Shown here: positions 1 to 64,000 of the stretch, piece by piece | How the letters are laid out: each line of letters opens with the position of its first letter | How positions within the stretch are numbered: position 1 is the first letter of the stretch | Source of the DNA: Setoptus koraiensis | Taxonomy: Eukaryota > Animalia > Arthropoda | NCBI GenBank assembly: GCA_048013815.1 | Contig: CM106586.1 | Location: 23,932,001-23,996,000, forward strand | Direction: 5' to 3' | Length of the DNA stretch: 64,000 bases | Notes under the pieces: model-generated | The model's input: only the letters and a program-made list of their open reading frames with translations | What the model was told of the DNA's origin: nothing | Databases searched by the model: none | Made by a program: the position numbers and the translations under genes

Positions 1-33
1 CGATTGTAACTCGAAATACATTCTAGCAAAACA

Positions 34-1467
34 ATGACGAAGGATAGACTAGCCGCCCTCAAGGCTGTAAGTATACTAGAAAAGTTTCAAGCGATCGCAC
101 GACAGTGCTATAGCGACTAAGATGCTCCAAATATCTGATTAATATTTCCAATCTGTTTTCTAACCATCCAAACTATTTTTTCTCTCGTAAACTTTTTTGC
201 TTAGGCCCAGCCTGAGGACGATGATGTAGTCATAGGTATGGACGAGAGAAGGAGTTATATGGAAGATTTTTTCAAAGAAGTCGAGGATATACGTGAGAAC
301 ATATCACGGATGCAAGAAAATGTTGAAGAAGTTAAGAAGACGCACTCCGCCATTTTATCTGCGCCTCAAACTGACGAAAAAGTTAAACAGCATCTAGAAG
401 ATATGATGGCCGATATTAAGAAAAGTGCTAATCGAGTTAGAGCCAAACTAAAACGTGAGTTTTCAATCACTATAGTACACTATAATTAGTTACATTACAA
501 TGAATAACATTGAGTTGACATATCGAATATTTGATCTACAATCTTTCAACCATCATCAATTAAATCTGAATAGAAATGGAACAAGGAATAGAACAACTCG
601 AGCAAACAAATATGATGAGTGCAGAATTTCGAATAAGAAAGACCCAACATTCGATGTTGAGTCAAAAATTTGTTGAAGTTATGACAGACTATAATAAAAC
701 CCAAACAGATTACCGTGAACGATGTAAAGCTAGAATTCAACGCCAACTAGAGATAACTGGTAGATCTACAACGACCGAGGAAGTAGAGGAAATGTTAGAA
801 AGTGGCAATCCTGCCATATTCACTCAAGGTGTAAGTATCTGAACCAGAACACTGAATAACACTTTATGACTTACTTTTCACTCTTCTAACTGATACTAAT
901 GAATGTTTACATTTGATGGCCCATCCTTAGATCATGACTGACACGCAACAAGCAAAACAAACACTAGCAGATATAGAAGCCAGGCATGCAGATATAATCA
1001 AATTAGAAAATAGTATCAGAGAACTACACGATATGTTTATGGACATGGCTATGCTTGTTGAAAGTCAGGTAAGAACTTCTCCTATAACCTAGTAGACATG
1101 TAATCATTGAAAACATTTTCTAACTTTCTATCCGCCATAATGATCTATATAGGGTGAAATGATTGACAGGATTGAATTCCATGTTTCTGGAGCCCTTGAA
1201 TACGTTGAAGAAGCTGTTAAAGATACAAAGAAGGCTATGGAATATCAAAGGAAAGCGAGAAGGGTAAGTTGGTTTCAGATTTATTTTCAATGTGATGAGT
1301 CGCAGTTTGAACTACTTTTTGATGATCGAAATCAACTAATCACTTAATTCAACCTTATTTCTCCCTAAACATCGATACCATAGAAACAAATATGTATATT
1401 TGTATGTATTCTGATAGTTTTAGCTATGTTTTTGTCAATTGGTTCAGCTTTAATTCCAGGATTATAA
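34..1467 (+). CDS. Syx1A: Syntaxin-1A; exons 34-66, 205-454, 574-830, 931-1068, 1153-1263, 1384-1467
   Basis: Spliced by hand at GT-AG sites: [11 protein letters not shown]|AQPEDDD...[19 protein letters not shown]...RIRKTQHS...[34 protein letters not shown]|GEMIDRIE...KARR|[27 protein letters not shown]. Habc domain, SNARE motif and C-terminal TM segment all match syntaxin-1. Confidence 0.97.
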
Positions 1468-2772
1468 TTTTAATAAATTTTAAGGATTTTAATTTTAGCT
1501 AAAACCACATCGCCTGAAGGTTTTATAGAAAAATAAAGCTTAATCAATTAGTGTGAGATACCTCGACTAGTTGTCCCATCATTTCGAACATAATCCTCAC
1601 TTGAGAAACCCACAGAAAGAAGTTTGATGCTACATTTCGAATGCATTCATAGGGCTGAGTAAATTCAGCACATGAAGAAAACGCATCAATAATTCCACAT
1701 CCTTGTTGTGGGTGAATTTAGTCCCGCAGCTTAATTCTGGGTGGTCTATTTTCTCAAATATTAATTTCCGAAAGTTGCTACGATATATTGACATCTGTCG
1801 TTTCTCAGTTCCTATAACTATTATTATTATAACTAATAGATTAATCTGGAACACAACATTAGTGTTCACTGTCAGTGAGGTAAGAAAAATAAAACCAGGA
1901 TAGACGTAATCTCGTCGGCTCAAATTATGGAAAAATTGAGTGCTATGGGAGAGACTTGTTTCGCTTTTGCAAGAACCTTGAATGATGGCTGCTTGAACCT
2001 GACGCAAGAGATTCTGAAACAAAACATAAATTTAGTTCCGTTGAATGAAGCAAGGCTTCCTATCAACAACAGAACGCTAGCATGCATGTAGCCTCTAATT
2101 CGAAATTACAGAAGTTGTATAGACAACTCGATCTTACATCTTTAGAGTAATTGAGTCTGACGAGACTGCTCGCCATTCAGAATTACAGCATATAAACAAC
2201 AAGTAACCAAACGAGTAACCAAATATTATTCAGTCAAATCCATTTTGTCAGACTATTCCACTGAATGTCAATCGACGCAGTCCCTGAGAGTAGAAAGAGA
2301 AGAAAAACTAAAGAATAAAAGAATACGATCTGGAAACGTTTCGAGATCCGGCCTACCTTCGACAAGGGAACAACTTAAATTATTATACCAATCGGTCTGA
2401 GTGTATATCTCTGCACAAAGAATGTGTGTTCGTGCATCGATAAATAGTTGAACTAGTGCACTCTAACAAGATTTGATTCCGAGTGATTAGTATCAATCTC
2501 ATTTCATTCCTGGCGGAAAAGTTCGTTCGAAATTTTATAATATAGAAGAGAACCGTTGTTGGGGGCATTTTCCGCATAACTTCCCTACTCCTGTCAGTGT
2601 ATTATCTTGGTATTGATTGGGACGCTCGAATTGGAGAATTTTCATTATCCATTCAATCAATTGTTTGAGTAGTAATAAGACACACGCAATGCAGTAACAG
2701 ACTGCACTTGTCCGATTTGCATTCACTTTAATTACATGATACCGATTCAACTACAAGTCGTGGGTTGTGTCA

Positions 2773-4182
2773 TTATGAGATTAAAATGTTAGATTGAATC
2801 CAATCAATATAACTCGAAACTTTGGTATACACTCCAGGTGCCAAAGGTTGGCCGCAACCGTATCCGAATGAGACAATTCCCACTAATTGATATCTGTTAT
2901 CCATTATTCTAACCAAAGGACCCCCTGAGTCGCCTTGACAAGAGTCTTTTCCACCGGATACAAAACCAGCACATATTTGGTCGCCTATCACTCGAGAGCC
3001 ATATGTTTCCTTGCATCTTGATAAACTAACAACGGGAACTTGAACGTATCGTAGAACATTAGACAATGATCCTGAATTCTCTCTCGTCACACCCCAACCG
3101 CTAACAATGACTGGCTCGCCTTCCCTATACACTTGGTTTTTAACTGGCAGGCACGGCCTATTGACTGATCCATATCCGTCGCTAGTAAATTTATACTGGA
3201 TGACATCTTTTGTTCTGAGTATTGCAATATCGTGATCATTTGCATAGAAATTGCATGCATCGTATTTCTCATGAGGTATAATCTTCTCTATATCAACTTT
3301 AACTTCTCCATCTTCAAAGCGTATTGAATGATCGCCAATTGTTGCATGGATTCCATCTGTCTCTATGACGGCGGTAGTCAACTGACGACTATTACAAGCA
3401 GTCGTACAATGAGCTGCAGTAAGTATATGCCTCTCGTCCAAAACAACACCTCCACAAACTCCAGAGCCTCTTTTTGACATGATATTTAGTCTGACCTGGT
3501 AAGGGAATTCTCCTGGATCGGATTTACTTCCACCAACTATTCTAGTTTGAACCAATCTATCGCTACTATTTCCCTTCTTGTTAGCCTCACCACAGAAGAT
3601 ATCTGAACCTTGGCGTATGATCTTCGATGCAACTGGTGGCAGAGGATCCAGAATTGGCTTCATAGTTGTGACGATAATCGTTTCATTGTTGCTGCTATCT
3701 TGACTTGTTGTTGGAGTTGATGATATTGGCTCTTGGGTTGTTGAGACGGTAGAATTTAATTGGTTAGATACCTCCTGGTCGGTCACATTACTGCTTATTG
3801 GTTGATCTATTGCACCGATATCAATTTCGGGGTGTTTAGTGCTACTTGTTGCACTAGTAGCTTGATTGCCGATTATAAAATCTTGAGATTGTTTATTTTT
3901 TTGTGGAACAAGCAACGGTTGTTCCGTCGGGTCAAAATAAACACCGAACAAACGACTCTCGGGTACAATATCGACATTCTTGAAACTAGCAGGTAGATTT
4001 GTTGTTTTTATTGGTATCATCAACAAAGGTTCATCATCTTGAACCTTGATCAGTGAACTTATCTTGAGCCGAGTATTACTGGCGAATGAGGTTTGCGGAT
4101 ATTGGTGTTGCTGTTGATGAGATAAACCAACAGCAGAAAAGATTAGCAACGCTAAGAAGATGTGAAGAATTAGTGACATCAT
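2773..4182 (-). CDS. Secreted S1A trypsin-like serine protease with a long Ser/Thr/Gln-rich pro-region; intronless
   Basis: Signal-peptide-like N-terminus, activation site R-IVGG, catalytic triad TAAHC / HDIAIL / GDSGGP, and Asp in the S1 pocket (GKDSCQG). Confidence 0.95.
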   Translation of the reverse strand: MMSLILHIFLALLIFSAVGLSHQQQHQYPQTSFASNTRLKISSLIKVQDDEPLLMIPIKTTNLPASFKNVDIVPESRLFGVYFDPTEQPLLVPQKNKQSQDFIIGNQATSATSSTKHPEIDIGAIDQPISSNVTDQEVSNQLNSTVSTTQEPISSTPTTSQDSSNNETIIVTTMKPILDPLPPVASKIIRQGSDIFCGEANKKGNSSDRLVQTRIVGGSKSDPGEFPYQVRLNIMSKRGSGVCGGVVLDERHILTAAHCTTACNSRQLTTAVIETDGIHATIGDHSIRFEDGEVKVDIEKIIPHEKYDACNFYANDHDIAILRTKDVIQYKFTSDGYGSVNRPCLPVKNQVYREGEPVIVSGWGVTRENSGSLSNVLRYVQVPVVSLSRCKETYGSRVIGDQICAGFVSGGKDSCQGDSGGPLVRIMDNRYQLVGIVSFGYGCGQPLAPGVYTKVSSYIDWIQSNILIS

Positions 4183-4835
4183 AATTTGTTATTTTGTTGT
4201 TTATTCTAACTTTTGAGAATATCTGAATTTGTATTCAAGTAATTTTTTACAGTTCTTATTATATAATACAGTTTGTAACCATTTGAAGGATCGAACGATT
4301 CTTTCTCCACCTGTCCAATCTTTTTCTAATCGTGTGTAGATTGATTCCTATGGACTCTATATATAGTTACTATGGTTCTAACTTATCGTTAATCAAGATG
4401 GTCACAGGCTAGCCAGTGTCTGTGTCTGGGCGAGTTTGGTCACTTTCACACGTTGCATGATATTTCATTTCAAGTTCAAGGTTCATGGTTAACCACGACT
4501 TGAGTTGACTGTATGATCGCCAGAGCAACATTCAACTGAGAACGTCAGCTTTTCGAAAGTCAAAATCAAGTTTTTATCTTTCTCTTATCGATGTCTATAT
4601 TCCTAGAGATCTTGTTTTGGACTATTACTGCACAGTCATGGATTAGACTTCAGTTCAAGTTCAATTCAAGTATATCTACTCCAAAGTCAAGATATACCTG
4701 TTGTGAGCTTGATTGCACAGAGAGAATCCTGATATTGATCAAGTTGAGTTGGTTAGTTATAAAATACTATAAGTGAAACAACAATCAATAAAACATGACG
4801 ATAATAACAGATGACCAAGGGTCGACATTTTAGAA

Positions 4836-6230
4836 TCAGTCATTTAACTTTTTCAACTCATGCACCATCAGTTCATCGGAGGTTCGTTCATTCTTGAAAT
4901 TTGTCAACATTCTAATCACTCTTTCAAGAGGAATCTCTTTATAAACCTCGTTAGTCATAATGGTCCTCAGAGTAACACTGTTATTTGTCCTCTCTCTCTG
5001 TCCGACAACTAACAAGAATTTATAATGGTTCTCCCAAGCCATCTTAACTTTTTTGTTTAACGTCTGGCCTGAATCAGATTCAAGGACTACCTCAAGATCT
5101 GCTTCGTTCAATTTATCTCTGACTGATTCCGCATAATCATAGAAAGTTTCTGACACACAAACAATTCTTATTTGTCGTGGAGATAGCCAAAACGGTAGAT
5201 TCCCTTTGAAATTTTCCAAAATTATAGCCATGAACCTTTCAACAGATCCAAAAATGGCACGATGTATCATGATAGGTCTCCTCTTGGAGCCATCTGGGCC
5301 ATTGTAGGTCAAATCGAATTGGATTGGTAATTGAAAATCCAATTGTATAGTAGCACATTGGTGAGGCTTGAGAAGCGAATCTGTCAAAGTTACATCAATC
5401 TTTGGTCCGTAGAATGCACCATCGCCCTCTTTTGATTTCCATCCATAGCCTGAATCATCAAGAGCTTGACGTAGCGCTGACTCGGCTTCATTCCATAACG
5501 ACAGTTCTCCCATATAAGATTCAGGCCTGGTTGAAAGACTAAATTCACATTCGAATGCAAACTGGTTGTAGACGAACTTGATAAAATCTATCGTTTTAGC
5601 TATCTCTGACCTTATTTGATCTTCCGTACAGAAGATGTGAGCATCATCTTGTTGGAATCTTCTGACTCTGAATAGACCAGTTAAATTACCGGAGGCCTCG
5701 TTTCTGTGTAGGGTACCGAAATCCGCGTATCTCAAAGGCAGATCGCGCCAAGATACATTTGAATTTTTAAATATCAAACAATGACCTGGACAATTCATGG
5801 GCTTCAGAGATAGATCTTCTTTTCCTTCCAGATGAAACATGTCATCTGCAAAATGATCCCAATGGCCAGATGTTTCCCATAACATACGGTTAAATATATT
5901 GGGTGATTTGACTATTTTTATGCCTCTTTTTCTATATTCTTTTCGTAGAAAATCTATCAAGCTATTGTAAATGTATGCACCGTCTGGTTTAAAGAAACAA
6001 GAGCCAGGACTTAGCTCGTGGAAGAAAAATAAGTTTTGGTCTCTTCCAATCTTCCTATGGTCATGATGGTTAGCCTCTGATTCGGGATTTGGCGTTGTTA
6101 CTTCAGATACTGGTGGTGTTGAATTTGCCACACACATGTTTCTTTTAAACCTCGATTGATCGACCCATCTACTCAATACAAGCTGCCTTAAAGGGCTGAC
6201 AAAATAAATGTAGTTTTTCCTGGAAATCAT
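4836..6230 (-). CDS. TARS: Threonyl-tRNA synthetase, catalytic plus anticodon-binding domains only, with an Arg-rich putative mitochondrial presequence; intronless
   Basis: DHRKIGRDQ.LFFFHELSPGSCFF, LKPMNCPGHC, HRNEASG.LTGLFRVRRFQQDDAHIFC, GAFYGPKID, TIQLDF, MIHRAIFGSVERF. First ATG is at 6230 (MISRKNY...); the track start at 6242 is TTG. Confidence 0.93.
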   Translation of the reverse strand: MISRKNYIYFVSPLRQLVLSRWVDQSRFKRNMCVANSTPPVSEVTTPNPESEANHHDHRKIGRDQNLFFFHELSPGSCFFKPDGAYIYNSLIDFLRKEYRKRGIKIVKSPNIFNRMLWETSGHWDHFADDMFHLEGKEDLSLKPMNCPGHCLIFKNSNVSWRDLPLRYADFGTLHRNEASGNLTGLFRVRRFQQDDAHIFCTEDQIRSEIAKTIDFIKFVYNQFAFECEFSLSTRPESYMGELSLWNEAESALRQALDDSGYGWKSKEGDGAFYGPKIDVTLTDSLLKPHQCATIQLDFQLPIQFDLTYNGPDGSKRRPIMIHRAIFGSVERFMAIILENFKGNLPFWLSPRQIRIVCVSETFYDYAESVRDKLNEADLEVVLESDSGQTLNKKVKMAWENHYKFLLVVGQRERTNNSVTLRTIMTNEVYKEIPLERVIRMLTNFKNERTSDELMVHELKKLND

Positions 6231-6861
6231 ACTGTCCTTCAATGTTGTACTCGACTAATGATTTTATCACCCAACGGTCCGATTCCTAATCGTTTCGCAA
6301 GTTTTCTTGCATGCTTCATGAGTGTCACGTGTCTCACATATAAACATTTCAAAGCACCCCCTAGTGGCCGATCAGATGCTTCACATGTTACTAGCGTGAT
6401 ATTTCTTCCGCACCGGTAAATATCAGTGTTCTCTAAGGCCATATTATTTCAGCCACAACTACTCAATTAAGAGAAATGGATAATTTCAAAAGCATCAAAT
6501 AACTCAATCCACATCCTTACGAATTACCTGGAAATTTGAAGGATCCGTGATCTTATCAGAAGATCTCCACAAGAGGATACCTACGGGCAGATGCCAGTGT
6601 CTCTTTTGTTGAGTTTTATTAGTGTATTTGTGTCTGACTACATATTCGAGTTCATAGATTTATTAATGCAATTCATTTGCCACGAATCCATATCGGCTCT
6701 ATCAGCTTTTCTATTCAAGAATACACGGTCGAATCATACATCCTCACAATAGGTCTAGTCACAGACAAACGTCCACTGAATTCAAATATACCGTCAGATA
6801 CTCCTTCACTCCAGACTATTTATATTACTATATACAGCCCAAATATTATACAAGTACGAAA

Positions 6862-8769
6862 ATGTCTTCAAATGAACCAGTCAATGTATACATCGCAGGT
6901 CGTTACAATAAATATTTAAGGGATCTCAGTCAGTCGCCTTGGATTGATAAAGAGGATGTACGAGTTAAAAATTCAATACAAGAAATCATAGAGGAAGGAA
7001 TATTCAAATTTATTCCTTGTGAAAAAGCCATATTCTCCAGCTCTGGTAGAGAGGATGTAGATGTAAGAATGCTTGGCAATGGTAGGCCGTTCGTATTTAA
7101 GTTAGTGAACCCAGATTCTAACATAACTATTGATCAGAACTGTTTGAATGAGATTGAATCTTATGTGAACACTAAATTTTTCGACAAAGTTAAGATAAGA
7201 TTTCTACAGTTAGTCAGCAAAGATACTGTGAACAAGAATATCAAGGATGGAGAGGAAAGTAAATCCAAAAAGTATCGTGCTCTATGTTGTTGCAGTAGAA
7301 GAATAACAGAAGCAGATATCGACCGTATATCAAGTATAAAGAATTTAGAAATCCACCAGAAAACTCCTGTTAGAGTTCTGCACAGGAGGACATTGGCTAC
7401 GAGAAAAAGAACCATTTTTAGCTTGAGTATTGGGATGCCTTTGCCTGGTGAATTCACGGAGTTGAAACCTCATTATCAAGATAAGACCTTCGCCCTGACA
7501 CTCGAGACTGAAGCTGGTACATATATAAAAGAATTTGTCCATGGGGATTTCGGTAGGACCCAGCCAAATTTATCTAGCTTACTTGGAGATTGTGAAGCAG
7601 ATCTGATGGAGTTGGACGTTTCGGAAATTTACATGGACTGGCCTTGTGATCCAAAAATGATTGCACAGACCGCTGGGCCTATGGATTTGGCAAATATCTC
7701 GAATAACATGGATTTGGCAAATATCTCGAATAACATGGATTTTACGCTACCAGAACTTTATGAACAAGCTGAGAGATGCCTTCTCAAAGCTGAATGTAAG
7801 CTAGCATCCGAGAGGCAGGATCTTCTTCAGACTGCAAGACACCTCCTAGAACGAGCAAATAAATTCGTTAGCAGCCTAGATTTATTTAGTAATAACGAGA
7901 CAATCGATGAAGTGGCAACCAATAATATTCGATATCTTCTCGTACCAGCTCTATTGTCAAATGTTTACATGAGGTTTGATCTTGGCCAGATGCAAACGTC
8001 TATGAGATTAGAAGTATTCTCAAAAGCTAAAGCCTACGCGGAAGATTTCCTGGAGAAAATCAAGCACTATGGTTTGGCAGATTTGAGAGTCGATCAAGCG
8101 CTTGACGAAGGTGTCAGAGAGGGATCTATAAATAATTTGTCCCAACTGGATATGATCGCGCAGATGGCGCAATCTAGGAAAGACAAGATTGACCAATATA
8201 ATACTGAGAAGGAACTAGAGCAAATGTTAGAACAAACAAAAGCTAGAATCGATTCCTCTAATGGTCAAATAGATGAAGAGGTTGTCAGAATCTACTATTT
8301 GAATCTTGTCAAAAAATGGACACATGAGACAGTTCGAGAATATAAGACCATTAAATCCGCCTTAAGACTTGAAGAGGGAATGAAGGATCATCCAAGTAGT
8401 GAGAGAACTAATAATAAGACAGCTCAGAATACGAGAAACACATTCACTTTGGTCAAATCAGATCTGCAAAAGCAAGTTTTTGGATTGGGGTACCCTAGCC
8501 ACCCCACTGTGACTGTAGATCAGTTCATCACCAAAAAAATCAATGATGGGGATTTGGCTTTCACCGCACAGAAAGATGTGTACTCAAATAGCTTACAGAG
8601 GTGGGCAGAGAATCCAGATCTTTTGAGGAATCAAGAGGAAGCTGAGCAAGAAGACAAAGAACGTGCTGAGGAAAACGAAGACGCCGCAGCAATTGCGAAA
8701 GCTCGACGTTGGGATGAATTCAAAGACGCCAACCCTAGAGGATCAGGAAACAGAAAAAATATGGGCTAA
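6862..8769 (+). CDS. PUS10-IGBP1: Single 635-aa ORF: Pus10 tRNA pseudouridine synthase catalytic domain (about aa 1-266, 6862-7659) fused in frame to alpha4/TAP42 (IGBP1; 7660-8769)
   Basis: Pus10 motifs: YIAGRYNKY, SSSGREDVDVRMLGNGRPF (catalytic Asp), QKTPVRVLHRR, AGTYIKEFVHGDFGRT, ELDV...DWP. TAP42 motifs: TLPELY, LDLFSNNETIDEVATNNIRYLLVP, FGLGYPS.PT.TV, KARRWDEFKD.NPRGSGNRKNMG. No stop codon or intron at the junction. Confidence 0.92.
   Translation: MSSNEPVNVYIAGRYNKYLRDLSQSPWIDKEDVRVKNSIQEIIEEGIFKFIPCEKAIFSSSGREDVDVRMLGNGRPFVFKLVNPDSNITIDQNCLNEIESYVNTKFFDKVKIRFLQLVSKDTVNKNIKDGEESKSKKYRALCCCSRRITEADIDRISSIKNLEIHQKTPVRVLHRRTLATRKRTIFSLSIGMPLPGEFTELKPHYQDKTFALTLETEAGTYIKEFVHGDFGRTQPNLSSLLGDCEADLMELDVSEIYMDWPCDPKMIAQTAGPMDLANISNNMDLANISNNMDFTLPELYEQAERCLLKAECKLASERQDLLQTARHLLERANKFVSSLDLFSNNETIDEVATNNIRYLLVPALLSNVYMRFDLGQMQTSMRLEVFSKAKAYAEDFLEKIKHYGLADLRVDQALDEGVREGSINNLSQLDMIAQMAQSRKDKIDQYNTEKELEQMLEQTKARIDSSNGQIDEEVVRIYYLNLVKKWTHETVREYKTIKSALRLEEGMKDHPSSERTNNKTAQNTRNTFTLVKSDLQKQVFGLGYPSHPTVTVDQFITKKINDGDLAFTAQKDVYSNSLQRWAENPDLLRNQEEAEQEDKERAEENEDAAAIAKARRWDEFKDANPRGSGNRKNMG
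7681..7742 (+). repeat. 27-bp in-frame tandem repeat (MDLANISNN x2 plus a partial unit) in the Pus10-IGBP1 linker
   Basis: ATGGATTTGGCAAATATCTCGAATAAC at 7681-7707 and 7708-7734; the duplicate copy near 24.97 kb has one unit. Confidence 0.95.
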
Positions 8770-8901
8770 ACAACTAGTGCCAGTCATTAATAAATAATGA
8801 TTTAAAAGATCTTTGCAATGCTTGCAATTTTTTCAAATAGGAAGTGAATCATGCTACATTTCATTCATTTATTTATCGCTTTCTGACAACATTGAGATTG
8901 G

Positions 8902-11900
8902 CTACTCAAAGAAATTCAAGCATCTCGACAATAGTATAGTAGAGCAACATTCAAAAGCCAATGTGAACCCGATACGCAGATTTGATTTAATATCTTGAAG
9001 CTCAGTATCTTCCGGCCAAAGATCCAGAAGTAAACTGACGAAAGCTGTTCTTCTATATAATGAGAACTCATAACAAGAACTTCCATTGTCCAAGAGAATC
9101 CGACGATAACCAGAGACACCAAGTTTTTTCAGATCGGCCAGGATCAAGTTAGATGCTGCCCTCAGAACCGCTTTGTTGGTTTCTGAAATAGATATTTGAC
9201 ACACGGATGAGAGTGGCTCGTCACATATCAACTCAGGAACTGGCAAGTCTAAGTCGGCTAGTTTGATGCGTTTAGATCTACCACCAATAAATTCACGCAA
9301 AGCTTGCCTTGCCTCAGCAATGATGGCTACATAGTCTGCGCATGTGTTCAATTTGCATTTGTCGAACAATCTCTCTTGATCATCAATTTCGATTTCCTGT
9401 ATACTATTTGAGTGATCAAATACAATCTTAATCATCAATTTGTAACAATGTTCAAAATCTGTATCGCAATCAGGGCAGAAAATCTTTCCAACTATCACAT
9501 GTATGAACTTTTGAGTCTTGGTGCCTACTAATCCGCTGCAATTATATAGTCCATTCAACTTGGATACACTTTTCATGGCTAACAAACGAATAGAGTATTC
9601 ATCGTCGTTCATCAATTTGAATAATGCACTGAGTAAATTTACTAAAGCTTCCTGATAATTTATTTTCTGTTGTACTGAGAGGAAGTGGTGAAGAGTTGAC
9701 TTCAATATAATCGCAGCGACTTGTCTTGAAAGAATGCAACTTGATCCGTCTGCCACAGTTTCTATAAGTGATGACCAATCGTCGAAAACTTGCGAACTCG
9801 AATTTTGTTCCAATTGTGTTCGCTGGAACATAACTTCTACCAATTTGGACGAGCAAAATAGTGCGACGAACTTTGTGTCACATTCTGGGAGAATTTTAAC
9901 GAAAGTAGTCATGAATCGTAATTTGCATTCTAGACTTCCATCGTCGTCATGTGACCATTTCAATTGGTCGAAGTTTATCTCATCCGCTAACATGGACATA
10001 ATCGCAAGTAGTTCGATTGCCCTCGGAGTGTTACTAATCTTTGCAGAAAATAGTTGTTCGACGCTCCTAGGTTGGAACTCTGGCAAGTCCCTCAATTCAA
10101 ACATTGATTTGTGTATTTTCTCAGATTTGTGCAGGTCGATGTTCATGAATTTCTTATGAATATAGTTCGTATATAAGTTTCTGTCATATTCACTTTGATT
10201 TATGTCTTTTGATTTATCGAATATTGTTTCATGTAGGATGAGGGAATCAATATCTAGTTTATCTAAAATACTTTCCAACTCGTCATTGGGCCGCACCGTC
10301 GCAAAAGAGAATCGAATCCATCTTATTAATGATCTATGAAAGTTGGTACTCAAGGTCCGGTTTGGTTGTTCCGATAGCAAAGCGACGAAAAGGTTCTCAA
10401 TGTCACGGTTAGCCAACTTTCCAGTTTCGAGACCGGACATCAAGAAGATCTGGAGGTATTTAAAAGCAAACTCCTCCAAGGCGGGGTCGTTTTGATTCAA
10501 GTTGAATAATGTGTTCTCCAAAAGGTTCAGCTGGCACGATACGCATTCTTGTCCGTATTCTGAGCTAGATAAGCGTATTATATAAGTCTCGATAAGATTG
10601 AACAACTCACACATTAGACGATAAGAAAAGGGGTGATGCTCATGAAATAAGCTGATCATAGCCTGTATCACTTGTTGCGAAACAAAACTAATGTTCTTAA
10701 TAGCAACGTTAAAGTAGGGTTGGTCACGTAAATCTTGCTGGCTTAACCATTCTTTTAGTATAAGTATGGATCCATGCAAATGGTTTTCTTTGATTGTTTT
10801 GAGTTTGCTAGCATCAATGAAAAGCTCTTTGATATTCTCCAGGGTAGTGATTTTGCTTGGTAAGGAATGGCATGGTAAGGAATTATCCAGAGATGCATAG
10901 TTGATGCAGAAGTACTCCAATCTCACACATAGTTTTGCTGCTATTTTTCTCAAGTTTAAATCAGGACATCTGAAGCAGACTTCCGCCATAGGTCCAACGA
11001 ATGGTAGGATAACTTTTTCGTAAGTATAGTTGACGCTAGGATTGATTGATGGGTGCAGTCTGTTAAGAAGAATAACTATCGTGTGGATTGATGCAAGGTG
11101 ATGGCGACTTTCTAGTCCGTAGGAGAGATACTTTAAGAATTTTTCAATCATCCTGGGATAACGTGAAAAGAAGCATTCAAAAGACAGTTTGTTCTTTCTG
11201 TGAATGTTATTCTTCAATCTACTACAACCAAATGTTCGGCCTACTACTGCACTCAATAGCATATTAGCGCAATTTCTAATCGGGAATGATTCGGAACCAA
11301 AACTCTCTATGGTTACGATGAAAGTTTGCTCAATGTAAGGCGCAACTTTTTCGGCAAGCTGATGCTCGTTGATAAGGGCTTTCAGAATATTTAAGGAATG
11401 TACTTTTTGGTACTCTTCAGTGTTTTGGTCGTTTAGAATACTGAACAGACAATCGACAACCCATCTCAGGTTTTCTGATTCATGCCGATGTTCAGATACC
11501 AGTATAGCTTGAATCATAAACGGGAGGCCTGCAGATCTACGTGTTGTGTAGGCTTTCAAGAACTTAACCTTACCTTCTATCATGTCAGAGTTGTCTCCAG
11601 TGTTATATTCACCTTTGAAATCAAGCATGATAGATCCCAATGAGTCCAATAATAGTTTTCGACAACGTTCATCCGGCCACACTCTCTTGGTCAACGCGAG
11701 AAACCCATTATAGGCTTGTTCAAACGCCCCCCGATGACGCAAATTTCTTAGATAGTGGTTGAAGAAAGATATCATTTTTGTTATACCGTCGAAATCAATC
11801 AGAGGCTCATGAGTGGATTGAAATGCTCGGGTTGCCAGGGTTCCAGGACCAGGGCTAGGATTGGGGTGCATCCACCACAGTCGATTACACATTAGGCCCA

Positions 11901-13503
11901 TTGATAATGAACATTCTTTGATTGTTTTCCATCCTGATATCAATAGCATCTGAGATGTTATCGTTTGATATTTGGCATCAGATATATTGACAGAGATATT
12001 GAAGGCTTTGCTCAAAGAATCTATAGTTACTGGTTTTATATCCATAGGAAGATGACCAATACTTTCAGGGTTTAGGTTGCAAACAAGAACTGAAACAATT
12101 TCGCAAGAATCAACAAGTAGTCCGATTATTTTGTTAATCAATTCTTTCCAATTTTTTAAGTTCGTGTATACTTCAACAACATCTATTTCCTCTAAAAGAG
12201 CTCTAATGCAAGTCAATATAGGATAAATCGGATGATTTGCTGAGCCATAAATGAAATTATCTTTGCTGACTCTTATATTTTCCTCCGTGAGATTGGCTAA
12301 TGTATTAAGATTGTCGAACAAACAGTCGGTCTTGCTCCATTCTGGATTTATATCCGGCCCAAAGTGGATTATCATTTTGAATATATACTTGGCAGTTAGA
12401 GAACTTGCTGGGTTAACGCTGCCACTCAATTCATATGCTATATCTCTCAATGATGTCAAATGCGGCTTAATATCAAACAAATTATTTTTACACAGAATGA
12501 ATATCAATTCTAACGCTAGCTGTTTGTTTTCTTCAAAAGAGTCAGTAAGACATCCTAACACAGTATCAAAACATATCTTACGCTTGTAATTGTCTGCAAT
12601 CGGGAATCTATGATCGTCGAAAGTTATGACTTCTGCAATAATTTTCAGTGTTGATAGAGTGAGCACAAAACTGCCAAAGTATGCATTGTAGTAGATATTA
12701 TCAAAACAGTTATCTATTAACCAAAAAAGAAATACTTTATAATTGTTGTGAATCTCTTCGAGATGCTCTGGTGCTAGAGTCTTGTACCTGGTGGCTGAAC
12801 TTAGACTGTCTTTGATTCTATTAACAAGTTTTGATGTAAGTGCCAGGAGCTTTTGTCTATGCGAGGGCTCTTGAAAACTAAGAGCGTCTATGAATATTAT
12901 CTTGAAAAGAATCAGTTCTGAGGTCAAAATCCTAGTGGTTTGTCTCGATTCTAATGCCAGTGTGATGGCGTCTATTTTTGTAGTATCATCACTTATCTCT
13001 ATCGCTTTCTCGAGAAGTGCTTGTATTGTTTCTGTTGGTATCAAAGTTTTTCTACCTCCTTTAGATTCTTCCGCAATTCTCAAGAACTTTAGAATTGATA
13101 TCTGGATAGCGAGGATATCTCCTTGATCGTGATATTCTTGGAACCATTGATCAGGATTAAATAAAATTGGTTCAAAAATTGATGCAACATACACTGGGCA
13201 AATTGTGGATAATTTGGGAAAGATTTTGGTAATGAGTACACGGCCTGCATATCTCGGAGGGTTTCGTGTAATCTCTATGGCCAGTCGAGAGGCGAGTTCT
13301 GTTTTAATTAACACATTCTCACTTTGAGCTACTTGTGAGATGTTCGTGATGAGCCCAAAATAGCCATCTTGTCTTTCATTTAGTATGCCGATGAGCTTGT
13401 CTAAAAAATTTGTCCGGTCTACTTTGTCCTCAGGGCCTCCATTCAAGACTGAATCTAGTTCTTGTTTGTCAATGGGAGCAACACGATCCTCCTTAGGTGT
13501 CAT
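8902..13503 (-). CDS. THADA: THADA / Trm732 homolog (DUF2428, HEAT-like repeats), 1533 aa, intronless
   Basis: TTRRSAGLPF, LLISGWKTIKECSL, LRHRGAFEQ, VHSLNILKAL, FPIRNCANML and related THADA-family motifs. Confidence 0.92.
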   Translation of the reverse strand: MTPKEDRVAPIDKQELDSVLNGGPEDKVDRTNFLDKLIGILNERQDGYFGLITNISQVAQSENVLIKTELASRLAIEITRNPPRYAGRVLITKIFPKLSTICPVYVASIFEPILFNPDQWFQEYHDQGDILAIQISILKFLRIAEESKGGRKTLIPTETIQALLEKAIEISDDTTKIDAITLALESRQTTRILTSELILFKIIFIDALSFQEPSHRQKLLALTSKLVNRIKDSLSSATRYKTLAPEHLEEIHNNYKVFLFWLIDNCFDNIYYNAYFGSFVLTLSTLKIIAEVITFDDHRFPIADNYKRKICFDTVLGCLTDSFEENKQLALELIFILCKNNLFDIKPHLTSLRDIAYELSGSVNPASSLTAKYIFKMIIHFGPDINPEWSKTDCLFDNLNTLANLTEENIRVSKDNFIYGSANHPIYPILTCIRALLEEIDVVEVYTNLKNWKELINKIIGLLVDSCEIVSVLVCNLNPESIGHLPMDIKPVTIDSLSKAFNISVNISDAKYQTITSQMLLISGWKTIKECSLSMGLMCNRLWWMHPNPSPGPGTLATRAFQSTHEPLIDFDGITKMISFFNHYLRNLRHRGAFEQAYNGFLALTKRVWPDERCRKLLLDSLGSIMLDFKGEYNTGDNSDMIEGKVKFLKAYTTRRSAGLPFMIQAILVSEHRHESENLRWVVDCLFSILNDQNTEEYQKVHSLNILKALINEHQLAEKVAPYIEQTFIVTIESFGSESFPIRNCANMLLSAVVGRTFGCSRLKNNIHRKNKLSFECFFSRYPRMIEKFLKYLSYGLESRHHLASIHTIVILLNRLHPSINPSVNYTYEKVILPFVGPMAEVCFRCPDLNLRKIAAKLCVRLEYFCINYASLDNSLPCHSLPSKITTLENIKELFIDASKLKTIKENHLHGSILILKEWLSQQDLRDQPYFNVAIKNISFVSQQVIQAMISLFHEHHPFSYRLMCELFNLIETYIIRLSSSEYGQECVSCQLNLLENTLFNLNQNDPALEEFAFKYLQIFLMSGLETGKLANRDIENLFVALLSEQPNRTLSTNFHRSLIRWIRFSFATVRPNDELESILDKLDIDSLILHETIFDKSKDINQSEYDRNLYTNYIHKKFMNIDLHKSEKIHKSMFELRDLPEFQPRSVEQLFSAKISNTPRAIELLAIMSMLADEINFDQLKWSHDDDGSLECKLRFMTTFVKILPECDTKFVALFCSSKLVEVMFQRTQLEQNSSSQVFDDWSSLIETVADGSSCILSRQVAAIILKSTLHHFLSVQQKINYQEALVNLLSALFKLMNDDEYSIRLLAMKSVSKLNGLYNCSGLVGTKTQKFIHVIVGKIFCPDCDTDFEHCYKLMIKIVFDHSNSIQEIEIDDQERLFDKCKLNTCADYVAIIAEARQALREFIGGRSKRIKLADLDLPVPELICDEPLSSVCQISISETNKAVLRAASNLILADLKKLGVSGYRRILLDNGSSCYEFSLYRRTAFVSLLLDLWPEDTELQDIKSNLRIGFTLAFECCSTILLSRCLNFFE

Positions 13504-14371
13504 TTTTGAAAATAAATTAAATTCTAGTTAGTATATTAAACCTATCGTGTTGAATATAAAAGAGAGTCGACGATATTCTATTTACATGTCCCAATCGGAA
13601 TGCATCTCCTCGCTGCCGCGTTACACGCTGTTGCCACCGGTAAAATTTCACCAACGCTGAACGTTCTCATCAGCTTGCACACAAAAGCACATGTTTCTGA
13701 ATCGAAAAATAACACGAGTCTCGCTTGTTCAACATAAACATGCCGAGTGCGATATCAAGACATATCTACTCCATTGGTTTTGTAGGCAAGAATGACTATT
13801 TACATTGTAGATCCCTCACTGACTGCGTAAAATTATTGAAGAAAAAAAGAGAGCAAAATAGTAATGATAATAACAACAAGACGAGAACATTGAACAATGA
13901 GTTCCCACTCGAGAATAGCTGATTGGGTCGGGGATATTACGAGGTCCTCATGCACTCGCATTCGACCATTGCTGAATACAAGAATTAGTTGAAAATTTGA
14001 AAAATTATTTAATGATACTAATATCTGCTATTATACATGTTGTAATCATAACTTTATTAAGATTGGTGCTAACAACGTTAATTGTGCTGTGAATGGTCAG
14101 TTAAAGAGTTCTCTTCGGTAACTAGTTCTTTGATATTAGTTGTTCCAAAAATTACTGAATTCCCCTTCGTAAACGTCGCTCATCTGTAATATATCTTTTT
14201 CGATAAACTTGCTGGAGTGTCCACAATTTTCTTGTATCGTCTTGAATACGTTTTAGTCATATACATGGGTCTGACATATTATTAGTTAAAGTAGTAGATA
14301 AAGAAGTTATCACAGAAACCGGACGCTTCTTTGGAGATCTATTCTGAAAAATGTGTTCGCTTGTGTGTCAA

Positions 14372-17300
14372 TCAAGAAAAGTTCTCGTATTGGTGAAGAA
14401 AAAACGGTAGATCTCTCTTGTTGTTGACGGTTTCACAGGCTTGAGTTATTGACTTGGTCATAGGCTTAGGGCCGCAACTGAACACTCCCACTTTATTTAC
14501 CTGTTGGTGTATGAAAATTGATGAGAGAAAAGAGAAAAAAATTTAGCTTCTGTTATTTGATGAACAGTTCCATGGGATACAGAATTATCTATCAACTAGT
14601 ATGGAGAAACGATACTAACATATGAATGCTGCTTCTGTACGTATTGTAAAAAGGAAGGTAAATCCGGTCTGCCAAAATGATTCTTCGCTTTTAAACCTGT
14701 GAACAAACTCTTATTGGATAACCTCTGGAAATGCTTTTCACAGATATACTGAAATTTTTAAATATAAACAACAAGTATTAATATTAACAGAATTAAAATT
14801 CAGAGTGAACTTTTTTTACAACGATTACAGAGGTGTCTACGTTCAGTTATTACTTGTTCAAATATACTTACCAACATAGTTGTTCTCAGATCAAATCTAT
14901 GGAAAAATTGTGTTATAAATATATGCATTTCTAAAACACCAGTGACGTCTTTCCTCTCGACATCTCGGAGGACATCAATAAACCATTCAAAGTTTCTGTG
15001 TGAAGGACATATCCATATGAAGTACACCTAATAATTAATTCAGTTAGTAATTCAATACAATGATTAATAAATAATGTAGTTATTGTGTTTTGTTAGTGTG
15101 GATGCGAAAATAATTTATGAGAAAAGGTTTATCAGTATACATTAACTTCAGGATATATGCTTCTTTTGAAATGAATTTAACACATTCATTCTCATAAACT
15201 TACTTTTTTACATGCAACTCCCGAGAATCTATTGGTAGATGTCCCAAACACCAAATCTTTGAGAATTGATGCGTAAGGAGTCACTCCGATGCCTCCACCA
15301 ATCATGACAGCTACCTCGTATTTGTGCCAATCCTGATTCCCACCACCGAAGGGACCATCTATTCTTATTCTAGGGGGTAATTTAATGTTTTTAAACTGCA
15401 TGTTGACCGGATCGAAACAAGAACGCAACTTCCACGTCCAAGGACCATGCGCTTTGATGTAAACGGATAACTGGTCTTCGTGAGGTGCTGATGTTAAAGT
15501 GAAAGCATGATATTCGCGTTGTCGAAACGCTGTACAAGCCAACCGAATCCATTGGCCAGATCTATACCGAAATCCCTTGGGGCGAACAAACTTGATCCTC
15601 GTGACATCTGCGTATAAAAATATCGATGAGTGTTAATTTAATATAGTCATGATTATAGGAATCCTGATTCTACTTGGTATTTGGCCAAATGAATAGAAAG
15701 AAAAACTTACCTGAAGGTAGTAGTTCGGTTTCAAGTATTTCTAGTTCTTGAAGTTTTGTCTGTAGACTAATCAGTTGATCTATTGCGAACAGTATTGCTG
15801 GTATCATGAAAAATATCCAAAATCTTGGGCTTCCAGTCAGCTTAGATGATCCATGAAGTAGTGTCAAGGCATATATGGCATAATAAAGCTTATGGGTGGA
15901 CCAGAAATAACTGTAAGCAAACCTTCGAACTTTTTGATGTGCAAATACAAAGACAATGGAACATAGTATCCAAAGAAAGAGTCCTGTGGTACCTGTGACT
16001 GTTTCAAAAACCCAAAAGAAGAATGTTGGCCGAGAGTCACTGTTGAAAGCCATCTCTTTGGTCATACATCTGAGATGTTCCACTGGTTGATTCGAAATGT
16101 GCCAGAAGTTTACACAATGTCCTACTGTGTGAACGACGGTCATCACTCCTCCCGTATAGGCCACGAGCTTGTGAAATCTTATATGGCTATCTAGAGGAAT
16201 ATACTCTCTGAAGGGTGTATCTCTCAATTTTGTCATGAGTTTCCTACACATGGTTAAAAGCAGCAAGGCAAAGCATAATGAGAGTGCCGCAGCCGAGCCT
16301 CGAGTTATGGCTATTCCAATGCCCATTACATGACGTAAATCCATATGCTCGGAAAGGTATGAATAATTGACAAATCTTTCAACGAATGATACAGCCACAG
16401 CAACGTAAAATATCAATAAATAGACTATATCTTGTCGATGTTCCTCTATATATGTTACAACTGCATTGATCCTATTGCGAGCCTTAGCCAAAGCTGATAT
16501 CGACGTAACTTTTTTGCCTCCATGAACACTACTGTTTTCAAAATTGTTTAATGGGTTAGTTTTTGTTCGGATTCCTGTATCTATTAACGTCATCTTTCGT
16601 TTGCAGGCGGCATCAGGTAAATGGCTATCACAGGTTTTCATGCTTATTGAGTTGTTTTCTTCTAAAAAGAAACTCTTTTTGGCACCTTTCATGTCTAGCC
16701 CAATTGACAAAAATTCACCATTGTCACTGTAGGTGCCTAGAATTGTTTTAAAGTCATCGTAAGTCAACAATTCCTTGTTATGCAATCCAACAGATTCAAA
16801 CATTCCCTGAATAACTAGATTAATACCATCTTCATTCACAGATTTTGTCTTGGCTATGTCTACTAAAGATCGTAGTACGTCAACAAGTTCGTTCTTCTCA
16901 ATCAAGCCTTTACTCTCGTGATCGCACATATCGAACACTATTCTTAGTTTATCCTCAGGTTTACCCTTTGAAAACATCACAACTGTGTCGAGAAATTCTT
17001 GAAATGATATATTGCCATCACTATCTTTGTCGACACAATTGAACATTTGCTTCACAAACAAAGAATCAGATCTCATGCCTAATGCTTCAGCAAATTCTTG
17101 TTTCGACAGCGATGTTCTCATGATCATGCTTATATCTGGAGGGGATATCCTATAGATATTATCAGTTGATGAGGTCACCAGACCTTCATTAGTATAAGCA
17201 TAAGGAGATAAATCACTGAGGGCACTAGTCGCACTTGGTGTTTTGAGTCCAAATGTTAATGCATATGCTTCTCGAAAGAATTGATCCAATCTTTGTTGAC

Positions 17301-20040
17301 GCTTCTCTTTGGTTTCTGCATTCGCTAGCATAATCTCTTTTCCTATGTAAGATTTATCAATTGACTTGTTGATGCTAGCTAAATAATCATCTAGTTTGTT
17401 TAGAAATCTCTGTCGATTGCCGATATTCTGAAATTGTAACACAAGGTCATATTCACGAGCAACACGAATCAAAATTATTGGTTTGCGACTAGTGTAGTTT
17501 CTAGATGACTGATTTGACATATCACTGGCAAAATCTTGTGAAATTTCAACTGTTAAAGTGTTTACATGTGTCAAGTCCAGCTTACGTTGAGTTTGGCCTT
17601 TTCTATCCAATGTGTAAATAGTTTCATCTGGTCCCAGTCTGACCTTGACATAACGCTTTAGGTTGGAGTGTAACCACTCTTTGGCATAAAATTTTTCACA
17701 GTTAGGTAATTTCTCACAGATTGTGTCGCTAGTAGTGGTCGACGATTGATCTTGTTGTTCATTATCTACAAAACGTGAATTGGAGCGTTGTTTTTGGTGT
17801 TGATTATGTTGAGCAATGCATTCGAGTCTTGCTTTATATTGCCGACGCTTACTGTTTTGTAACTTTATCACACAATAAGCAGCTAAACAACACACAATTG
17901 GTATAAATATTAATGTTAAGCATACCATGATAAAAGTAACTTCACTTCCTTTAAAATAGCTCCAACCTTTGACTGTAAAACAAGACTTTAGTTGTTTACT
18001 TGACAATTGTCTAGGTTGAGGGCACGGATCACCTGGTCTAAATCGGAACACGTCTCGTTGAATACTATCTTCTGGTATCAAAGTTGAATTAGATATAATA
18101 TCGTACAGTGTTATTCCACGTATTTCGTCGATCTCTGCCTTGGTAAAGATACCAGATTCAGTATTCTCGAACCAAAATCTGTCAGCATCTCTGAGTCGTT
18201 CGAATTGTTCACGTATGATTCTTCTAAATAATGGACCTGGTCGGCCACGCTCAGATTCTGATTCCAACATGCCTCCTATGTATAAATCGATATTGTCTAA
18301 TCTATTCTGATATAGATTGCTTAGGTCGTTAAATAAACCAGGCATACTTTTACCAAGCACAGGATTTATATCTGTCCAATTTGTTATTGGTGGCAAGTGA
18401 AAAGCCCTCCTAACAGTGTTGTAATCAGCTATTCCATTATCACGACCACGCATTATATTGAGTGAGGCCAGATCGCGACGGCTAAAATCCAAGGGTCCAA
18501 AAAGCTTATCTCTTACATCGTTACATAGAACATAATCTTCCCTTTCGGCAATCTGAGAGGCGGCACCCATGAGCAATGGTTCAATACCTATACTACTCAC
18601 AACTTCTTCGGCATTCCACCAAGTACTGCACAATCTAATTCCTTCATAACCATCTGAGGTATTCAGATATTGGCACTTTTCGTCTCGTAAATACAAGCCA
18701 GGCGGTATCATCGTATGGCCAAATCTAAAAGCGGCCGATTGAAATACATGTGATATTCCTGGATGCAAATCGGGTTTATAGCCTGTGTAAGGTGAAACTT
18801 GATCCTGTGGCGAGTCGGCATCCAGCAATGTTGGCAGATATTCATATAGAATTATGTTCTGTAGGCTGGCAATGACTAGTCTTCTTGCTCGCTGAAAAAT
18901 TTCTTCATCTGTCCAGTCTTTATGATCGGCATGAATTCTCTCAGCTAAAACATTGTGCCAACGGTAAAACAATATACCAAAAGCCAATATGATGGGGTTT
19001 TGATTAGTTCTTGGATCACCAAGAAGAAACATTCTCTCTGGAGTTTTCATTCGGAGATGATGTGCCGGTGCCGCATTGATGAGAGGTGCTCTGTGTTTGT
19101 TTCTTATTGGATAGCCAAACAATTGAGGTGCGGGTGAGTTTAAATTATCGAATGTGGTATCCAACAGTTTAGAAACTGTTGAATCAAGATCGTCTACATT
19201 GTGCACCATTTTCAAGGTTCCATGGCCATCAAACGATCGCATGGTATTGAGCCATGTTTCAGATGTGCTATAAATAAAAGAGCCATCGATCCAGCTCGTC
19301 ACTTTGTTTATTTGCTCCCTTGGCAAATTTGGAGACTGGCCTGTCGAAGAATCGTAGGAGGCTCGATAGAAAGGCATTGTACGTTGTCCTGTACAATCTC
19401 GGTCATACATAGGATCACATTTTTCAATACGAATTCTGTGCATTTCGATAGGACAACCAGATTCGCTGGCCATTAGTATTTCCGATGCAACGACTTGGCC
19501 GAAAAAAGTGAACAATGTGGTCAGGTTCCTCTGAGACGGTTTTCCATCCTCGCCTCGCATTAATTTTTGGCTCAAAAGTCTAGCACTAGGCCTGTCATCA
19601 TTATCCATTAGGTAAACTCCATCGAGATATGCCGGTGGCACTTTACGTCTGAGTCTGGAATTTGGCGACCCCCAATCGCTATTCGCCAGATTGTTGTACC
19701 AGCCATCGTACCGTTGAAACTCGAACCTTAGATGTTGTTGGATTGGTGCGAGCGGTTTCGTTGAAGGCTTTCTAGTAACAATTGGTGCCGGTGCAATAAT
19801 AGGCTTAGGTGTTGATGATGCAAATTGAAGTTCGGGAGATGTTGAATTTGTTGCAAAAGCTCCCTTGCTAATTAGAGTCAGAAATAATGCAGTTGATATC
19901 ACAAACACTGAATGAACTAGGTTTCTTTTAGTTATATTTATATTTGAATTGTGCGTATTGGGTTGAACAGTTCGTCGAGACAAAAAATCTATTTTCGTTA
20001 TCGATATGGATGAAGACACTGATGACACAAAAGAATACAT
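14372..20040 (-). CDS. Duox: Dual oxidase, inverted duplicate; exons 20040-15711, 15607-15204, 15027-14872, 14748-14620, 14500-14372
   Basis: Reverse complement of the plus-strand copy with an open frame. Peroxidase-like domain (EFQRYDGWYNNLA, TSWIDGSFIY), EF-hands (DKDSDGNISFQEF), TM helices, FAD (HAFTLTSAP) and NADPH (GGGIGVTPYAS, GVFSCGP, ENF) motifs. ATG at 20040. Confidence 0.9.
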
Positions 20041-20129
20041 CGCGGTAGTACAGTAAGTATCCTGTAGAGTTAAGGTGAGCACTAGAAATAGTGGCAACGT
20101 AAGATTTAAAGTTGATTAGCAGCAATGTA

Positions 20130-20289
20130 CAGTAACCAACCAACGAATTTCGAACCTAGAATGGTGATGTGTATCAAGACTGGACAAAAAAAACAATGTT
20201 CAAAAAACCGCCTATGCCAGGCACTACAAAGGATGCGCGGACCAAAATTTTTGCATTTCAGCGTTGTGGCAATACAACGATATTGTCTG
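20130..20289. mobile_element. 160-bp insertion flanked by TA, with CAG...CTG ends (possible Tc1/mariner-type non-autonomous element)
   Basis: TA|CAGTAACC...TTGTCTG|TA; the empty site at 28396-28397 has a single TA. The terminal inverted repeat is only 3 bp. Confidence 0.4.
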
Positions 20290-20837
20290 TAGTAGAGCCA
20301 GTCGTAGCGCCACTTGTAGAGAATGGAAATGTCGGAAGTAGAATTAGTCGCTACAATTATATTATTAGTCTTGTGTGTGTGCGTTTCGAATATACATATG
20401 TGCAGCTATCTGCTTTCACGTAGGAAAATAGCGGCAGCCGGTGTGATATGAACGTGGTAAAGTAACGGAAAGAAACAGTTACAGCTACAGCAGCCGTTAC
20501 TTTAAGCTATTGCAGAGATGACGGTGAAGTCACATGTACTTGCAGGGATTGCGGTGGTGTCTTGGGGAAAAAAATGCCAATGTGTTCATTGGCGCTTGAA
20601 AAAGAATCGAGAATAAGAGAATGACGAGTCTCGGTGGGGGGTGCCCGTCACTAGCACGCGCGTCAGACGAGTTAACGTAAGGCTTTTCGACATAAGAGAG
20701 AGTTTCATCGAAATATCTTAACTGCAACAAACTCATTACTGATCATCATCATAACAAGCTTTAACAAGCCCTCATTATTGGTGCCTATTTTATTGTAAAA
20801 CAATGTTAGAGAAGTAGTTCTCCATGTTCTTTATTGC

Positions 20838-20960
20838 TTATGCCGGGCCAAGATTAGATGTGCAACTTTTATCTAATGTAATTAGGAACTGATAGCTCGG
20901 AAACATTAGATCAGAAGGTTTGCTCAGCGGATTCAACTTTTTTATTTGGAGTCTAATTAT
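20838..20960 (+). repeat. 123-bp direct copy of 25334-25456 (115-bp core with TTAT on both sides)
   Basis: TTATG(C/A)CGGGCCAAGATTAGATG...GGAGTCTAATTAT, two substitutions; inserted in a (TTA)n run that is empty at about 27050-27060. Confidence 0.92.
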
Positions 20961-21197
20961 TATTACTCACATTTCCACTAAGCCTCTATAGAGGTAGAAT
21001 TCTAAAGGTAGAATTTCTATATATATAATGTGTATAGGAAGTCAGGCTTAGTTTTGTTCAATCAGTCAGTCAGTCACCCAGCCAGCCAGCCAGTCAACTC
21101 GGCAGACATAAAAGAATCTGCAGTGGAAATACGTTCACCTTGAAGTTAAGATTTTCTATTCTCGAACAAGCTTTGGCTGTAGTATGAGTAAGTTGGC

Positions 21198-22185
21198 TCT
21201 GAAAGCCCTTATCAACGAGCATCAGCTTGCCGAAAAAGTTGCGCCGTACATTGAGCAAACTTTCATCGTAACCATAGAGAGTTTTGGTTCAGAATCATCT
21301 GCTTGAGATGTCCTGATTTAAATTTGAGAAAAATAGCAGCAAAACTATGTGTGAGATTGGAGTACTTCTGCATCAACTATGCATCTCTGGATAATTCCTT
21401 ACCATGCCATTCCTTACCAAGCAAAATCACTACCCTGGAGAATATCAAAGAGCTTTTCATTGATGCTAGCAAACTCAAAACAATCAAAGAAAACCATTTG
21501 CATGGATCCATACTTATACTAAAAGAATGGTTAAGCCAGCAAGATTTACGTGACCAACCCTACTTTAACGTTGCTATTAAGAACATTAGTTTTGTTTCGC
21601 AACAAGTGATACAGGCTATGATCAGCTTATTTCATGAGCATCACCCCTTTTCTTATCGTCTAATGTGTGAGTTGTTCAATCTTATCGAGACTTATATAAT
21701 ACGCTTATCTAGCTCAGAATACGGACAAGAATGCGTATCGTGCCAGCTGAACCTTTTGGAGGACACATTATTCAACTTGAATCAAAACGACCCCGCCTTG
21801 GAGGAGTTTGCTTTTAAATACCTCCAGATCTTCTTGATGTCCGGTCTTGAAACTGGAAAGTTGGCTAACCGTGACATTGAGAACCTTTTCGTCGCTTTGC
21901 TATCGGAACAACCAAACCGGACCTTGAGTACCAACTTTCATAGATCATTAATAAGATGGATTCGATTCTCTTTTGCGACAGTGCGGCCCAATGACGAGTT
22001 GGAAAGTATTTTAGATAAACTAGATATTGATTCCCTCATCCTACATGAAACAATATTCGATAGATCAAAAGACATCAATCAAAGTGAATATGACAGAAAA
22101 TTATATACGAACTATATTCATAAGAAATTCATGAACATCGACCTGCACAAATCTGAGAAAATACACAAATCAATGTTTGAATTGA
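21198..22185 (+). pseudogene. THADA: Duplicated internal THADA fragment (inverted copy of 10092-11386) with a 307-bp deletion
   Basis: LKALINEHQL...GSES|CLRCPDLNLRK...SMFEL; lacks start and C-terminus; substitutions N>D, K>R, N>K; deletion junction at about 21299. Confidence 0.93.
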
Positions 22186-24322
22186 TTGGGAGGGCGATGG
22201 CTTTGTAACTATTATTGGAAACCTAGCACACGTTTCAAATGAAGATGGGCGAATCTTGGAAGAGCCTGTTGTTTTGGATGAAGCCGAATTAGAGGCAATC
22301 AAAGATCTCAAGGAACTGCTCATAGGCAAAACGGAAATAATGGTCGACGAACTGGTCAAGTCATAGCCCATCATATTTTACTATTTAAAACTTTTATTGA
22401 TATGAACAACGTTTCATAAAATCTAACAAGAAGTTGACTCCTCTAGTCTAATTTTTTTGTGAGCATGTGGCTGCGATGGGGGTGGCCGGATAGTTATCAT
22501 GTTGTTCTTCAGGTCCGGAGGGATTGTTGAATTGTGTGTAAGTTTGAAGGTGTCAAAGTCGATCTCTTGTCGCAATATACCACTCATGACAAATTCTGTT
22601 TGCTCGATACCTGTTATAGTGGGAAGGTTGAGAGATAGTATTAGTAACATTGAATTGACAAAGTAAAGAGTTAAGATATCATGATGATGAGCTTGTATAC
22701 TTACTTGCTCCATATGAAACGAGATTCTCACATAAATGGTAATCATTCTCGCAAGAAATTACAACCAGTTGTTTGTCTGCTAGTTTCAGTTGTTCGAATT
22801 GCATTCTACTAGGTGGCTTCTTGAAGACGACTTGACCACCTGCGGATTCAATCATTGGTTTTAAAATAGATGGCGCTGGTTTGACTCCAGGGGTAACAAA
22901 AAATACTAAATCTTTGAATAGAAGACACTTCCTAGGATTATCCTCGAGATCCAAAATAGGTCGCACACTTGACGAGGGGTTTTGTTCTGATAATGAGGCA
23001 TGTTGCGCTTCTCTTCTGGCACGTCGCCGTAGAGATTGTTTCATATTGAAGCAGAATTTATCCTCGTTCTCTTTGTCATGGAGAAGAAAATCCTTCTCGT
23101 CAAGTAACATATTAGCACGATAGGATTCAGTTAGCCAGTTCGTTTTGAGAATGTACCTCGCGTAATTATAAGCACAAATGAACGTTGTGGTTCGACATAC
23201 TCGATCTGTTATCAGGTGCGTGCATTTCACTGGATCCTCGACTACTTTGGCACCCAATTTAGAGGCTAGGTTCTTCAATTCTTCTAGTCTACTTGCCCCG
23301 ATATGTGTAAATGTGATGAATATATTATTTTGGTATCTGGAAGAAGACGATTTGGGTGTTAGAGTCAATTGCCTCTGGTTAGTTGCGGTGCCAGTATGAT
23401 TCGTGATCGACGAGGCCGGTGCCATATTAGAGGCGGAACTGTTGGAATTATTGCATCTATCTGCCGGTGGGTTGGTAGATGATTCAGAACTTTGCTTGAC
23501 ACAGTCTTCATTTTTTACATCACCTTCCTGTTTCATGAGATTTTGTTCATTCCGTTTATCTGGAACTTCTATAACTCCATCTTCACTGTCCAGCTTGATC
23601 ATACCGTTGGTCTTATTGGGAGGGATCTCTTCCGATGTATTACTTCTCATGGTGCAACTTGTCTCCAACTTGATACAAGGCAATTTGCTCACACTCTCAA
23701 TTTCTTCTTTCATGACTTTTATAGGATTCAACCAGGGAGACATGACATCTTGAACACTGATGTATGATGATATCTTGAGAGGTTTTTCAACCTTAAAAAG
23801 CTGATAGCGCGGTAAGACCAAAGAAGAAGGGTCTATGGATCCTAGAAGAACATCGGTCAGCCATTGGGCATTGACAATGGAGATTTTCCAATGCACGGCC
23901 TTCTTATATTTTTGACCTCCAACCGAGCGACAAATTAGAATAGTATTCTTGGGACTTAGATAATCCGTGTATCGAGCTCCACTCCTTAAAATCATCTCGC
24001 GTAGATCGACACGTTCTTTGCCTTCAAAGTTGGTAAGAGATATTATATGGTTTTTACAAGGAGCATTATCTTTCGTGTACGGCAGTGGTATATGTATAGC
24101 CTTCCATGGTGAATCCAGTTTACGCTGGGCAATAACGTCATTGACCCAATAAATAGTGACACATCGCTTACCCTCGCGAAATGCTTGTTGGTAAATGTCT
24201 GTGGATCGAGTCTCGCAAATGAGGTGAGTGCAATCTGACAATAGCTCAGTTATCTTTCCTCCATTTTGTTTGATTATGGCAAACCAGTGATTTAAACAAT
24301 CTCTAGAGGTATTTTCATGTTC
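22186..24322 (-). pseudogene. PAXIP1: Direct copy of 37140-39276: 3' part of PAXIP1 (BRCT3-6, last intron and exon) plus the 3' 180 bp of the RAD54B-N gene
   Basis: Constant offset of 14954; the translated ORFs are identical to those at 37.1-39.3 kb; 5'-truncated. Confidence 0.93.
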
Positions 24323-25228
24323 TCTCACTAGTTGGATGATTCTTCATTCCCTCTTCAAGTCTTAAGGCGGATTTAATGGTCTTATATTCTCGAACTGTCT
24401 CATGTGTCCACTTTTTGACAAGATTCAAATAGTAGATTCTGACAATCTCTTCATCTATTTGACCATTAGAGGAATCGATTCTAGCTTTTGTTTGTTCTAA
24501 CATTTGCTCTAGTTCCTTCTCAGTATTATATTGGTCAATCTTGTCTTTCCTAGATTGTGCCATATCCAGTTGGGACAAATTATTTATAGCCTCGTCAAGC
24601 GCTTGATCGACTCTCAAATCTGCCAAACCATAGTGCTTGATTTTCTCCAGGAAATCTTCCGCGTTGGCTTTAGCTTTTGAGAATACTTCTAATCTCATAG
24701 ACGTTTGCATCTGGCCAAGATCAAACCTCATGTAAACATTTGACAATAGAGCTGGTACGAGAAGATATCGAATATTATTGGTTGCCACTTCATCGATTGT
24801 CTCGTTATTACTAAATAAATCTAGGCTGCTAACGAATTTATTTGCTCGTTCTAGGAGGTGTCTTGCTGTCTGAAGAAGATCCTGCCTCTCGGATGCTAGC
24901 TTACATTCAGCTTTGAGAAGGCATCTCTCAGCTTGTTCATAAAGTTCTGGTAGCGTAAAATCCATGTTATTCGAGATATTTGCCAAATCCATAGGCCCAG
25001 CGGTCTGTGCAATCATTTTTGGATCACAAGGCCAGTCCATGTAAATTTCCGAAACGTCCAACTCCATCAGATCTGCTTCACAATCTCCAAGTAAGCTAGA
25101 TAAATTTGGCTGGGTCCTACCGAAGTCCCCACGGACAAATTCTTTTATATATGTACCAGCTTCAGTCTCGAGTGTCAGGGCGATAGTCTTATCTTGATAA
25201 TGAGGTGGTGAAGGAAATCCTCAACTCC
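24319..25228 (-). pseudogene. PUS10-IGBP1: Diverged fragment of the Pus10-IGBP1 ORF (inverted copy of 7458-8408), truncated at both ends
   Basis: Junction still has no stop codon; in-frame indels of 27, 15 and 12 bp; FVHGD>FVRGD, Y>N, V>I, D>N, S>T; ends ...TSERT* at the PAXIP1 junction. Confidence 0.92.
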
Positions 25229-25333
25229 TCAAATGTTCTATTCAATTAAGAACAAAAATTTGTCATTAACTAAGCGACATGATGTTTGCCAATGGTAGTC
25301 ATAACAATACGCTAGTCCATGTTGTTAATATTT

Positions 25334-25456
25334 TTATGACGGGCCAAGATTAGATGTGCAACTTTTATCTAATGTAATTAGGAACTGATAGCTCGGAAAC
25401 ATTAGATCAGAAGGTTTGCTTAGCGGATTCAACTTTTTTATTTGGAGTCTAATTAT
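25334..25456 (+). repeat. Second copy (probable donor) of the 123-bp element at 20838-20960
   Basis: Direct sequence match. Confidence 0.92.
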
Positions 25457-28400
25457 TTGCTGCTTGATTAAACATACAGCCATACACAGATACAGATTCC
25501 CAGTTACCTATTTGGATGATAAGAAAAATTGACGTCAGCTAATTTATATTGTTATTATATTGAATCTTATATCAGATTTTCTTGGCTAATATTCAAATGA
25601 TAAACGTCATGATTACATGTCAGGATTGGTGCTCCGAGACAAACAAACGAAAATTCTTCTCTTTTCCATGTAGAATATCCATATCTTAATAAGATAATCA
25701 TATTCCTTCGTTGATTAAATATTTAGATAACATTCAATCAGCGTGATGCTTAATTATACGAGGTGGTGACGGATAAGAACTCATTGATTGGATCAACTTT
25801 GTTTCTAAATTCAGCCTCTCCGTCGCTTGCTCTCTCTCACTCTCTGTCTCTGTTTCTCTTTCTCACGCACACTTTCGTAGACACATTTACAATGATGGAT
25901 GGGCTTTACAAAACAGCCTTAGTCGCCATTTGCTGATTGTTGGCCGGAAGAGGTGCACACAGGAATCGACCTGCCCAGCTCCGGTTTTTCTTTCGGTCTA
26001 ATTATAAAAGCATAAACAAAAGTTGAACTTCTCATCAAAGATCTGTCTTCCCCCTTGCTGACAATCTTTCTCTACTGTATCTGTCTATCTAATTCACCCG
26101 CTCGCTCGCTCACTCAATCATTCATTTGCCAAAGCATGTGTCTATTAATAAAAACCCGCATTAGTTGTTGTCTCTCTATCACTATTCGTCACTTTGGGTT
26201 TGTACAATTTGAATTCTAACATCTCATCACTCAAGTGGTTTGCGCTGAATAATTGGAGAGAAGAAGAATAGTAATAATAATAGGAAGAAGAGGACAACGA
26301 AGAAGACGAGAGAAAAATAACGATTCATAACAAGACTTGTTGCCTGTTATTGTTGATATTGGTTCATTCTTTATAATTCATCAAACAGTCTATTGTGTTA
26401 GTGTGTGTGTCTGTGCGAACGAACTAATCTGGGAAAAACTGACTTAGTTTAATACTCTTGTGAGCCAACTTACTCATTCTACAGCCAAAGCTTGTTCGAG
26501 AATAGAAAATCTTAACTTCAAGGTGAACAACCATGCCAGTTAGTTAACGTATTTCCACTGCAGATTCTTTCATGTTCTTACATATGAACAACCTGTTAGC
26601 TACCTGCCTGCTTACTTGTCTGCCGAGTTGACTGCCTGGTTGGCTGACTGACTGACTGATTGAACAAAACTAAGCCTGACTTCCTATACACATTATATAT
26701 ATAGAAATGTCTACTCGATTCCCTGTCCTGTGTTGAGTGATAAAGACCGTGAATTTTAATAAATACTATGAATAGATACCTCCGGAGGTATTAATTAGCC
26801 CATTTGATAAGGTGTCACGGGTAGCAAATTGCACTACATTGAAATGTAGCTGTAGAATCGTCATCGTCATCAGTATGTTGTTGTTGTTGTTGTTGCTTTG
26901 GGTTGTCGTCATTAGTGTTCAATAAAGCCAGTAAATACTGTATAAGCCAATGAGTACTGTATAAGTAAGTGCAGTATTAGAATTAGAAAAGTAACGCAAG
27001 CAGCATTTGTGTGCAGTGGAAGTATAGTGGCTTAGTGGAAATGTGAGTAATAATAATAACAATAAAGACGAATTGGAGAACTACTTCTCTACTACTTCTC
27101 TAACATTATTTTACAATAAAATAGGCACCAATAATAAGGGCTTGTTAAAGCTTGTTATGATGATGATCAGTAATGAGTTTGTTGCAGTTGAGATATTTCG
27201 ATGAAACTCTCTCTCTTATTATTCTATTATTCTATTATTTTCTTATTCATGCTCTCTGCACCTGTCGAAAAGCCTTACGTTGACTCGTCTGACGCGCGTG
27301 CTATTGTCGTCCCCCTTCCGATCGACATTGTGCACGTTTCCTCTATTCATGCAGGAATTGAGTTGAACATTTGTTGCTGCATTCGCCGCCACCAACCGCT
27401 ATTATTTTCCCCCTCCCCTTCATAGATGATCAAATGGAAAAAAGTTGGCGGGCACCCCCACCGAGACTCGTCATTCTCTTATTCTCGATTCTTTTTCAAG
27501 CGCCAATGAACACATTGGCATTTTTTTCCCCAAGACACCACCGCAATCCCTGCAAGTACATGTGACTTCACCGTCATCTCTGCAATAGCTTAAAGTAACG
27601 GCTGCTGTAGCTGTAACTGTTTCTTTCCGTTACTTTACCACGTTCATATCACACCGGCTGCCGCTATTTTCCAGTTTCATCTTTGTATCCCTTATGTGTT
27701 CCCTGCCTTCCCCCCCCCCCATTGTCACTTGCCAGTATCTGATCAACGTTGTTGTTGTCACTGTACAAGTCACTGTCGTCATTATCATATGATATCTTGC
27801 CACTAAGGTAACTTGCGGTAAGCTTGCAAAATTAGCCAAAGCTTGGTAAATTATAATAATAAATAAATAAAAAAAAAGTAGATAGACAGATTAGTTAGAA
27901 TTGACAGTATCAGTGGAGTTATTATTGGCGGGCTGTTTTAGTGTACTGGTTCTTTCTGTCTCTGTCTAGATCTTACTTTCTAGGGAGAGGTGGTATCCTC
28001 AAGAAGAATATACCAATATATACCTAACTACACATCTTACACAGTACGTGAACCGTTCTACAGCTGTTTTGGCATGTGTACGTCGACAGCGAAGTCTTGC
28101 CTTCACAATTGTTGCATATATTTTTATTAATAGTGTTAATCTACTAACACCATGAATAGTAACAAAAACGCGTAAGCAAACACTAGAACACCCTCGGAGG
28201 AGAGATTTACATGAATGGCATGAGGGGATTATTAATATCTACTACGTGAAAGCAGATAGCTGCACATATGTATATTCAAAACGCACACACACACACACAC
28301 ACAAGACTAATAATATAATTGTAGCGACTAATTCTACTTCCGACATTTCCATTCTCTACAACTGGCGCTACGACTGGCGCTACGAGTGGCGCTACTACAT

Positions 28401-28484
28401 TGCTGCTAATCAACTTTAAATCTTACGTTGCCACTACTTCTATTGCTCACCTTAACTCTACAGAATACTTACTGTACTACCGCG

Positions 28485-31400
28485 ATGTATTTTAAGTAAA
28501 TGTATTTGTGCGTGCATGCGCGCATATATTAATGGTCACTGCCGCTAATAATAATAATAACAACAACAACAACAACACACCACTTGTAGAGTCTTGTCGG
28601 CTTACAAGTGGTTGTAATTTGCAACAACTGCCACATTAACAGCGGAAGCTACCATTAGGCACTCATATAGCAACAAGACATTGCTTACATAGAACAACGG
28701 CAGAGTTTAGCCGAGAAAACACACAAACAGGCAGACACACCAAATCACAAGCTCACAACGAATCACGCAGGCACGCATGCACGCATAGCATTAGCACATA
28801 TGATAGCAAAGGGGTAGTGAGAGAGAGAGAGAGAGAGTTCAATGGCAACGATGGTTATAGACCCAACGTTGGCTAAATAGTTCAAAATATAGAATCTGTG
28901 CATTGTGTCAGTTAGTAGATTATATAGGAGGAGAGACAACAGCTAAGAGATTCGAATTTCGTCTTCACACGTTCTATTTTTGCAACGTAAATACATTAGA
29001 TAGATATCGTCACATGTGATTTTAGTTGCAGTGCCCATTCGCTAATTATAATTATCGGCAACCATTGTTGCCTGTTGTCATTCTCGATATGAACTCACTG
29101 GAGTAACAAGTAAACCAAATAATATTAATAATAATATTATTAACAATCAATTTTGTTGCAAAAACAATACCAACACACAACGACACAAGACGACAATCAA
29201 AAATCATATTTCTAGATGACACACAAATACATTTATTAACATTAAAACTGGCAAAGAAGAAGAGCAACTACCACTACACCATTGATAATACTGACAATAA
29301 TACGCGCGCGCGCGCTCTCATTTCGACATAATCAACAAACCATCGGATACATTATTAATCTAGTTGGAAAAATCATTAATCACGTAGCTCGATCACGTTC
29401 AACACCAACAACAACCATAGACAAACAGTAGAATACAGTAGTTACATTGGCACTAACACGCGTTGTATGCTGTGTATGATACACAAATTATTATTACTAT
29501 TACCATTAAGTGGCCAATCAAGATAAAAGAAGACGAGAGAAGAAACTTATTTCAGGTTTTCTCAGTGGCTCGTCGTCAAATCAGCCAGTGCAAAGCCAGT
29601 GATATCACATTATCCTAGACTTACTTCTATTAGGCTGACACCTTGCCAGCAACAACATTGCACTTGTTGAGTTGACTTATACAAACATTGACAAATAGAC
29701 TAATACACTGATAGATTGGATAGATTGAATTTTGAAACACGCTAAATATTCTTGAGTTCCGTAGCGTCAATTTGCGCTTTGTCGCGACTAATCCACATCT
29801 AGTGGCGACACAGATATAGAGCGAAAAGTTAATACTAACGAAAATAGAACTTTAATAGATCATCTATTGCCATAACCGTGACTATTATCCAGTTAATATT
29901 AACCACCAAACACATACACTCACCTTCCACCATTCACCACTCACCACTTCTTCCCTCACCCGCCTGCTCGCCTGCCCGCCCAATACCCCTCTTCCCCTCT
30001 TCAATCTGAATATTATTATCCCATTTTTATGAAGATCAATCTCAAGGAGATACTAACGTCTAATGCTAACGAACATGCTAATTTCCATCTTAGATAATTA
30101 TGATTTCAGTTTATGAATGATTAAACACGCGACATTTACAAACTAGTAGTTTTAATTTTAGCAGTTATTTTCGAACACGCTCGAATTTTTATAGTCACAT
30201 TGTTTAGTATTACAGTAGCATAACACAACAACAAGCAAGCATAAATGAATAAACTATAGTAGTGATAATGGAAAAAGATGATGAACGATTATCCGACATA
30301 GTAGTATTCATAGCCAATAAGAAACTAGAACATCTCAATAGACACATACATAATTCAGCAAATAACTTCTGCAGTAACACCAATTTAGCAAATCATTCTT
30401 CTGTGTCATCAGTGTCTTCATCCATATCGATAACGAAAATAGATTTTTTGTCTCGACGAACTGTTCAACCCAATACGCACAATTCAAATATAAATATAAC
30501 TAAAAGAAACCTAGTTCATTCAGTGTTTGTGATATCAACTGCATTATTTCTGACTCTAATTAGCAAGGGAGCTTTTGCAACAAATTCAACATCTCCCGAA
30601 CTTCAATTTGCATCATCAACACCTAAGCCTATTATTGCACCGGCACCAATTGTTACTAGAAAGCCTTCAACGAAACCGCTCGCACCAATCCAACAACATC
30701 TAAGGTTCGAGTTTCAACGGTACGATGGCTGGTACAACAATCTGGCGAATAGCGATTGGGGGTCGCCAAATTCCAGACTCAGACGTAAAGTGCCACCGGC
30801 ATATCTCGATGGAGTTTACCTAATGGATAATGATGACAGGCCTAGTGCTAGACTTTTGAGCCAAAAATTAATGCGAGGCGAGGATGGAAAACCGTCTCAG
30901 AGGAACCTGACCACATTGTTCACTTTTTTCGGCCAAGTCGTTGCATCGGAAATACTAATGGCCAGCGAATCTGGTTGTCCTATCGAAATGCACAGAATTC
31001 GTATTGAAAAATGTGATCCTATGTATGACCGAGATTGTACAGGACAACGTACAATGCCTTTCTATCGAGCCTCCTACGATTCTTCGACAGGCCAGTCTCC
31101 AAATTTGCCAAGGGAGCAAATAAACAAAGTGACGAGCTGGATCGATGGCTCTTTTATTTATAGCACATCTGAAACATGGCTCAATACCATGCGATCGTTT
31201 GATGGCCATGGAACCTTGAAAATGGTGCACAATGTAGACGATCTTGATTCAACAGTTTCTAAACTGTTGGATACCACATTCGATAATTTAAACTCACCCG
31301 CACCTCAATTGTTTGGCTATCCAATAAGAAACAAACACAGAGCACCTCTCATCAATGCGGCACCGGCACATCATCTCCGAATGAAAACTCCAGAGAGAAT

Positions 31401-34400
31401 GTTTCTTCTTGGTGATCCAAGAACTAATCAAAACCCCATCATATTGGCTTTTGGTATATTGTTTTACCGTTGGCACAATGTTTTAGCTGAGAGAATTCAT
31501 GCCGATCATAAAGACTGGACAGATGAAGAAATTTTTCAGCGAGCAAGAAGACTAGTCATTGCCAGCCTACAGAACATAATTCTATATGAATATCTGCCAA
31601 CATTGCTGGATGCCGACTCGCCACAGGATCAAGTTTCACCTTACACAGGCTATAAACCCGATTTGCATCCAGGAATATCACATGTATTTCAATCGGCCGC
31701 TTTTAGATTTGGCCATACGATGATACCGCCTGGCTTGTATTTACGAGACGAAAAGTGCCAATATCTGAATACCTCAGATGGTTATGAAGGAATTAGATTG
31801 TGCAGTACTTGGTGGAATGCCGAAGAAGTTGTGAGTAGTATAGGTATTGAACCATTGCTCATGGGTGCCGCCTCTCAGATTGCCGAAAGGGAAGATTATG
31901 TTCTATGTAACGATGTAAGAGATAAGCTTTTTGGACCCTTGGATTTTAGCCGTCGCGATCTGGCCTCACTCAATATAATGCGTGGTCGTGATAATGGAAT
32001 AGCTGATTACAACACTGTTAGGAGGGCTTTTCACTTGCCACCAATAACAAATTGGACAGATATAAATCCTGTGCTTGGTAAAAGTATGCCTGGTTTATTT
32101 AACGACCTAAGCAATCTATATCAGAATAGATTAGACAATATCGATTTATACATAGGAGGCATGTTGGAATCAGAATCTGAGCGTGGCCGACCAGGTCCAT
32201 TATTTAGAAGAATCATACGTGAACAATTCGAACGACTCAGAGATGCTGACAGATTTTGGTTCGAGAATACTGAATCTGGTATCTTTACCAAGGCAGAGAT
32301 CGACGAAATACGTGGAATAACACTGTACGATATTATATCTAATTCAACTTTGATACCAGAAGATAGTATTCAACGAGACGTGTTCCGATTTAGACCAGGT
32401 GATCCGTGCCCTCAACCTAGACAATTGTCAAGTAAACAACTAAAGTCTTGTTTTACAGTCAAAGGTTGGAGCTATTTTAAAGGAAGTGAAGTTACTTTTA
32501 TCATGGTATGCTTAACATTAATATTTATACCAATTGTGTGTTGTTTAGCTGCTTATTGTGTGATAAAGTTACAAAACAGTAAGCGTCGGCAATATAAAGC
32601 AAGACTCGAATGCATTGCTCAACATAATCAACACCAAAAACAACGCTCCAATTCACGTTTTGTAGATAATGAACAACAAGATCAATCGTCGACCACTACT
32701 AGCGACACAATCTGTGAGAAATTACCTAACTGTGAAAAATTTTATGCCAAAGAGTGGTTACACTCCAACCTAAAGCGTTATGTCAAGGTCAGACTGGGAC
32801 CAGATGAAACTATTTACACATTGGATAGAAAAGGCCAAACTCAACGTAAGCTGGACTTGACACATGTAAACACTTTAACAGTTGAAATTTCACAAGATTT
32901 TGCCAGTGATATGTCAAATCAGTCATCTAGAAACTACACTAGTCGCAAACCAATAATTTTGATTCGTGTTGCTCGTGAATATGACCTTGTGTTACAATTT
33001 CAGAATATCGGCAATCGACAGAGATTTCTAAACAAACTAGATGATTATTTAGCTAGCATCAACAAGTCAATTGATAAATCTTACATAGGAAAAGAGATTA
33101 TGCTAGCGAATGCAGAAACCAAAGAGAAGCGTCAACAAAGATTGGATCAATTCTTTCGAGAAGCATATGCATTAACATTTGGACTCAAAACACCAAGTGC
33201 GACTAGTGCCCTCAGTGATTTATCTCCTTATGCTTATACTAATGAAGGTCTGTTGACCTCATCAACTGATAATATCTATAGGATATCCCCTCCAGATATA
33301 AGCATGATCATGAGAACATCGCTGTCGAAACAAGAATTTGCTGAAGCATTAGGCATGAGATCTGATTCTTTGTTTGTGAAGCAAATGTTCAATTGTGTCG
33401 ACAAAGATAGTGATGGCAATATATCATTTCAAGAATTTCTCGACACAGTTGTGATGTTTTCAAAGGGTAAACCTGAGGATAAACTAAGAATAGTGTTCGA
33501 TATGTGCGATCACGAGAGTAAAGGCTTGATTGAGAAGAACGAACTTGTTGACGTACTACGATCTTTAGTAGACATAGCCAAGACAAAATCTGTGAATGAA
33601 GATGGTATTAATCTAGTTATTCAGGGAATGTTTGAATCTGTTGGATTGCATAACAAGGAATTGTTGACTTACGATGACTTTAAAACAATTCTAGGCACCT
33701 ACAGTGACAATGGTGAATTTTTGTCAATTGGGCTAGACATGAAAGGTGCCAAAAAGAGTTTCTTTTTAGAAGAAAACAACTCAATGAGCATGAAAACCTG
33801 TGATAGCCATTTACCTGATGCCGCCTGCAAACGAAAGATGACGTTAATAGATACAGGAATCCGAACAAAAACTAACCCATTAAACAATTTTGAAAACAGT
33901 AGTGTTCATGGAGGCAAAAAAGTTACGTCGATATCAGCTTTGGCTAAGGCTCGCAATAGGATCAATGCAGTTGTAACATATATAGAGGAACATCGACAAG
34001 ATATAGTCTATTTATTGATATTTTACGTTGCTGTGGCTGTATCATTCGTTGAAAGATTTGTCAATTATTCATACCTTTCCGAGCATATGGATTTACGTCA
34101 TGTAATGGGCATTGGAATAGCCATAACTCGAGGCTCGGCTGCGGCACTCTCATTATGCTTTGCCTTGCTGCTTTTAACCATGTGTAGGAAACTCATGACA
34201 AAATTGAGAGATACACCCTTCAGAGAGTATATTCCTCTAGATAGCCATATAAGATTTCACAAGCTCGTGGCCTATACGGGAGGAGTGATGACCGTCGTTC
34301 ACACAGTAGGACATTGTGTAAACTTCTGGCACATTTCGAATCAACCAGTGGAACATCTCAGATGTATGACCAAAGAGATGGCTTTCAACAGTGACTCTCG

Positions 34401-36059
34401 GCCAACATTCTTCTTTTGGGTTTTTGAAACAGTCACAGGTACCACAGGACTCTTTCTTTGGATACTATGTTCCATTGTCTTTGTATTTGCACATCAAAAA
34501 GTTCGAAGGTTTGCTTACAGTTATTTCTGGTCCACCCATAAGCTTTATTATGCCATATATGCCTTGACACTACTTCATGGATCATCTAAGCTGACTGGAA
34601 GCCCAAGATTTTGGATATTTTTCATGATACCAGCAATACTGTTCGCAATAGATCAACTGATTAGTCTGCAGACAAAACTTCAAGAACTAGAAATACTTGA
34701 AACCGAACTACTACCTTCAGGTAAGTTTTTCTTTCAACTCATTTGGCCAAATACCAAGTAGAATCAGAATTCCTATAATCATGACTATATTAAATTAACA
34801 CTCATCGATATTTTTATACGCAGATGTCACGAGGATCAAGTTTGTTCGCCCCAAGGGATTTCGGTATAGATCTGGCCAATGGATTCGGTTGGCTTGTACA
34901 GCGTTTCGACAACGCGAATATCATGCTTTCACTTTAACATCAGCACCTCACGAAGACCAGTTATCCGTTTACATCAAAGCGCATGGTCCTTGGACGTGGA
35001 AGTTGCGTTCTTGTTTCGATCCGGTCAACATGCAGTTTAAAAACATTAAATTACCCCCTAGAATAAGAATAGATGGTCCCTTCGGTGGTGGGAATCAGGA
35101 TTGGCACAAATACGAGGTAGCTGTCATGATTGGTGGAGGCATCGGAGTGACTCCTTACGCATCAATTCTCAAAGATTTGGTGTTTGGGACATCTACCAAT
35201 AGATTCTCGGGAGTTGCATGTAAAAAAGTAAGTTTATGAGAATGAATGTGTTAAATTCATTTCAAAAGAAGCATATATCCTGAAGTTAATGTATACTGAT
35301 AAACCTTTTCTCATAAATTATTTTCGCATCCACACTAACAAAACACAATAACTACATTATTTATTAATCATTGTATTGAATTACTAACTGAATTAATTAT
35401 TAGGTGTACTTCATATGGATATGTCCTTCACACAGAAACTTTGAATGGTTTATTGATGTCCTCCGAGATGTCGAGAGGAAAGACGTCACTGGTGTTTTAG
35501 AAATGCATATATTTATAACACAATTTTTCCATAGATTTGATCTGAGAACAACTATGTTGGTAAGTATATTTGAACAAGTAATAACTGAACGTAGACACCT
35601 CTGTAATCGTTGTAAAAAAAGTTCACTCTGAATTTTAATTCTGTTAATATTAATACTTGTTGTTTATATTTAAAAATTTCAGTATATCTGTGAAAAGCAT
35701 TTCCAGAGGTTATCCAATAAGAGTTTGTTCACAGGTTTAAAAGCGAAGAATCATTTTGGCAGACCGGATTTACCTTCCTTTTTACAATACGTACAGAAGC
35801 AGCATTCATATGTTAGTATCGTTTCTCCATACTAGTTGATAGATAATTCTGTATCCCATGGAACTGTTCATCAAATAACAGAAGCTAAATTTTTTTCTCT
35901 TTTCTCTCATCAATTTTCATACACCAACAGGTAAATAAAGTGGGAGTGTTCAGTTGCGGCCCTAAGCCTATGACCAAGTCAATAACTCAAGCCTGTGAAA
36001 CCGTCAACAACAAGAGAGATCTACCGTTTTTTCTTCACCAATACGAGAACTTTTCTTGA
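28485..36059 (+). CDS. Duox: Dual oxidase; predicted exons 28485-28495, 30375-34720, 34824-35227, 35404-35559, 35683-35811, 35931-36059 (alternative start ATG 30268)
   Basis: Same domains as the minus copy. The four 3' introns have clear GT-AG sites and restore ...LLPSD|VTRIKF, CKK|VYFIW, TML|YICEKHF, QHSY|VNKVGVFSCGP...YENFS*. The 11-nt first exon (ATGTATTTTAA|GTAAAT ... TTCTGCAG|T) is inferred from phase match and the minus-copy junction. Confidence 0.92.
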
Positions 36060-36580
36060 TTGACACACAAGCGAACACATTTTTCAGAATAGATCTCTAA
36101 AGAAGCGTCCGGTTTCTGTGATAACTTCTTTATCTACTACTTTAACTAATAATATGTCAGACCCATGTATATGATTGTTCCATCTAGATGTCATCAATCA
36201 CTGTAAATTCAAATTTAGAACAACAAATGTGATACTGTTAGAAACCTTAGAAATTTGATACTCCGACTGAACGAGTCAACAAAACTAATTTGTTTGATTG
36301 ATTATTGTTTCATTAATTACTGCTTGTAATCACCGACACAACATTGCAAGTTAGTAGTTAATAATAAATTTAATCAAAGCAAGACTGTTTGACACAACAT
36401 AAAACTTTCTTGTTTTTATTTCGCGCGTTATTGTGGGTTTTGTTTATGTTTCGAAACATGCCAATCATGAGTTCACTAATGAATGAAAAATGCTGATCAG
36501 TTTTTCCCCGAAATAAAAACCACGTCTTGGATCGCCTTGCAAAAAATCGAGCGCGGCTCATTCGTGAGAGCCAACACATA

Positions 36581-36763
36581 CAATCGCGGCAATAAATTAT
36601 CGCTCAGGGGGTAGGAGTAGCGCGTGTTCCATGCGCAGAACCGAGCGCGAATTTGAAACGAACACAACATCTGCCCCTCGGCCTCACAAATGACGATTCT
36701 GCGCATAGAGAGAAAAGACGCGCTCGTCCTACCCCCCTGAGCGATCATTTATTGCCGCGATTG
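36581..36763. mobile_element. MITE-like foldback element, about 45-bp terminal inverted repeats, TA flanks (Tc1/mariner-type)
   Basis: TA|CAATCGCGGCAATAAATTATCGCTCAGGGGGTAGGAGTAGCGCGT ... ACGCGCTCGTCCTACCCCCCTGAGCGATCATTTATTGCCGCGATTG|TA, plus an inner inverted pair ATGCGCAGAA / TTCTGCGCAT; 183 bp, no ORF. Confidence 0.8.
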
Positions 36764-36873
36764 TACAACCATCTCCGTTGACACCTCGGTTTGAAACGTC
36801 GACGAAAATAGAAAAAAGGTGACAATACAAATTTTCATTGCTATTATACATTTTCATCGTTACATCGGAAACT

Positions 36874-37320
36874 ATGAGCGAGGCACTGTTCCTGGACCCA
36901 GATGAATTCTGGCAATGGTTCGATCGCCGGGATGACTACCTAAAAGTAGATATCAAAGCTACAAATCGTGATCTCGAATCAAACCAACCTATGGACGAGT
37001 ACTATTCTATAAACGATCTTCAGCAGAAACCAGCGAAAAAAATGAAACGAGAGGGACAATACATGGACATGACGGGGGCAGATTGCATCAGATACAAGAT
37101 GTGCTGGGGCAGACACAGACCAGGAAAGAAGACAAAAGTTTGGGAGGGCGATGGCTTTGTAACTATTATTGGAAACCTAGCACACGTTTCAAATGAAGAT
37201 GGGCGAATCTTGGAAGAGCCTGTTGTTTTGGATGAAGCCGAATTAGAGGCAATCAAAGATCTCAAGGAACTGCTCATAGGCAAAACGGAAATAATGGTCG
37301 ACGAACTGGTCAAGTCATAG
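36874..37320 (+). CDS. 148-aa protein resembling only the N-terminal domain of RAD54B/Rdh54 (no Snf2 ATPase)
   Basis: YKMCWGRHRPGKKTKVWEGDGFVTIIGNLAHVSNEDGR...ELEAI...LLIGKTEIMV recalls the RAD54B N-terminal W...KKK.K.WEGD...G.EIEV pattern; stop at 37318-37320, 56 bp from the convergent PAXIP1 stop. Confidence 0.7.
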   Translation: MSEALFLDPDEFWQWFDRRDDYLKVDIKATNRDLESNQPMDEYYSINDLQQKPAKKMKREGQYMDMTGADCIRYKMCWGRHRPGKKTKVWEGDGFVTIIGNLAHVSNEDGRILEEPVVLDEAELEAIKDLKELLIGKTEIMVDELVKS

Positions 37321-37376
37321 CCCATCATATTTTACTATTTAAAACTTTTATTGATATGAACAACGTTTCATAAAAT

Positions 37377-39482
37377 CTAACAAGAAGTTGACTCCTCTAG
37401 TCTAATTTTTTTGTGAGCATGTGGCTGCGATGGGGGTGGCCGGATAGTTATCATGTTGTTCTTCAGGTCCGGAGGGATTGTTGAATTGTGTGTAAGTTTG
37501 AAGGTGTCAAAGTCGATCTCTTGTCGCAATATACCACTCATGACAAATTCTGTTTGCTCGATACCTGTTATAGTGGGAAGGTTGAGAGATAGTATTAGTA
37601 ACATTGAATTGACAAAGTAAAGAGTTAAGATATCATGATGATGAGCTTGTATACTTACTTGCTCCATATGAAACGAGATTCTCACATAAATGGTAATCAT
37701 TCTCGCAAGAAATTACAACCAGTTGTTTGTCTGCTAGTTTCAGTTGTTCGAATTGCATTCTACTAGGTGGCTTCTTGAAGACGACTTGACCACCTGCGGA
37801 TTCAATCATTGGTTTTAAAATAGATGGCGCTGGTTTGACTCCAGGGGTAACAAAAAATACTAAATCTTTGAATAGAAGACACTTCCTAGGATTATCCTCG
37901 AGATCCAAAATAGGTCGCACACTTGACGAGGGGTTTTGTTCTGATAATGAGGCATGTTGCGCTTCTCTTCTGGCACGTCGCCGTAGAGATTGTTTCATAT
38001 TGAAGCAGAATTTATCCTCGTTCTCTTTGTCATGGAGAAGAAAATCCTTCTCGTCAAGTAACATATTAGCACGATAGGATTCAGTTAGCCAGTTCGTTTT
38101 GAGAATGTACCTCGCGTAATTATAAGCACAAATGAACGTTGTGGTTCGACATACTCGATCTGTTATCAGGTGCGTGCATTTCACTGGATCCTCGACTACT
38201 TTGGCACCCAATTTAGAGGCTAGGTTCTTCAATTCTTCTAGTCTACTTGCCCCGATATGTGTAAATGTGATGAATATATTATTTTGGTATCTGGAAGAAG
38301 ACGATTTGGGTGTTAGAGTCAATTGCCTCTGGTTAGTTGCGGTGCCAGTATGATTCGTGATCGACGAGGCCGGTGCCATATTAGAGGCGGAACTGTTGGA
38401 ATTATTGCATCTATCTGCCGGTGGGTTGGTAGATGATTCAGAACTTTGCTTGACACAGTCTTCATTTTTTACATCACCTTCCTGTTTCATGAGATTTTGT
38501 TCATTCCGTTTATCTGGAACTTCTATAACTCCATCTTCACTGTCCAGCTTGATCATACCGTTGGTCTTATTGGGAGGGATCTCTTCCGATGTATTACTTC
38601 TCATGGTGCAACTTGTCTCCAACTTGATACAAGGCAATTTGCTCACACTCTCAATTTCTTCTTTCATGACTTTTATAGGATTCAACCAGGGAGACATGAC
38701 ATCTTGAACACTGATGTATGATGATATCTTGAGAGGTTTTTCAACCTTAAAAAGCTGATAGCGCGGTAAGACCAAAGAAGAAGGGTCTATGGATCCTAGA
38801 AGAACATCGGTCAGCCATTGGGCATTGACAATGGAGATTTTCCAATGCACGGCCTTCTTATATTTTTGACCTCCAACCGAGCGACAAATTAGAATAGTAT
38901 TCTTGGGACTTAGATAATCCGTGTATCGAGCTCCACTCCTTAAAATCATCTCGCGTAGATCGACACGTTCTTTGCCTTCAAAGTTGGTAAGAGATATTAT
39001 ATGGTTTTTACAAGGAGCATTATCTTTCGTGTACGGCAGTGGTATATGTATAGCCTTCCATGGTGAATCCAGTTTACGCTGGGCAATAACGTCATTGACC
39101 CAATAAATAGTGACACATCGCTTACCCTCGCGAAATGCTTGTTGGTAAATGTCTGTGGATCGAGTCTCGCAAATGAGGTGAGTGCAATCTGACAATAGCT
39201 CAGTTATCTTTCCTCCATTTTGTTTGATTATGGCAAACCAGTGATTTAAACAATCTCTAGAGGTATTTTCATGTTCACTGAACATGAAAGTGCACCCTAA
39301 AAGTTGATGAGTGGCGGGGATATCATCAGGAGTCTCGTGACCGACATAAGGCGCTATTTGTTCCACCTTTGGCACGCAACTAGGGTTCAGACGAAGAGAA
39401 TCTTGGGCGTCACTAAATATTGATGGGTGTTGATGCTGCTGCTGTTGCTGTTGTTGCTGCTGTTTATGGTGTAACTGCTGCT

Positions 39483-39513
<31 letters not shown>

Positions 39514-42102
39514 TTGTTGTTGCTGCTGCAGTTGGTGTTGTTGCTGTTGTGGATGTTGCTGCTGCTGTTGTTGTTGTGGGTGTTGTTGATGCTGATGATG
39601 TTGATGGTGTTGATGTTGCTGCATAGCGACATTGTGTTGGGTCGGATTTGGGAAAGATAGTTGGGTAGAAGGGTGACGGTTGACTTGTCTTGTATCCACC
39701 ATATTCTGATTTATTGGTACTCTTGGTCTCGGTTGATGTTGAATTAGCTCAGATGGTTGATGATTGTTAACCAAATTTGACATTTGTTGATTGCGCTGAG
39801 CCGACACTTGTTGATGCATGTGTACATCATCCACTCCCATCATTCTAGGACCTGCAAGTGGGGACTGGTCAAGCATGGGTCTACCCATATTAATCTGGTT
39901 ATGTTGCATTCTTACTTGCCCATTCGGACCTTGCTGCTGGGGTTGTTGAAAAAATACTTGCGGTCTGTTCATCTGGGTCATCATAGGAGGATTTTGAGGG
40001 TGTGAGTTGCTAAGATGGTACTGGTTGCGGGGTTGCAAATGAACAATCTGCTGGCTAGGACCTTGGACTCTGTTGATACCACTGACTATTTGAACCATGT
40101 CTTGATTTTGTTGGTTAACTTGGCGAACTTGTTGCTGATTGTTTAAAGCAACTTGAGAACCAAATTGGTGAGGGTGCCTCATTCGAACATTCTGATTCTG
40201 AGGCACTCTTTGCTGATGATTATCCATCGATTGATCAGGCCCCGCTCTTCGCCAATTATCGAAATTGTTTGACACGGGCTGCCTAACCATATGAAGCTCA
40301 TTAGCTGATCTATGCATTGGCACTCTCTGCATAGGTTGCATAGGTTGAGACATAGAGACCATTCCTTGTGGCGTATTTTGTCTATTGTTTACTGAAGTAG
40401 GCCCAAATCCTGGCCTGCAATCATGTTGAAGATGACTTCTGACAGGTTGCAGCATTCTCATTTTATGTTGTTGCTGTTGATGGTTAGGACTTGAGTCCTC
40501 TTGAGATTGTTGCACATGCGATGAATCCAACAAATTATTGATTGGAGATCGGTTGTGATGGGGATTGTTGTGCGGGCCTGCCATTTGAGAAGATTGCTGC
40601 TGAATATCTTGTGGTTGATTTTGATATGGCACTGAGTTCATGAGATCATGATTTTGTGCCACATTGATTGGATTTTCAGATCTGAATTGCTGCCTTTTTG
40701 GTTGTGCTTGTGCGTTCCTGATCTGAGCTTGTTGCTGCTGTTGATAATATACCTGAGGCCTGTTACAATTGTTGATCGGTGCAATTTGAGGAGCTCTGGG
40801 TTCAGCTAGCGAATTGGGATTGCGATTCTGAAAATGCACAATTGGTGGATACTTTTGGCGAGGTTGCACTGCTATTGCGTTTGAATGATTAGGCTGGTTC
40901 GGCAGCGTAGAGACTTGGTTTGAATTGAGCTGCTTGTTCTGCGTGCTTAAGTGTTCTGGCGGCTTTTGGATTTGGGGAGGAGGAGTCGGAGGAGCGGGTT
41001 GCGGTTTGGGCGGCGATGGATACTCTAGGTGTATTGGATTGTAGATCTCTTCATCACACAAAGTTTTGTTTTTTGAAGAGTCTACGATCCAATCTGGAGT
41101 AACAATTTTCAATCTACGCGATTTAGTGGCTTGCTTAAAAATATCACCACTTGCGCTTGCTACAATCAAATGTGTACAAAGACTAAAATCCTTGTTGATA
41201 TCAAATTTTTTTTGCACGATTCCTCCATTATATGTGAGTATAGCACTTAATTTCTTGGCGTCATTTTGTGAGATATCTTCACCAAAACACGCAACGACCG
41301 GTGTGAATATTTGTTTTAAAGGTGAAAAAGCGCAAAGTGGCAGTAATTTGTTTGTTCTCAAGCACATCCAAACCCATTTCGACCTCACAACCGGTTTTTC
41401 AAAAATATCCACAGCCTCCCCAACAAGTTTGTCCTCGGTGGAATCATTGTCAGCAATAACGTGGGTAACAATGTCTGATAAATAATTGATCAATGTGCCT
41501 CCTCTATCAATTAAAGCCTTCTTAACTGCATCGACATTGTCACTTTGTGCAGATATTAGAAATTTTACGTTAGAGAATAATTTAGATTTGCTTTCAGCAT
41601 CATCGGCATGGTTAGCCTCCTTATTGTCTGAGTTTTGGATGATTGTTTTAGTGTCCTCGTGACTAGTCACACCTAATGAAGGATTAGGATTAGATTCATC
41701 TCTTTCCTGAGAAGTTGATGGTGTCGATATATCTGCTAATGATGATGATATTGTTGTCGCTGCAGTTGTTGATGTGGCTGGTGATATTTTTGATGATGAT
41801 GTTGCTGTCGCTGTTGTCGTTGTTACCGTTGTTGGTGTAGATGCAGCTGCTGTTGTTGTGGTTGTTATTGTTGCAACTACAGCATTCGTTTCAGTTGTTA
41901 ATGTTGCAGGTGGAGCTGCTGTGGCCACTGTTGTTGTTGTTCCCACTGATGACGCTGGTGATGGTGTTCCGACTGCTATTGTTGTAGGAGCTATCGTCGT
42001 TGCCGTGGTCGTCCCCAATGAGGATGCTAATATTGTTGTTGTTGTTGTTTTTGTTTCATCTAGTCCTGCTGATTGGTTGTCTGCAGTTGTCGGAGTTGTC
42101 AT
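37377..42102 (-). CDS. PAXIP1: PAX-interacting protein 1 (PTIP): BRCT1-2, polyQ region, BRCT3-6; exons 42102-37659, 37564-37377
   Basis: VTHVIAD, VVRSKWV, LTYNGG, IVTPDWI; CAG/CAA polyQ; CVTIYWVNDV, SPWKAIHIP, VNAQWLTDVL, CTHLITDRVCRT, LVVISCENDYHL. The 94-nt intron restores ...SYGAS|IEQTEFVMSGILRQEIDF. Confidence 0.95.
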
Positions 42103-42344
42103 CGTGTCGTGACGCGAATCGTAAAAAAACTAATATTCAATCATTGATGATAATTTTAATTACAATTTCAAGATAATTTATCTAGATAATAAAAATGCGA
42201 TGCAAACAATTATTTAGCAGACATTAATAATATTGGCCACTAATATACTGTACAAATTATATTAAATTTAAGTATACGAGAGAGGAGTCTGATTTGTGCA
42301 GAAGAGAGAGCGAACTGATCTATTGGGATGTTTTAAAAATTCGA

Positions 42345-42359
42345 TAGTACGCATGCGTA
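42345..42359. promoter_or_regulatory. Palindromic TACGCATGCGTA (NRF-1/erect wing-like) in the 508-bp divergent PAXIP1/RCC1 spacer
   Basis: 12-bp palindrome at 42348-42359; the 13-mer TAGTACGCATGCG recurs at 49437-49449. Confidence 0.4.
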
Positions 42360-42610
42360 ATCAAAGCGCCACATTCAAAATATATAAAATTGACCTTTTT
42401 TGATCGAAGCGACCTCTATATGCTAACAATTCAATCTCCTGATACTGCATACAAAGCAACAATTGTGCGCCACAAACACAGACACATGGTAAGAACGCGC
42501 TAAAATCCATGGCTCCATTATTCACACATGTCTGACCTCACCACCGATGAATGACCAATCATATAATATTGTTAGAAATTTAGATCAAACAACCAAACAA
42601 CTGATTCAAT

Positions 42611-44103
42611 ATGCCACATGGGTACAATCTAAGGAAACGCAAGACAGAGACTGTAAATGAGGGTGATAAAGTATTTATTAAAAAGGCTAAGAAAGAGAAG
42701 CCTACCCCAGCAGCCCCAGACGCCCCAGTAGCCCCACCAAAACCAACAAAACCAGCCCAGTCTTCATCGGCAGTAAAATTCGAAAAAACTACATCTAAGT
42801 CTTCAGTCTTGGTTTTCGGAGATGACACCGCCGGTGAAATGGGCTTGGGAGAGATTGGAATATCAAAAAAATCCCCATTCAAATTAGAAACAATATCTGA
42901 TACGATTGTTCAAGTTACTTGTGGCGCCATGCACACCTTATGTTTGACTTCGGAGGGCGAGATATATTCGTTTGGTTGCAATGATGAGATGGCTCTCGGT
43001 AGGGAAACTAACGGCGATGAGGAGTTAGATTCTAGCCCAGCAAAGATCTCATTACCTGATAAAGTTACCAAAGTAACCGCAGGTGATTCACATTCTGCAG
43101 CATTGACGTCTAAAGGGCATGTCTATGTATGGGGAAATTTTAAAGATGAGCATGGTTCAGTAGGACTAACACCAGAATGTAATGGAAAACCAAGTGTAAA
43201 ACCAATTAGGATAATGGAAGGAACTATTTTCAAGGATATAGCGTCTGGTTCAGATCACATGTTATTAGCTGATAGCGAAGGAAAAGTTTACAGCTTTGGA
43301 GTTGCCGAACAAGGTCAATTGGGCCGAATCGATAAAGATGACATCAAACAAATCAAGGCTGACAATAGAGAATTATATTTAAGACCAGCGCTTGTGGATT
43401 TGTCGAAAGTAGATCCTAAGCGACCGTTCATATGTGATGCTGTGTTTGCAGGCAACTTCAGCTCGTTCGCGATCAACACAGATAAAGTGAAGAACCGACT
43501 TGCCGGTTGGGGACTAAACAATTACTTTCAATTAGGTTATAAAGGAGCTAAAGAAAAGGGCAAAGAGCAGCTAGTACAATATTTCGCCAAACGGTCACAA
43601 TTCACCTGCTCCACGTCCATGCGATCTGTTGCTTGTGGTCAGCATCATACTCTTTTCTTAACCACAAGCGGTAGAGTATATTCCGCTGGGAGACCCGAGT
43701 ATGGAAGATTAGGATTAGGGAAGATAAAAGATGTCACATGCCCTGCCAAATGCCTAGAATCATTGAAGAGCGAGAGAATTGTGGATATCAGCGCTGGAAC
43801 TAGTACCTCTTTTGCCATCTCAGATGAAGGTTCGTAGAGAGCCTCACAAACTTTGATTTTTCTTTCGTGTTCACTCAATTCCTTTACCATATCCTTTCTA
43901 ACACCTGATCACTTTTCTCACTGACATTTTTAGGAACGTTGTACTCCTTTGGCATGGCTGGAACTAATCTCGGTCTAAGAGAAGATGAAGATGCCTTGGC
44001 CCCTACAAAAGTCAATGGGAAGCAATTGGAAAATAGACTCGTCACAATGGTGTCAGCAGGTAGCTCATACACTGTCGCCTTAGCAGTTGACAAATCAAAC
44101 TAA
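42611..44103 (+). CDS. RCC1: Regulator of chromosome condensation 1; exons 42611-43829, 43934-44103
   Basis: Basic N-terminal tail and RCC1 repeats (VTCGAMHTLCL, YSFGCNDEMALGR, VTAGDSHSAAL, IASGSDHML, VACGQHHTLFL); spliced end GTLYSFGM...GKQLENRLV.MVSAGSSYTVAL matches the RCC1 C-terminus. Confidence 0.95.
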
Positions 44104-45425
44104 TGTAATCTATAACCCATGAATTACAACCAATCTAATTTTATTGACGACTATGTATTGGGCATGATGGACGATCATCAGAAACCAAATATATACGAAA
44201 ATCCTTGAAATTGAGTTTCTTTCTTTGTGTCAGTCACATGATGGAACGAATTTTCGATATGATGCGATTTAAGGAATCCTTTCTTAATAACTCGCTAAAA
44301 AATTCTTTAATAATATTCTTTTTAGTGGTATTAATCCGAAAGGATTATTCTCGATCAATTTGTGTTTGAATTTATCCTATGAATCCTATAAGTATGGCCG
44401 TCAATTCACGACATTTATCCAGTTATGACGTTAACATTGAGGCTTTATTGTGTGTACGAGGCTTAGATTGCAATTTCCTCACAAAAAACAACATCCAGTC
44501 TTCTGTTCAGGACTAAAAAAACTCTCATTGAGGTAAGAACTACAGCGAGCAATTATGCTAGTTTCGAATTTCTTGTCAACAAGTACCTCAGCTTCATGTA
44601 TGATAAATTCTCATGTGAGGAATACAATCGAGTATCTTATATTTTGCAACCAACTATCAGCACCTAAGCTTGTAAGCTGCTCGACTAGCAAATAAGTGTA
44701 GGTCTAACTTTGCGGAAGTTATGATCAGCGTTTATCAATCGCTGATATGACAATCCCAATGGTTGTATCAATGAATAATGTTTGTCACTCTCGTCAGGCG
44801 ACTGTTACGCAAGTTAGGTATTAATACTGTAGTGACTAAGTCAGTATTACTATGCTTAATAATCTCTATCTAATGCAATCGCTCGTTGGATCTAATTTGA
44901 TGATCAAGGCAATAAAAGTTAGCACAAGTATTACATAATGAGTGAATGCCAAGCTCTCCTCGGTATCGCATATTACACATATCTGCGTTTTGTGTAACAC
45001 AATGGAACTGTATATTCATATCATGTGAATGCATGGAGTAGAGCATTGTTGACAATAAATAAAGTCAGTATAGAGAATATCTGCGAACGGTTCGAGTTTA
45101 TGGTTGCACCGTAAACACTCGTAAATTATAGCATTTTCTTTTGTTAATGATTTCCGTCATATATTTGAATATACTACATGTATATATATTTATTAGTCGA
45201 TATGATCGATCAACCAATTACTCAATCACTGATACAAACTTTTAATTCATGATGTTACCAGTCAACTGATCTTGCGACGAGTGCAATATTAAACTATTTG
45301 TGTTCCCTTATTAAACCTATTCCAAAAAGTAATCGCGAGATAATCATCATGGACCCTCTCAACATGTCGACGAGGAACACAATTTCATCGTAATTTTGAA
45401 TTATTATATAGACTCAATTGAAATC

Positions 45426-47385
45426 ATGCCTCGGCGACAGATTCGCACGAGGGACAATGCTCCCGAAATAAGGATATCGTCGCAAACAATTAATGACGAT
45501 AATGAGGGCAAATCTTCTTGGTTCCATTTTATTTCAGTTGAACCATTGACATTTTTATCTATTCTTTCACTGTACATAGAATTTCCGGCCACTCAAGATT
45601 TATTTTACACAAAGATATGCCTGGAAGTAATAAGATCAAGCAACAAAACATATCCTCCAATACAATTGTACAACAACAGCATACTTCTACCATTATCTGG
45701 CAAGATAGGAAATGATAGATTGGTAATCAACACACTAGAGGCGCCATCTCTAAAAGACTCAGACAATTCTATCGACTTATGTGATCGGCAGAACAGATCC
45801 TTTTTAAGGCCTGATGATCGAGAGCTCATGGCGGATATTAATTCAAAATTTTGGCTACAATACCAACTCATAATATGCGTTCTATGTGCTTTAACCGGTC
45901 CTTATTGGGGAGGGATGTCAGATAAGATAGGTCGCATCATACCCCTGAATGTTCCTATTGTTGCTGGACTTGCATGTAACATACTATCTTTGTTGTTTGC
46001 TATATTCATCAGAAATAGTTCCATTTCACTGCAATGGCTGATCCTGTGTGCAGTAATAACTGGTCTTTCAGGAGGCCAAGGTGTTGTCATAATCAATTCA
46101 TTTGGATATATAAGTGATCATACAGGAAATGAGGATAGACTAACAAAAATAATTATTTTAGAGGCTATAATATTTCTTGCCAACAGTCTGGGCTTCTGTA
46201 TTAATGCGCAATTGATGAAGTTAAGTTTATCACTTCTAAATCCCTGGAACAACAAGCATATTGTGGCCTTCGTTTTATGTGCTCTTCTTAATATTATTTG
46301 CGTATTTTACTCTATTCTGAAACTTAGACATTGTAAATCACACGTACTATTAAATAGCTTTGAAAGAGAACAACAAGAGATTATCGCTGGAGAGCTACAA
46401 GTTGCCTCTGTCAGTAGCATCAACAACATGATTGTTGGCAGCCCAATGTCGATCGAACGCGAACAATGTGATAGCGATCAACCGACAAGCCATGGTCTAG
46501 GAACTCTAAAGGCTTCTAATTTCAATTTGAACTCCTATGATAGACGAGAAATTACCTCATCCACACCAGATGACTTAGATGGACCTATAGTAGCGGCCGA
46601 TAATAGATTGAGAGGCTGGAAGAGTTTTGCTACAATCAACTACTATTACGATATATACGAGACTCTAACAAGACCACGCGAATCAAGATTTCTATTGCAT
46701 GTGCTACTATTGGCTGGATTTGTGTCCGCTTCTTCGATAGCTGCCATGATTGCGCTACTTTACAACTATCTTAGACGCGAACCTTTCGAGTGGGACACGA
46801 GCAAATATAGCAATTGGATGGCATTAAGCTCAGTGACGAGAGGTGCTGGTCTGATTATTTTCTCATTGGTAATAAAGTTTCATAGCCATACATGGGACGT
46901 ACCTGACCCATTGGTGGCGGCACTAGGATTCGCCAGTAAAGGTCTAAGCCTTTTGATGATAGGTTTGGCTGAATCTACCATGACTCTGTATCTAGCGATT
47001 GGAGCGATGATATTCTCAGAATTAACTATGCCGCCGATAAGGAGCTTACTTTCGAAGTTAGTGGTGAAAGAGGAAGTATGTAAGGTGTACGCCTGCTTGG
47101 CCACAAGTCAAAATTTATGCTTTGCTATCGGCAACTTGGTATTGTATTTCACTTATACTTATGCAGGGTATCTTAAATTTTTCAAGATTAGTTTTATTGC
47201 TGTCGGTCTCAGCGAATTGGCAATGGTGGTCCTCCTAGTGTAAGTATTGCTATACGTACTATTGTGATATATTATCTCCACCACGAAGTTGCCTTTAGTT
47301 CATGATGAATAGAATTCGTTCCATCTTCTTTATCATACTTTGCAGATATGTGTATCGAATATTGAGGAAGAAGATAACCACTTGA
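45426..47385 (+). CDS. MFS transporter, SLC46 (PCFT/heme carrier-like) family; exons 45426-47239, 47346-47385
   Basis: SVEP..FL, LFYTKIC, WGGMSDKIGR, FGYISD, R.TKIIILEA, LYNYLRREPFEWD...YSNW, IRSLLSKLV; multiple TM helices; terminal exon YVYRILRKKITT*. Confidence 0.85.
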
Positions 47386-47726
47386 AAACAGCAAAAGTAA
47401 TCAGACTCAGATTTAGAGGAGCAATAAAATCTCGGTGTAGAAGCCTATTTCTTATTAAAACTGTATGGATTAAAAACGAGGTCTTAATTTTATCATATCA
47501 TGTGTCAGAGATATCGACTTCCGGCGAAATCACAGTAATACTACTAGATTAGCTAGGATGCGCTACAATCGACAATTATTCAAAACGTAATCATCTTAAC
47601 TGATTATCTAATGAAAAACATTCTGGACAACAATCAAAAGATAAACAACCTCTGTTGCCAGAACGAAACTGACTAGTGTATTAGTCTTAGAACAATCCTT
47701 TAAGTGTCAATGCTGATATCTATCCA

Positions 47727-47728
<2 letters not shown>

Positions 47729-47773
<45 letters not shown>
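47729..47773. repeat. (TA)n microsatellite, about 22 units
   Basis: Read directly from sequence. Confidence 0.97.
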
Positions 47774-47785
<12 letters not shown>

Positions 47786-48069
47786 ATGTATATAAGAGAT
47801 GCTGGTCGTGTTGTCAAGCCAGGCATAGTAGATATCTCCACGCCTAGGTGTAAATAAAACCAGCAACGGCAGAAACATCACCATTGTTTGTCATATTCAC
47901 ACTATCATCTAGTGTATAATACTGTTGACAATACATAGTCTTTGCAGTACAAACACTAAATTTTACAACTAATCTACCTGTTGTCGTTGTTGTTGTTTTT
48001 CTAATTTTGGAGCTTGCGAACGTTTCTTCTACTCCAACACTAATACAACTAGCACAAAAAGAATTTCTT

Positions 48070-49220
48070 ATCTTTTAGCTGGAAGGCGGTAGTCTGCTAA
48101 CAAGTTGTCAACAACATTTGGTGTGAGTATCAATAGACACTGACAGCGATCCAAGCCAGTTGTATTCTGGTAATTCTCTCCTCTATAACGCCTCGTCAGA
48201 CATCTTGACGGTGAGAGGACCGTATGCCTTACTAGTTATGGCATTGACCTCGTCCAAAATTGATAAGCCCTCAGCATGACTAGGGAAATTTTTACTTGAA
48301 GCCTGATCCTAGTTGTTTCTTGTAGATCTGGATTGAATGATTTGCCAACTCTACTGGACCTTTACATCTGCGGGCCCGATTGTCGGCTGTAAACCACGCA
48401 CGTCCATCTAAAGCGCTCTAATTATGCAGACGAGAGCGGCACAGTTTGGCATCTAATCAGAACGTTTAACTTTTAGGTCGATAAACTTCTCAAATACGAC
48501 ATCTGAAACAAAACTTGTCTTAGTTATAACGACACCACTAGCTCTAATGCGAGCCTGCCTACAATAATCGAAGAATTACCACTAGCAATGTTGGCAAATG
48601 GTTCGCAGTCAACCGAAATGGGTGTATCCATCATGGTGGGATAGTTTGAGTCTCCGAGAAGAGCGCATGCCTCACTATCAACTCAAGGATTCTCCCGAGT
48701 GACCGAAGATCTAATGAGTTCGTTCTATCTTGAAAATCCAACGACAATTCTCGCCAATGCATCTTCGAAATCCGATTCTAATGTCGCATCCGTTTTGAGT
48801 CGGCTCTTAGAATATTCTGGCATTGATAGACGCCACTATAAGATTGCTGGCCGCTGTAGCTGCACGTAAAACTTGTTTATAGGCCAAACTTGATTCTACT
48901 GACAACCAGCCGCACATTTATTCTTCGTACTGGATGTGAGTCTTTGCGATGGCCGACGTATACAGGCGAAAGAATTTTAGTCGAGGTGCGCGGTCAGTTT
49001 TTAGATCAAACCGATGATAGTGGTAGATTCGCCCTCATCAGATTATGTAGGAGTGATACCTGTTACAACGACATAATATCATATAGGGTCATTAGTCTTG
49101 GCGACAACCTTGAGTTACTTTTGCCTAGAACTTTCCATAGTGATCGAATTCCTTGATATTGATCTCTTCACATCGCTATTGAGTCTGCTATATCGATATC
49201 GCTGGAAATTGGTTGCTGGG
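48070..49220 (-). pseudogene. MTHFD1: Decayed formate-tetrahydrofolate ligase (MTHFD1/MTHFD1L synthetase domain) pseudogene; ends approximate
   Basis: Collinear motifs across shifting frames: QQPISSDIDIA; DHYGKF*AKV; YYVVVTGITPT*SDEGESTTIIGLI*KLTAHLD*NSFACIRRPSQ; AATAASNLIVASINARIF*EPTQ; TPISVDCEPFANIASGNSSIIVGRLALELV; EKFIDLKVKRSD*MP...LVCIIRAL*M; SHAEG; KAYG. Many stops, frameshifts and deletions. Confidence 0.9.
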
Positions 49221-49728
49221 GACCGACGTGAATTGGCTAAGGCAACCATGGATTAGTTTGCTTTTGAGGCAACTAGCACCACGCTGTGTCGTTTGCCTTT
49301 ATTATTAATTATTTACATTCCGGTTCGAAATTCACCCTTGTTTGTCTTGTTCCGTACCAAGTAACTTGTTTCGAGCATGCATTTCAAAGCCGTAAACGTG
49401 CAAGTTGGACACTCACACACGCTTCTTTTTCCGTTGTAGTACGCATGCGCAAAGCGCGCGCATTTCGGTGTTACAAACGGAATTTTACAGAAATAATGGG
49501 TTGCTATACTCTGCACTGTGGTAGTGACCTGAGCGCGAACAATCCAACCGTTTTTCTCAAACCTGAAATTCGAACTTAAGGCTGGGAATGCCGTTACACT
49601 ATTATTATTATTACATTGGAAATATTAAATACACGTTTCTATCTAACCACCTAAATTAAATCGAATATCTTGTTGAACGCTATTATTAGCTCAAGTAAAC
49701 AAATAAAAAAAATAACCAAACTAGCAAA

Positions 49729-50418
49729 ATGCCTATAAGATTGAGATCTTCGACTCGTGGAGCAACGGCCTCGGCCGACGAATCAACTGCGGCAAGTACT
49801 ACAGCAACACCTAGAAGATCAGAAAAAAAGTCCGCTCTATCAGCACCCTACGACAAACCATTAGTCGGTGAGGACTTAGCAAAATACACCAAATTGGCTA
49901 CTATTGCAACAGTGTCAGCTGTCCTGTTCGTCGTCGGAGTATACACGCTGATCCAACAGGATTATTTAAAACTTCACCCCAAGAATATTAGTCCCGAAAC
50001 ATTCAAGGGATATGCCTCAAAAGCGGAGTATGCTCTCAGGTATCAACTTCTATTAGTTACATGGCTTCTTATCAATGTACTGTTGGTAATATATGTTCGT
50101 GTTTCTAAGAAAGCCATCAATCCATTGACAGAAGCAACAGAATATGCCGTACAGGGTGCAAAAAATGTCTTGGCCAACAGTTTTGAGCAAATATTTATTT
50201 CACTCTTTGCACAGCTTATCTTTATTAGCTTTGCTGATAGCACCACAGTTTTGAAGTTTATACCAGCTATCAACATTGTACAATTTATTGGGCGAGTTAG
50301 CTTCTTCGCTGGCTATCCCATCTATAGAGCATTCGGATTTCAACTAACCATACTACCGAATGTTGTACTGGTATTTTATAATTTGTATAGATTTGGAAAC
50401 TTCGTCAATTTGTATTAA
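49729..50418 (+). CDS. TMEM79-like / MAPEG-superfamily membrane protein; intronless
   Basis: 229 aa, four to five TM helices; AINPL, LANSFEQ, IGRVSFFAGY..YRAFGF. Confidence 0.8.
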   Translation: MPIRLRSSTRGATASADESTAASTTATPRRSEKKSALSAPYDKPLVGEDLAKYTKLATIATVSAVLFVVGVYTLIQQDYLKLHPKNISPETFKGYASKAEYALRYQLLLVTWLLINVLLVIYVRVSKKAINPLTEATEYAVQGAKNVLANSFEQIFISLFAQLIFISFADSTTVLKFIPAINIVQFIGRVSFFAGYPIYRAFGFQLTILPNVVLVFYNLYRFGNFVNLY

Positions 50419-51016
50419 TTGTAATTGTATCAATTTGTATCATGTACATAATGTATAGATACTGATAAAGTTCATCATCAACACACGCGTTGTAGGACAA
50501 TAGTAAGCTCAATATTTATTAATCAACACAAAGTGTCAGACGAGGACGGGAAGATGAGAAAGATGAGAAAAAAAAGGAGGGAGAATCTGAAGGAGGGAAA
50601 AAAGGAGAGGATGGTGCGCGTTACCTTGTAAACATTTGTCAGCTGTATTTTTCAACCCATGTATTTTGACATATGCGCAACACAAGTTACAGGTTTTCAT
50701 GTTCACTAACACTCAAAATGCAAATTACGTCCATATTGGAATATTCCTTCGTTGAACATTTCTGTTTTCAAGAAGAAGAAGGGAAAAAATTACAGAAATC
50801 ATTAGACGGCTTACTCTGGATAGACGATAAATTTTGTACATATAAATATATACATGTTTATATATTTATATCCCCACTCTTCATGCCTAGATTGATTTCA
50901 TAAAAATGCATTCATACCAGACACCACAATAACTGTACATTATAAAAAGCACCGCTCATAAATATCAACCACAACAGGAAATGAATAAATAAATAGTACC
51001 CAACAAAAAATAATCT

Positions 51017-51018
<2 letters not shown>

Positions 51019-51052
<34 letters not shown>
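51019..51052. repeat. (AT)n microsatellite, about 17 units
   Basis: Read directly from sequence. Confidence 0.97.
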
Positions 51053-51055
<3 letters not shown>

Positions 51056-52325
51056 GGAAAGATAAAAGAATGGACGGTATGAACCAACATATACTGATTC
51101 ATCATCTCATCATTACTGGAATAGCTGTAATCATGCTGATATTCGCAGCGATAAATGTATTTATATTTCTTTGTCCCTAAATATTTACCATGATATTATT
51201 TGAATCTGTGATTCGGCCAGCTGGATCATGGTGAACTTACACAAAGTTGCTATGATGAAATCGTGTCGGTCAAACATTCCGGACTGTAGCACAAGCCACA
51301 TTTTTTGTAGCTTCATGAAGCTAACCAATATTGTATCCTCCTTTTGATATTTATGTTTCAATTAAAGATGTCCAAATACCTTGCCTACAATTTACTAAAG
51401 GAGAAGTAATAGGAGAGACTAAAAGATAGATAAATTGATTCCACAGTTTTTTAGTTTGAATCCTTCTGTGTTCGTCCACAATAGATTTCAGCAACGACAC
51501 AATACCCAAAACTATCGTTGTTGTACGCTCGCTACCTTGCCTCAACCAATCTAGATCAAACCATTTCTAAATGTTTTGGTGAAGTTTTGATTTAAATCAT
51601 CTAAATTATTGCAAGGATTTGACGATATCCGGAAGGAGAGATCAACTTACGGCGGAGTTTCGAATATTTAAAGACTAAAACTTAGTTGTCTGCTGAAAGC
51701 ATGCGTCGTATTGATATTCTTTGAAACAGACTACAGAAGACCAAATATTCTAAATATAAGAAGTTTTTCATTTTAATTCGTATCTATCCGTTAAGAATGA
51801 CGCTAAAGAGTTCCTCAAATGAATTCTGATCGAACTAAAGAGCCAAAGATAGAATGCTGCTTAGTGAGTATGCAATCCTTCCATAGACACTGAACACTTT
51901 TCATATGATTATTGATACGCCTTTAGTTTCTTTGAGCTGCATCCGATAGAACGATACTGGGTGCGCTTCACACAATCGAGGGGGTCTTGGAGCGATAATC
52001 ATGCTAAACCTGTATGATCAAAGTATGGAAAAGATGGCAAGGGGCTGCCGATCCAAGTTCAACTTGAAGAAAATACTTGCTTAGAGGGAAGCACGGCTTA
52101 GTGAGGTGTATTATCTGAATCCAAACCTCATAAGCGAACCAAAACTGTCGATGAACATGTGTGATAAATTAACGGAAGAGCGAATATCAACTACTATAAA
52201 TATAAGAATTATTTGACTTCTTTCAGTCAAAAGTTCACGCCCCCTTCCTACCTTGACTAGTCACATTTGCTCAACCGTAACAGTGAGATCAATTTAATCG
52301 GGCTAAAAATAACAAGGAACGACCC

Positions 52326-53126
52326 TTAATATAGAGACGTTTTTTTCATGATGTTTAAAAATTCACTTTCATTCACCTGATGGTCTCCATCTTGGTCAGC
52401 CTCATCTATCATCTCTTGCAATTCTTCATCGGAGATTTTCTCTCCCAGTTCTTTGGCTATTTCTTTGAGATTCTGGAATGTTACCTTTCCTGTCTTATCT
52501 ATATCAAACAACTCGAAGACTTTCGATATCTCTTCTGGGAGTCCTTTACGTTTGTCAGATTTCTGCATGTTTCCGATCCTGATACGCACCAACTCGTGGA
52601 AATCTTCTCTACTTATCATGTCCTCTTGTACCAGTCCACAATATTTTTGAGTCAAACGCTGAATCTCCTCAGATCGAGGTTCGTATCCGAGAGCTCGGAG
52701 AGCATTCTTGAGATCTTTGCGATGGATGAAATTGTTGCATTCAGTATCGTAAGTATCGAACGCCTTCTCAACATCTGTTCTTTCCTCCTTGGTGAGCTTA
52801 TAATCAACGATAGTGTTCTCCTCCTCGGCACGCGAATCTGATTTTGGTTGGTTGGGTTCAGATTGTTTTAGATTCCTTAGCTTCGATTTACTCTTATCTG
52901 AGACCGGTTTAGATTTATTTTGCGCGGGCTGCTTCTTTTTTGCCGCCGCCGCCCTTTTCTTTGGTACCTCTGGAGAGAAGCTAGCCTCATCGTCCTCTGC
53001 ATCATTGTCCGACGCTTCAGACGATGATTTTTCTTTTTCGGGGGCTATATTAACAATAGGTTTAATCGAACCCCTTGTGGAGCGAGTGGATCTGCGTACA
53101 GCCGATGGCTCTTCAGATGACTCCAT
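52326..53126 (-). CDS. CETN: Centrin (caltractin) with a long charged N-terminal extension; intronless, 266 aa
   Basis: LRALGYEP..EEI, FELFDIDKTGKVTFQNLKEIAKELGE..SDEELQEMIDEADQDGD..V...EFL.IMKKTSLY. ATG at 53126; the track start at 53168 is TTG. Confidence 0.93.
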   Translation of the reverse strand: MESSEEPSAVRRSTRSTRGSIKPIVNIAPEKEKSSSEASDNDAEDDEASFSPEVPKKRAAAAKKKQPAQNKSKPVSDKSKSKLRNLKQSEPNQPKSDSRAEEENTIVDYKLTKEERTDVEKAFDTYDTECNNFIHRKDLKNALRALGYEPRSEEIQRLTQKYCGLVQEDMISREDFHELVRIRIGNMQKSDKRKGLPEEISKVFELFDIDKTGKVTFQNLKEIAKELGEKISDEELQEMIDEADQDGDHQVNESEFLNIMKKTSLY

Positions 53127-55254
53127 ACCTAGGTGTATGTTTGATGAGTTGATGATGAAATGAGACAATTTAATAGAGAGGTGGCCTCAAATCATATCGA
53201 TATTTTGTGTTGTGTCTCCAAACGTGGTCGTACTTTCTGCATTTTCTAACATAAGTTGCACTCTACCTAAGCGGCAAATTCGAAAGAATTTGATCGTGCC
53301 CATTGCTGCATCACCGAGAGCGAGCGAGAGAGGGAGGCCCATAAACGAGTATATGTACTGTTAGATCAGAAGCAATCTAAACAGCCCGAAATACCACTGA
53401 GAATGGGCTTACCCTAGTCAATCCAATCCATCTTGCAAAGTCTATTTCGTCTCCGGCTGAACATTCCAGACCGACATGCTGCATTGATGGGGCGTGGCTA
53501 CAATTTTAGCCACGATCCGAAGCGAGAATTGAAATTCTACCGCGCCCATCCAAATTGATCAAAGTATTTTGTTGTTCAGGAAGAGAAAAAGGAAGTGATT
53601 AGATAACTGTTACGTTTTCATCGTTTAACGCTGATCCATAAGCAAATGATTTGTTGATAGATCTGGCTTGACCAAATGTGTTCGCGAGACACCATTCAAT
53701 CACCTAATAAATAATCGGAACAAATTGTTGAAACTTGTCCATTTCATCGACAATTTTCTACGCCACCATCTCGATTGAAATCAAAGAGATAATGCAGCGA
53801 ACACCGCAATTTTGCTTGGATGCAACCGTCTCATTTAGAATTAGTTACCGTGCAACAAATTTGGCTGGCTTAGATATTACTATGCTACAACGAGATAATA
53901 TCTTCGCGATTCGCGAATATGAAACGGAGCGACGGCCCAAATACGAACAACTTTTACTTCACATGTATTAGTCGTGCTCATTTGTTAATTATGTTTTGAT
54001 AGTAATTAGTGATTGAATTTTGCTGGTTGCCCATTAAATAAACTCAACCGGCACTCAATAGTTTGTCATTAGAGTTGATGCATATGATAAACATGCTGGC
54101 TTCTTCAAATCATTCGCTATATAAGATGGACGAATAAACATTTGATCTAGTCTCATGAACTTTGCCTCATCGTTTGTGTCAACAACAACACAAAGAAACA
54201 AACAATTGTAATCATGTTCATCTTTTAAATCCTCATTACATCTAATGAGTATCTAATATATATCACCATTTCAGTTGAACAAAAATTATCAATTTGAGCA
54301 TTCCACTCTCTGGGATTCTTATTACATACAAGATCACACTGGATGCCATTGGTATTACTATTTTTATTATTAGTGTAACATTATACATGTTTTGTTAGCA
54401 ATCTACAACTATCTAATCATTAGATATTCTTTGCCAATCAGTAATAATAACGAGGATCAATTACTGAACAAGCACAAGACACATTAATGATGATTATCCG
54501 ATATTGTGATAATGTTTTTCCAATCTTACATGCCAATCCAAGCATAGCACAGCAATAGTAATACCACTAACAAGATATTACCACCAGATACTTCTTTTTC
54601 TTAAATTCATTCAATGATTCACCGCGATGAATGGTATCAATGATAAACAGATAACACAGTTTGATAAGTAATAGTAGTGTAGTTTCACTGCAATGCTTTA
54701 CCAACAACAACACCATTCTCTTCTTTCATTCATCCATTCTGTTTCGCTGTGGCTTTGAAATCACAGAGGAATGAAATTATGGGAGTTGTCTAAATCAATG
54801 AGGCATCGAGAAACTAGAAAAAATGAAGATAACAATCACATTTATTTCATCATCTAGCTATCTTCAAACTGGCCAAGCCAAGAAGTCATGTTAGCAGTGC
54901 AGTTCATGGTGTGTATTGGATGAAAAGAGAAAGTTTAACCATCATCGTATCATATTGAGGTCTATGTGGTGGTACCATGATTACAATGTAATTGAAATGG
55001 CAATGCGCGACAGATCGACTTTTATGTTTCCCATCAATGATTATCTACTTTACTTTCATTCGCTTCAGATCTGTTTTTGCTTCTTTTCAATTTATCCATT
55101 CTTGCCATCCACATCAACGCCAACATAGAAGGCACTAAAGCGAGGGCAGGAGTGTTCAAACAAAACATCAAACATCGATGGAAAACTTTGATGATATTTT
55201 GGATGGATGCTGGCTATCTTGATGGAACATTTGATACTTCGATATAGTTGAATT

Positions 55255-55255
<1 letters not shown>

Positions 55256-55301
<46 letters not shown>
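55256..55301. repeat. (CT)n microsatellite, about 23 units
   Basis: Read directly from sequence. Confidence 0.97.
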
Positions 55302-55302
<1 letters not shown>

Positions 55303-56260
55303 ATTCACCACATGATGCCACTTCCACGTTGATCGACGGCGAAATACTTATACAAAGCTACTCGTTTCCATCTTAAGTAGCATCTTGATCCACGCCAATT
55401 TGCTCAAGTCTGTAATCCAATTTTGTTGCTAGCAGGTATATACTAACTAATAGAAACTAACTAATAAGATGACCACTATCAGCGCATTCTATTATTATGG
55501 GTTGAATGGTTACAGTAGTGGTAGTAGTAGCTGTAGTAGTGGCGCTAAAAAGCAGTTCTTCTAGAGGTCGATAGTTTGATATCACCTGCACAATCATCAT
55601 TTTTAAGTTGACTGGCAAACAATTAATTGATCTGGAAGACTTTTTTGCTTCACTCCTCTGTATTATGTTGCTTGGAGGTGTTAATGATTATTCGCCACTT
55701 GTTCGAGATGAAGAGACTCATTGTTGGAGCCATTGTTATAATCATTGGAGCGTTCATGGTATAGCTATTCTCAAACAATTGATCGATTGAAGTCATGTAG
55801 TTAGTCTACATTTAGTCTACTACATGTATATAGTGACTGTGTGATAATAGATTAGCCCATTTATCAGCATGCTGATCCTCTAATTGGTCCACACTAGTCA
55901 AATCAGACGGTAACCGTGATGAGTTTTAGGTGCTGGATAATCACGTAAAAATCACGTCGCTATCTTCTATCTCAGAATAAATACATCAGCTACTATACCG
56001 ATGTAAGCTCATATAATTGTCAGGTGCGAACGATTATGTTATTTCGATCATTGGTTTGATTTCATGCCATCTATTGGTTGGTAAATTTGTGCTAGAATGT
56101 GCAATTCGACGATGATGACTCGTAAGAGTAGTTTGAGAGAGTTAGCCGGGATTAATGTTGCATGTGTCAAGCCGTCGATCGATTAGCATAATCGGCTAAA
56201 CCTGGTAGTCAGACAGGTGAGACAACCGCTGTATTCTACTTTAGGGCGGTCAGTTGCAAA

Positions 56261-56263
<3 letters not shown>

Positions 56264-56331
<68 letters not shown>
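56264..56331. repeat. (GA)n microsatellite, about 34 units
   Basis: Read directly from sequence. Confidence 0.97.
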
Positions 56332-56334
<3 letters not shown>

Positions 56335-56857
56335 GAAAAAATCTCTCGCCATATTATTATGCACTCTTTTTGGCTCTAAAGAAACGGATTGTCTACCTAA
56401 TTCGATATAGAATAGGGCAACATTAATAATTTTAGGAGATTATCCGAGAGAAGCGTCACAAATCGAGGTAACTATTGACGATGTAGATAATGGACAATTG
56501 GCTGATGATGAACGGGTATCGATTCGAAGCCGGTATACAAATGTTTTCTTCAGCAGACAATTCTCTCTCTTTCTTTTTCTCATTTTGTTTTTTGTTTTTT
56601 TTTCTGTCCCTCTATCTTTTTGTAACTTATTGGGACAATGGTCGAAAAGAGCTCGTACCTGGAGAGAAAGACGCAAGGACAAGATGCAAAAAAGCGTCAT
56701 TAATTTACTGACAAATTGATTATGTACAGGTGTCTCGGTAGAGACAGTGCAAGAATAGAATGAGCATGAACTCTTCGGCTAGCTAATAAACGAATTGAAC
56801 TGAACCATAATCGAGTTAATGCAGGACGCATCAATGGAGCGTCTATTATTTGAAAGA

Positions 56858-56926
56858 GAAAGAAGGAAAAGAAAAGAAAAGAACAGAAAAGAACAGAACA
56901 GAACAGAACAGAACAGAAAAAAAAAA
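56858..56926. repeat. Pentamer microsatellite (GAAAA/GAACA)n
   Basis: GAAAAGAAAAGAAAAGAACAGAAAAGAACAGAACAG... read directly. Confidence 0.85.
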
Positions 56927-58294
56927 CCTGAAGACTGATAGATGCATACAAGGAATTCATCAGAGAACAAATAGATCACCTGCTGCTCATCTCTGTGAAC
57001 AGAGGCAACATTAACAAGTAGCATACTTGTGACTTTGTCGACTTGTTATATCAAGTTACTATGCTACTGATATTGCCTAAAAGTGCTACAATGAAAGGTT
57101 TCTTGGTTTGTTGCGGCAGAGTTTTCCCCCATTGTCCTACGTTAGTGTCAAAAATCACTAGTTAGTCGATACAATTTTGTAGATAGAAAGAGAGAGGTAT
57201 TGTAATCTTTATCTGTTCTATTATCTTGAATTCAATAATAATGATCAAATCAATGATTCGATGATGTCGCCTCGCAGCTGACAAAACAGCAACATAGCTT
57301 GATGATATATCAGACAAATAATGAAAGCTTGAATGATTTCGTTGCTGTTGATATAGCTTGTTCATTCTGTCTAAGCCAGTGGCTAGTATTAGTAACAACA
57401 ACAGCTTAAGACAATACCCTCTATCAACACTGTCTGATCTACTCATGCTGCTACTCGATGACGACGACCATTGAATGAAACAAGATAAAAAGAACAAATC
57501 GTTTACTTACCCTCTAAGCACTTGATGAGCGCAGATAGTTTTGTTTAGTTTCGCTTGTTTATCTTGCCACTCTCTCTTCATATAGCATCACTTTCACCTT
57601 GCGACTCATTGTGACTTTCTATTTTGTCTTTTTCTTTCTCCCTCTCCCAGGATGGAGCTCAATTGTGAAACAATTTAATTAGTCGATTGTCTTAGTGATT
57701 GGCTTTTATTTCAATAGCTCCAAATCAACAGAACGATGGTCATAACTTGTGTGTGTGTTAGTGTGCGACATAGATACGTTTGATTGATTAGTATTGTTTA
57801 GGGGAATTGGTTGTGTTCAGTTTGTACAGTTTCATATGAGTTGAGGAAGAGAGATAGAGATAGAGAGAGAAGAAAAAGAGAGATCGATCACAATATTACG
57901 CAACTAGTGCCTTATGGATGTCATATAGAAGCAGCAGTCGAGGCAAAAGAGGAACACACATGACGCCATGATTATTGATGAGACATGTTTTTTGTATGGT
58001 GCGCTAGACGGCGCCAGCAATCGTTTGCAGCAATGGTTGCTCAATAAACCATTGAGCATCTATAGCTTCTCTTGATGATTCCCCATATGACTCCATGATT
58101 CCGGTGATACACACACCGGCCATACAATAGACACCACCATTGCATAATAAGCTTATGTGTGCGTTGCCCACATAAGGGGAAAAGTGGGGATAGAGAGTGC
58201 GACCACTTGCTGTGTGCATCTGAGTTGCACTTTTTGCGCATCCCATCCTAAGATGCCCAGTCGCCATGCTGACTGGCTTGGTCAAGGGGGGAGG

Positions 58295-58580
58295 GAACGC
58301 GCCAATCGTGTATGGGGTGTCACCAGCAAATGACCAAGTCACAAAAGCACATGCGCAGCTCAGCAGCACAGAACTTGCATTGCGCGTGAATTGTGCTCGT
58401 TTTGTCCGAGGAGTGCGTTGAGTTTGATTAGTGCTGCTGCGGGCGCACTGTGTGCCCAAGGCACATTATGTGCTTGCATGACTTCCATTATGCGTCATAT
58501 AAAATGCACTGTCGAAGGCAGCGTAGTATTGTCTGTAGGAACTTGGTCATTTGGTGGTGCCATCCGCTATTGGCCGGTTC
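58295..58580. other. GC-enriched nested inverted-repeat (foldback) element; old MITE or structured RNA
   Basis: Nested pairs: GAAC..GCCAAT/ATTGGC..GTTC (outer), CAAATGACCAAGT 58327-58339 / 58541-58553, AAGCACAT 58345-58352 / 58468-58475, CAGCAGCAC 58361-58369 / 58431-58439. Confidence 0.5.
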
Positions 58581-59743
58581 AAAAGGAATATTGAAAAAGG
58601 GAAAGAGAGAACTTTTTTGTTGTTGCTGTGAATGCTTCTTACTGTTGCATCGTCTTTGTGACTCACACAGTTGGTTTGCCGATGCTGTCGATTATACTGT
58701 ATCATTTCATTTGTAAGTTCGCACAAGGAACAAGACACACACATATACTCACATACAAACTAATGTACTCGCGCATAGCAACATACAATAAATGCCTAGG
58801 GACTAGTGAACAAACACATATACATGGAATTTCTGACCAGTTTGCCACTCGGAAATTGTGTCAGTATTGTTCGTCAAAACAGTATCAATAGCAAAAATCT
58901 ATACATCATACAGTCGATCATCTTTTCAATCTTTCGTATTGAATGTGTGTGAAAGAGTTGCTCAATTGCCGATTCATCTGAGGTCAATATTAATTGAGCA
59001 ATTGCCGCCAGATTGTCTGGCCTCCCGGATAGAATAGAAACGTGTCGCTAGAATGTGTGTTGTTGCGCGTGCGCTTGTCTCAAAAAGTTTTCAGTTGCAC
59101 CATAGTCGAAACGCACACACCGACCTCAAGAGCCCGTGTCGCAATTAGTCGTCAACGTATATATACAGAGACAAATGAATTGCGGTGAGTGCGCAAATCG
59201 AATTATTGCATACCCACAATACACATAATTGTTATATCAACTGATGATTAACGCATCCACGCACACACACGCACATACACGCACACACACACACACCGCT
59301 AATATATATAGTTGTATTGCAATTGCAAAAGAGCGAAATCAGCAATTAGCAGCAACATCAAGAGCCACCAACAAAACGATCGACGCCATTTTGATTGTTT
59401 AAAAAGTTCTATTTTAACCAGTGAGTAACCGTCAGTTCTCTCTGTTAGTTAGTGCTCCATCCAGCATTTTTGTAAGAAAAATTCGATCGCACTATTCACT
59501 CGCGTATATCACACACAATCAATATCCTCATATAGTCACATATAGTCACGAGAGCATCTCAACATACAAGCTAGCTGCCACAGTGAACATCCATACTAAA
59601 CATCGTATTTTGAATTTATCAGTAATAGTAGATATTATATTATATTTCATCGAAATCAAATATCAGCAAGATATTGGAGAAAAATTACATCAGCATCATT
59701 GTCGGGGAAATATAATGATAATTATCAATTAATTACAATCAAA

Positions 59744-60586
59744 ATGGATAACAACAACAATATTAGCTCGCCAATACACAAAGTATTATTAGCGGCATCC
59801 CAATATACGAGATGCTGCTACAATATCACTAGATTATTATCTCTGATTACGGCCATTATTATATCTAAGTCACTAGTTGCTCTATGTGCAGCCACCCCAG
59901 ATCAATTGGATCAACAATCATCTATCACTAATCATCATAATTATAACCACAATAATCATATTCTGCCACTACCCGCTATACCCGTACCACAAGCGTTACT
60001 ATCTCACCAATCAAGATCGCCACAGCAAGATCATCATCAATCATTTGGCGATTATAAAACCTACAATATATTGAAGGGTGATAATGTCACATTTGAATGT
60101 TCGCTTGATCATCATGAAGCCGATCACGCTGTCTGGATGTATCAGTTAGACGTACAAGAAGTTCCCATGTTTCTAGCTGCCAAAAAGTCAACGCAACAAG
60201 ACTTTATATCAACTAACCAAAACAAATTTTCACTTATTTCAACTGGACGATTGCAAAAATTAACAATTCATAACGTCCAACCTATTGATCAGGGCTTCTA
60301 TGTTTGTCAAATACAAAACAATGCCATGAGATATAACAAGCCCAAGAGTAAATTCTTGTTGAATGTTGCAACTAAACCAACAATAGAGAAAATAATTGAA
60401 CATATCAAAACGCCTCAACCAATCAACAACGAGCATACAATAACAAACAACGAATTTGCACCAGTACTGGAATACGATTCTAAATTTGACCACGAAATTG
60501 GATTATCTTGTCTAGCAACCTCAGATCCAGCTCCACAATATAAATGGTACAAATATCAACAACCAAAAATCGTTGACAGCCAAACG
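59744..60586 (+). CDS. First coding exon of an Ig-superfamily cell-adhesion protein (Lachesin/DIP/IgLON-like); continues after an intron, remaining exons not identified
   Basis: Hydrophobic leader; Ig domain 1 GDNVTFEC...VW...LTIHNVQPIDQGFYVCQI; Ig domain 2 LSCLATSDPAPQYKWYK; donor ACG|GTAAGT at 60587. Confidence 0.8.
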
Positions 60587-60633
60587 GTAAGTGCATCCAT
60601 TTTCAATGTCTCTCAATATTTTCGCCTATAGAT

Positions 60634-62901
60634 AGGAGGAGGGGAGGAGAGGGGAGAGGGGGAGGGAGTAGGGGAGGGAGTAGGGAGAGGGAGGGAGTGG
60701 AGAGGGAGGAGGGAGAGAGAGGAGGAGAGGGGAGGGGGAGAGTAGGAGGTTTTGAGGAAGGAGGGAGAGAGAGGAGGGGGGAGAGAGGGGAGGTGTAGGG
60801 GAGGAGGAGAGGGGAGAGGGGAGGGTGAGGAGGGAGGTTGAGAGGGGGGGAGGGGGAGGGTGGAGAGGAGGGAGAGTGGAAGGAGGGGAGGGAGGGAGGA
60901 GAGGAGGGGAGAGGGAGAGAAGGGGGAGGGAGGAGGAGGGAGGGGAGAAGGGGAGGAGGGGAGTAGGGGAGGAGGGAGGAGAGGGGAGAGAGGGAGGAGG
61001 GGAGAGGAGGTAGAGGGGAGGGAGGAGGGGAAGGAGGAGTAGAGGAGAAGGGAGGAGGAAGGAGGAGGGAGGAGTAGGAGGGGAGGAGAGGGGAGGAGGG
61101 GGAGGGAGGAGAGGAGGGGAGAGAGGGAGGAGGGAGGAGGAGAGGGGGAGGAGAGGGAGGGGAGGGGGAGGGGAGGAGAGGGAGGGAGGAGGAGAGAGAG
61201 GGGGAGAGGGAGAGGAGGAGAGGGGGGAGAGGGGAGGAGAGGAGGGAGGGGAGAGGGGGGGAGAGGGAGGGGGAGGAGGAGAGGGGAGAGAGGAGGGGAG
61301 AGGAGAGGAGAGGGGAGGGAGGGGAGAGGGAGAGGAGGGGAGAGAGGGGAGGGGAGGGAGGAGGGGAGAGGGAGGAGAGGAGGGAGGGGGAGGGGAGAGG
61401 GGAGGAGGGGGAGGGGAGGGAGGAGGGGAGGAGAGGGAGGAGGGGAGAGGAGAGGGAGGGGAGAGGAGGAGGGGAGGGAGAGGAGGGAGAGAGGAGGAGG
61501 GAGGGAGAGAGGGAGGAGGGGAGGAGGGAGAGGGGGAGGGAGGGGAGGAGAGGGAGGGGGAGAGGGAGGGAGAGGAGGGGAGAGGAGGAGGGAGAGGAGG
61601 GAGAGGGGGGGAGGAGAGGGGAGGAGAGGGGAGGGGGAGAGGGAGGGGAGGAGGGGGAGAGGGGAGGGAGGAGGGAGGAGGGGAGGGAGAGGGGGAGGAG
61701 AGGAGAGGGAGGAGGGGAGGGAGGAGGGAGAGAGGGGGGGAGGAGGGAGAGGGAGAGGGGGGAGAGGAGGGGGGAGGGAGGAGGGAGAGGGAGGGAGGGG
61801 GGAGGGAGAGAGGGAGGAGGGGGGGAGGAGGGGAGGGAGGGGGGAGAAGGAGGGAGGAGAGGAGGGGAGGGGGAGGAGGGGAGGAGAGGGGGAGGGAGGG
61901 AGGGGGAGAGGAGGGGAGAGAGGAGAGGGGGGAGAGGGGAGGGAGGAGGGAGGGGGAGGAGGGGAGGGAGAGGAGGGGGAGGAGGAGGGGAGGAGGGAGG
62001 GAGAGGGAGGAGGGGGAGGGGGGAGAGGGAGAGGAGGGGAGGAGGAGGGGGGGAGGGAGAGGAGGAGGGGAGAGGGGAGGGGAGGAGAGGGAGGGAGAGG
62101 GAGGGGGGGAGGGGGGAGGGAGGGAGAGGGGAGAGAGGAGGGGAGAGGGAGGGGAGGAGAGGAGGGGGGGAGGAGGGAGGGAGGAGGGGGGAGAGGGAGA
62201 GGGGAGAGAAGGGGGAGGGGGAGGGGGAGGAGAGAGGGGAGGGGAGGAGGGAGGAGGGGAGAGGAGGAGGGGAGGGGAGGAGGGGGAGGAGAGGAGGAGG
62301 GGGAGAGGAGGAGGGAGGAGGGGAGGAGAGGGGAGGGAGGGAGAGGAGGAGGGAGAGAGGGGGGGGAGAGAGGGAGGGAGGAGAGGGGAGGAGGGGGAGG
62401 AGGGGAGGGGGGAGGGAGGGGAGAGGGAGGAGGGGGAGAGAGGGGGAGAGGGAGAGGGGGGGAGAGAGGGAGGAGAGGAGGGATAGGAGGGTGAGAGGTT
62501 AGAGGGAGGGTAGGAGTAGAAGGGAAGAGGATTTGGGGTAGAGAGAGGAGAGAGGAGAGAGGAGGTGGGAAGTAGGAGTAGGGAAGAGGGGAAGAGAGGA
62601 GAGGGGGGAGAGGAGAGGAGAGTAGGAGTAGGAGAGATAGAGGGGGAAGGAGGAGGAGTGGAGGGAGGAGGGGAAGGAGAGGAGTAGAGGGATGATAGAA
62701 GGGAGGAGATGGGAGGGAGAGAGGGATGAGGGAGGGAGGAGGGAGAGTGAGAAGAGAGAGAGAGGGTTAGAGAAGAGGAGAGGAGGGTAGGAGAGGAGAG
62801 TAGGGAGAGAGGGAGAGGGAGAGGAGAGAGAGGGTGGAGGGAGGGTTGGAGAAGGAGGAGAGGAGGGAGTAGAGAGGTTAGAGGGAGGGTAGGAGAGGAG
62901 G
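60634..62901 (+). repeat. About 2.3-kb aperiodic G/A polypurine tract inside the intron
   Basis: Only A and G from 61076 to 62483; scattered T in the flanks; no fixed period. Confidence 0.9.
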
Positions 62902-64000
62902 TAGTGCCTCTTAATTAGTTACAGATAATTTTTCCTAGCATATAGTTAAGATAATTTTCCTAGTCAGTAGATGAATGTTTTCATTTATGAATTATGTTGT
63001 GGCACGTTGCATAAGCAATTAGTAACTAGTCTTAAAAACTGCTAATAGTTTTAGTTGTCCCGCTCAATTTAACAGACATTGAACTTTTGTTCTATCGACG
63101 TAATTAGTTGACGACGAGCGACAGAATCTCTAGGTTGAAAGATTTACAGAGACCTACAACTCTAGCTAAACATTCTGATAAATCGTACCTTTAGATATAT
63201 AGACATATATATTCGCTATATATTCAATGAGCTAGTTTAGCTATGGAGAACGGATTCTTATGCAACACGAATCATGTAGATATGAGAATGAATTTGTGCG
63301 TACATATCATTATTATGTATGTAAGCAAAACAGCATAGTCAACATGTGAATTGTTGTGCAATTCATCCTTACGTTCCATAGAATAAACGCTGTTGCTTCA
63401 GTTTCTATAGCTTAGCAACTAGATTTAGCTCATTTTGAAAGCAACAACCAAATTGTTGGGCAAGCAAATTGCTTCTACTATATCTATGCCACTAATCTGC
63501 CACAGAGACAAAAGTTTGGCCGGACTTGTCTCGCTTATTGTTTATCTGCCCGATAATAGTTGATTCCAATCGCGTCTAAACCAGAGATATAGTAGTAAAG
63601 TAGTACACTCGCATATAGACCCTAATTTAATTTGTTAGTTTTTTTATGGCCAGTTGAATTGTTGTGACTCAAATTGCGCATGCTATATCAACAACAATGG
63701 AACGACTGACTTTCTCTCTTTACCATATAAAAGAAGTAAAAGATTATTCTCAGTGCTATTTATGATCCCATGGTGTATCTAATTGACCACAACCCTATTT
63801 GAGCTGTTTGATACTGGCAGCTTGTTAGGCTAACTACAAATAACTACAACTAACAATATCACAGCGCTCTCTTTGTACCAGTTGGATCATGAAGTTTATT
63901 TGGTATTTGATTGATACTAAAATCTTCCTATGTATATAGATTTTACAAATATATCTTTTTTTACGACATAAGGCCATTTTATGTGCACAAAAGTTTCTTG

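Follow-up and report, generated by a model that had tools for sequence, protein, structure and literature searches.

A catalytic-only Pus10 joined in frame to TAP42/alpha4 in eriophyoid-type mites

Pus10 makes pseudouridine 54/55 in tRNA, and alpha4/Tap42 (IGBP1) binds and stabilizes the catalytic subunits of PP2A, PP4 and PP6; both are well-known, near-universal animal proteins. Pus10 and TAP42 are separate genes in all eight non-eriophyoid loci or proteins that we checked, and the non-eriophyoid mites have a full-length Pus10 and a separate TAP42 whose genes are not neighbours. The literature searched contains nothing on Pus10 and Tap42 together, and the co-mentions of Pus10 and IGBP1 found there are gene lists.

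The locus described here lies in a 64-kb window (the whole stretch of Setoptus koraiensis DNA that was analysed, 64,000 nucleotides) and holds both proteins in a single intronless open reading frame that is free of stops inside (Table 1). The Pus10–TAP42 fusion seems to be a new domain architecture, undescribed in the literature searched; proteins from beyond the clade of these mites matched one half at most. The initial annotation knew the two halves only as separate genes, which agrees with that literature but not with UniProt, where a fused protein of Aceria tosichella was already deposited.

Table 1. Features of the Pus10–TAP42 locus (window coordinates)
Feature	Position	Strand	Description
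Whole fusion ORF	6862..8769	+	N-truncated Pus10, then linker, then TAP42/alpha4; 635 aa plus stop
Pus10 catalytic domain	6889..7629	+	Pfam Pus10_C (PF21238), aa 10-256
REDVD motif	7048..7062	+	aa 63-67; D65 at 7054-7056
Lost-intron site	7621..7626	+	between codons S254 and E255, i.e. between nt 7623 and 7624
Linker	7645..7746	+	aa 262-295; rapidly evolving and predicted to be disordered; in frame and stop-free in every case
Tandem 27-nt repeat, two units (MDLANISNN x2)	7681..7734	+	aa 274-291, within the linker
Met292	7735..7737	+	context AACATGG; position of the stand-alone TAP42 initiator; possible internal start
TAP42/alpha4 domain	7747..8736	+	Pfam TAP42 (PF04177), aa 296-625
SRKDKIDQY	8173..8199	+	aa 438-446; contains R439, K442 and Y446
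Truncated inverted duplicate of 7467-8408	24319..25206	-	Pus10_C end, linker and first ~220 aa of TAP42

Two complete domains in one reading frame

The Pus10 half resembles metazoan Pus10 over its entire catalytic domain: a Pfam search of the ORF returned a full-length Pus10_C match (E 7e-83, profile positions 1-231 of 232); identity to metazoan Pus10 is ~45-53%, with REDVD, the conserved GTYIKEFVHGDFGRT block and the C-terminal DWP all present; and residues 9-261 align end to end with residues 289-525 of human PUS10 (2V9K), which is also the top Foldseek match of this half and is matched by phmmer at E 6e-62. In the alignment D65 falls on the first Asp of the human REDVD motif, and it is invariant in all fused orthologues; the catalytic Asp is present, being invariant in four aligned proteins and the same in six aligned taxa. 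Beyond ELDV (aa 250-253), homology to Pus10 runs past the end of Pus10_C to DWP (aa 259-261, nt 7636-7644), near the natural Pus10 C-terminus, and the frame then reads on through DWPCDPK (aa 259-265) into MIAQ (aa 266-269).

Full-length metazoan Pus10 carries a ~250-aa N-terminal Zn-binding/THUMP-related domain (Pus10_N_euk), whereas the window protein is without it and has a C-terminal TAP42 in addition. A Pfam search of the window ORF found no such accessory domain (PF21237), and tblastn with eight full-length Pus10 queries found no N-terminal Zn/THUMP part in the 64-kb window or in five orthologous loci; the matches begin at about residue 245-290 of the queries and reach within ~5 residues of their natural C-termini. 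All of the ~50 related ORFs likewise begin at the catalytic domain. An upstream exon encoding the Pus10 N-terminus was considered and rejected, as tblastn was empty and the gap to the next gene is too short for one. That neighbour is a ThrRS-like gene, divergently transcribed across a gap of 419 nt. Further candidate in-frame fusions were noted in this genome.

The TAP42 half is complete as well (Pfam TAP42, E 6.5e-57, profile positions 1-346 of 346). It matches the alpha4/IGBP1/Tap42 structures 3QC1, 4IYP and 2V0P by both sequence and fold, and shares with them a confidently predicted helical N-terminal domain and the GNRxNMG tail (here GNRKNMG, the C-terminal end of the protein); it differs in having no N-terminus of its own, as ~290 aa of Pus10 and linker precede it. 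The PP2Ac-contact residues of human alpha4 are R155, K158, Y162 and E214, the first three of which are required for PP2Ac binding (PMC3644067); the alpha4/TAP42 function is reported to be one that cells need in order to survive (PMC3644067). R439, K442 and Y446 of the window protein, all in the helical PP2Ac-binding part (~aa 296-510), align with R155, K158 and Y162; the R439 and K442 columns are identical in all six aligned fused taxa, and the Y446 column holds Y or F. The E214 column reads Ala in the window protein, at a domain end that aligns poorly and where the alignment is uncertain.

Both halves are under purifying selection: dN/dS, measured against a close relative (L005) at a dS of 0.74-0.92, is 0.028 in Pus10_C and 0.104 in TAP42, as compared with 0.446 in the linker. 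The value for Pus10_C indicates only that the domain is in use, and that for TAP42 (0.10) only that it is constrained. AlphaFold2 gives the fusion pLDDT values above 90 in both domains (~95 across aa 296-510) and below 50 in the linker (aa 271-289); with this disordered linker and a pTM of 0.47, the model predicts no fixed contact between the domains.

These results agree with the initial annotation, which had described a stop-free 635-aa ORF that joins a complete catalytic Pus10 to a complete TAP42 (ORF analysis, Pfam) and begins at the catalytic domain with no Zn/THUMP part (tblastn across the window); REDVD, ELDV, DWPCDPK, MIAQ, the two MDLANISNN repeats and GNRKNMG all lie where it had placed them.

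The junction and the linker in fused relatives

An N-truncated Pus10_C–TAP42 ORF also occurs in A. tosichella and in four further mite contigs that we inspected, and in seven additional TAP42 ORFs the tail of Pus10 (E..DWPP) lies within the same exon; conservation of the fusion was assessed in six taxa at the protein or DNA level and in these seven ORFs. The A. tosichella protein (A0A6G1SBK9, 635 aa) and P0001 (647 aa) show 47-50% identity over 99% of the query. The former, at 47%, is an orthologue with the same architecture and the same start (MS.E...AGRY), and differs in its linker and in having no Met at the ancestral TAP42 start. In L002, L005 and L006/L007, removal of a GT..AG phase-0 intron behind ELDV[ML] leaves uninterrupted ORFs of 626-630 aa. 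This intron (127-192 nt in L002, L005 and L006) lies directly upstream of the exon that bears the linker and TAP42, an exon that in the same three lineages also encodes the last 8-10 Pus10 residues; a phase-0 intron is found at the exact S254/E255 point in these lineages and in the Pus10 gene of Oppia nitens. In the Pus10 tree, where the window sequence sits next to Fragariocoptes setiger, fused forms fall on either side of the deepest split, and most of the sampled eriophyoid lineages have kept the fusion.

The orthologues in other mites provide strong evidence that the stop-free junction is real. An assembly or base-call error, or a chance read-through of two adjacent genes, has next to no chance of accounting for it and is already contradicted: although gene spacing in these genomes is very tight and the merging of gene models is a recognized difficulty (PMC7738191), the same continuous frame recurs in independent assemblies of at least 12 taxa; the DNA contigs of an independent run (X1) match the junction without differences; and the end of Pus10 is encoded within the TAP42 exon itself. 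The junction is spanned (7483-7691) by one 209-nt contig labelled “RNA?”, 96% identical at a depth of 2.7, which may be DNA and is from a different strain or species. The two oligo-dT/polyA RNA runs sampled contained no reads of this organism, so the absence of reads on the locus in them says nothing about its transcription. The A. tosichella entry, named “tRNA pseudouridine(55) synthase” in UniProt with the TAP42 half absent from the name, is probably derived from a transcriptome assembly; given that adjacent genes are known to be run together in the transcript contigs of these mites (PMC7738191), it is the continuous ORF, and not the contig, that counts as evidence. The orthologues, the completeness of both domains and the purifying selection bear out the earlier view of a chimeric gene, and the comparison with related mites proposed at that time shows that independent lineages share this junction, stop-free and in frame, with separate copies found as well.

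The initial annotation had further invoked a diverged second copy against a base-call error. Its conclusion holds on the strength of the orthologues, but the copy is not diverged, and as independent evidence it is weak: it is a partial duplicate, truncated at both ends and 98.6% identical, from which 12 mismatches and three in-frame deletions (27, 15 and 12 nt) set it apart, and DNA depth over the duplicated region is doubled in run X1. It contains one MDLANISNN unit (at 24.9 kb) versus two in the main gene, and an H-to-R change in the otherwise invariant Pus10 motif FVHGDFGRT. We rejected it as a functional paralogue because of its two truncated ends and because most of the 12 substitutions change an amino acid, one of them in that invariant motif; it is a decaying fragment.

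The linker shows only 8-18% identity between distant taxa, and the alignments reveal no motif common to the linkers across taxa, processing motifs included. It has nevertheless stayed open: the five DNA loci contain no in-frame linker stop, compared with 0-3 in the other frames, at a composition-based probability of no stop of 0.09-0.29 per locus. Of the 13 fused lineages, 9 still have a Met at the ancestral TAP42 initiator position, and this retention fits continued use of an internal start. The initial annotation had suggested such a start at MIAQ (Met266, ATG at 7657-7659); the idea of an internal start survives, but the site does not, as the conserved Met is Met292.

It is accordingly conceivable, if rather unlikely, that the locus yields two products, with a TAP42-only protein of ~344 aa made from Met292, besides or instead of the 73-kDa fusion, via a transcript with its 5' end within the gene; in the relatives, this transcript could start within the intron that directly precedes the fused exon. 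Such a layout would explain why the initiator Met persists amid so little linker conservation, and in a good start context; the introns of L002, L005 and L006 could offer a place for a promoter; and an internal transcript offers a possible route to the stand-alone TAP42 genes of lineages L009 and L011. However, the window gene has no intron able to house a promoter; a purely bicistronic arrangement would not need the stop-free in-frame linker that is kept everywhere; conservation around the Met (MD.SE) may reflect no more than the TAP42 fold; and four fused lineages have lost the Met, two of which (P0133 and P0155) have no Met at all between DWPP and TAP42, so that the TAP42 part of that gene can be made only as a fusion.

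Unfused relatives and fission

Stand-alone catalytic-only Pus10 occurs in Tetranychus urticae, Brevipalpus obovatus, F. setiger and the eriophyoid lineage L013. The proteins of T. urticae (291 aa) and B. obovatus (273 aa) resemble the window protein in having only the Pus10_C part of Pus10, with the same domain start, and they end in the natural short tail after DWP; they differ in standing alone, with no TAP42. In the tree these two group with the full-length Pus10 of Leptotrombidium, and we therefore conclude that the spider-mite-type loss of the N-terminus was probably independent of the eriophyoid loss. These stand-alone forms, together with those of F. setiger and L013, speak against the earlier proposal that TAP42 replaces the missing Pus10 N-terminus, as does the placement of TAP42 at the opposite terminus, separated from Pus10 by a disordered linker.

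Among unfused eriophyoids, the Pus10_C proteins of L013 and L014 have the same truncation as the fused proteins and 62-69% identity to them, but they, like the TAP42 of L009 and L011, are encoded by separate genes at separate loci. The L009 and L011 sequences nest inside the fused-TAP42 clade; L010 was withdrawn as a further stand-alone TAP42, its contig holding only 212 nt upstream. The fusion was undone at least once later, in L013, where a stop codon stands in the former linker, a linker relic (KNDY) follows in frame behind the stop, and the downstream PHD-finger neighbour is the same as in the fused L006. An ancient Pus10–TAP42 adjacency as the source of the fusion was rejected, none being found in O. 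nitens, a metagenomic mite scaffold or Halotydeus destructor.

Origin and meaning of the fusion

We consider it probable that this is a real, old and lineage-specific fusion of eriophyoid-type mites, the product of which is a ~73-kDa two-module protein whose halves do their ordinary jobs side by side, and that it is a tolerated by-product of compaction. Eriophyoid genomes are extremely compact (PMC7738191). In the proposed origin, a Pus10 gene already without its N-terminal Zn/THUMP domain would have lost the stop codon of its last exon, which would then have become continuous with the TAP42/alpha4 (IGBP1) coding region. The gene would be translated into one polypeptide, in which a disordered linker of 30-45 residues joins two independently folding modules: a Pus10 reduced to its catalytic domain, active site intact, which by family knowledge would make tRNA pseudouridine 54/55; and a complete alpha4/Tap42 with the PP2Ac-contact residues kept, which by the same reasoning would bind PP2A, PP4 and PP6. 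The modules would act side by side, the fusion being tolerated through genome compaction rather than held by obligatory coupling. The observed fission argues against an obligatory link between tRNA modification and PP2A-family phosphatases; that most lineages have retained the fusion for so long could also mean that it is advantageous rather than merely tolerated.

A functionally coupled chimera, in which alpha4 tethers a phosphatase, places Pus10 under TOR/PP2A control or offsets the lost THUMP domain, appears very improbable. Such coupling would be in keeping with the wide retention of the fusion across the deepest split in the Pus10 tree, with the strong constraint on both halves, and with the lack of the accessory domain from Pus10 in every fused form; but catalytic-only Pus10 occurs without TAP42 in spider mites and unfused eriophyoids, at least one lineage has returned to separate genes, the linker evolves almost freely, the AlphaFold2 model offers no fixed domain contact, and the literature searched provides no link between Pus10 and Tap42/IGBP1. 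There is likewise a slim chance of an adaptive fusion, one that ties pseudouridylation of the tRNA T-loop to the control of PP2A-family phosphatases. If so, the accessory-less Pus10 would be recruited, stabilized or regulated via alpha4–PP2Ac, or tRNA/RNA would be brought to the phosphatase; TOR/PP2A signalling would be physically and directly linked to a tRNA modification enzyme; and, by Rosetta-stone logic, a hidden Pus10–alpha4/PP2A interaction would be predicted in other animals.

Under the tolerated-fusion reading that we favour, the locus clearly illustrates how genes fuse, lose an intron and later split again amid extreme genome streamlining, with the joint frame kept free of stops in most of the lineages sampled from one mite superfamily. 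It also carries a warning for the annotation of these genomes, in which gene calling usually divides the gene into two ORFs or names it from one half. The catalytic-only Pus10, very strongly constrained here and in spider mites, provides a natural test of whether Pus10 can function without its THUMP-related accessory domain, and the fusion raises the Rosetta-stone hypothesis of a link between Pus10 and alpha4/PP2A that would be cheaply testable in model animals.

Domain structure of the fusion ORF

The fusion ORF encodes two complete Pfam domains: the Pus10 catalytic domain at aa 10–256 (E 7e-83, profile 1–231 of 232) and TAP42 at aa 296–625 (E 6.5e-57, profile 1–346 of 346). In a sequence search of solved structures, the Pus10 half matched human PUS10 (2V9K, residues 289–525 of the 530-residue chain), and the TAP42 half matched mouse and human alpha4 (3QC1, 4IYP) and yeast Tap42 (2V0P). 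With eight full-length Pus10 proteins as queries, tblastn gave a catalytic-domain match ending only a few residues short of the natural C-terminus of Pus10; nowhere in the 64-kb window did it show a resemblance to the N-terminal Zn/THUMP part. The single ORF, its complete domains, the motifs quoted in the initial annotation (all found at the places it gave) and the absent Pus10 N-terminus therefore confirm the in-frame fusion observed there. The ThrRS-like upstream neighbour is common to the window and to L005, a locus of a close mite relative used for comparison, in whose orthologue its tRNA-synt_2b and HGTP_anticodon domains were read; the downstream neighbours are unlike (a 1533-aa ORF in the window vs. 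a Cpn60/TCP1 gene in L005).

Coordinates of features in the window and of introns in L005
Feature	Position	Strand	Remarks
Pus10–TAP42 fusion ORF	6862–8769	+	single ORF, 635 aa
ThrRS-like gene	4836–6442	-	divergent; 419 nt upstream of fusion start codon
Partial inverted duplicate of 7467–8408	24319–25206	-	98.6% identity, 12 mismatches
Duplicate block pair	10092–10979 vs. 21298–22185
Duplicate block pair	11286–11386 vs. 21198–21298
Duplicate block pair	20838–20961 vs. 25334–25457
Duplicate block pair	21013–21199 vs. 26462–26708
L005 introns in fusion gene	3956–4147, 5092–5191, 5341–5428		three in L005, none in window copy

The AlphaFold2 model of the fusion (41-row alignment) has a mean pLDDT of 82.6 and a pTM of only 0.47; pLDDT exceeds 90 for aa 8–262 and 296–510 and falls below 50 for aa 271–289 and parts of the TAP42 C-terminal region. 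Its top four fold matches are 2V9K, 4IYP, 3QC1 and 2V0P (Foldseek). The REDVD aspartate is invariant among the aligned fused orthologues and human PUS10. Human alpha4, which stabilizes latent PP2Ac, requires each of R155, K158, Y162 and E214 for PP2Ac binding (PMC3644067): in the window protein the counterparts of the first three are R439, K442 and Y446, the R439 and K442 columns being identical in six of the six fused taxa aligned, whereas the E214 column, within a weakly aligned stretch, holds Ala.

Conservation, introns and selection

A whole-protein search recovered two full-length relatives in which Pfam recognizes both domains. One, of 647 aa, is P0001, assembled from a public read set; the other, of 635 aa, is Aceria tosichella A0A6G1SBK9. 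Both align across 99% of the query at 47–50% identity. The remaining Pus10 matches, among them proteins of the horseshoe crab Tachypleus, ticks and other mites, carry the N-terminal domain and lack TAP42. At the mite loci L002, L005 and L006/L007, a phase-0 GT..AG intron of 127–192 nt lies directly 3′ of ELDV[ML], and the TAP42-encoding exon also holds the last Pus10 residues (E..DWPP). Two adjacent genes were considered at these loci and rejected: removal of the intron yields continuous ORFs of 626–630 aa. The Pus10 tail also opens seven further TAP42 ORFs from other assemblies, and in 18 Pus10_C/TAP42 ORF pairs both members are on contigs of identical size, which is indirect evidence that the pairs are adjacent in their genomes.

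The full-length Pus10 of Oppia nitens (L003, intron at about 11517–11617) has a phase-0 intron at the same codon boundary, after LDVM. Because the position is shared with this oribatid Pus10, we infer that the eriophyoid fused-gene intron is an ancient Pus10 intron, and therefore that the fusion attached TAP42 to the old terminal exon of Pus10. Compared with L005 (amino acid identity 95% and 84% for the two halves; dS about 0.85), the window fusion gene has recently lost every intron, while the locus has stayed the same.

Between the window and L005, dS is 0.74–0.92, and dN/dS is 0.028 for Pus10_C, 0.104 for TAP42 and 0.446 for the linker between them; identities among distant taxa are 58–63%, 43–47% and 8–18%, respectively. 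The linker has no in-frame stop in five of five DNA loci (0–3 in the other frames), the composition-based chance of a stop-free linker being 0.09–0.29 per locus. Taken together, these sequence comparisons indicate that both halves are functional and that the open junction is maintained.

Possible separate TAP42 product, and the second copy

An internal start at MIAQ (Met266, ATG 7657–7659), proposed in the initial annotation, is not conserved. In stand-alone TAP42 the start lies 12 residues ahead of the aromatic residue (Tyr/Phe) that closes the L..L[YF] motif, which reads LPELY in the window. Of 13 fused lineages, 9 retain a Met at or beside this position (Met292 in the window, nt 7735, context AACATGG) and four have lost it, two of them being without any linker Met. 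Judged from this retention and loss, an additional TAP42-only product may be made in some lineages; since two have no linker Met, the fusion must supply TAP42 there. A contig of 209 nt, from a run whose type is uncertain, covers 7483–7691 (96% identity, depth 2.7). In mites of this group, transcript contigs can merge neighbouring genes (PMC7738191), and the case therefore rests on ORF continuity.

The second copy, thought to be diverged, proved close to its source (table) and, being derived from it, is weak evidence for the junction. It has three in-frame deletions (27, 15 and 12 nt) and two truncated ends. Most of its substitutions are nonsynonymous, and one of them puts Arg in place of His within the invariant FVHGDFGRT block; the copy is a fragment in decay, inside a larger mosaic of local duplications. 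The duplication is real, as the depth of DNA contigs from run X1 is doubled exactly over 7467–8408.

The listed duplicate blocks are 95–99% identical, inverted or direct, and they make 20.8–26.7 kb of the window a mosaic of copied pieces of neighbouring genes, one piece being the Pus10–TAP42 fragment. A variant contig at 7623–7715 (X1 record 4; depth 10 vs. about 230) has five differences across the junction, and a comparable variant, at 7651 and 7653, is present in run X17, labelled ‘RNA?’; the low-depth variant could be a minor allele, a third copy or a related strain. Elsewhere, 60636–62900 is a 2.3-kb almost pure polypurine tract (GGA/GAG-type, GC skew about 0.77) with degenerate periods of 21–42 and about 365 nt (TRF).

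History and meaning of the fusion

Searched by itself, the Pus10 half returned about 50 related ORFs, every one beginning at the catalytic domain. Catalytic-only Pus10 stands alone in Tetranychus urticae (P0220, 291 aa) and Brevipalpus obovatus (P0221, 273 aa), as Pfam confirms; in Fragariocoptes setiger, where it has its own stop codon and TAP42 is absent from the 0.9 kb of contig downstream; and at L013/L014, where its stop falls 11 codons past DWPP and the next gene is a PHD-finger gene of the kind found downstream of the fused gene in L006. These cases argue against the earlier proposal that TAP42 replaces the missing Pus10 N-terminus. Pus10 makes tRNA pseudouridine 54/55, and part of its accessory domain adopts a THUMP-related fold. 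Since the human enzyme can modify tRNA without the CCA end, this domain may be less important than first assumed (PMC9957541). In the tree, the spider mite and flat mite proteins (P0220, P0221) cluster with full-length Leptotrombidium Pus10, a placement that points to another, independent loss of the accessory domain in mites.

At L013 4592–4625, the frame beyond the stop reads KNDY, as does the L006 linker at the corresponding offset, and this is a footprint of gene fission. L009 and L011 carry stand-alone TAP42 adjoining a saposin gene, nested within a clade of fused sequences in the TAP42 tree. The mite Pus10 clade numbers 55 rows (support 100/99); its two groups are (Fragariocoptes, (window, L005)) and the remaining 52 rows, with fused forms on both sides and unfused forms nested among them. 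The pattern is read most economically as a fusion in the common ancestor that was later undone at least once, and probably several times; synteny and a linker relic support fission only for L013.

Outside the eriophyoids, Pus10 is full-length and lacks a TAP42 neighbour in Oppia nitens and on a metagenomic mite scaffold, and TAP42 occurs by itself in Halotydeus destructor. When 1.84 billion representative proteins were scanned exhaustively with HMMER, none of the best 150 listed matched both halves, in a library of cluster representatives that hides some members and with P0001 and P0002 themselves not among the matches listed. The literature searched makes no mention of Pus10 together with Tap42, Pus10 and IGBP1 co-occurring only in two gene lists, and the architecture is therefore undescribed there; the Aceria UniProt entry carries the same architecture and is named for one half only.

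Functional coupling of the Pus10 and TAP42 modules is possible but unsupported. The fusion is real and conserved, a new domain architecture made from two ordinary families, and its predicted product is most likely a bifunctional protein of two modules whose origin lies in genome streamlining.

Follow-up and report, generated by a model that had tools for sequence, protein, structure and literature searches.

A complex, mostly inverted local duplication carrying a second predicted Duox gene in the mite Setoptus koraiensis

Comparison with described rearrangements

Complex rearrangements of the FoSTeS/MMBIR type, including DUP-TRP/INV-DUP structures and chromoanasynthesis, are reportedly found in human genomic disorders. 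The block described here comes from the eriophyoid (gall) mite Setoptus koraiensis. Like the FoSTeS/MMBIR cases, it is an inverted copy placed beside its source, with several segments templated within tens of kilobases, in mixed orientations and with overlaps of 0–4 bp. Unlike the human cases, it is small (11 kb from a 32-kb neighbourhood), lies between its sources, and shows decay and two age classes, so that its present form does not represent a single event. It also differs from the de novo alleles of patients in being a germline feature of a pooled-mite assembly.

Inverted duplicates can be kept alike by gene conversion between their arms, as in the human Y palindromes and the inverted Hsp70 and amylase pairs of flies. 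The Duox arms of the block resemble these in their identity (99.86%, against about 98.6% for the co-duplicated flank) and in having residual differences at the margins. In contrast to those pairs, the Duox arms measure 5.8 kb and are separated by a 10.4-kb spacer, and the case for conversion comes from one assembly.

Polymerase-theta-mediated end joining with templated insertions is primed by 1–4 nt and usually gives inserts of 2–30 bp (PMC6635534). As in that pathway, the block contains deletions with short overlaps at their edges, fillers repeating sequence from close by and patches from nearby DNA, and a POLQ-type gene is present in the mite genome. However, two patches, of 141 and 2137 bp, are far longer than theta inserts, which suggests that both arose by more processive break-induced synthesis.

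Architecture of the block and its junctions

The window analysed is a continuous stretch of 64,000 bp. Self-BLAST of the window identified positions 14257–25206, about 11 kb between THADA and Duox, as a mosaic of the local neighbourhood, with block-to-source E-values of 0 to 1e-44 (Table 1). All templates lie inside 7467–39276, i.e., within 32 kb, and the segments are joined in cis by six main and ten minor junctions. Local host sequence accounts for the whole block except a 162-bp orphan segment and short fillers. The Duox, THADA and Pus10-TAP42 pieces are inverted, and the PAXIP1 3′ piece and the 141-bp piece are direct. Thus, the initial annotation's picture of a compressed copy of the locus, inverted for the most part and built from four local parts with a templated insert, is supported by the pieces and orientations, each listed part having been recovered. 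Its extent of 14257–25228 was right at the left end only. The true right boundary is 25206/25207, since bases 25207–25228 belong to an older PHM-like gene fragment and not to Tap42. A genome-wide search found exactly two copies of every block piece. A processed (retro) copy was ruled out, as four Duox introns and intergenic DNA are kept in the copy.

Table 1. Coordinates of the block, its sources and its flanks (window positions; a prime marks the copy)
Feature	Position	Strand	Description
Pus10-TAP42′ source	7467–8408	+	inside fusion ORF 6862–8769; BLAST, Pfam
THADA′ source	10092–11386	−	inside ORF 8902–13503; BLAST, Pfam
Left flank, old TTC5-like fragment	13891–14256	−	72–78% identical to C1:22.975 Mb and C2:12.387 Mb
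Duox′ body	14257–20036	−	inverted copy of 30395–36174; BLAST 99.86%
Duox′ upstream region	20037–21199	−	ten short pieces of source 26462–28491, 91–99% identical
Orphan segment, 162 bp	20130–20291		replaces 12 bp of source
Templated insert, 141 bp	20821–20961	+	copy of 25316–25457, 95%; orientation opposite to rest of copy
THADA′ fragment	21198–22185	+	21198–21298 = 11386–11286; 21298–22185 = 10979–10092
PAXIP1 3′ piece	22186–24322	−	direct copy of 37140–39276, 100% identical
Pus10-TAP42′ fragment	24319–25206	−	matches source 8408–7467
Right flank, old Cu2-monooxygenase (PHM-like) 3′ end and downstream DNA	25207–26228	+	76–83% identical to C1:22.976 Mb
Duox source locus	26462–36174	+	upstream region, main exon to ORF stop 34761, downstream exons
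PAXIP1 piece source	37140–39276	−	3′ part of ORF 37633–42102 and downstream sequence

Gene names were taken from Pfam (Pus10_C+TAP42, THADA, Duox and a PAXIP1-type BRCT protein), in agreement with the identities first proposed; for Duox, the Pfam and ORF work used single-exon ORFs, by reference. The additional label RAD54B-N is not retained, because the four ORFs (83–160 aa) in 36497–37700 had no Pfam match. The Tap42′, THADA′ and PAXIP1 pieces are dead gene fragments. THADA′ lacks 306 bp of source between its two parts, and its open frame of 301 codons extends 23 nt into the PAXIP1 piece. The latter comprises the last 548 codons of PAXIP1 plus 493 bp of downstream sequence. The Tap42′ ORF of 250 codons terminates at the junction; a word search of the protein collection returned one relative only for this 250-aa ORF, at 75% identity. 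Relative to its source, Tap42′ has 12 substitutions and has lost 27, 13+2 and 12 bp in three in-frame deletions. Comparison with outgroup protein P0001 (the nearest protein relatives in the collections are 92% and 75% identical) places the origin of these deletions, and of Y392N and V474I, in the copy, indicating that Tap42′ decayed in vivo.

An uncollapsed alternative haplotype set beside its allele would likewise present Tap42, THADA and Duox in collinear order on the minus strand, at a divergence (1.0–1.9% in the older pieces) near the population heterozygosity. Such a haplotig is nevertheless highly unlikely and was rejected: source segments 8409–10091, 10980–11285 and 11387–26461 are missing from the block, an inverted PAXIP1 piece is present, the block ends adjoin TTC5-like and PHM-like fragments instead of positions 7466 and 36175, and purge_dups had been applied to the assembly.

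The flanking fragments meet the block precisely, the TTC5-like one being truncated exactly at its left end and the PHM-like one beginning exactly at its right end; the PHM-like region is also the source of the 141-bp insert. Their layer shows a permuted arrangement of its own. Since the block is a mosaic of several host-gene fragments whose flanks both match DNA elsewhere in the genome, capture by a Pack-MULE-like or Helitron-like transposon could be envisaged. The end and flank sequences led to its rejection as extremely unlikely. Indeed, the block terminates in Duox 3′ UTR on one side and in TAP42 coding sequence on the other, and inspection by eye revealed neither terminal repeats nor transposon ends there; the left end follows a G, whereas Helitrons target A-T; both flanks consist of low-copy fragments of genes (2–4 loci genome-wide), not of transposon ends; and little of the block is left for an element to explain once local sequence has been assigned.

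Overlaps at the six main junctions are 0, 2, 1, 0, 4 and 1 bp, the TC, T, absent and GTTC overlaps first reported being unchanged on re-examination. The PAXIP1 piece is blunt on its left and has the GTTC overlap on its right. The 141-bp insert has a 6-bp overlap of BLAST segments (ATTATT) at one edge, and its other edge shows GGA in a by-eye alignment or a 2-bp filler under strict extension. Across all junctions, microhomology spans 0–6 bp, and several carry fillers of 2–30 bp. Under strict extension, 3 of 16 junctions have an overlap of at least 3 bp (5% expected by chance at each; p = 0.045), a modest enrichment. Because two main junctions are blunt, ordinary end joining is also possible.

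Repeats of at least 5 kb can be merged and copied in assembly-graph resolution. The sample, moreover, was pooled and polymorphic (1.13%), and the assembly passed through CLR reads, Flye 2.6, NextPolish, purge_dups, 3D-DNA and manual edits. That the block, some of its junctions or the identity of its long pieces were made by Flye on noisy CLR reads, with short-read polishing and Hi-C curation, is nonetheless unlikely. The window contains no N, so all junctions lie within one contig and none is a scaffolding join. Mis-joined reads of one locus cannot yield copy-specific substitutions, in-frame deletions or derived amino-acid changes. CLR reads cannot split haplotypes at 1%, so that separate assembly would imply many junction-bearing reads at the 496x depth. 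Were the block an allele, it would be without working TAP42 and THADA and would have novel junctions at both ends, while a missed-adapter fold-back would give a spacerless perfect palindrome, unlike what is found. The published assembly (N50 24.53 Mb, two chromosomes) was produced with Flye from unamplified DNA of more than 100,000 pooled mites sequenced to 496x PacBio CLR. This removes the amplification chimera that had been raised as a concern. The sequence itself also fails the expectation of a chimera, namely a copy equal to its source but for sequencing error, since the older pieces hold 38 substitutions and many indels, with derived states in the copy.

Divergence classes and proposed history

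Collectively, the block is judged, with a probability of roughly 60%, to be a real, species-specific complex segmental duplication that template switching or microhomology-mediated repair built in two or more stages, with the Duox arms later homogenised. Divergence from the source is uneven, as first described, but falls into two sharply different classes. Substitution divergence is 1.34% in Tap42′, 1.01% in THADA′ (10/989) and 1.87% in the Duox 5′ pieces (16/857), values that are mutually homogeneous; the low class consists of the Duox body (8/5780, 0.14%) and the PAXIP1 piece (0/2137, 0%). Pooled, the older pieces (38/2743, 1.39%) differ from the Duox body with p = 2e-12 and from PAXIP1 with p = 3e-10 (Fisher), whereas the difference between the latter two is not significant (p = 0.12). 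These counts bear out the unchanged PAXIP1, the handful of Duox changes and the several changes per kilobase of THADA in the initial annotation. Its ranking of IGBP1 as most diverged is an indel effect, as Tap42′ and THADA′ are similar by substitutions. Its single burst of serial template switches is not supported: with two classes this distinct (p about 1e-10 to 1e-12), a single-event origin of all segments does not fit.

The two classes can be mimicked by gene conversion, more readily in the case of Duox than in that of PAXIP1. Conversion seems to have homogenised the Duox body. Its arms are more alike than the co-duplicated 5′ pieces that adjoin them; one difference is 76 bp in from one end, another is 6 bp in from the opposite end, and four sites form a cluster; and the 4.4-kb exon holds only one synonymous difference, so that selection alone cannot account for the identity of the arms. 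The near-identity of these 5.8-kb arms could be partly inflated by CLR/Flye repeat handling with short-read polishing. The PAXIP1 piece, on the other hand, looks like a later patch, to judge from its margins: it shows no difference even there, and old-class differences restart 9 bp past its junction. At the pooled old rate, the estimated chance of zero differences within 200 bp of both ends is 0.4%, and within 50 bp about 25%. Complete gene conversion of this piece is unlikely but conceivable.

The same margins bear on a one-step, chromoanasynthesis-like event, in which a single template-switch run would have assembled all pieces, PAXIP1 included, and later conversion of the two longest would have made the divergence uneven. 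Several features agree with it. The templates all lie within 32 kb, in mixed orientations and with 0–4 bp overlaps; the PAXIP1 piece fills the exact place of the missing 8409–10091, as a switch would leave it; the two longest pieces are the most identical, as expected if conversion scales with homology length; and their divergence is statistically similar. Yet the PAXIP1 piece is unchanged throughout, including both margins, the usual stopping place of conversion tracts (P = 0.004 at the old rate, taking margins of 200 bp), and the Duox body, unlike PAXIP1, retains differences near both ends. A one-step origin therefore appears rather improbable.

Differences between copy and source comprise 11 nonsynonymous and 11 synonymous changes, giving a pN/pS of 0.25 (binomial p = 0.0018 against purely neutral change). 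Some of the divergence thus built up in genes under constraint and did not come from one round of sloppy synthesis. Population heterozygosity in S. koraiensis is reported as 1.13% (published assembly). As the copy–source divergence of 1.0–1.9% is near this value, part of it may be standing variation of the template haplotype, and the event may be younger.

In the favoured multi-stage reading, a first break would have occurred in the THADA–Duox spacer, between the old TTC5-like and PHM-like fragments. Its repair would have copied the neighbourhood backwards, with the template passing from the Duox 3′ end through the Duox upstream region, THADA and Pus10-TAP42 to the spacer; joints with 0–4 bp overlap would suit replicative repair of the MMBIR/FoSTeS type or end joining of the polymerase-theta type. 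Decay, observed as amino-acid changes and deletions in the gene fragments of the copy, followed, and the Duox upstream region would have lost about three quarters of its length by many small deletions and gained the 141-bp templated patch. Meanwhile, the 5.8-kb Duox bodies, as inverted repeats 10.4 kb apart, may have continued to exchange sequence; they diverge ten times less than the rest does, with residual difference less than 100 bp from each end. A later break between THADA′ and TAP42′ would have been filled by 2137 bp from PAXIP1, about 15 kb away, in synthesis probably primed on the GTTC overlap and then closed by a blunt join. The predicted outcome is a second Duox with an open frame, a remnant upstream region and a new N-terminus, together with three dead gene fragments.

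The Duox copy and the repair background

Duox is an H2O2-producing oxidase of arthropod epithelia. The source gene has its probable start ATG at 30268 and its stop codon at 36057–36059. The Duox′ body has no indels relative to source. It takes in the main 4.4-kb exon beginning with codon 43, then the four coding segments downstream of it, introns included, and finally 115 bp of 3′ UTR. One difference, L998V, is the derived state in the source and not in the copy, as polarised by a protein outgroup only.

Duox had initially been described as a single copied piece of 26462–36174, which does not hold for its upstream part: the 3.9 kb of source at 26462–30394 is reduced to ten pieces of 30–228 bp, separated by nine deletions of 12–1903 bp, in a copy region of 1.16 kb that includes the insert, the orphan and short fillers. 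About 78% of the upstream sequence is missing from the copy, at less than 2% substitution divergence. The 162-bp orphan has no other match anywhere in the genome. Transposon insertions were rejected as the origin of the extra source segments, because the 1.9-kb segment and the rest of 26462–28491 are unique in the genome; the size differences are accordingly deletions in the copy or have been present since its birth. The large gaps could date from birth and not from later deletion.

Precise intron loss at 20036 was also rejected. The deletion is imprecise, and a related species conserves IMEKDDERLSDIV inside the "intron", so that the deletion probably took away the true start codon. From this comparison, Duox′ probably lost the conserved start and the first 42 codons through the 1.9-kb deletion; a new in-frame ATG lies at 20040. 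Duox′ is the only gene of the block to keep a long open frame and is a predicted second Duox gene with a new N-terminus. The statement that only Duox stayed intact accordingly stands for the open frame but not for the protein as a whole, given the removal of an N-terminal motif conserved in the related species.

Regarding the repair background, a POLQ-type helicase and family-A polymerase are encoded by adjacent ORFs. In a genome profile search, neither Ku (three models) nor XRCC4 was found, while the eukaryote-only Mre11 domain was found by the same method. A tentative and somewhat doubtful extension is that the lineage lacks classical end joining (Ku70/80 and XRCC4 undetected, POLQ present), that breaks go to microhomology-mediated and break-induced copying, and that this one regime drives both deletion-biased genome streamlining and local inverted duplications that create or re-head genes. 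If so, the block would be the largest, multi-stage record of such a regime.

The block provides a well-resolved natural case of break repair duplicating a whole gene and scattering dead fragments of its neighbours. Its non-functional parts are "dead-on-arrival" DNA, recording the spectrum of spontaneous deletion and templated insertion in an animal genome that ranks among the smallest. Combined with the apparent absence of Ku, they offer a link, open to test, from the loss of repair pathways to DNA loss and to recurrent inverted duplication. Users of the assembly should expect at this locus a second Duox gene with an altered start, and three pseudogene fragments that gene annotation should leave out. 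Its repeat pairs (5.8 kb inverted, 2.1 kb direct) make mis-mapping and inversion or deletion polymorphism to be expected, the Duox arms rendering the locus prone to inversion and the PAXIP1 direct repeats to a 15-kb deletion.

Composition of the block and its sources

The block between THADA and Duox (14257–25206) is a mosaic of pieces of the local genes, and every piece is present in exactly two copies across the whole 48.76-Mb genome. Copies within the block are marked by a prime; unprimed names denote the nearby source genes. Self-comparison of the window reproduced the map of the initial annotation almost to the base, including the junction overlaps TC, T, none, and GTTC, and Pfam searches on long ORFs bore out its genes for Pus10-TAP42, THADA, Duox, and PAXIP1. 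Its right end, placed at 25228, was wrong: the block stops at 25206, the 22 added bases are not TAP42, and a PHM-like 3' end begins at 25207. Nor is Duox 26462–36174 a single source piece. The upstream source 26462–30394 (3.9 kb) is reduced to just 1.16 kb in the copy, as ten pieces of 30–228 bp with 91–99% identity, separated by nine gaps of 12–1903 bp. This upstream copy also holds fillers of 2–30 bp, one of which repeats its own flank. A 162-bp segment of the block matches nothing else in the genome.

Pieces of the block, flanks, and ORFs of the locus (pieces by window self-comparison; ORFs by Pfam on long ORFs)
Feature	Window position	Source or strand	Remarks	Differences
Left flank, TTC5-like old gene fragment	13891–14256		Cut exactly at block end	
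Duox' body	14257–20036	Inverted copy of 36174–30395	5780 bp, 8 mismatches, 0 gaps	8/5780 (0.14%)
Duox 5' pieces				16/857 (1.87%)
141-bp insert		Copied from 25316–25457	In Duox upstream copy, opposite orientation	
THADA'	21198–21298 + 21298–22185	Inverted copies of 11386–11286 + 10979–10092		10/989 (1.01%)
PAXIP1 piece	22186–24322	Direct copy of 37140–39276	100% identical	0/2137 (0%)
TAP42'	24319–25206	Inverted copy of 8408–7467		12/897 (1.34%)
Old pieces pooled				38/2743 (1.39%)
Right flank, PHM-like 3' end and downstream DNA	25207–26228		Starts exactly at block end	
Pus10_C+TAP42 fusion ORF	6862–8769			
THADA ORF	8902–13503	Minus strand		
Duox' ORF	15670–20097	Minus strand		
Duox ORF	30262–34761			
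PAXIP1-type protein ORF	37633–42102	Minus strand	Many BRCT domains	

Two divergence classes and possible artefacts

The pieces of the block belong to two divergence classes, read here as two ages. TAP42', THADA', and the Duox 5' pieces are mutually homogeneous in substitution divergence. The Duox body and the PAXIP1 piece each differ from this old class (p = 1e-10 to 1e-12) and show no significant difference from one another (p = 0.12). The per-segment comparison suggested in the initial annotation, 1.39% for the pooled old pieces versus 0.14% and 0%, agrees with the uneven divergence described there, with no change in the PAXIP1 piece and few, namely eight, in the Duox body. It does not agree with IGBP1 (TAP42') having changed most, as TAP42' and THADA' do not differ by substitutions (12/897 and 10/989); the lower BLAST identity of TAP42' is due to indels, not substitutions.

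Selection as the cause of the near-identity of the Duox body is ruled out by the 4.4-kb exon, in which one synonymous difference is observed versus about 25 expected at the old synonymous rate. Differences in the arm are located 76 bp and 6 bp from its two ends, respectively, and in a four-site cluster, a pattern expected if conversion tracts fail to reach the homology edges. Old-class differences restart 9 bp beyond the right junction of the PAXIP1 piece, and difference-free 200-bp margins have a chance of 0.4% at the old rate. Since the piece has no differences and such clean margins are improbable, we infer that it is a patch later than the rest of the block. Part of the near-identity seen in the long pieces may be an assembly effect.

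The chromosome-level assembly of the eriophyoid Setoptus koraiensis comprises two chromosomes, with an N50 of 24.53 Mb and a reported total of 47 Mb; it was built from unamplified HMW DNA of >100,000 pooled wild mites with PacBio CLR reads at 496x, Flye 2.6, NextPolish, purge_dups, and 3D-DNA, at an estimated heterozygosity of 1.13% (PMC11920263). The two sequences analyzed here measure 24.22 and 24.53 Mb. Because the DNA was not amplified (PMC11920263), the amplification chimera considered in the initial annotation falls. A haplotig does not fit: as an allele, the block would have neither the end of TAP42 nor most of THADA, and both block ends are novel junctions. A scaffolding join is excluded, as no N bases were found in the window, and random chimeric reads would be outvoted in a 496x consensus. 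That source reads were mis-joined is ruled out because the copy has its own mutational history of derived deletions and changes.

Fate of the copied genes

Duox' retains its main exon starting at codon 43, every downstream exon and intron, and 115 bp of the 3' UTR. Read on single-exon ORFs, the eight body differences comprise three amino-acid changes (S47F, L998V, and M1175I), one synonymous change, and four sites outside the coding model. TAP42 was polarized with P0001 and Duox with P0002, outgroup proteins of the closest relatives found, both from Logan assemblies; for L998V, it is the source and not the copy that carries the derived state. A 1903-bp deletion in the copy corresponds to source 28492–30394. 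In a related species, IMEKDDERLSDIV is conserved in frame immediately before the Duox body, which argues that ATG 30268 is probably the native start. On that reading, Duox' lacks the original start and the first 42 codons, and the 1.9-kb source stretch before the body may be upstream or 5'-UTR sequence rather than a first intron. Alternatively, source Duox may be spliced from a donor following 28495 to an acceptor preceding 30375, a solution that is also in frame. The open frame of Duox' now begins at an upstream ATG (20040), whose counterpart in the source (28485) heads a four-codon frame. The earlier proposal that only Duox stayed intact thus holds for the gene body and, if ATG 30268 is native, fails for the N-terminus.

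Relative to P0001, the three TAP42' deletions (27, 13+2, and 12 bp) arose in the copy, as did the changes Y392N and V474I. TAP42' and THADA' together carry 11 nonsynonymous and 11 synonymous differences. The resulting pN/pS of 0.25 departs from pure neutrality (binomial test, p = 0.0018), so part of this divergence arose in constrained genes; it reflects time or standing variation rather than a single round of error-prone synthesis. All three deletions in the dead TAP42' fragment (24319–25067, minus strand) are in frame, which random deletions would give about 1 time in 27, and a 250-codon ORF is still open. One of these deletions removes one repeat of a coding tandem array with a 27-bp unit (source 7681–7742).

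Older layer, proposed copying route, and repair genes

On the other chromosome, the 3' end of a copper type II monooxygenase (PHM-like) gene (8369–8089 of locus L003) shows about 82% identity to the window from 25207 onward. L003 and L004, relatives of the left flank elsewhere in the genome, still match each other past 14256, where the window itself turns into Duox 3' UTR. As each flank is an older gene fragment that breaks off exactly at the block's border, the block was placed into an older insert and probably replaced part of it. Each flank corresponds to one half of a contiguous 1.7-kb stretch (L003 6670–8369; C1:22974668–22976368), with the order of the halves swapped. In the C1 stretch, the TTC5-like 3' part and the PHM-like 3' end lie tail to tail, 40 bp apart at their inner ends; across the block in the window, it is the outer ends that face each other. 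This permutation may reflect an earlier insert derived from a tandem duplication or a circle, and the flank identity of 72–83% makes this layer much older than the block. Three or four genome loci contain TTC5-like sequence at 72–83% identity (L003 6300–7227; C2:12386444–12387367; C2:12391940–12392129), indicating that fragments of this gene were copied repeatedly.

When its minus strand is read, the copy runs collinear with the entire neighborhood (TAP42, THADA, and Duox) and is nested inside its own source. The simplest account, we infer, is that a nascent strand would have exited the spacer, re-primed at the 3' end of Duox on the opposite strand, copied back through the neighborhood with template jumps, and returned into the spacer. 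Re-priming of a nascent strand and copying with jumps is the FoSTeS/MMBIR scheme. The large gaps may have been born with this first-stage event or may be later deletions. The small gaps in the Duox upstream copy have overlaps of 1–6 bp or short fillers at their joints, resembling microhomology-mediated joining. At a later stage, a break between THADA' and TAP42' would have removed the equivalent of 8409–10091; a 3' end would then have primed on the GTTC overlap at 39273–39276, 2137 nt would have been copied, and a blunt join would have closed the break. By a strict count, microhomology enrichment at the junctions is only modest (p = 0.045), which leaves this repair pathway a candidate.

The block is a complex, microhomology-associated segmental duplication with probable arm-to-arm homogenization, a known kind. 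It is unusual in its clear layering, from old permuted insert to mosaic to recent patch, and in its heavy loss of non-coding DNA despite low substitution divergence. The Duox inverted repeats (5.8 kb each) lie 10.4 kb apart, and the identical 2.1-kb PAXIP1 direct repeats lie 12.8 kb apart. Homologous exchange between the Duox arms is predicted to flip the spacer, swapping the two Duox upstream regions; exchange between the PAXIP1 repeats could delete about 15 kb, including source Duox.

A POLQ-type helicase and a family-A polymerase are encoded by neighboring ORFs (C1:19991017–19993728 and C1:19994082–19996319), and at most two ATP-dependent ligase domains were found in the genome. Profile searches of the genome gave no match for XRCC4 (PF06632) or for Ku (PF02735, PF03731, and TIGR00578), the latter search having no eukaryotic positive control for Ku; the same method detected the eukaryote-only Mre11 DNA-binding domain. 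Classical end joining may thus have been lost in this mite lineage. In parasites, such loss is a proposed driver of genome shrinkage, deletions, and templated insertions (PMC6635534).

Other repeats occur in the window. A diverged short tandem repeat (39428–39622; about 79–82% between units) lies within the PAXIP1 ORF just beyond the duplicated piece. Two dinucleotide-type simple repeats (55256–55301 and 56264–56331), about 1 kb apart, form an inverted matching pair. On the plus strand, a GA-rich polypurine tract of 2.26 kb (60636–62900; GC skew about 0.77) shows loose periodicity, with sub-units of 26–42 bp and a higher order of about 365 bp.
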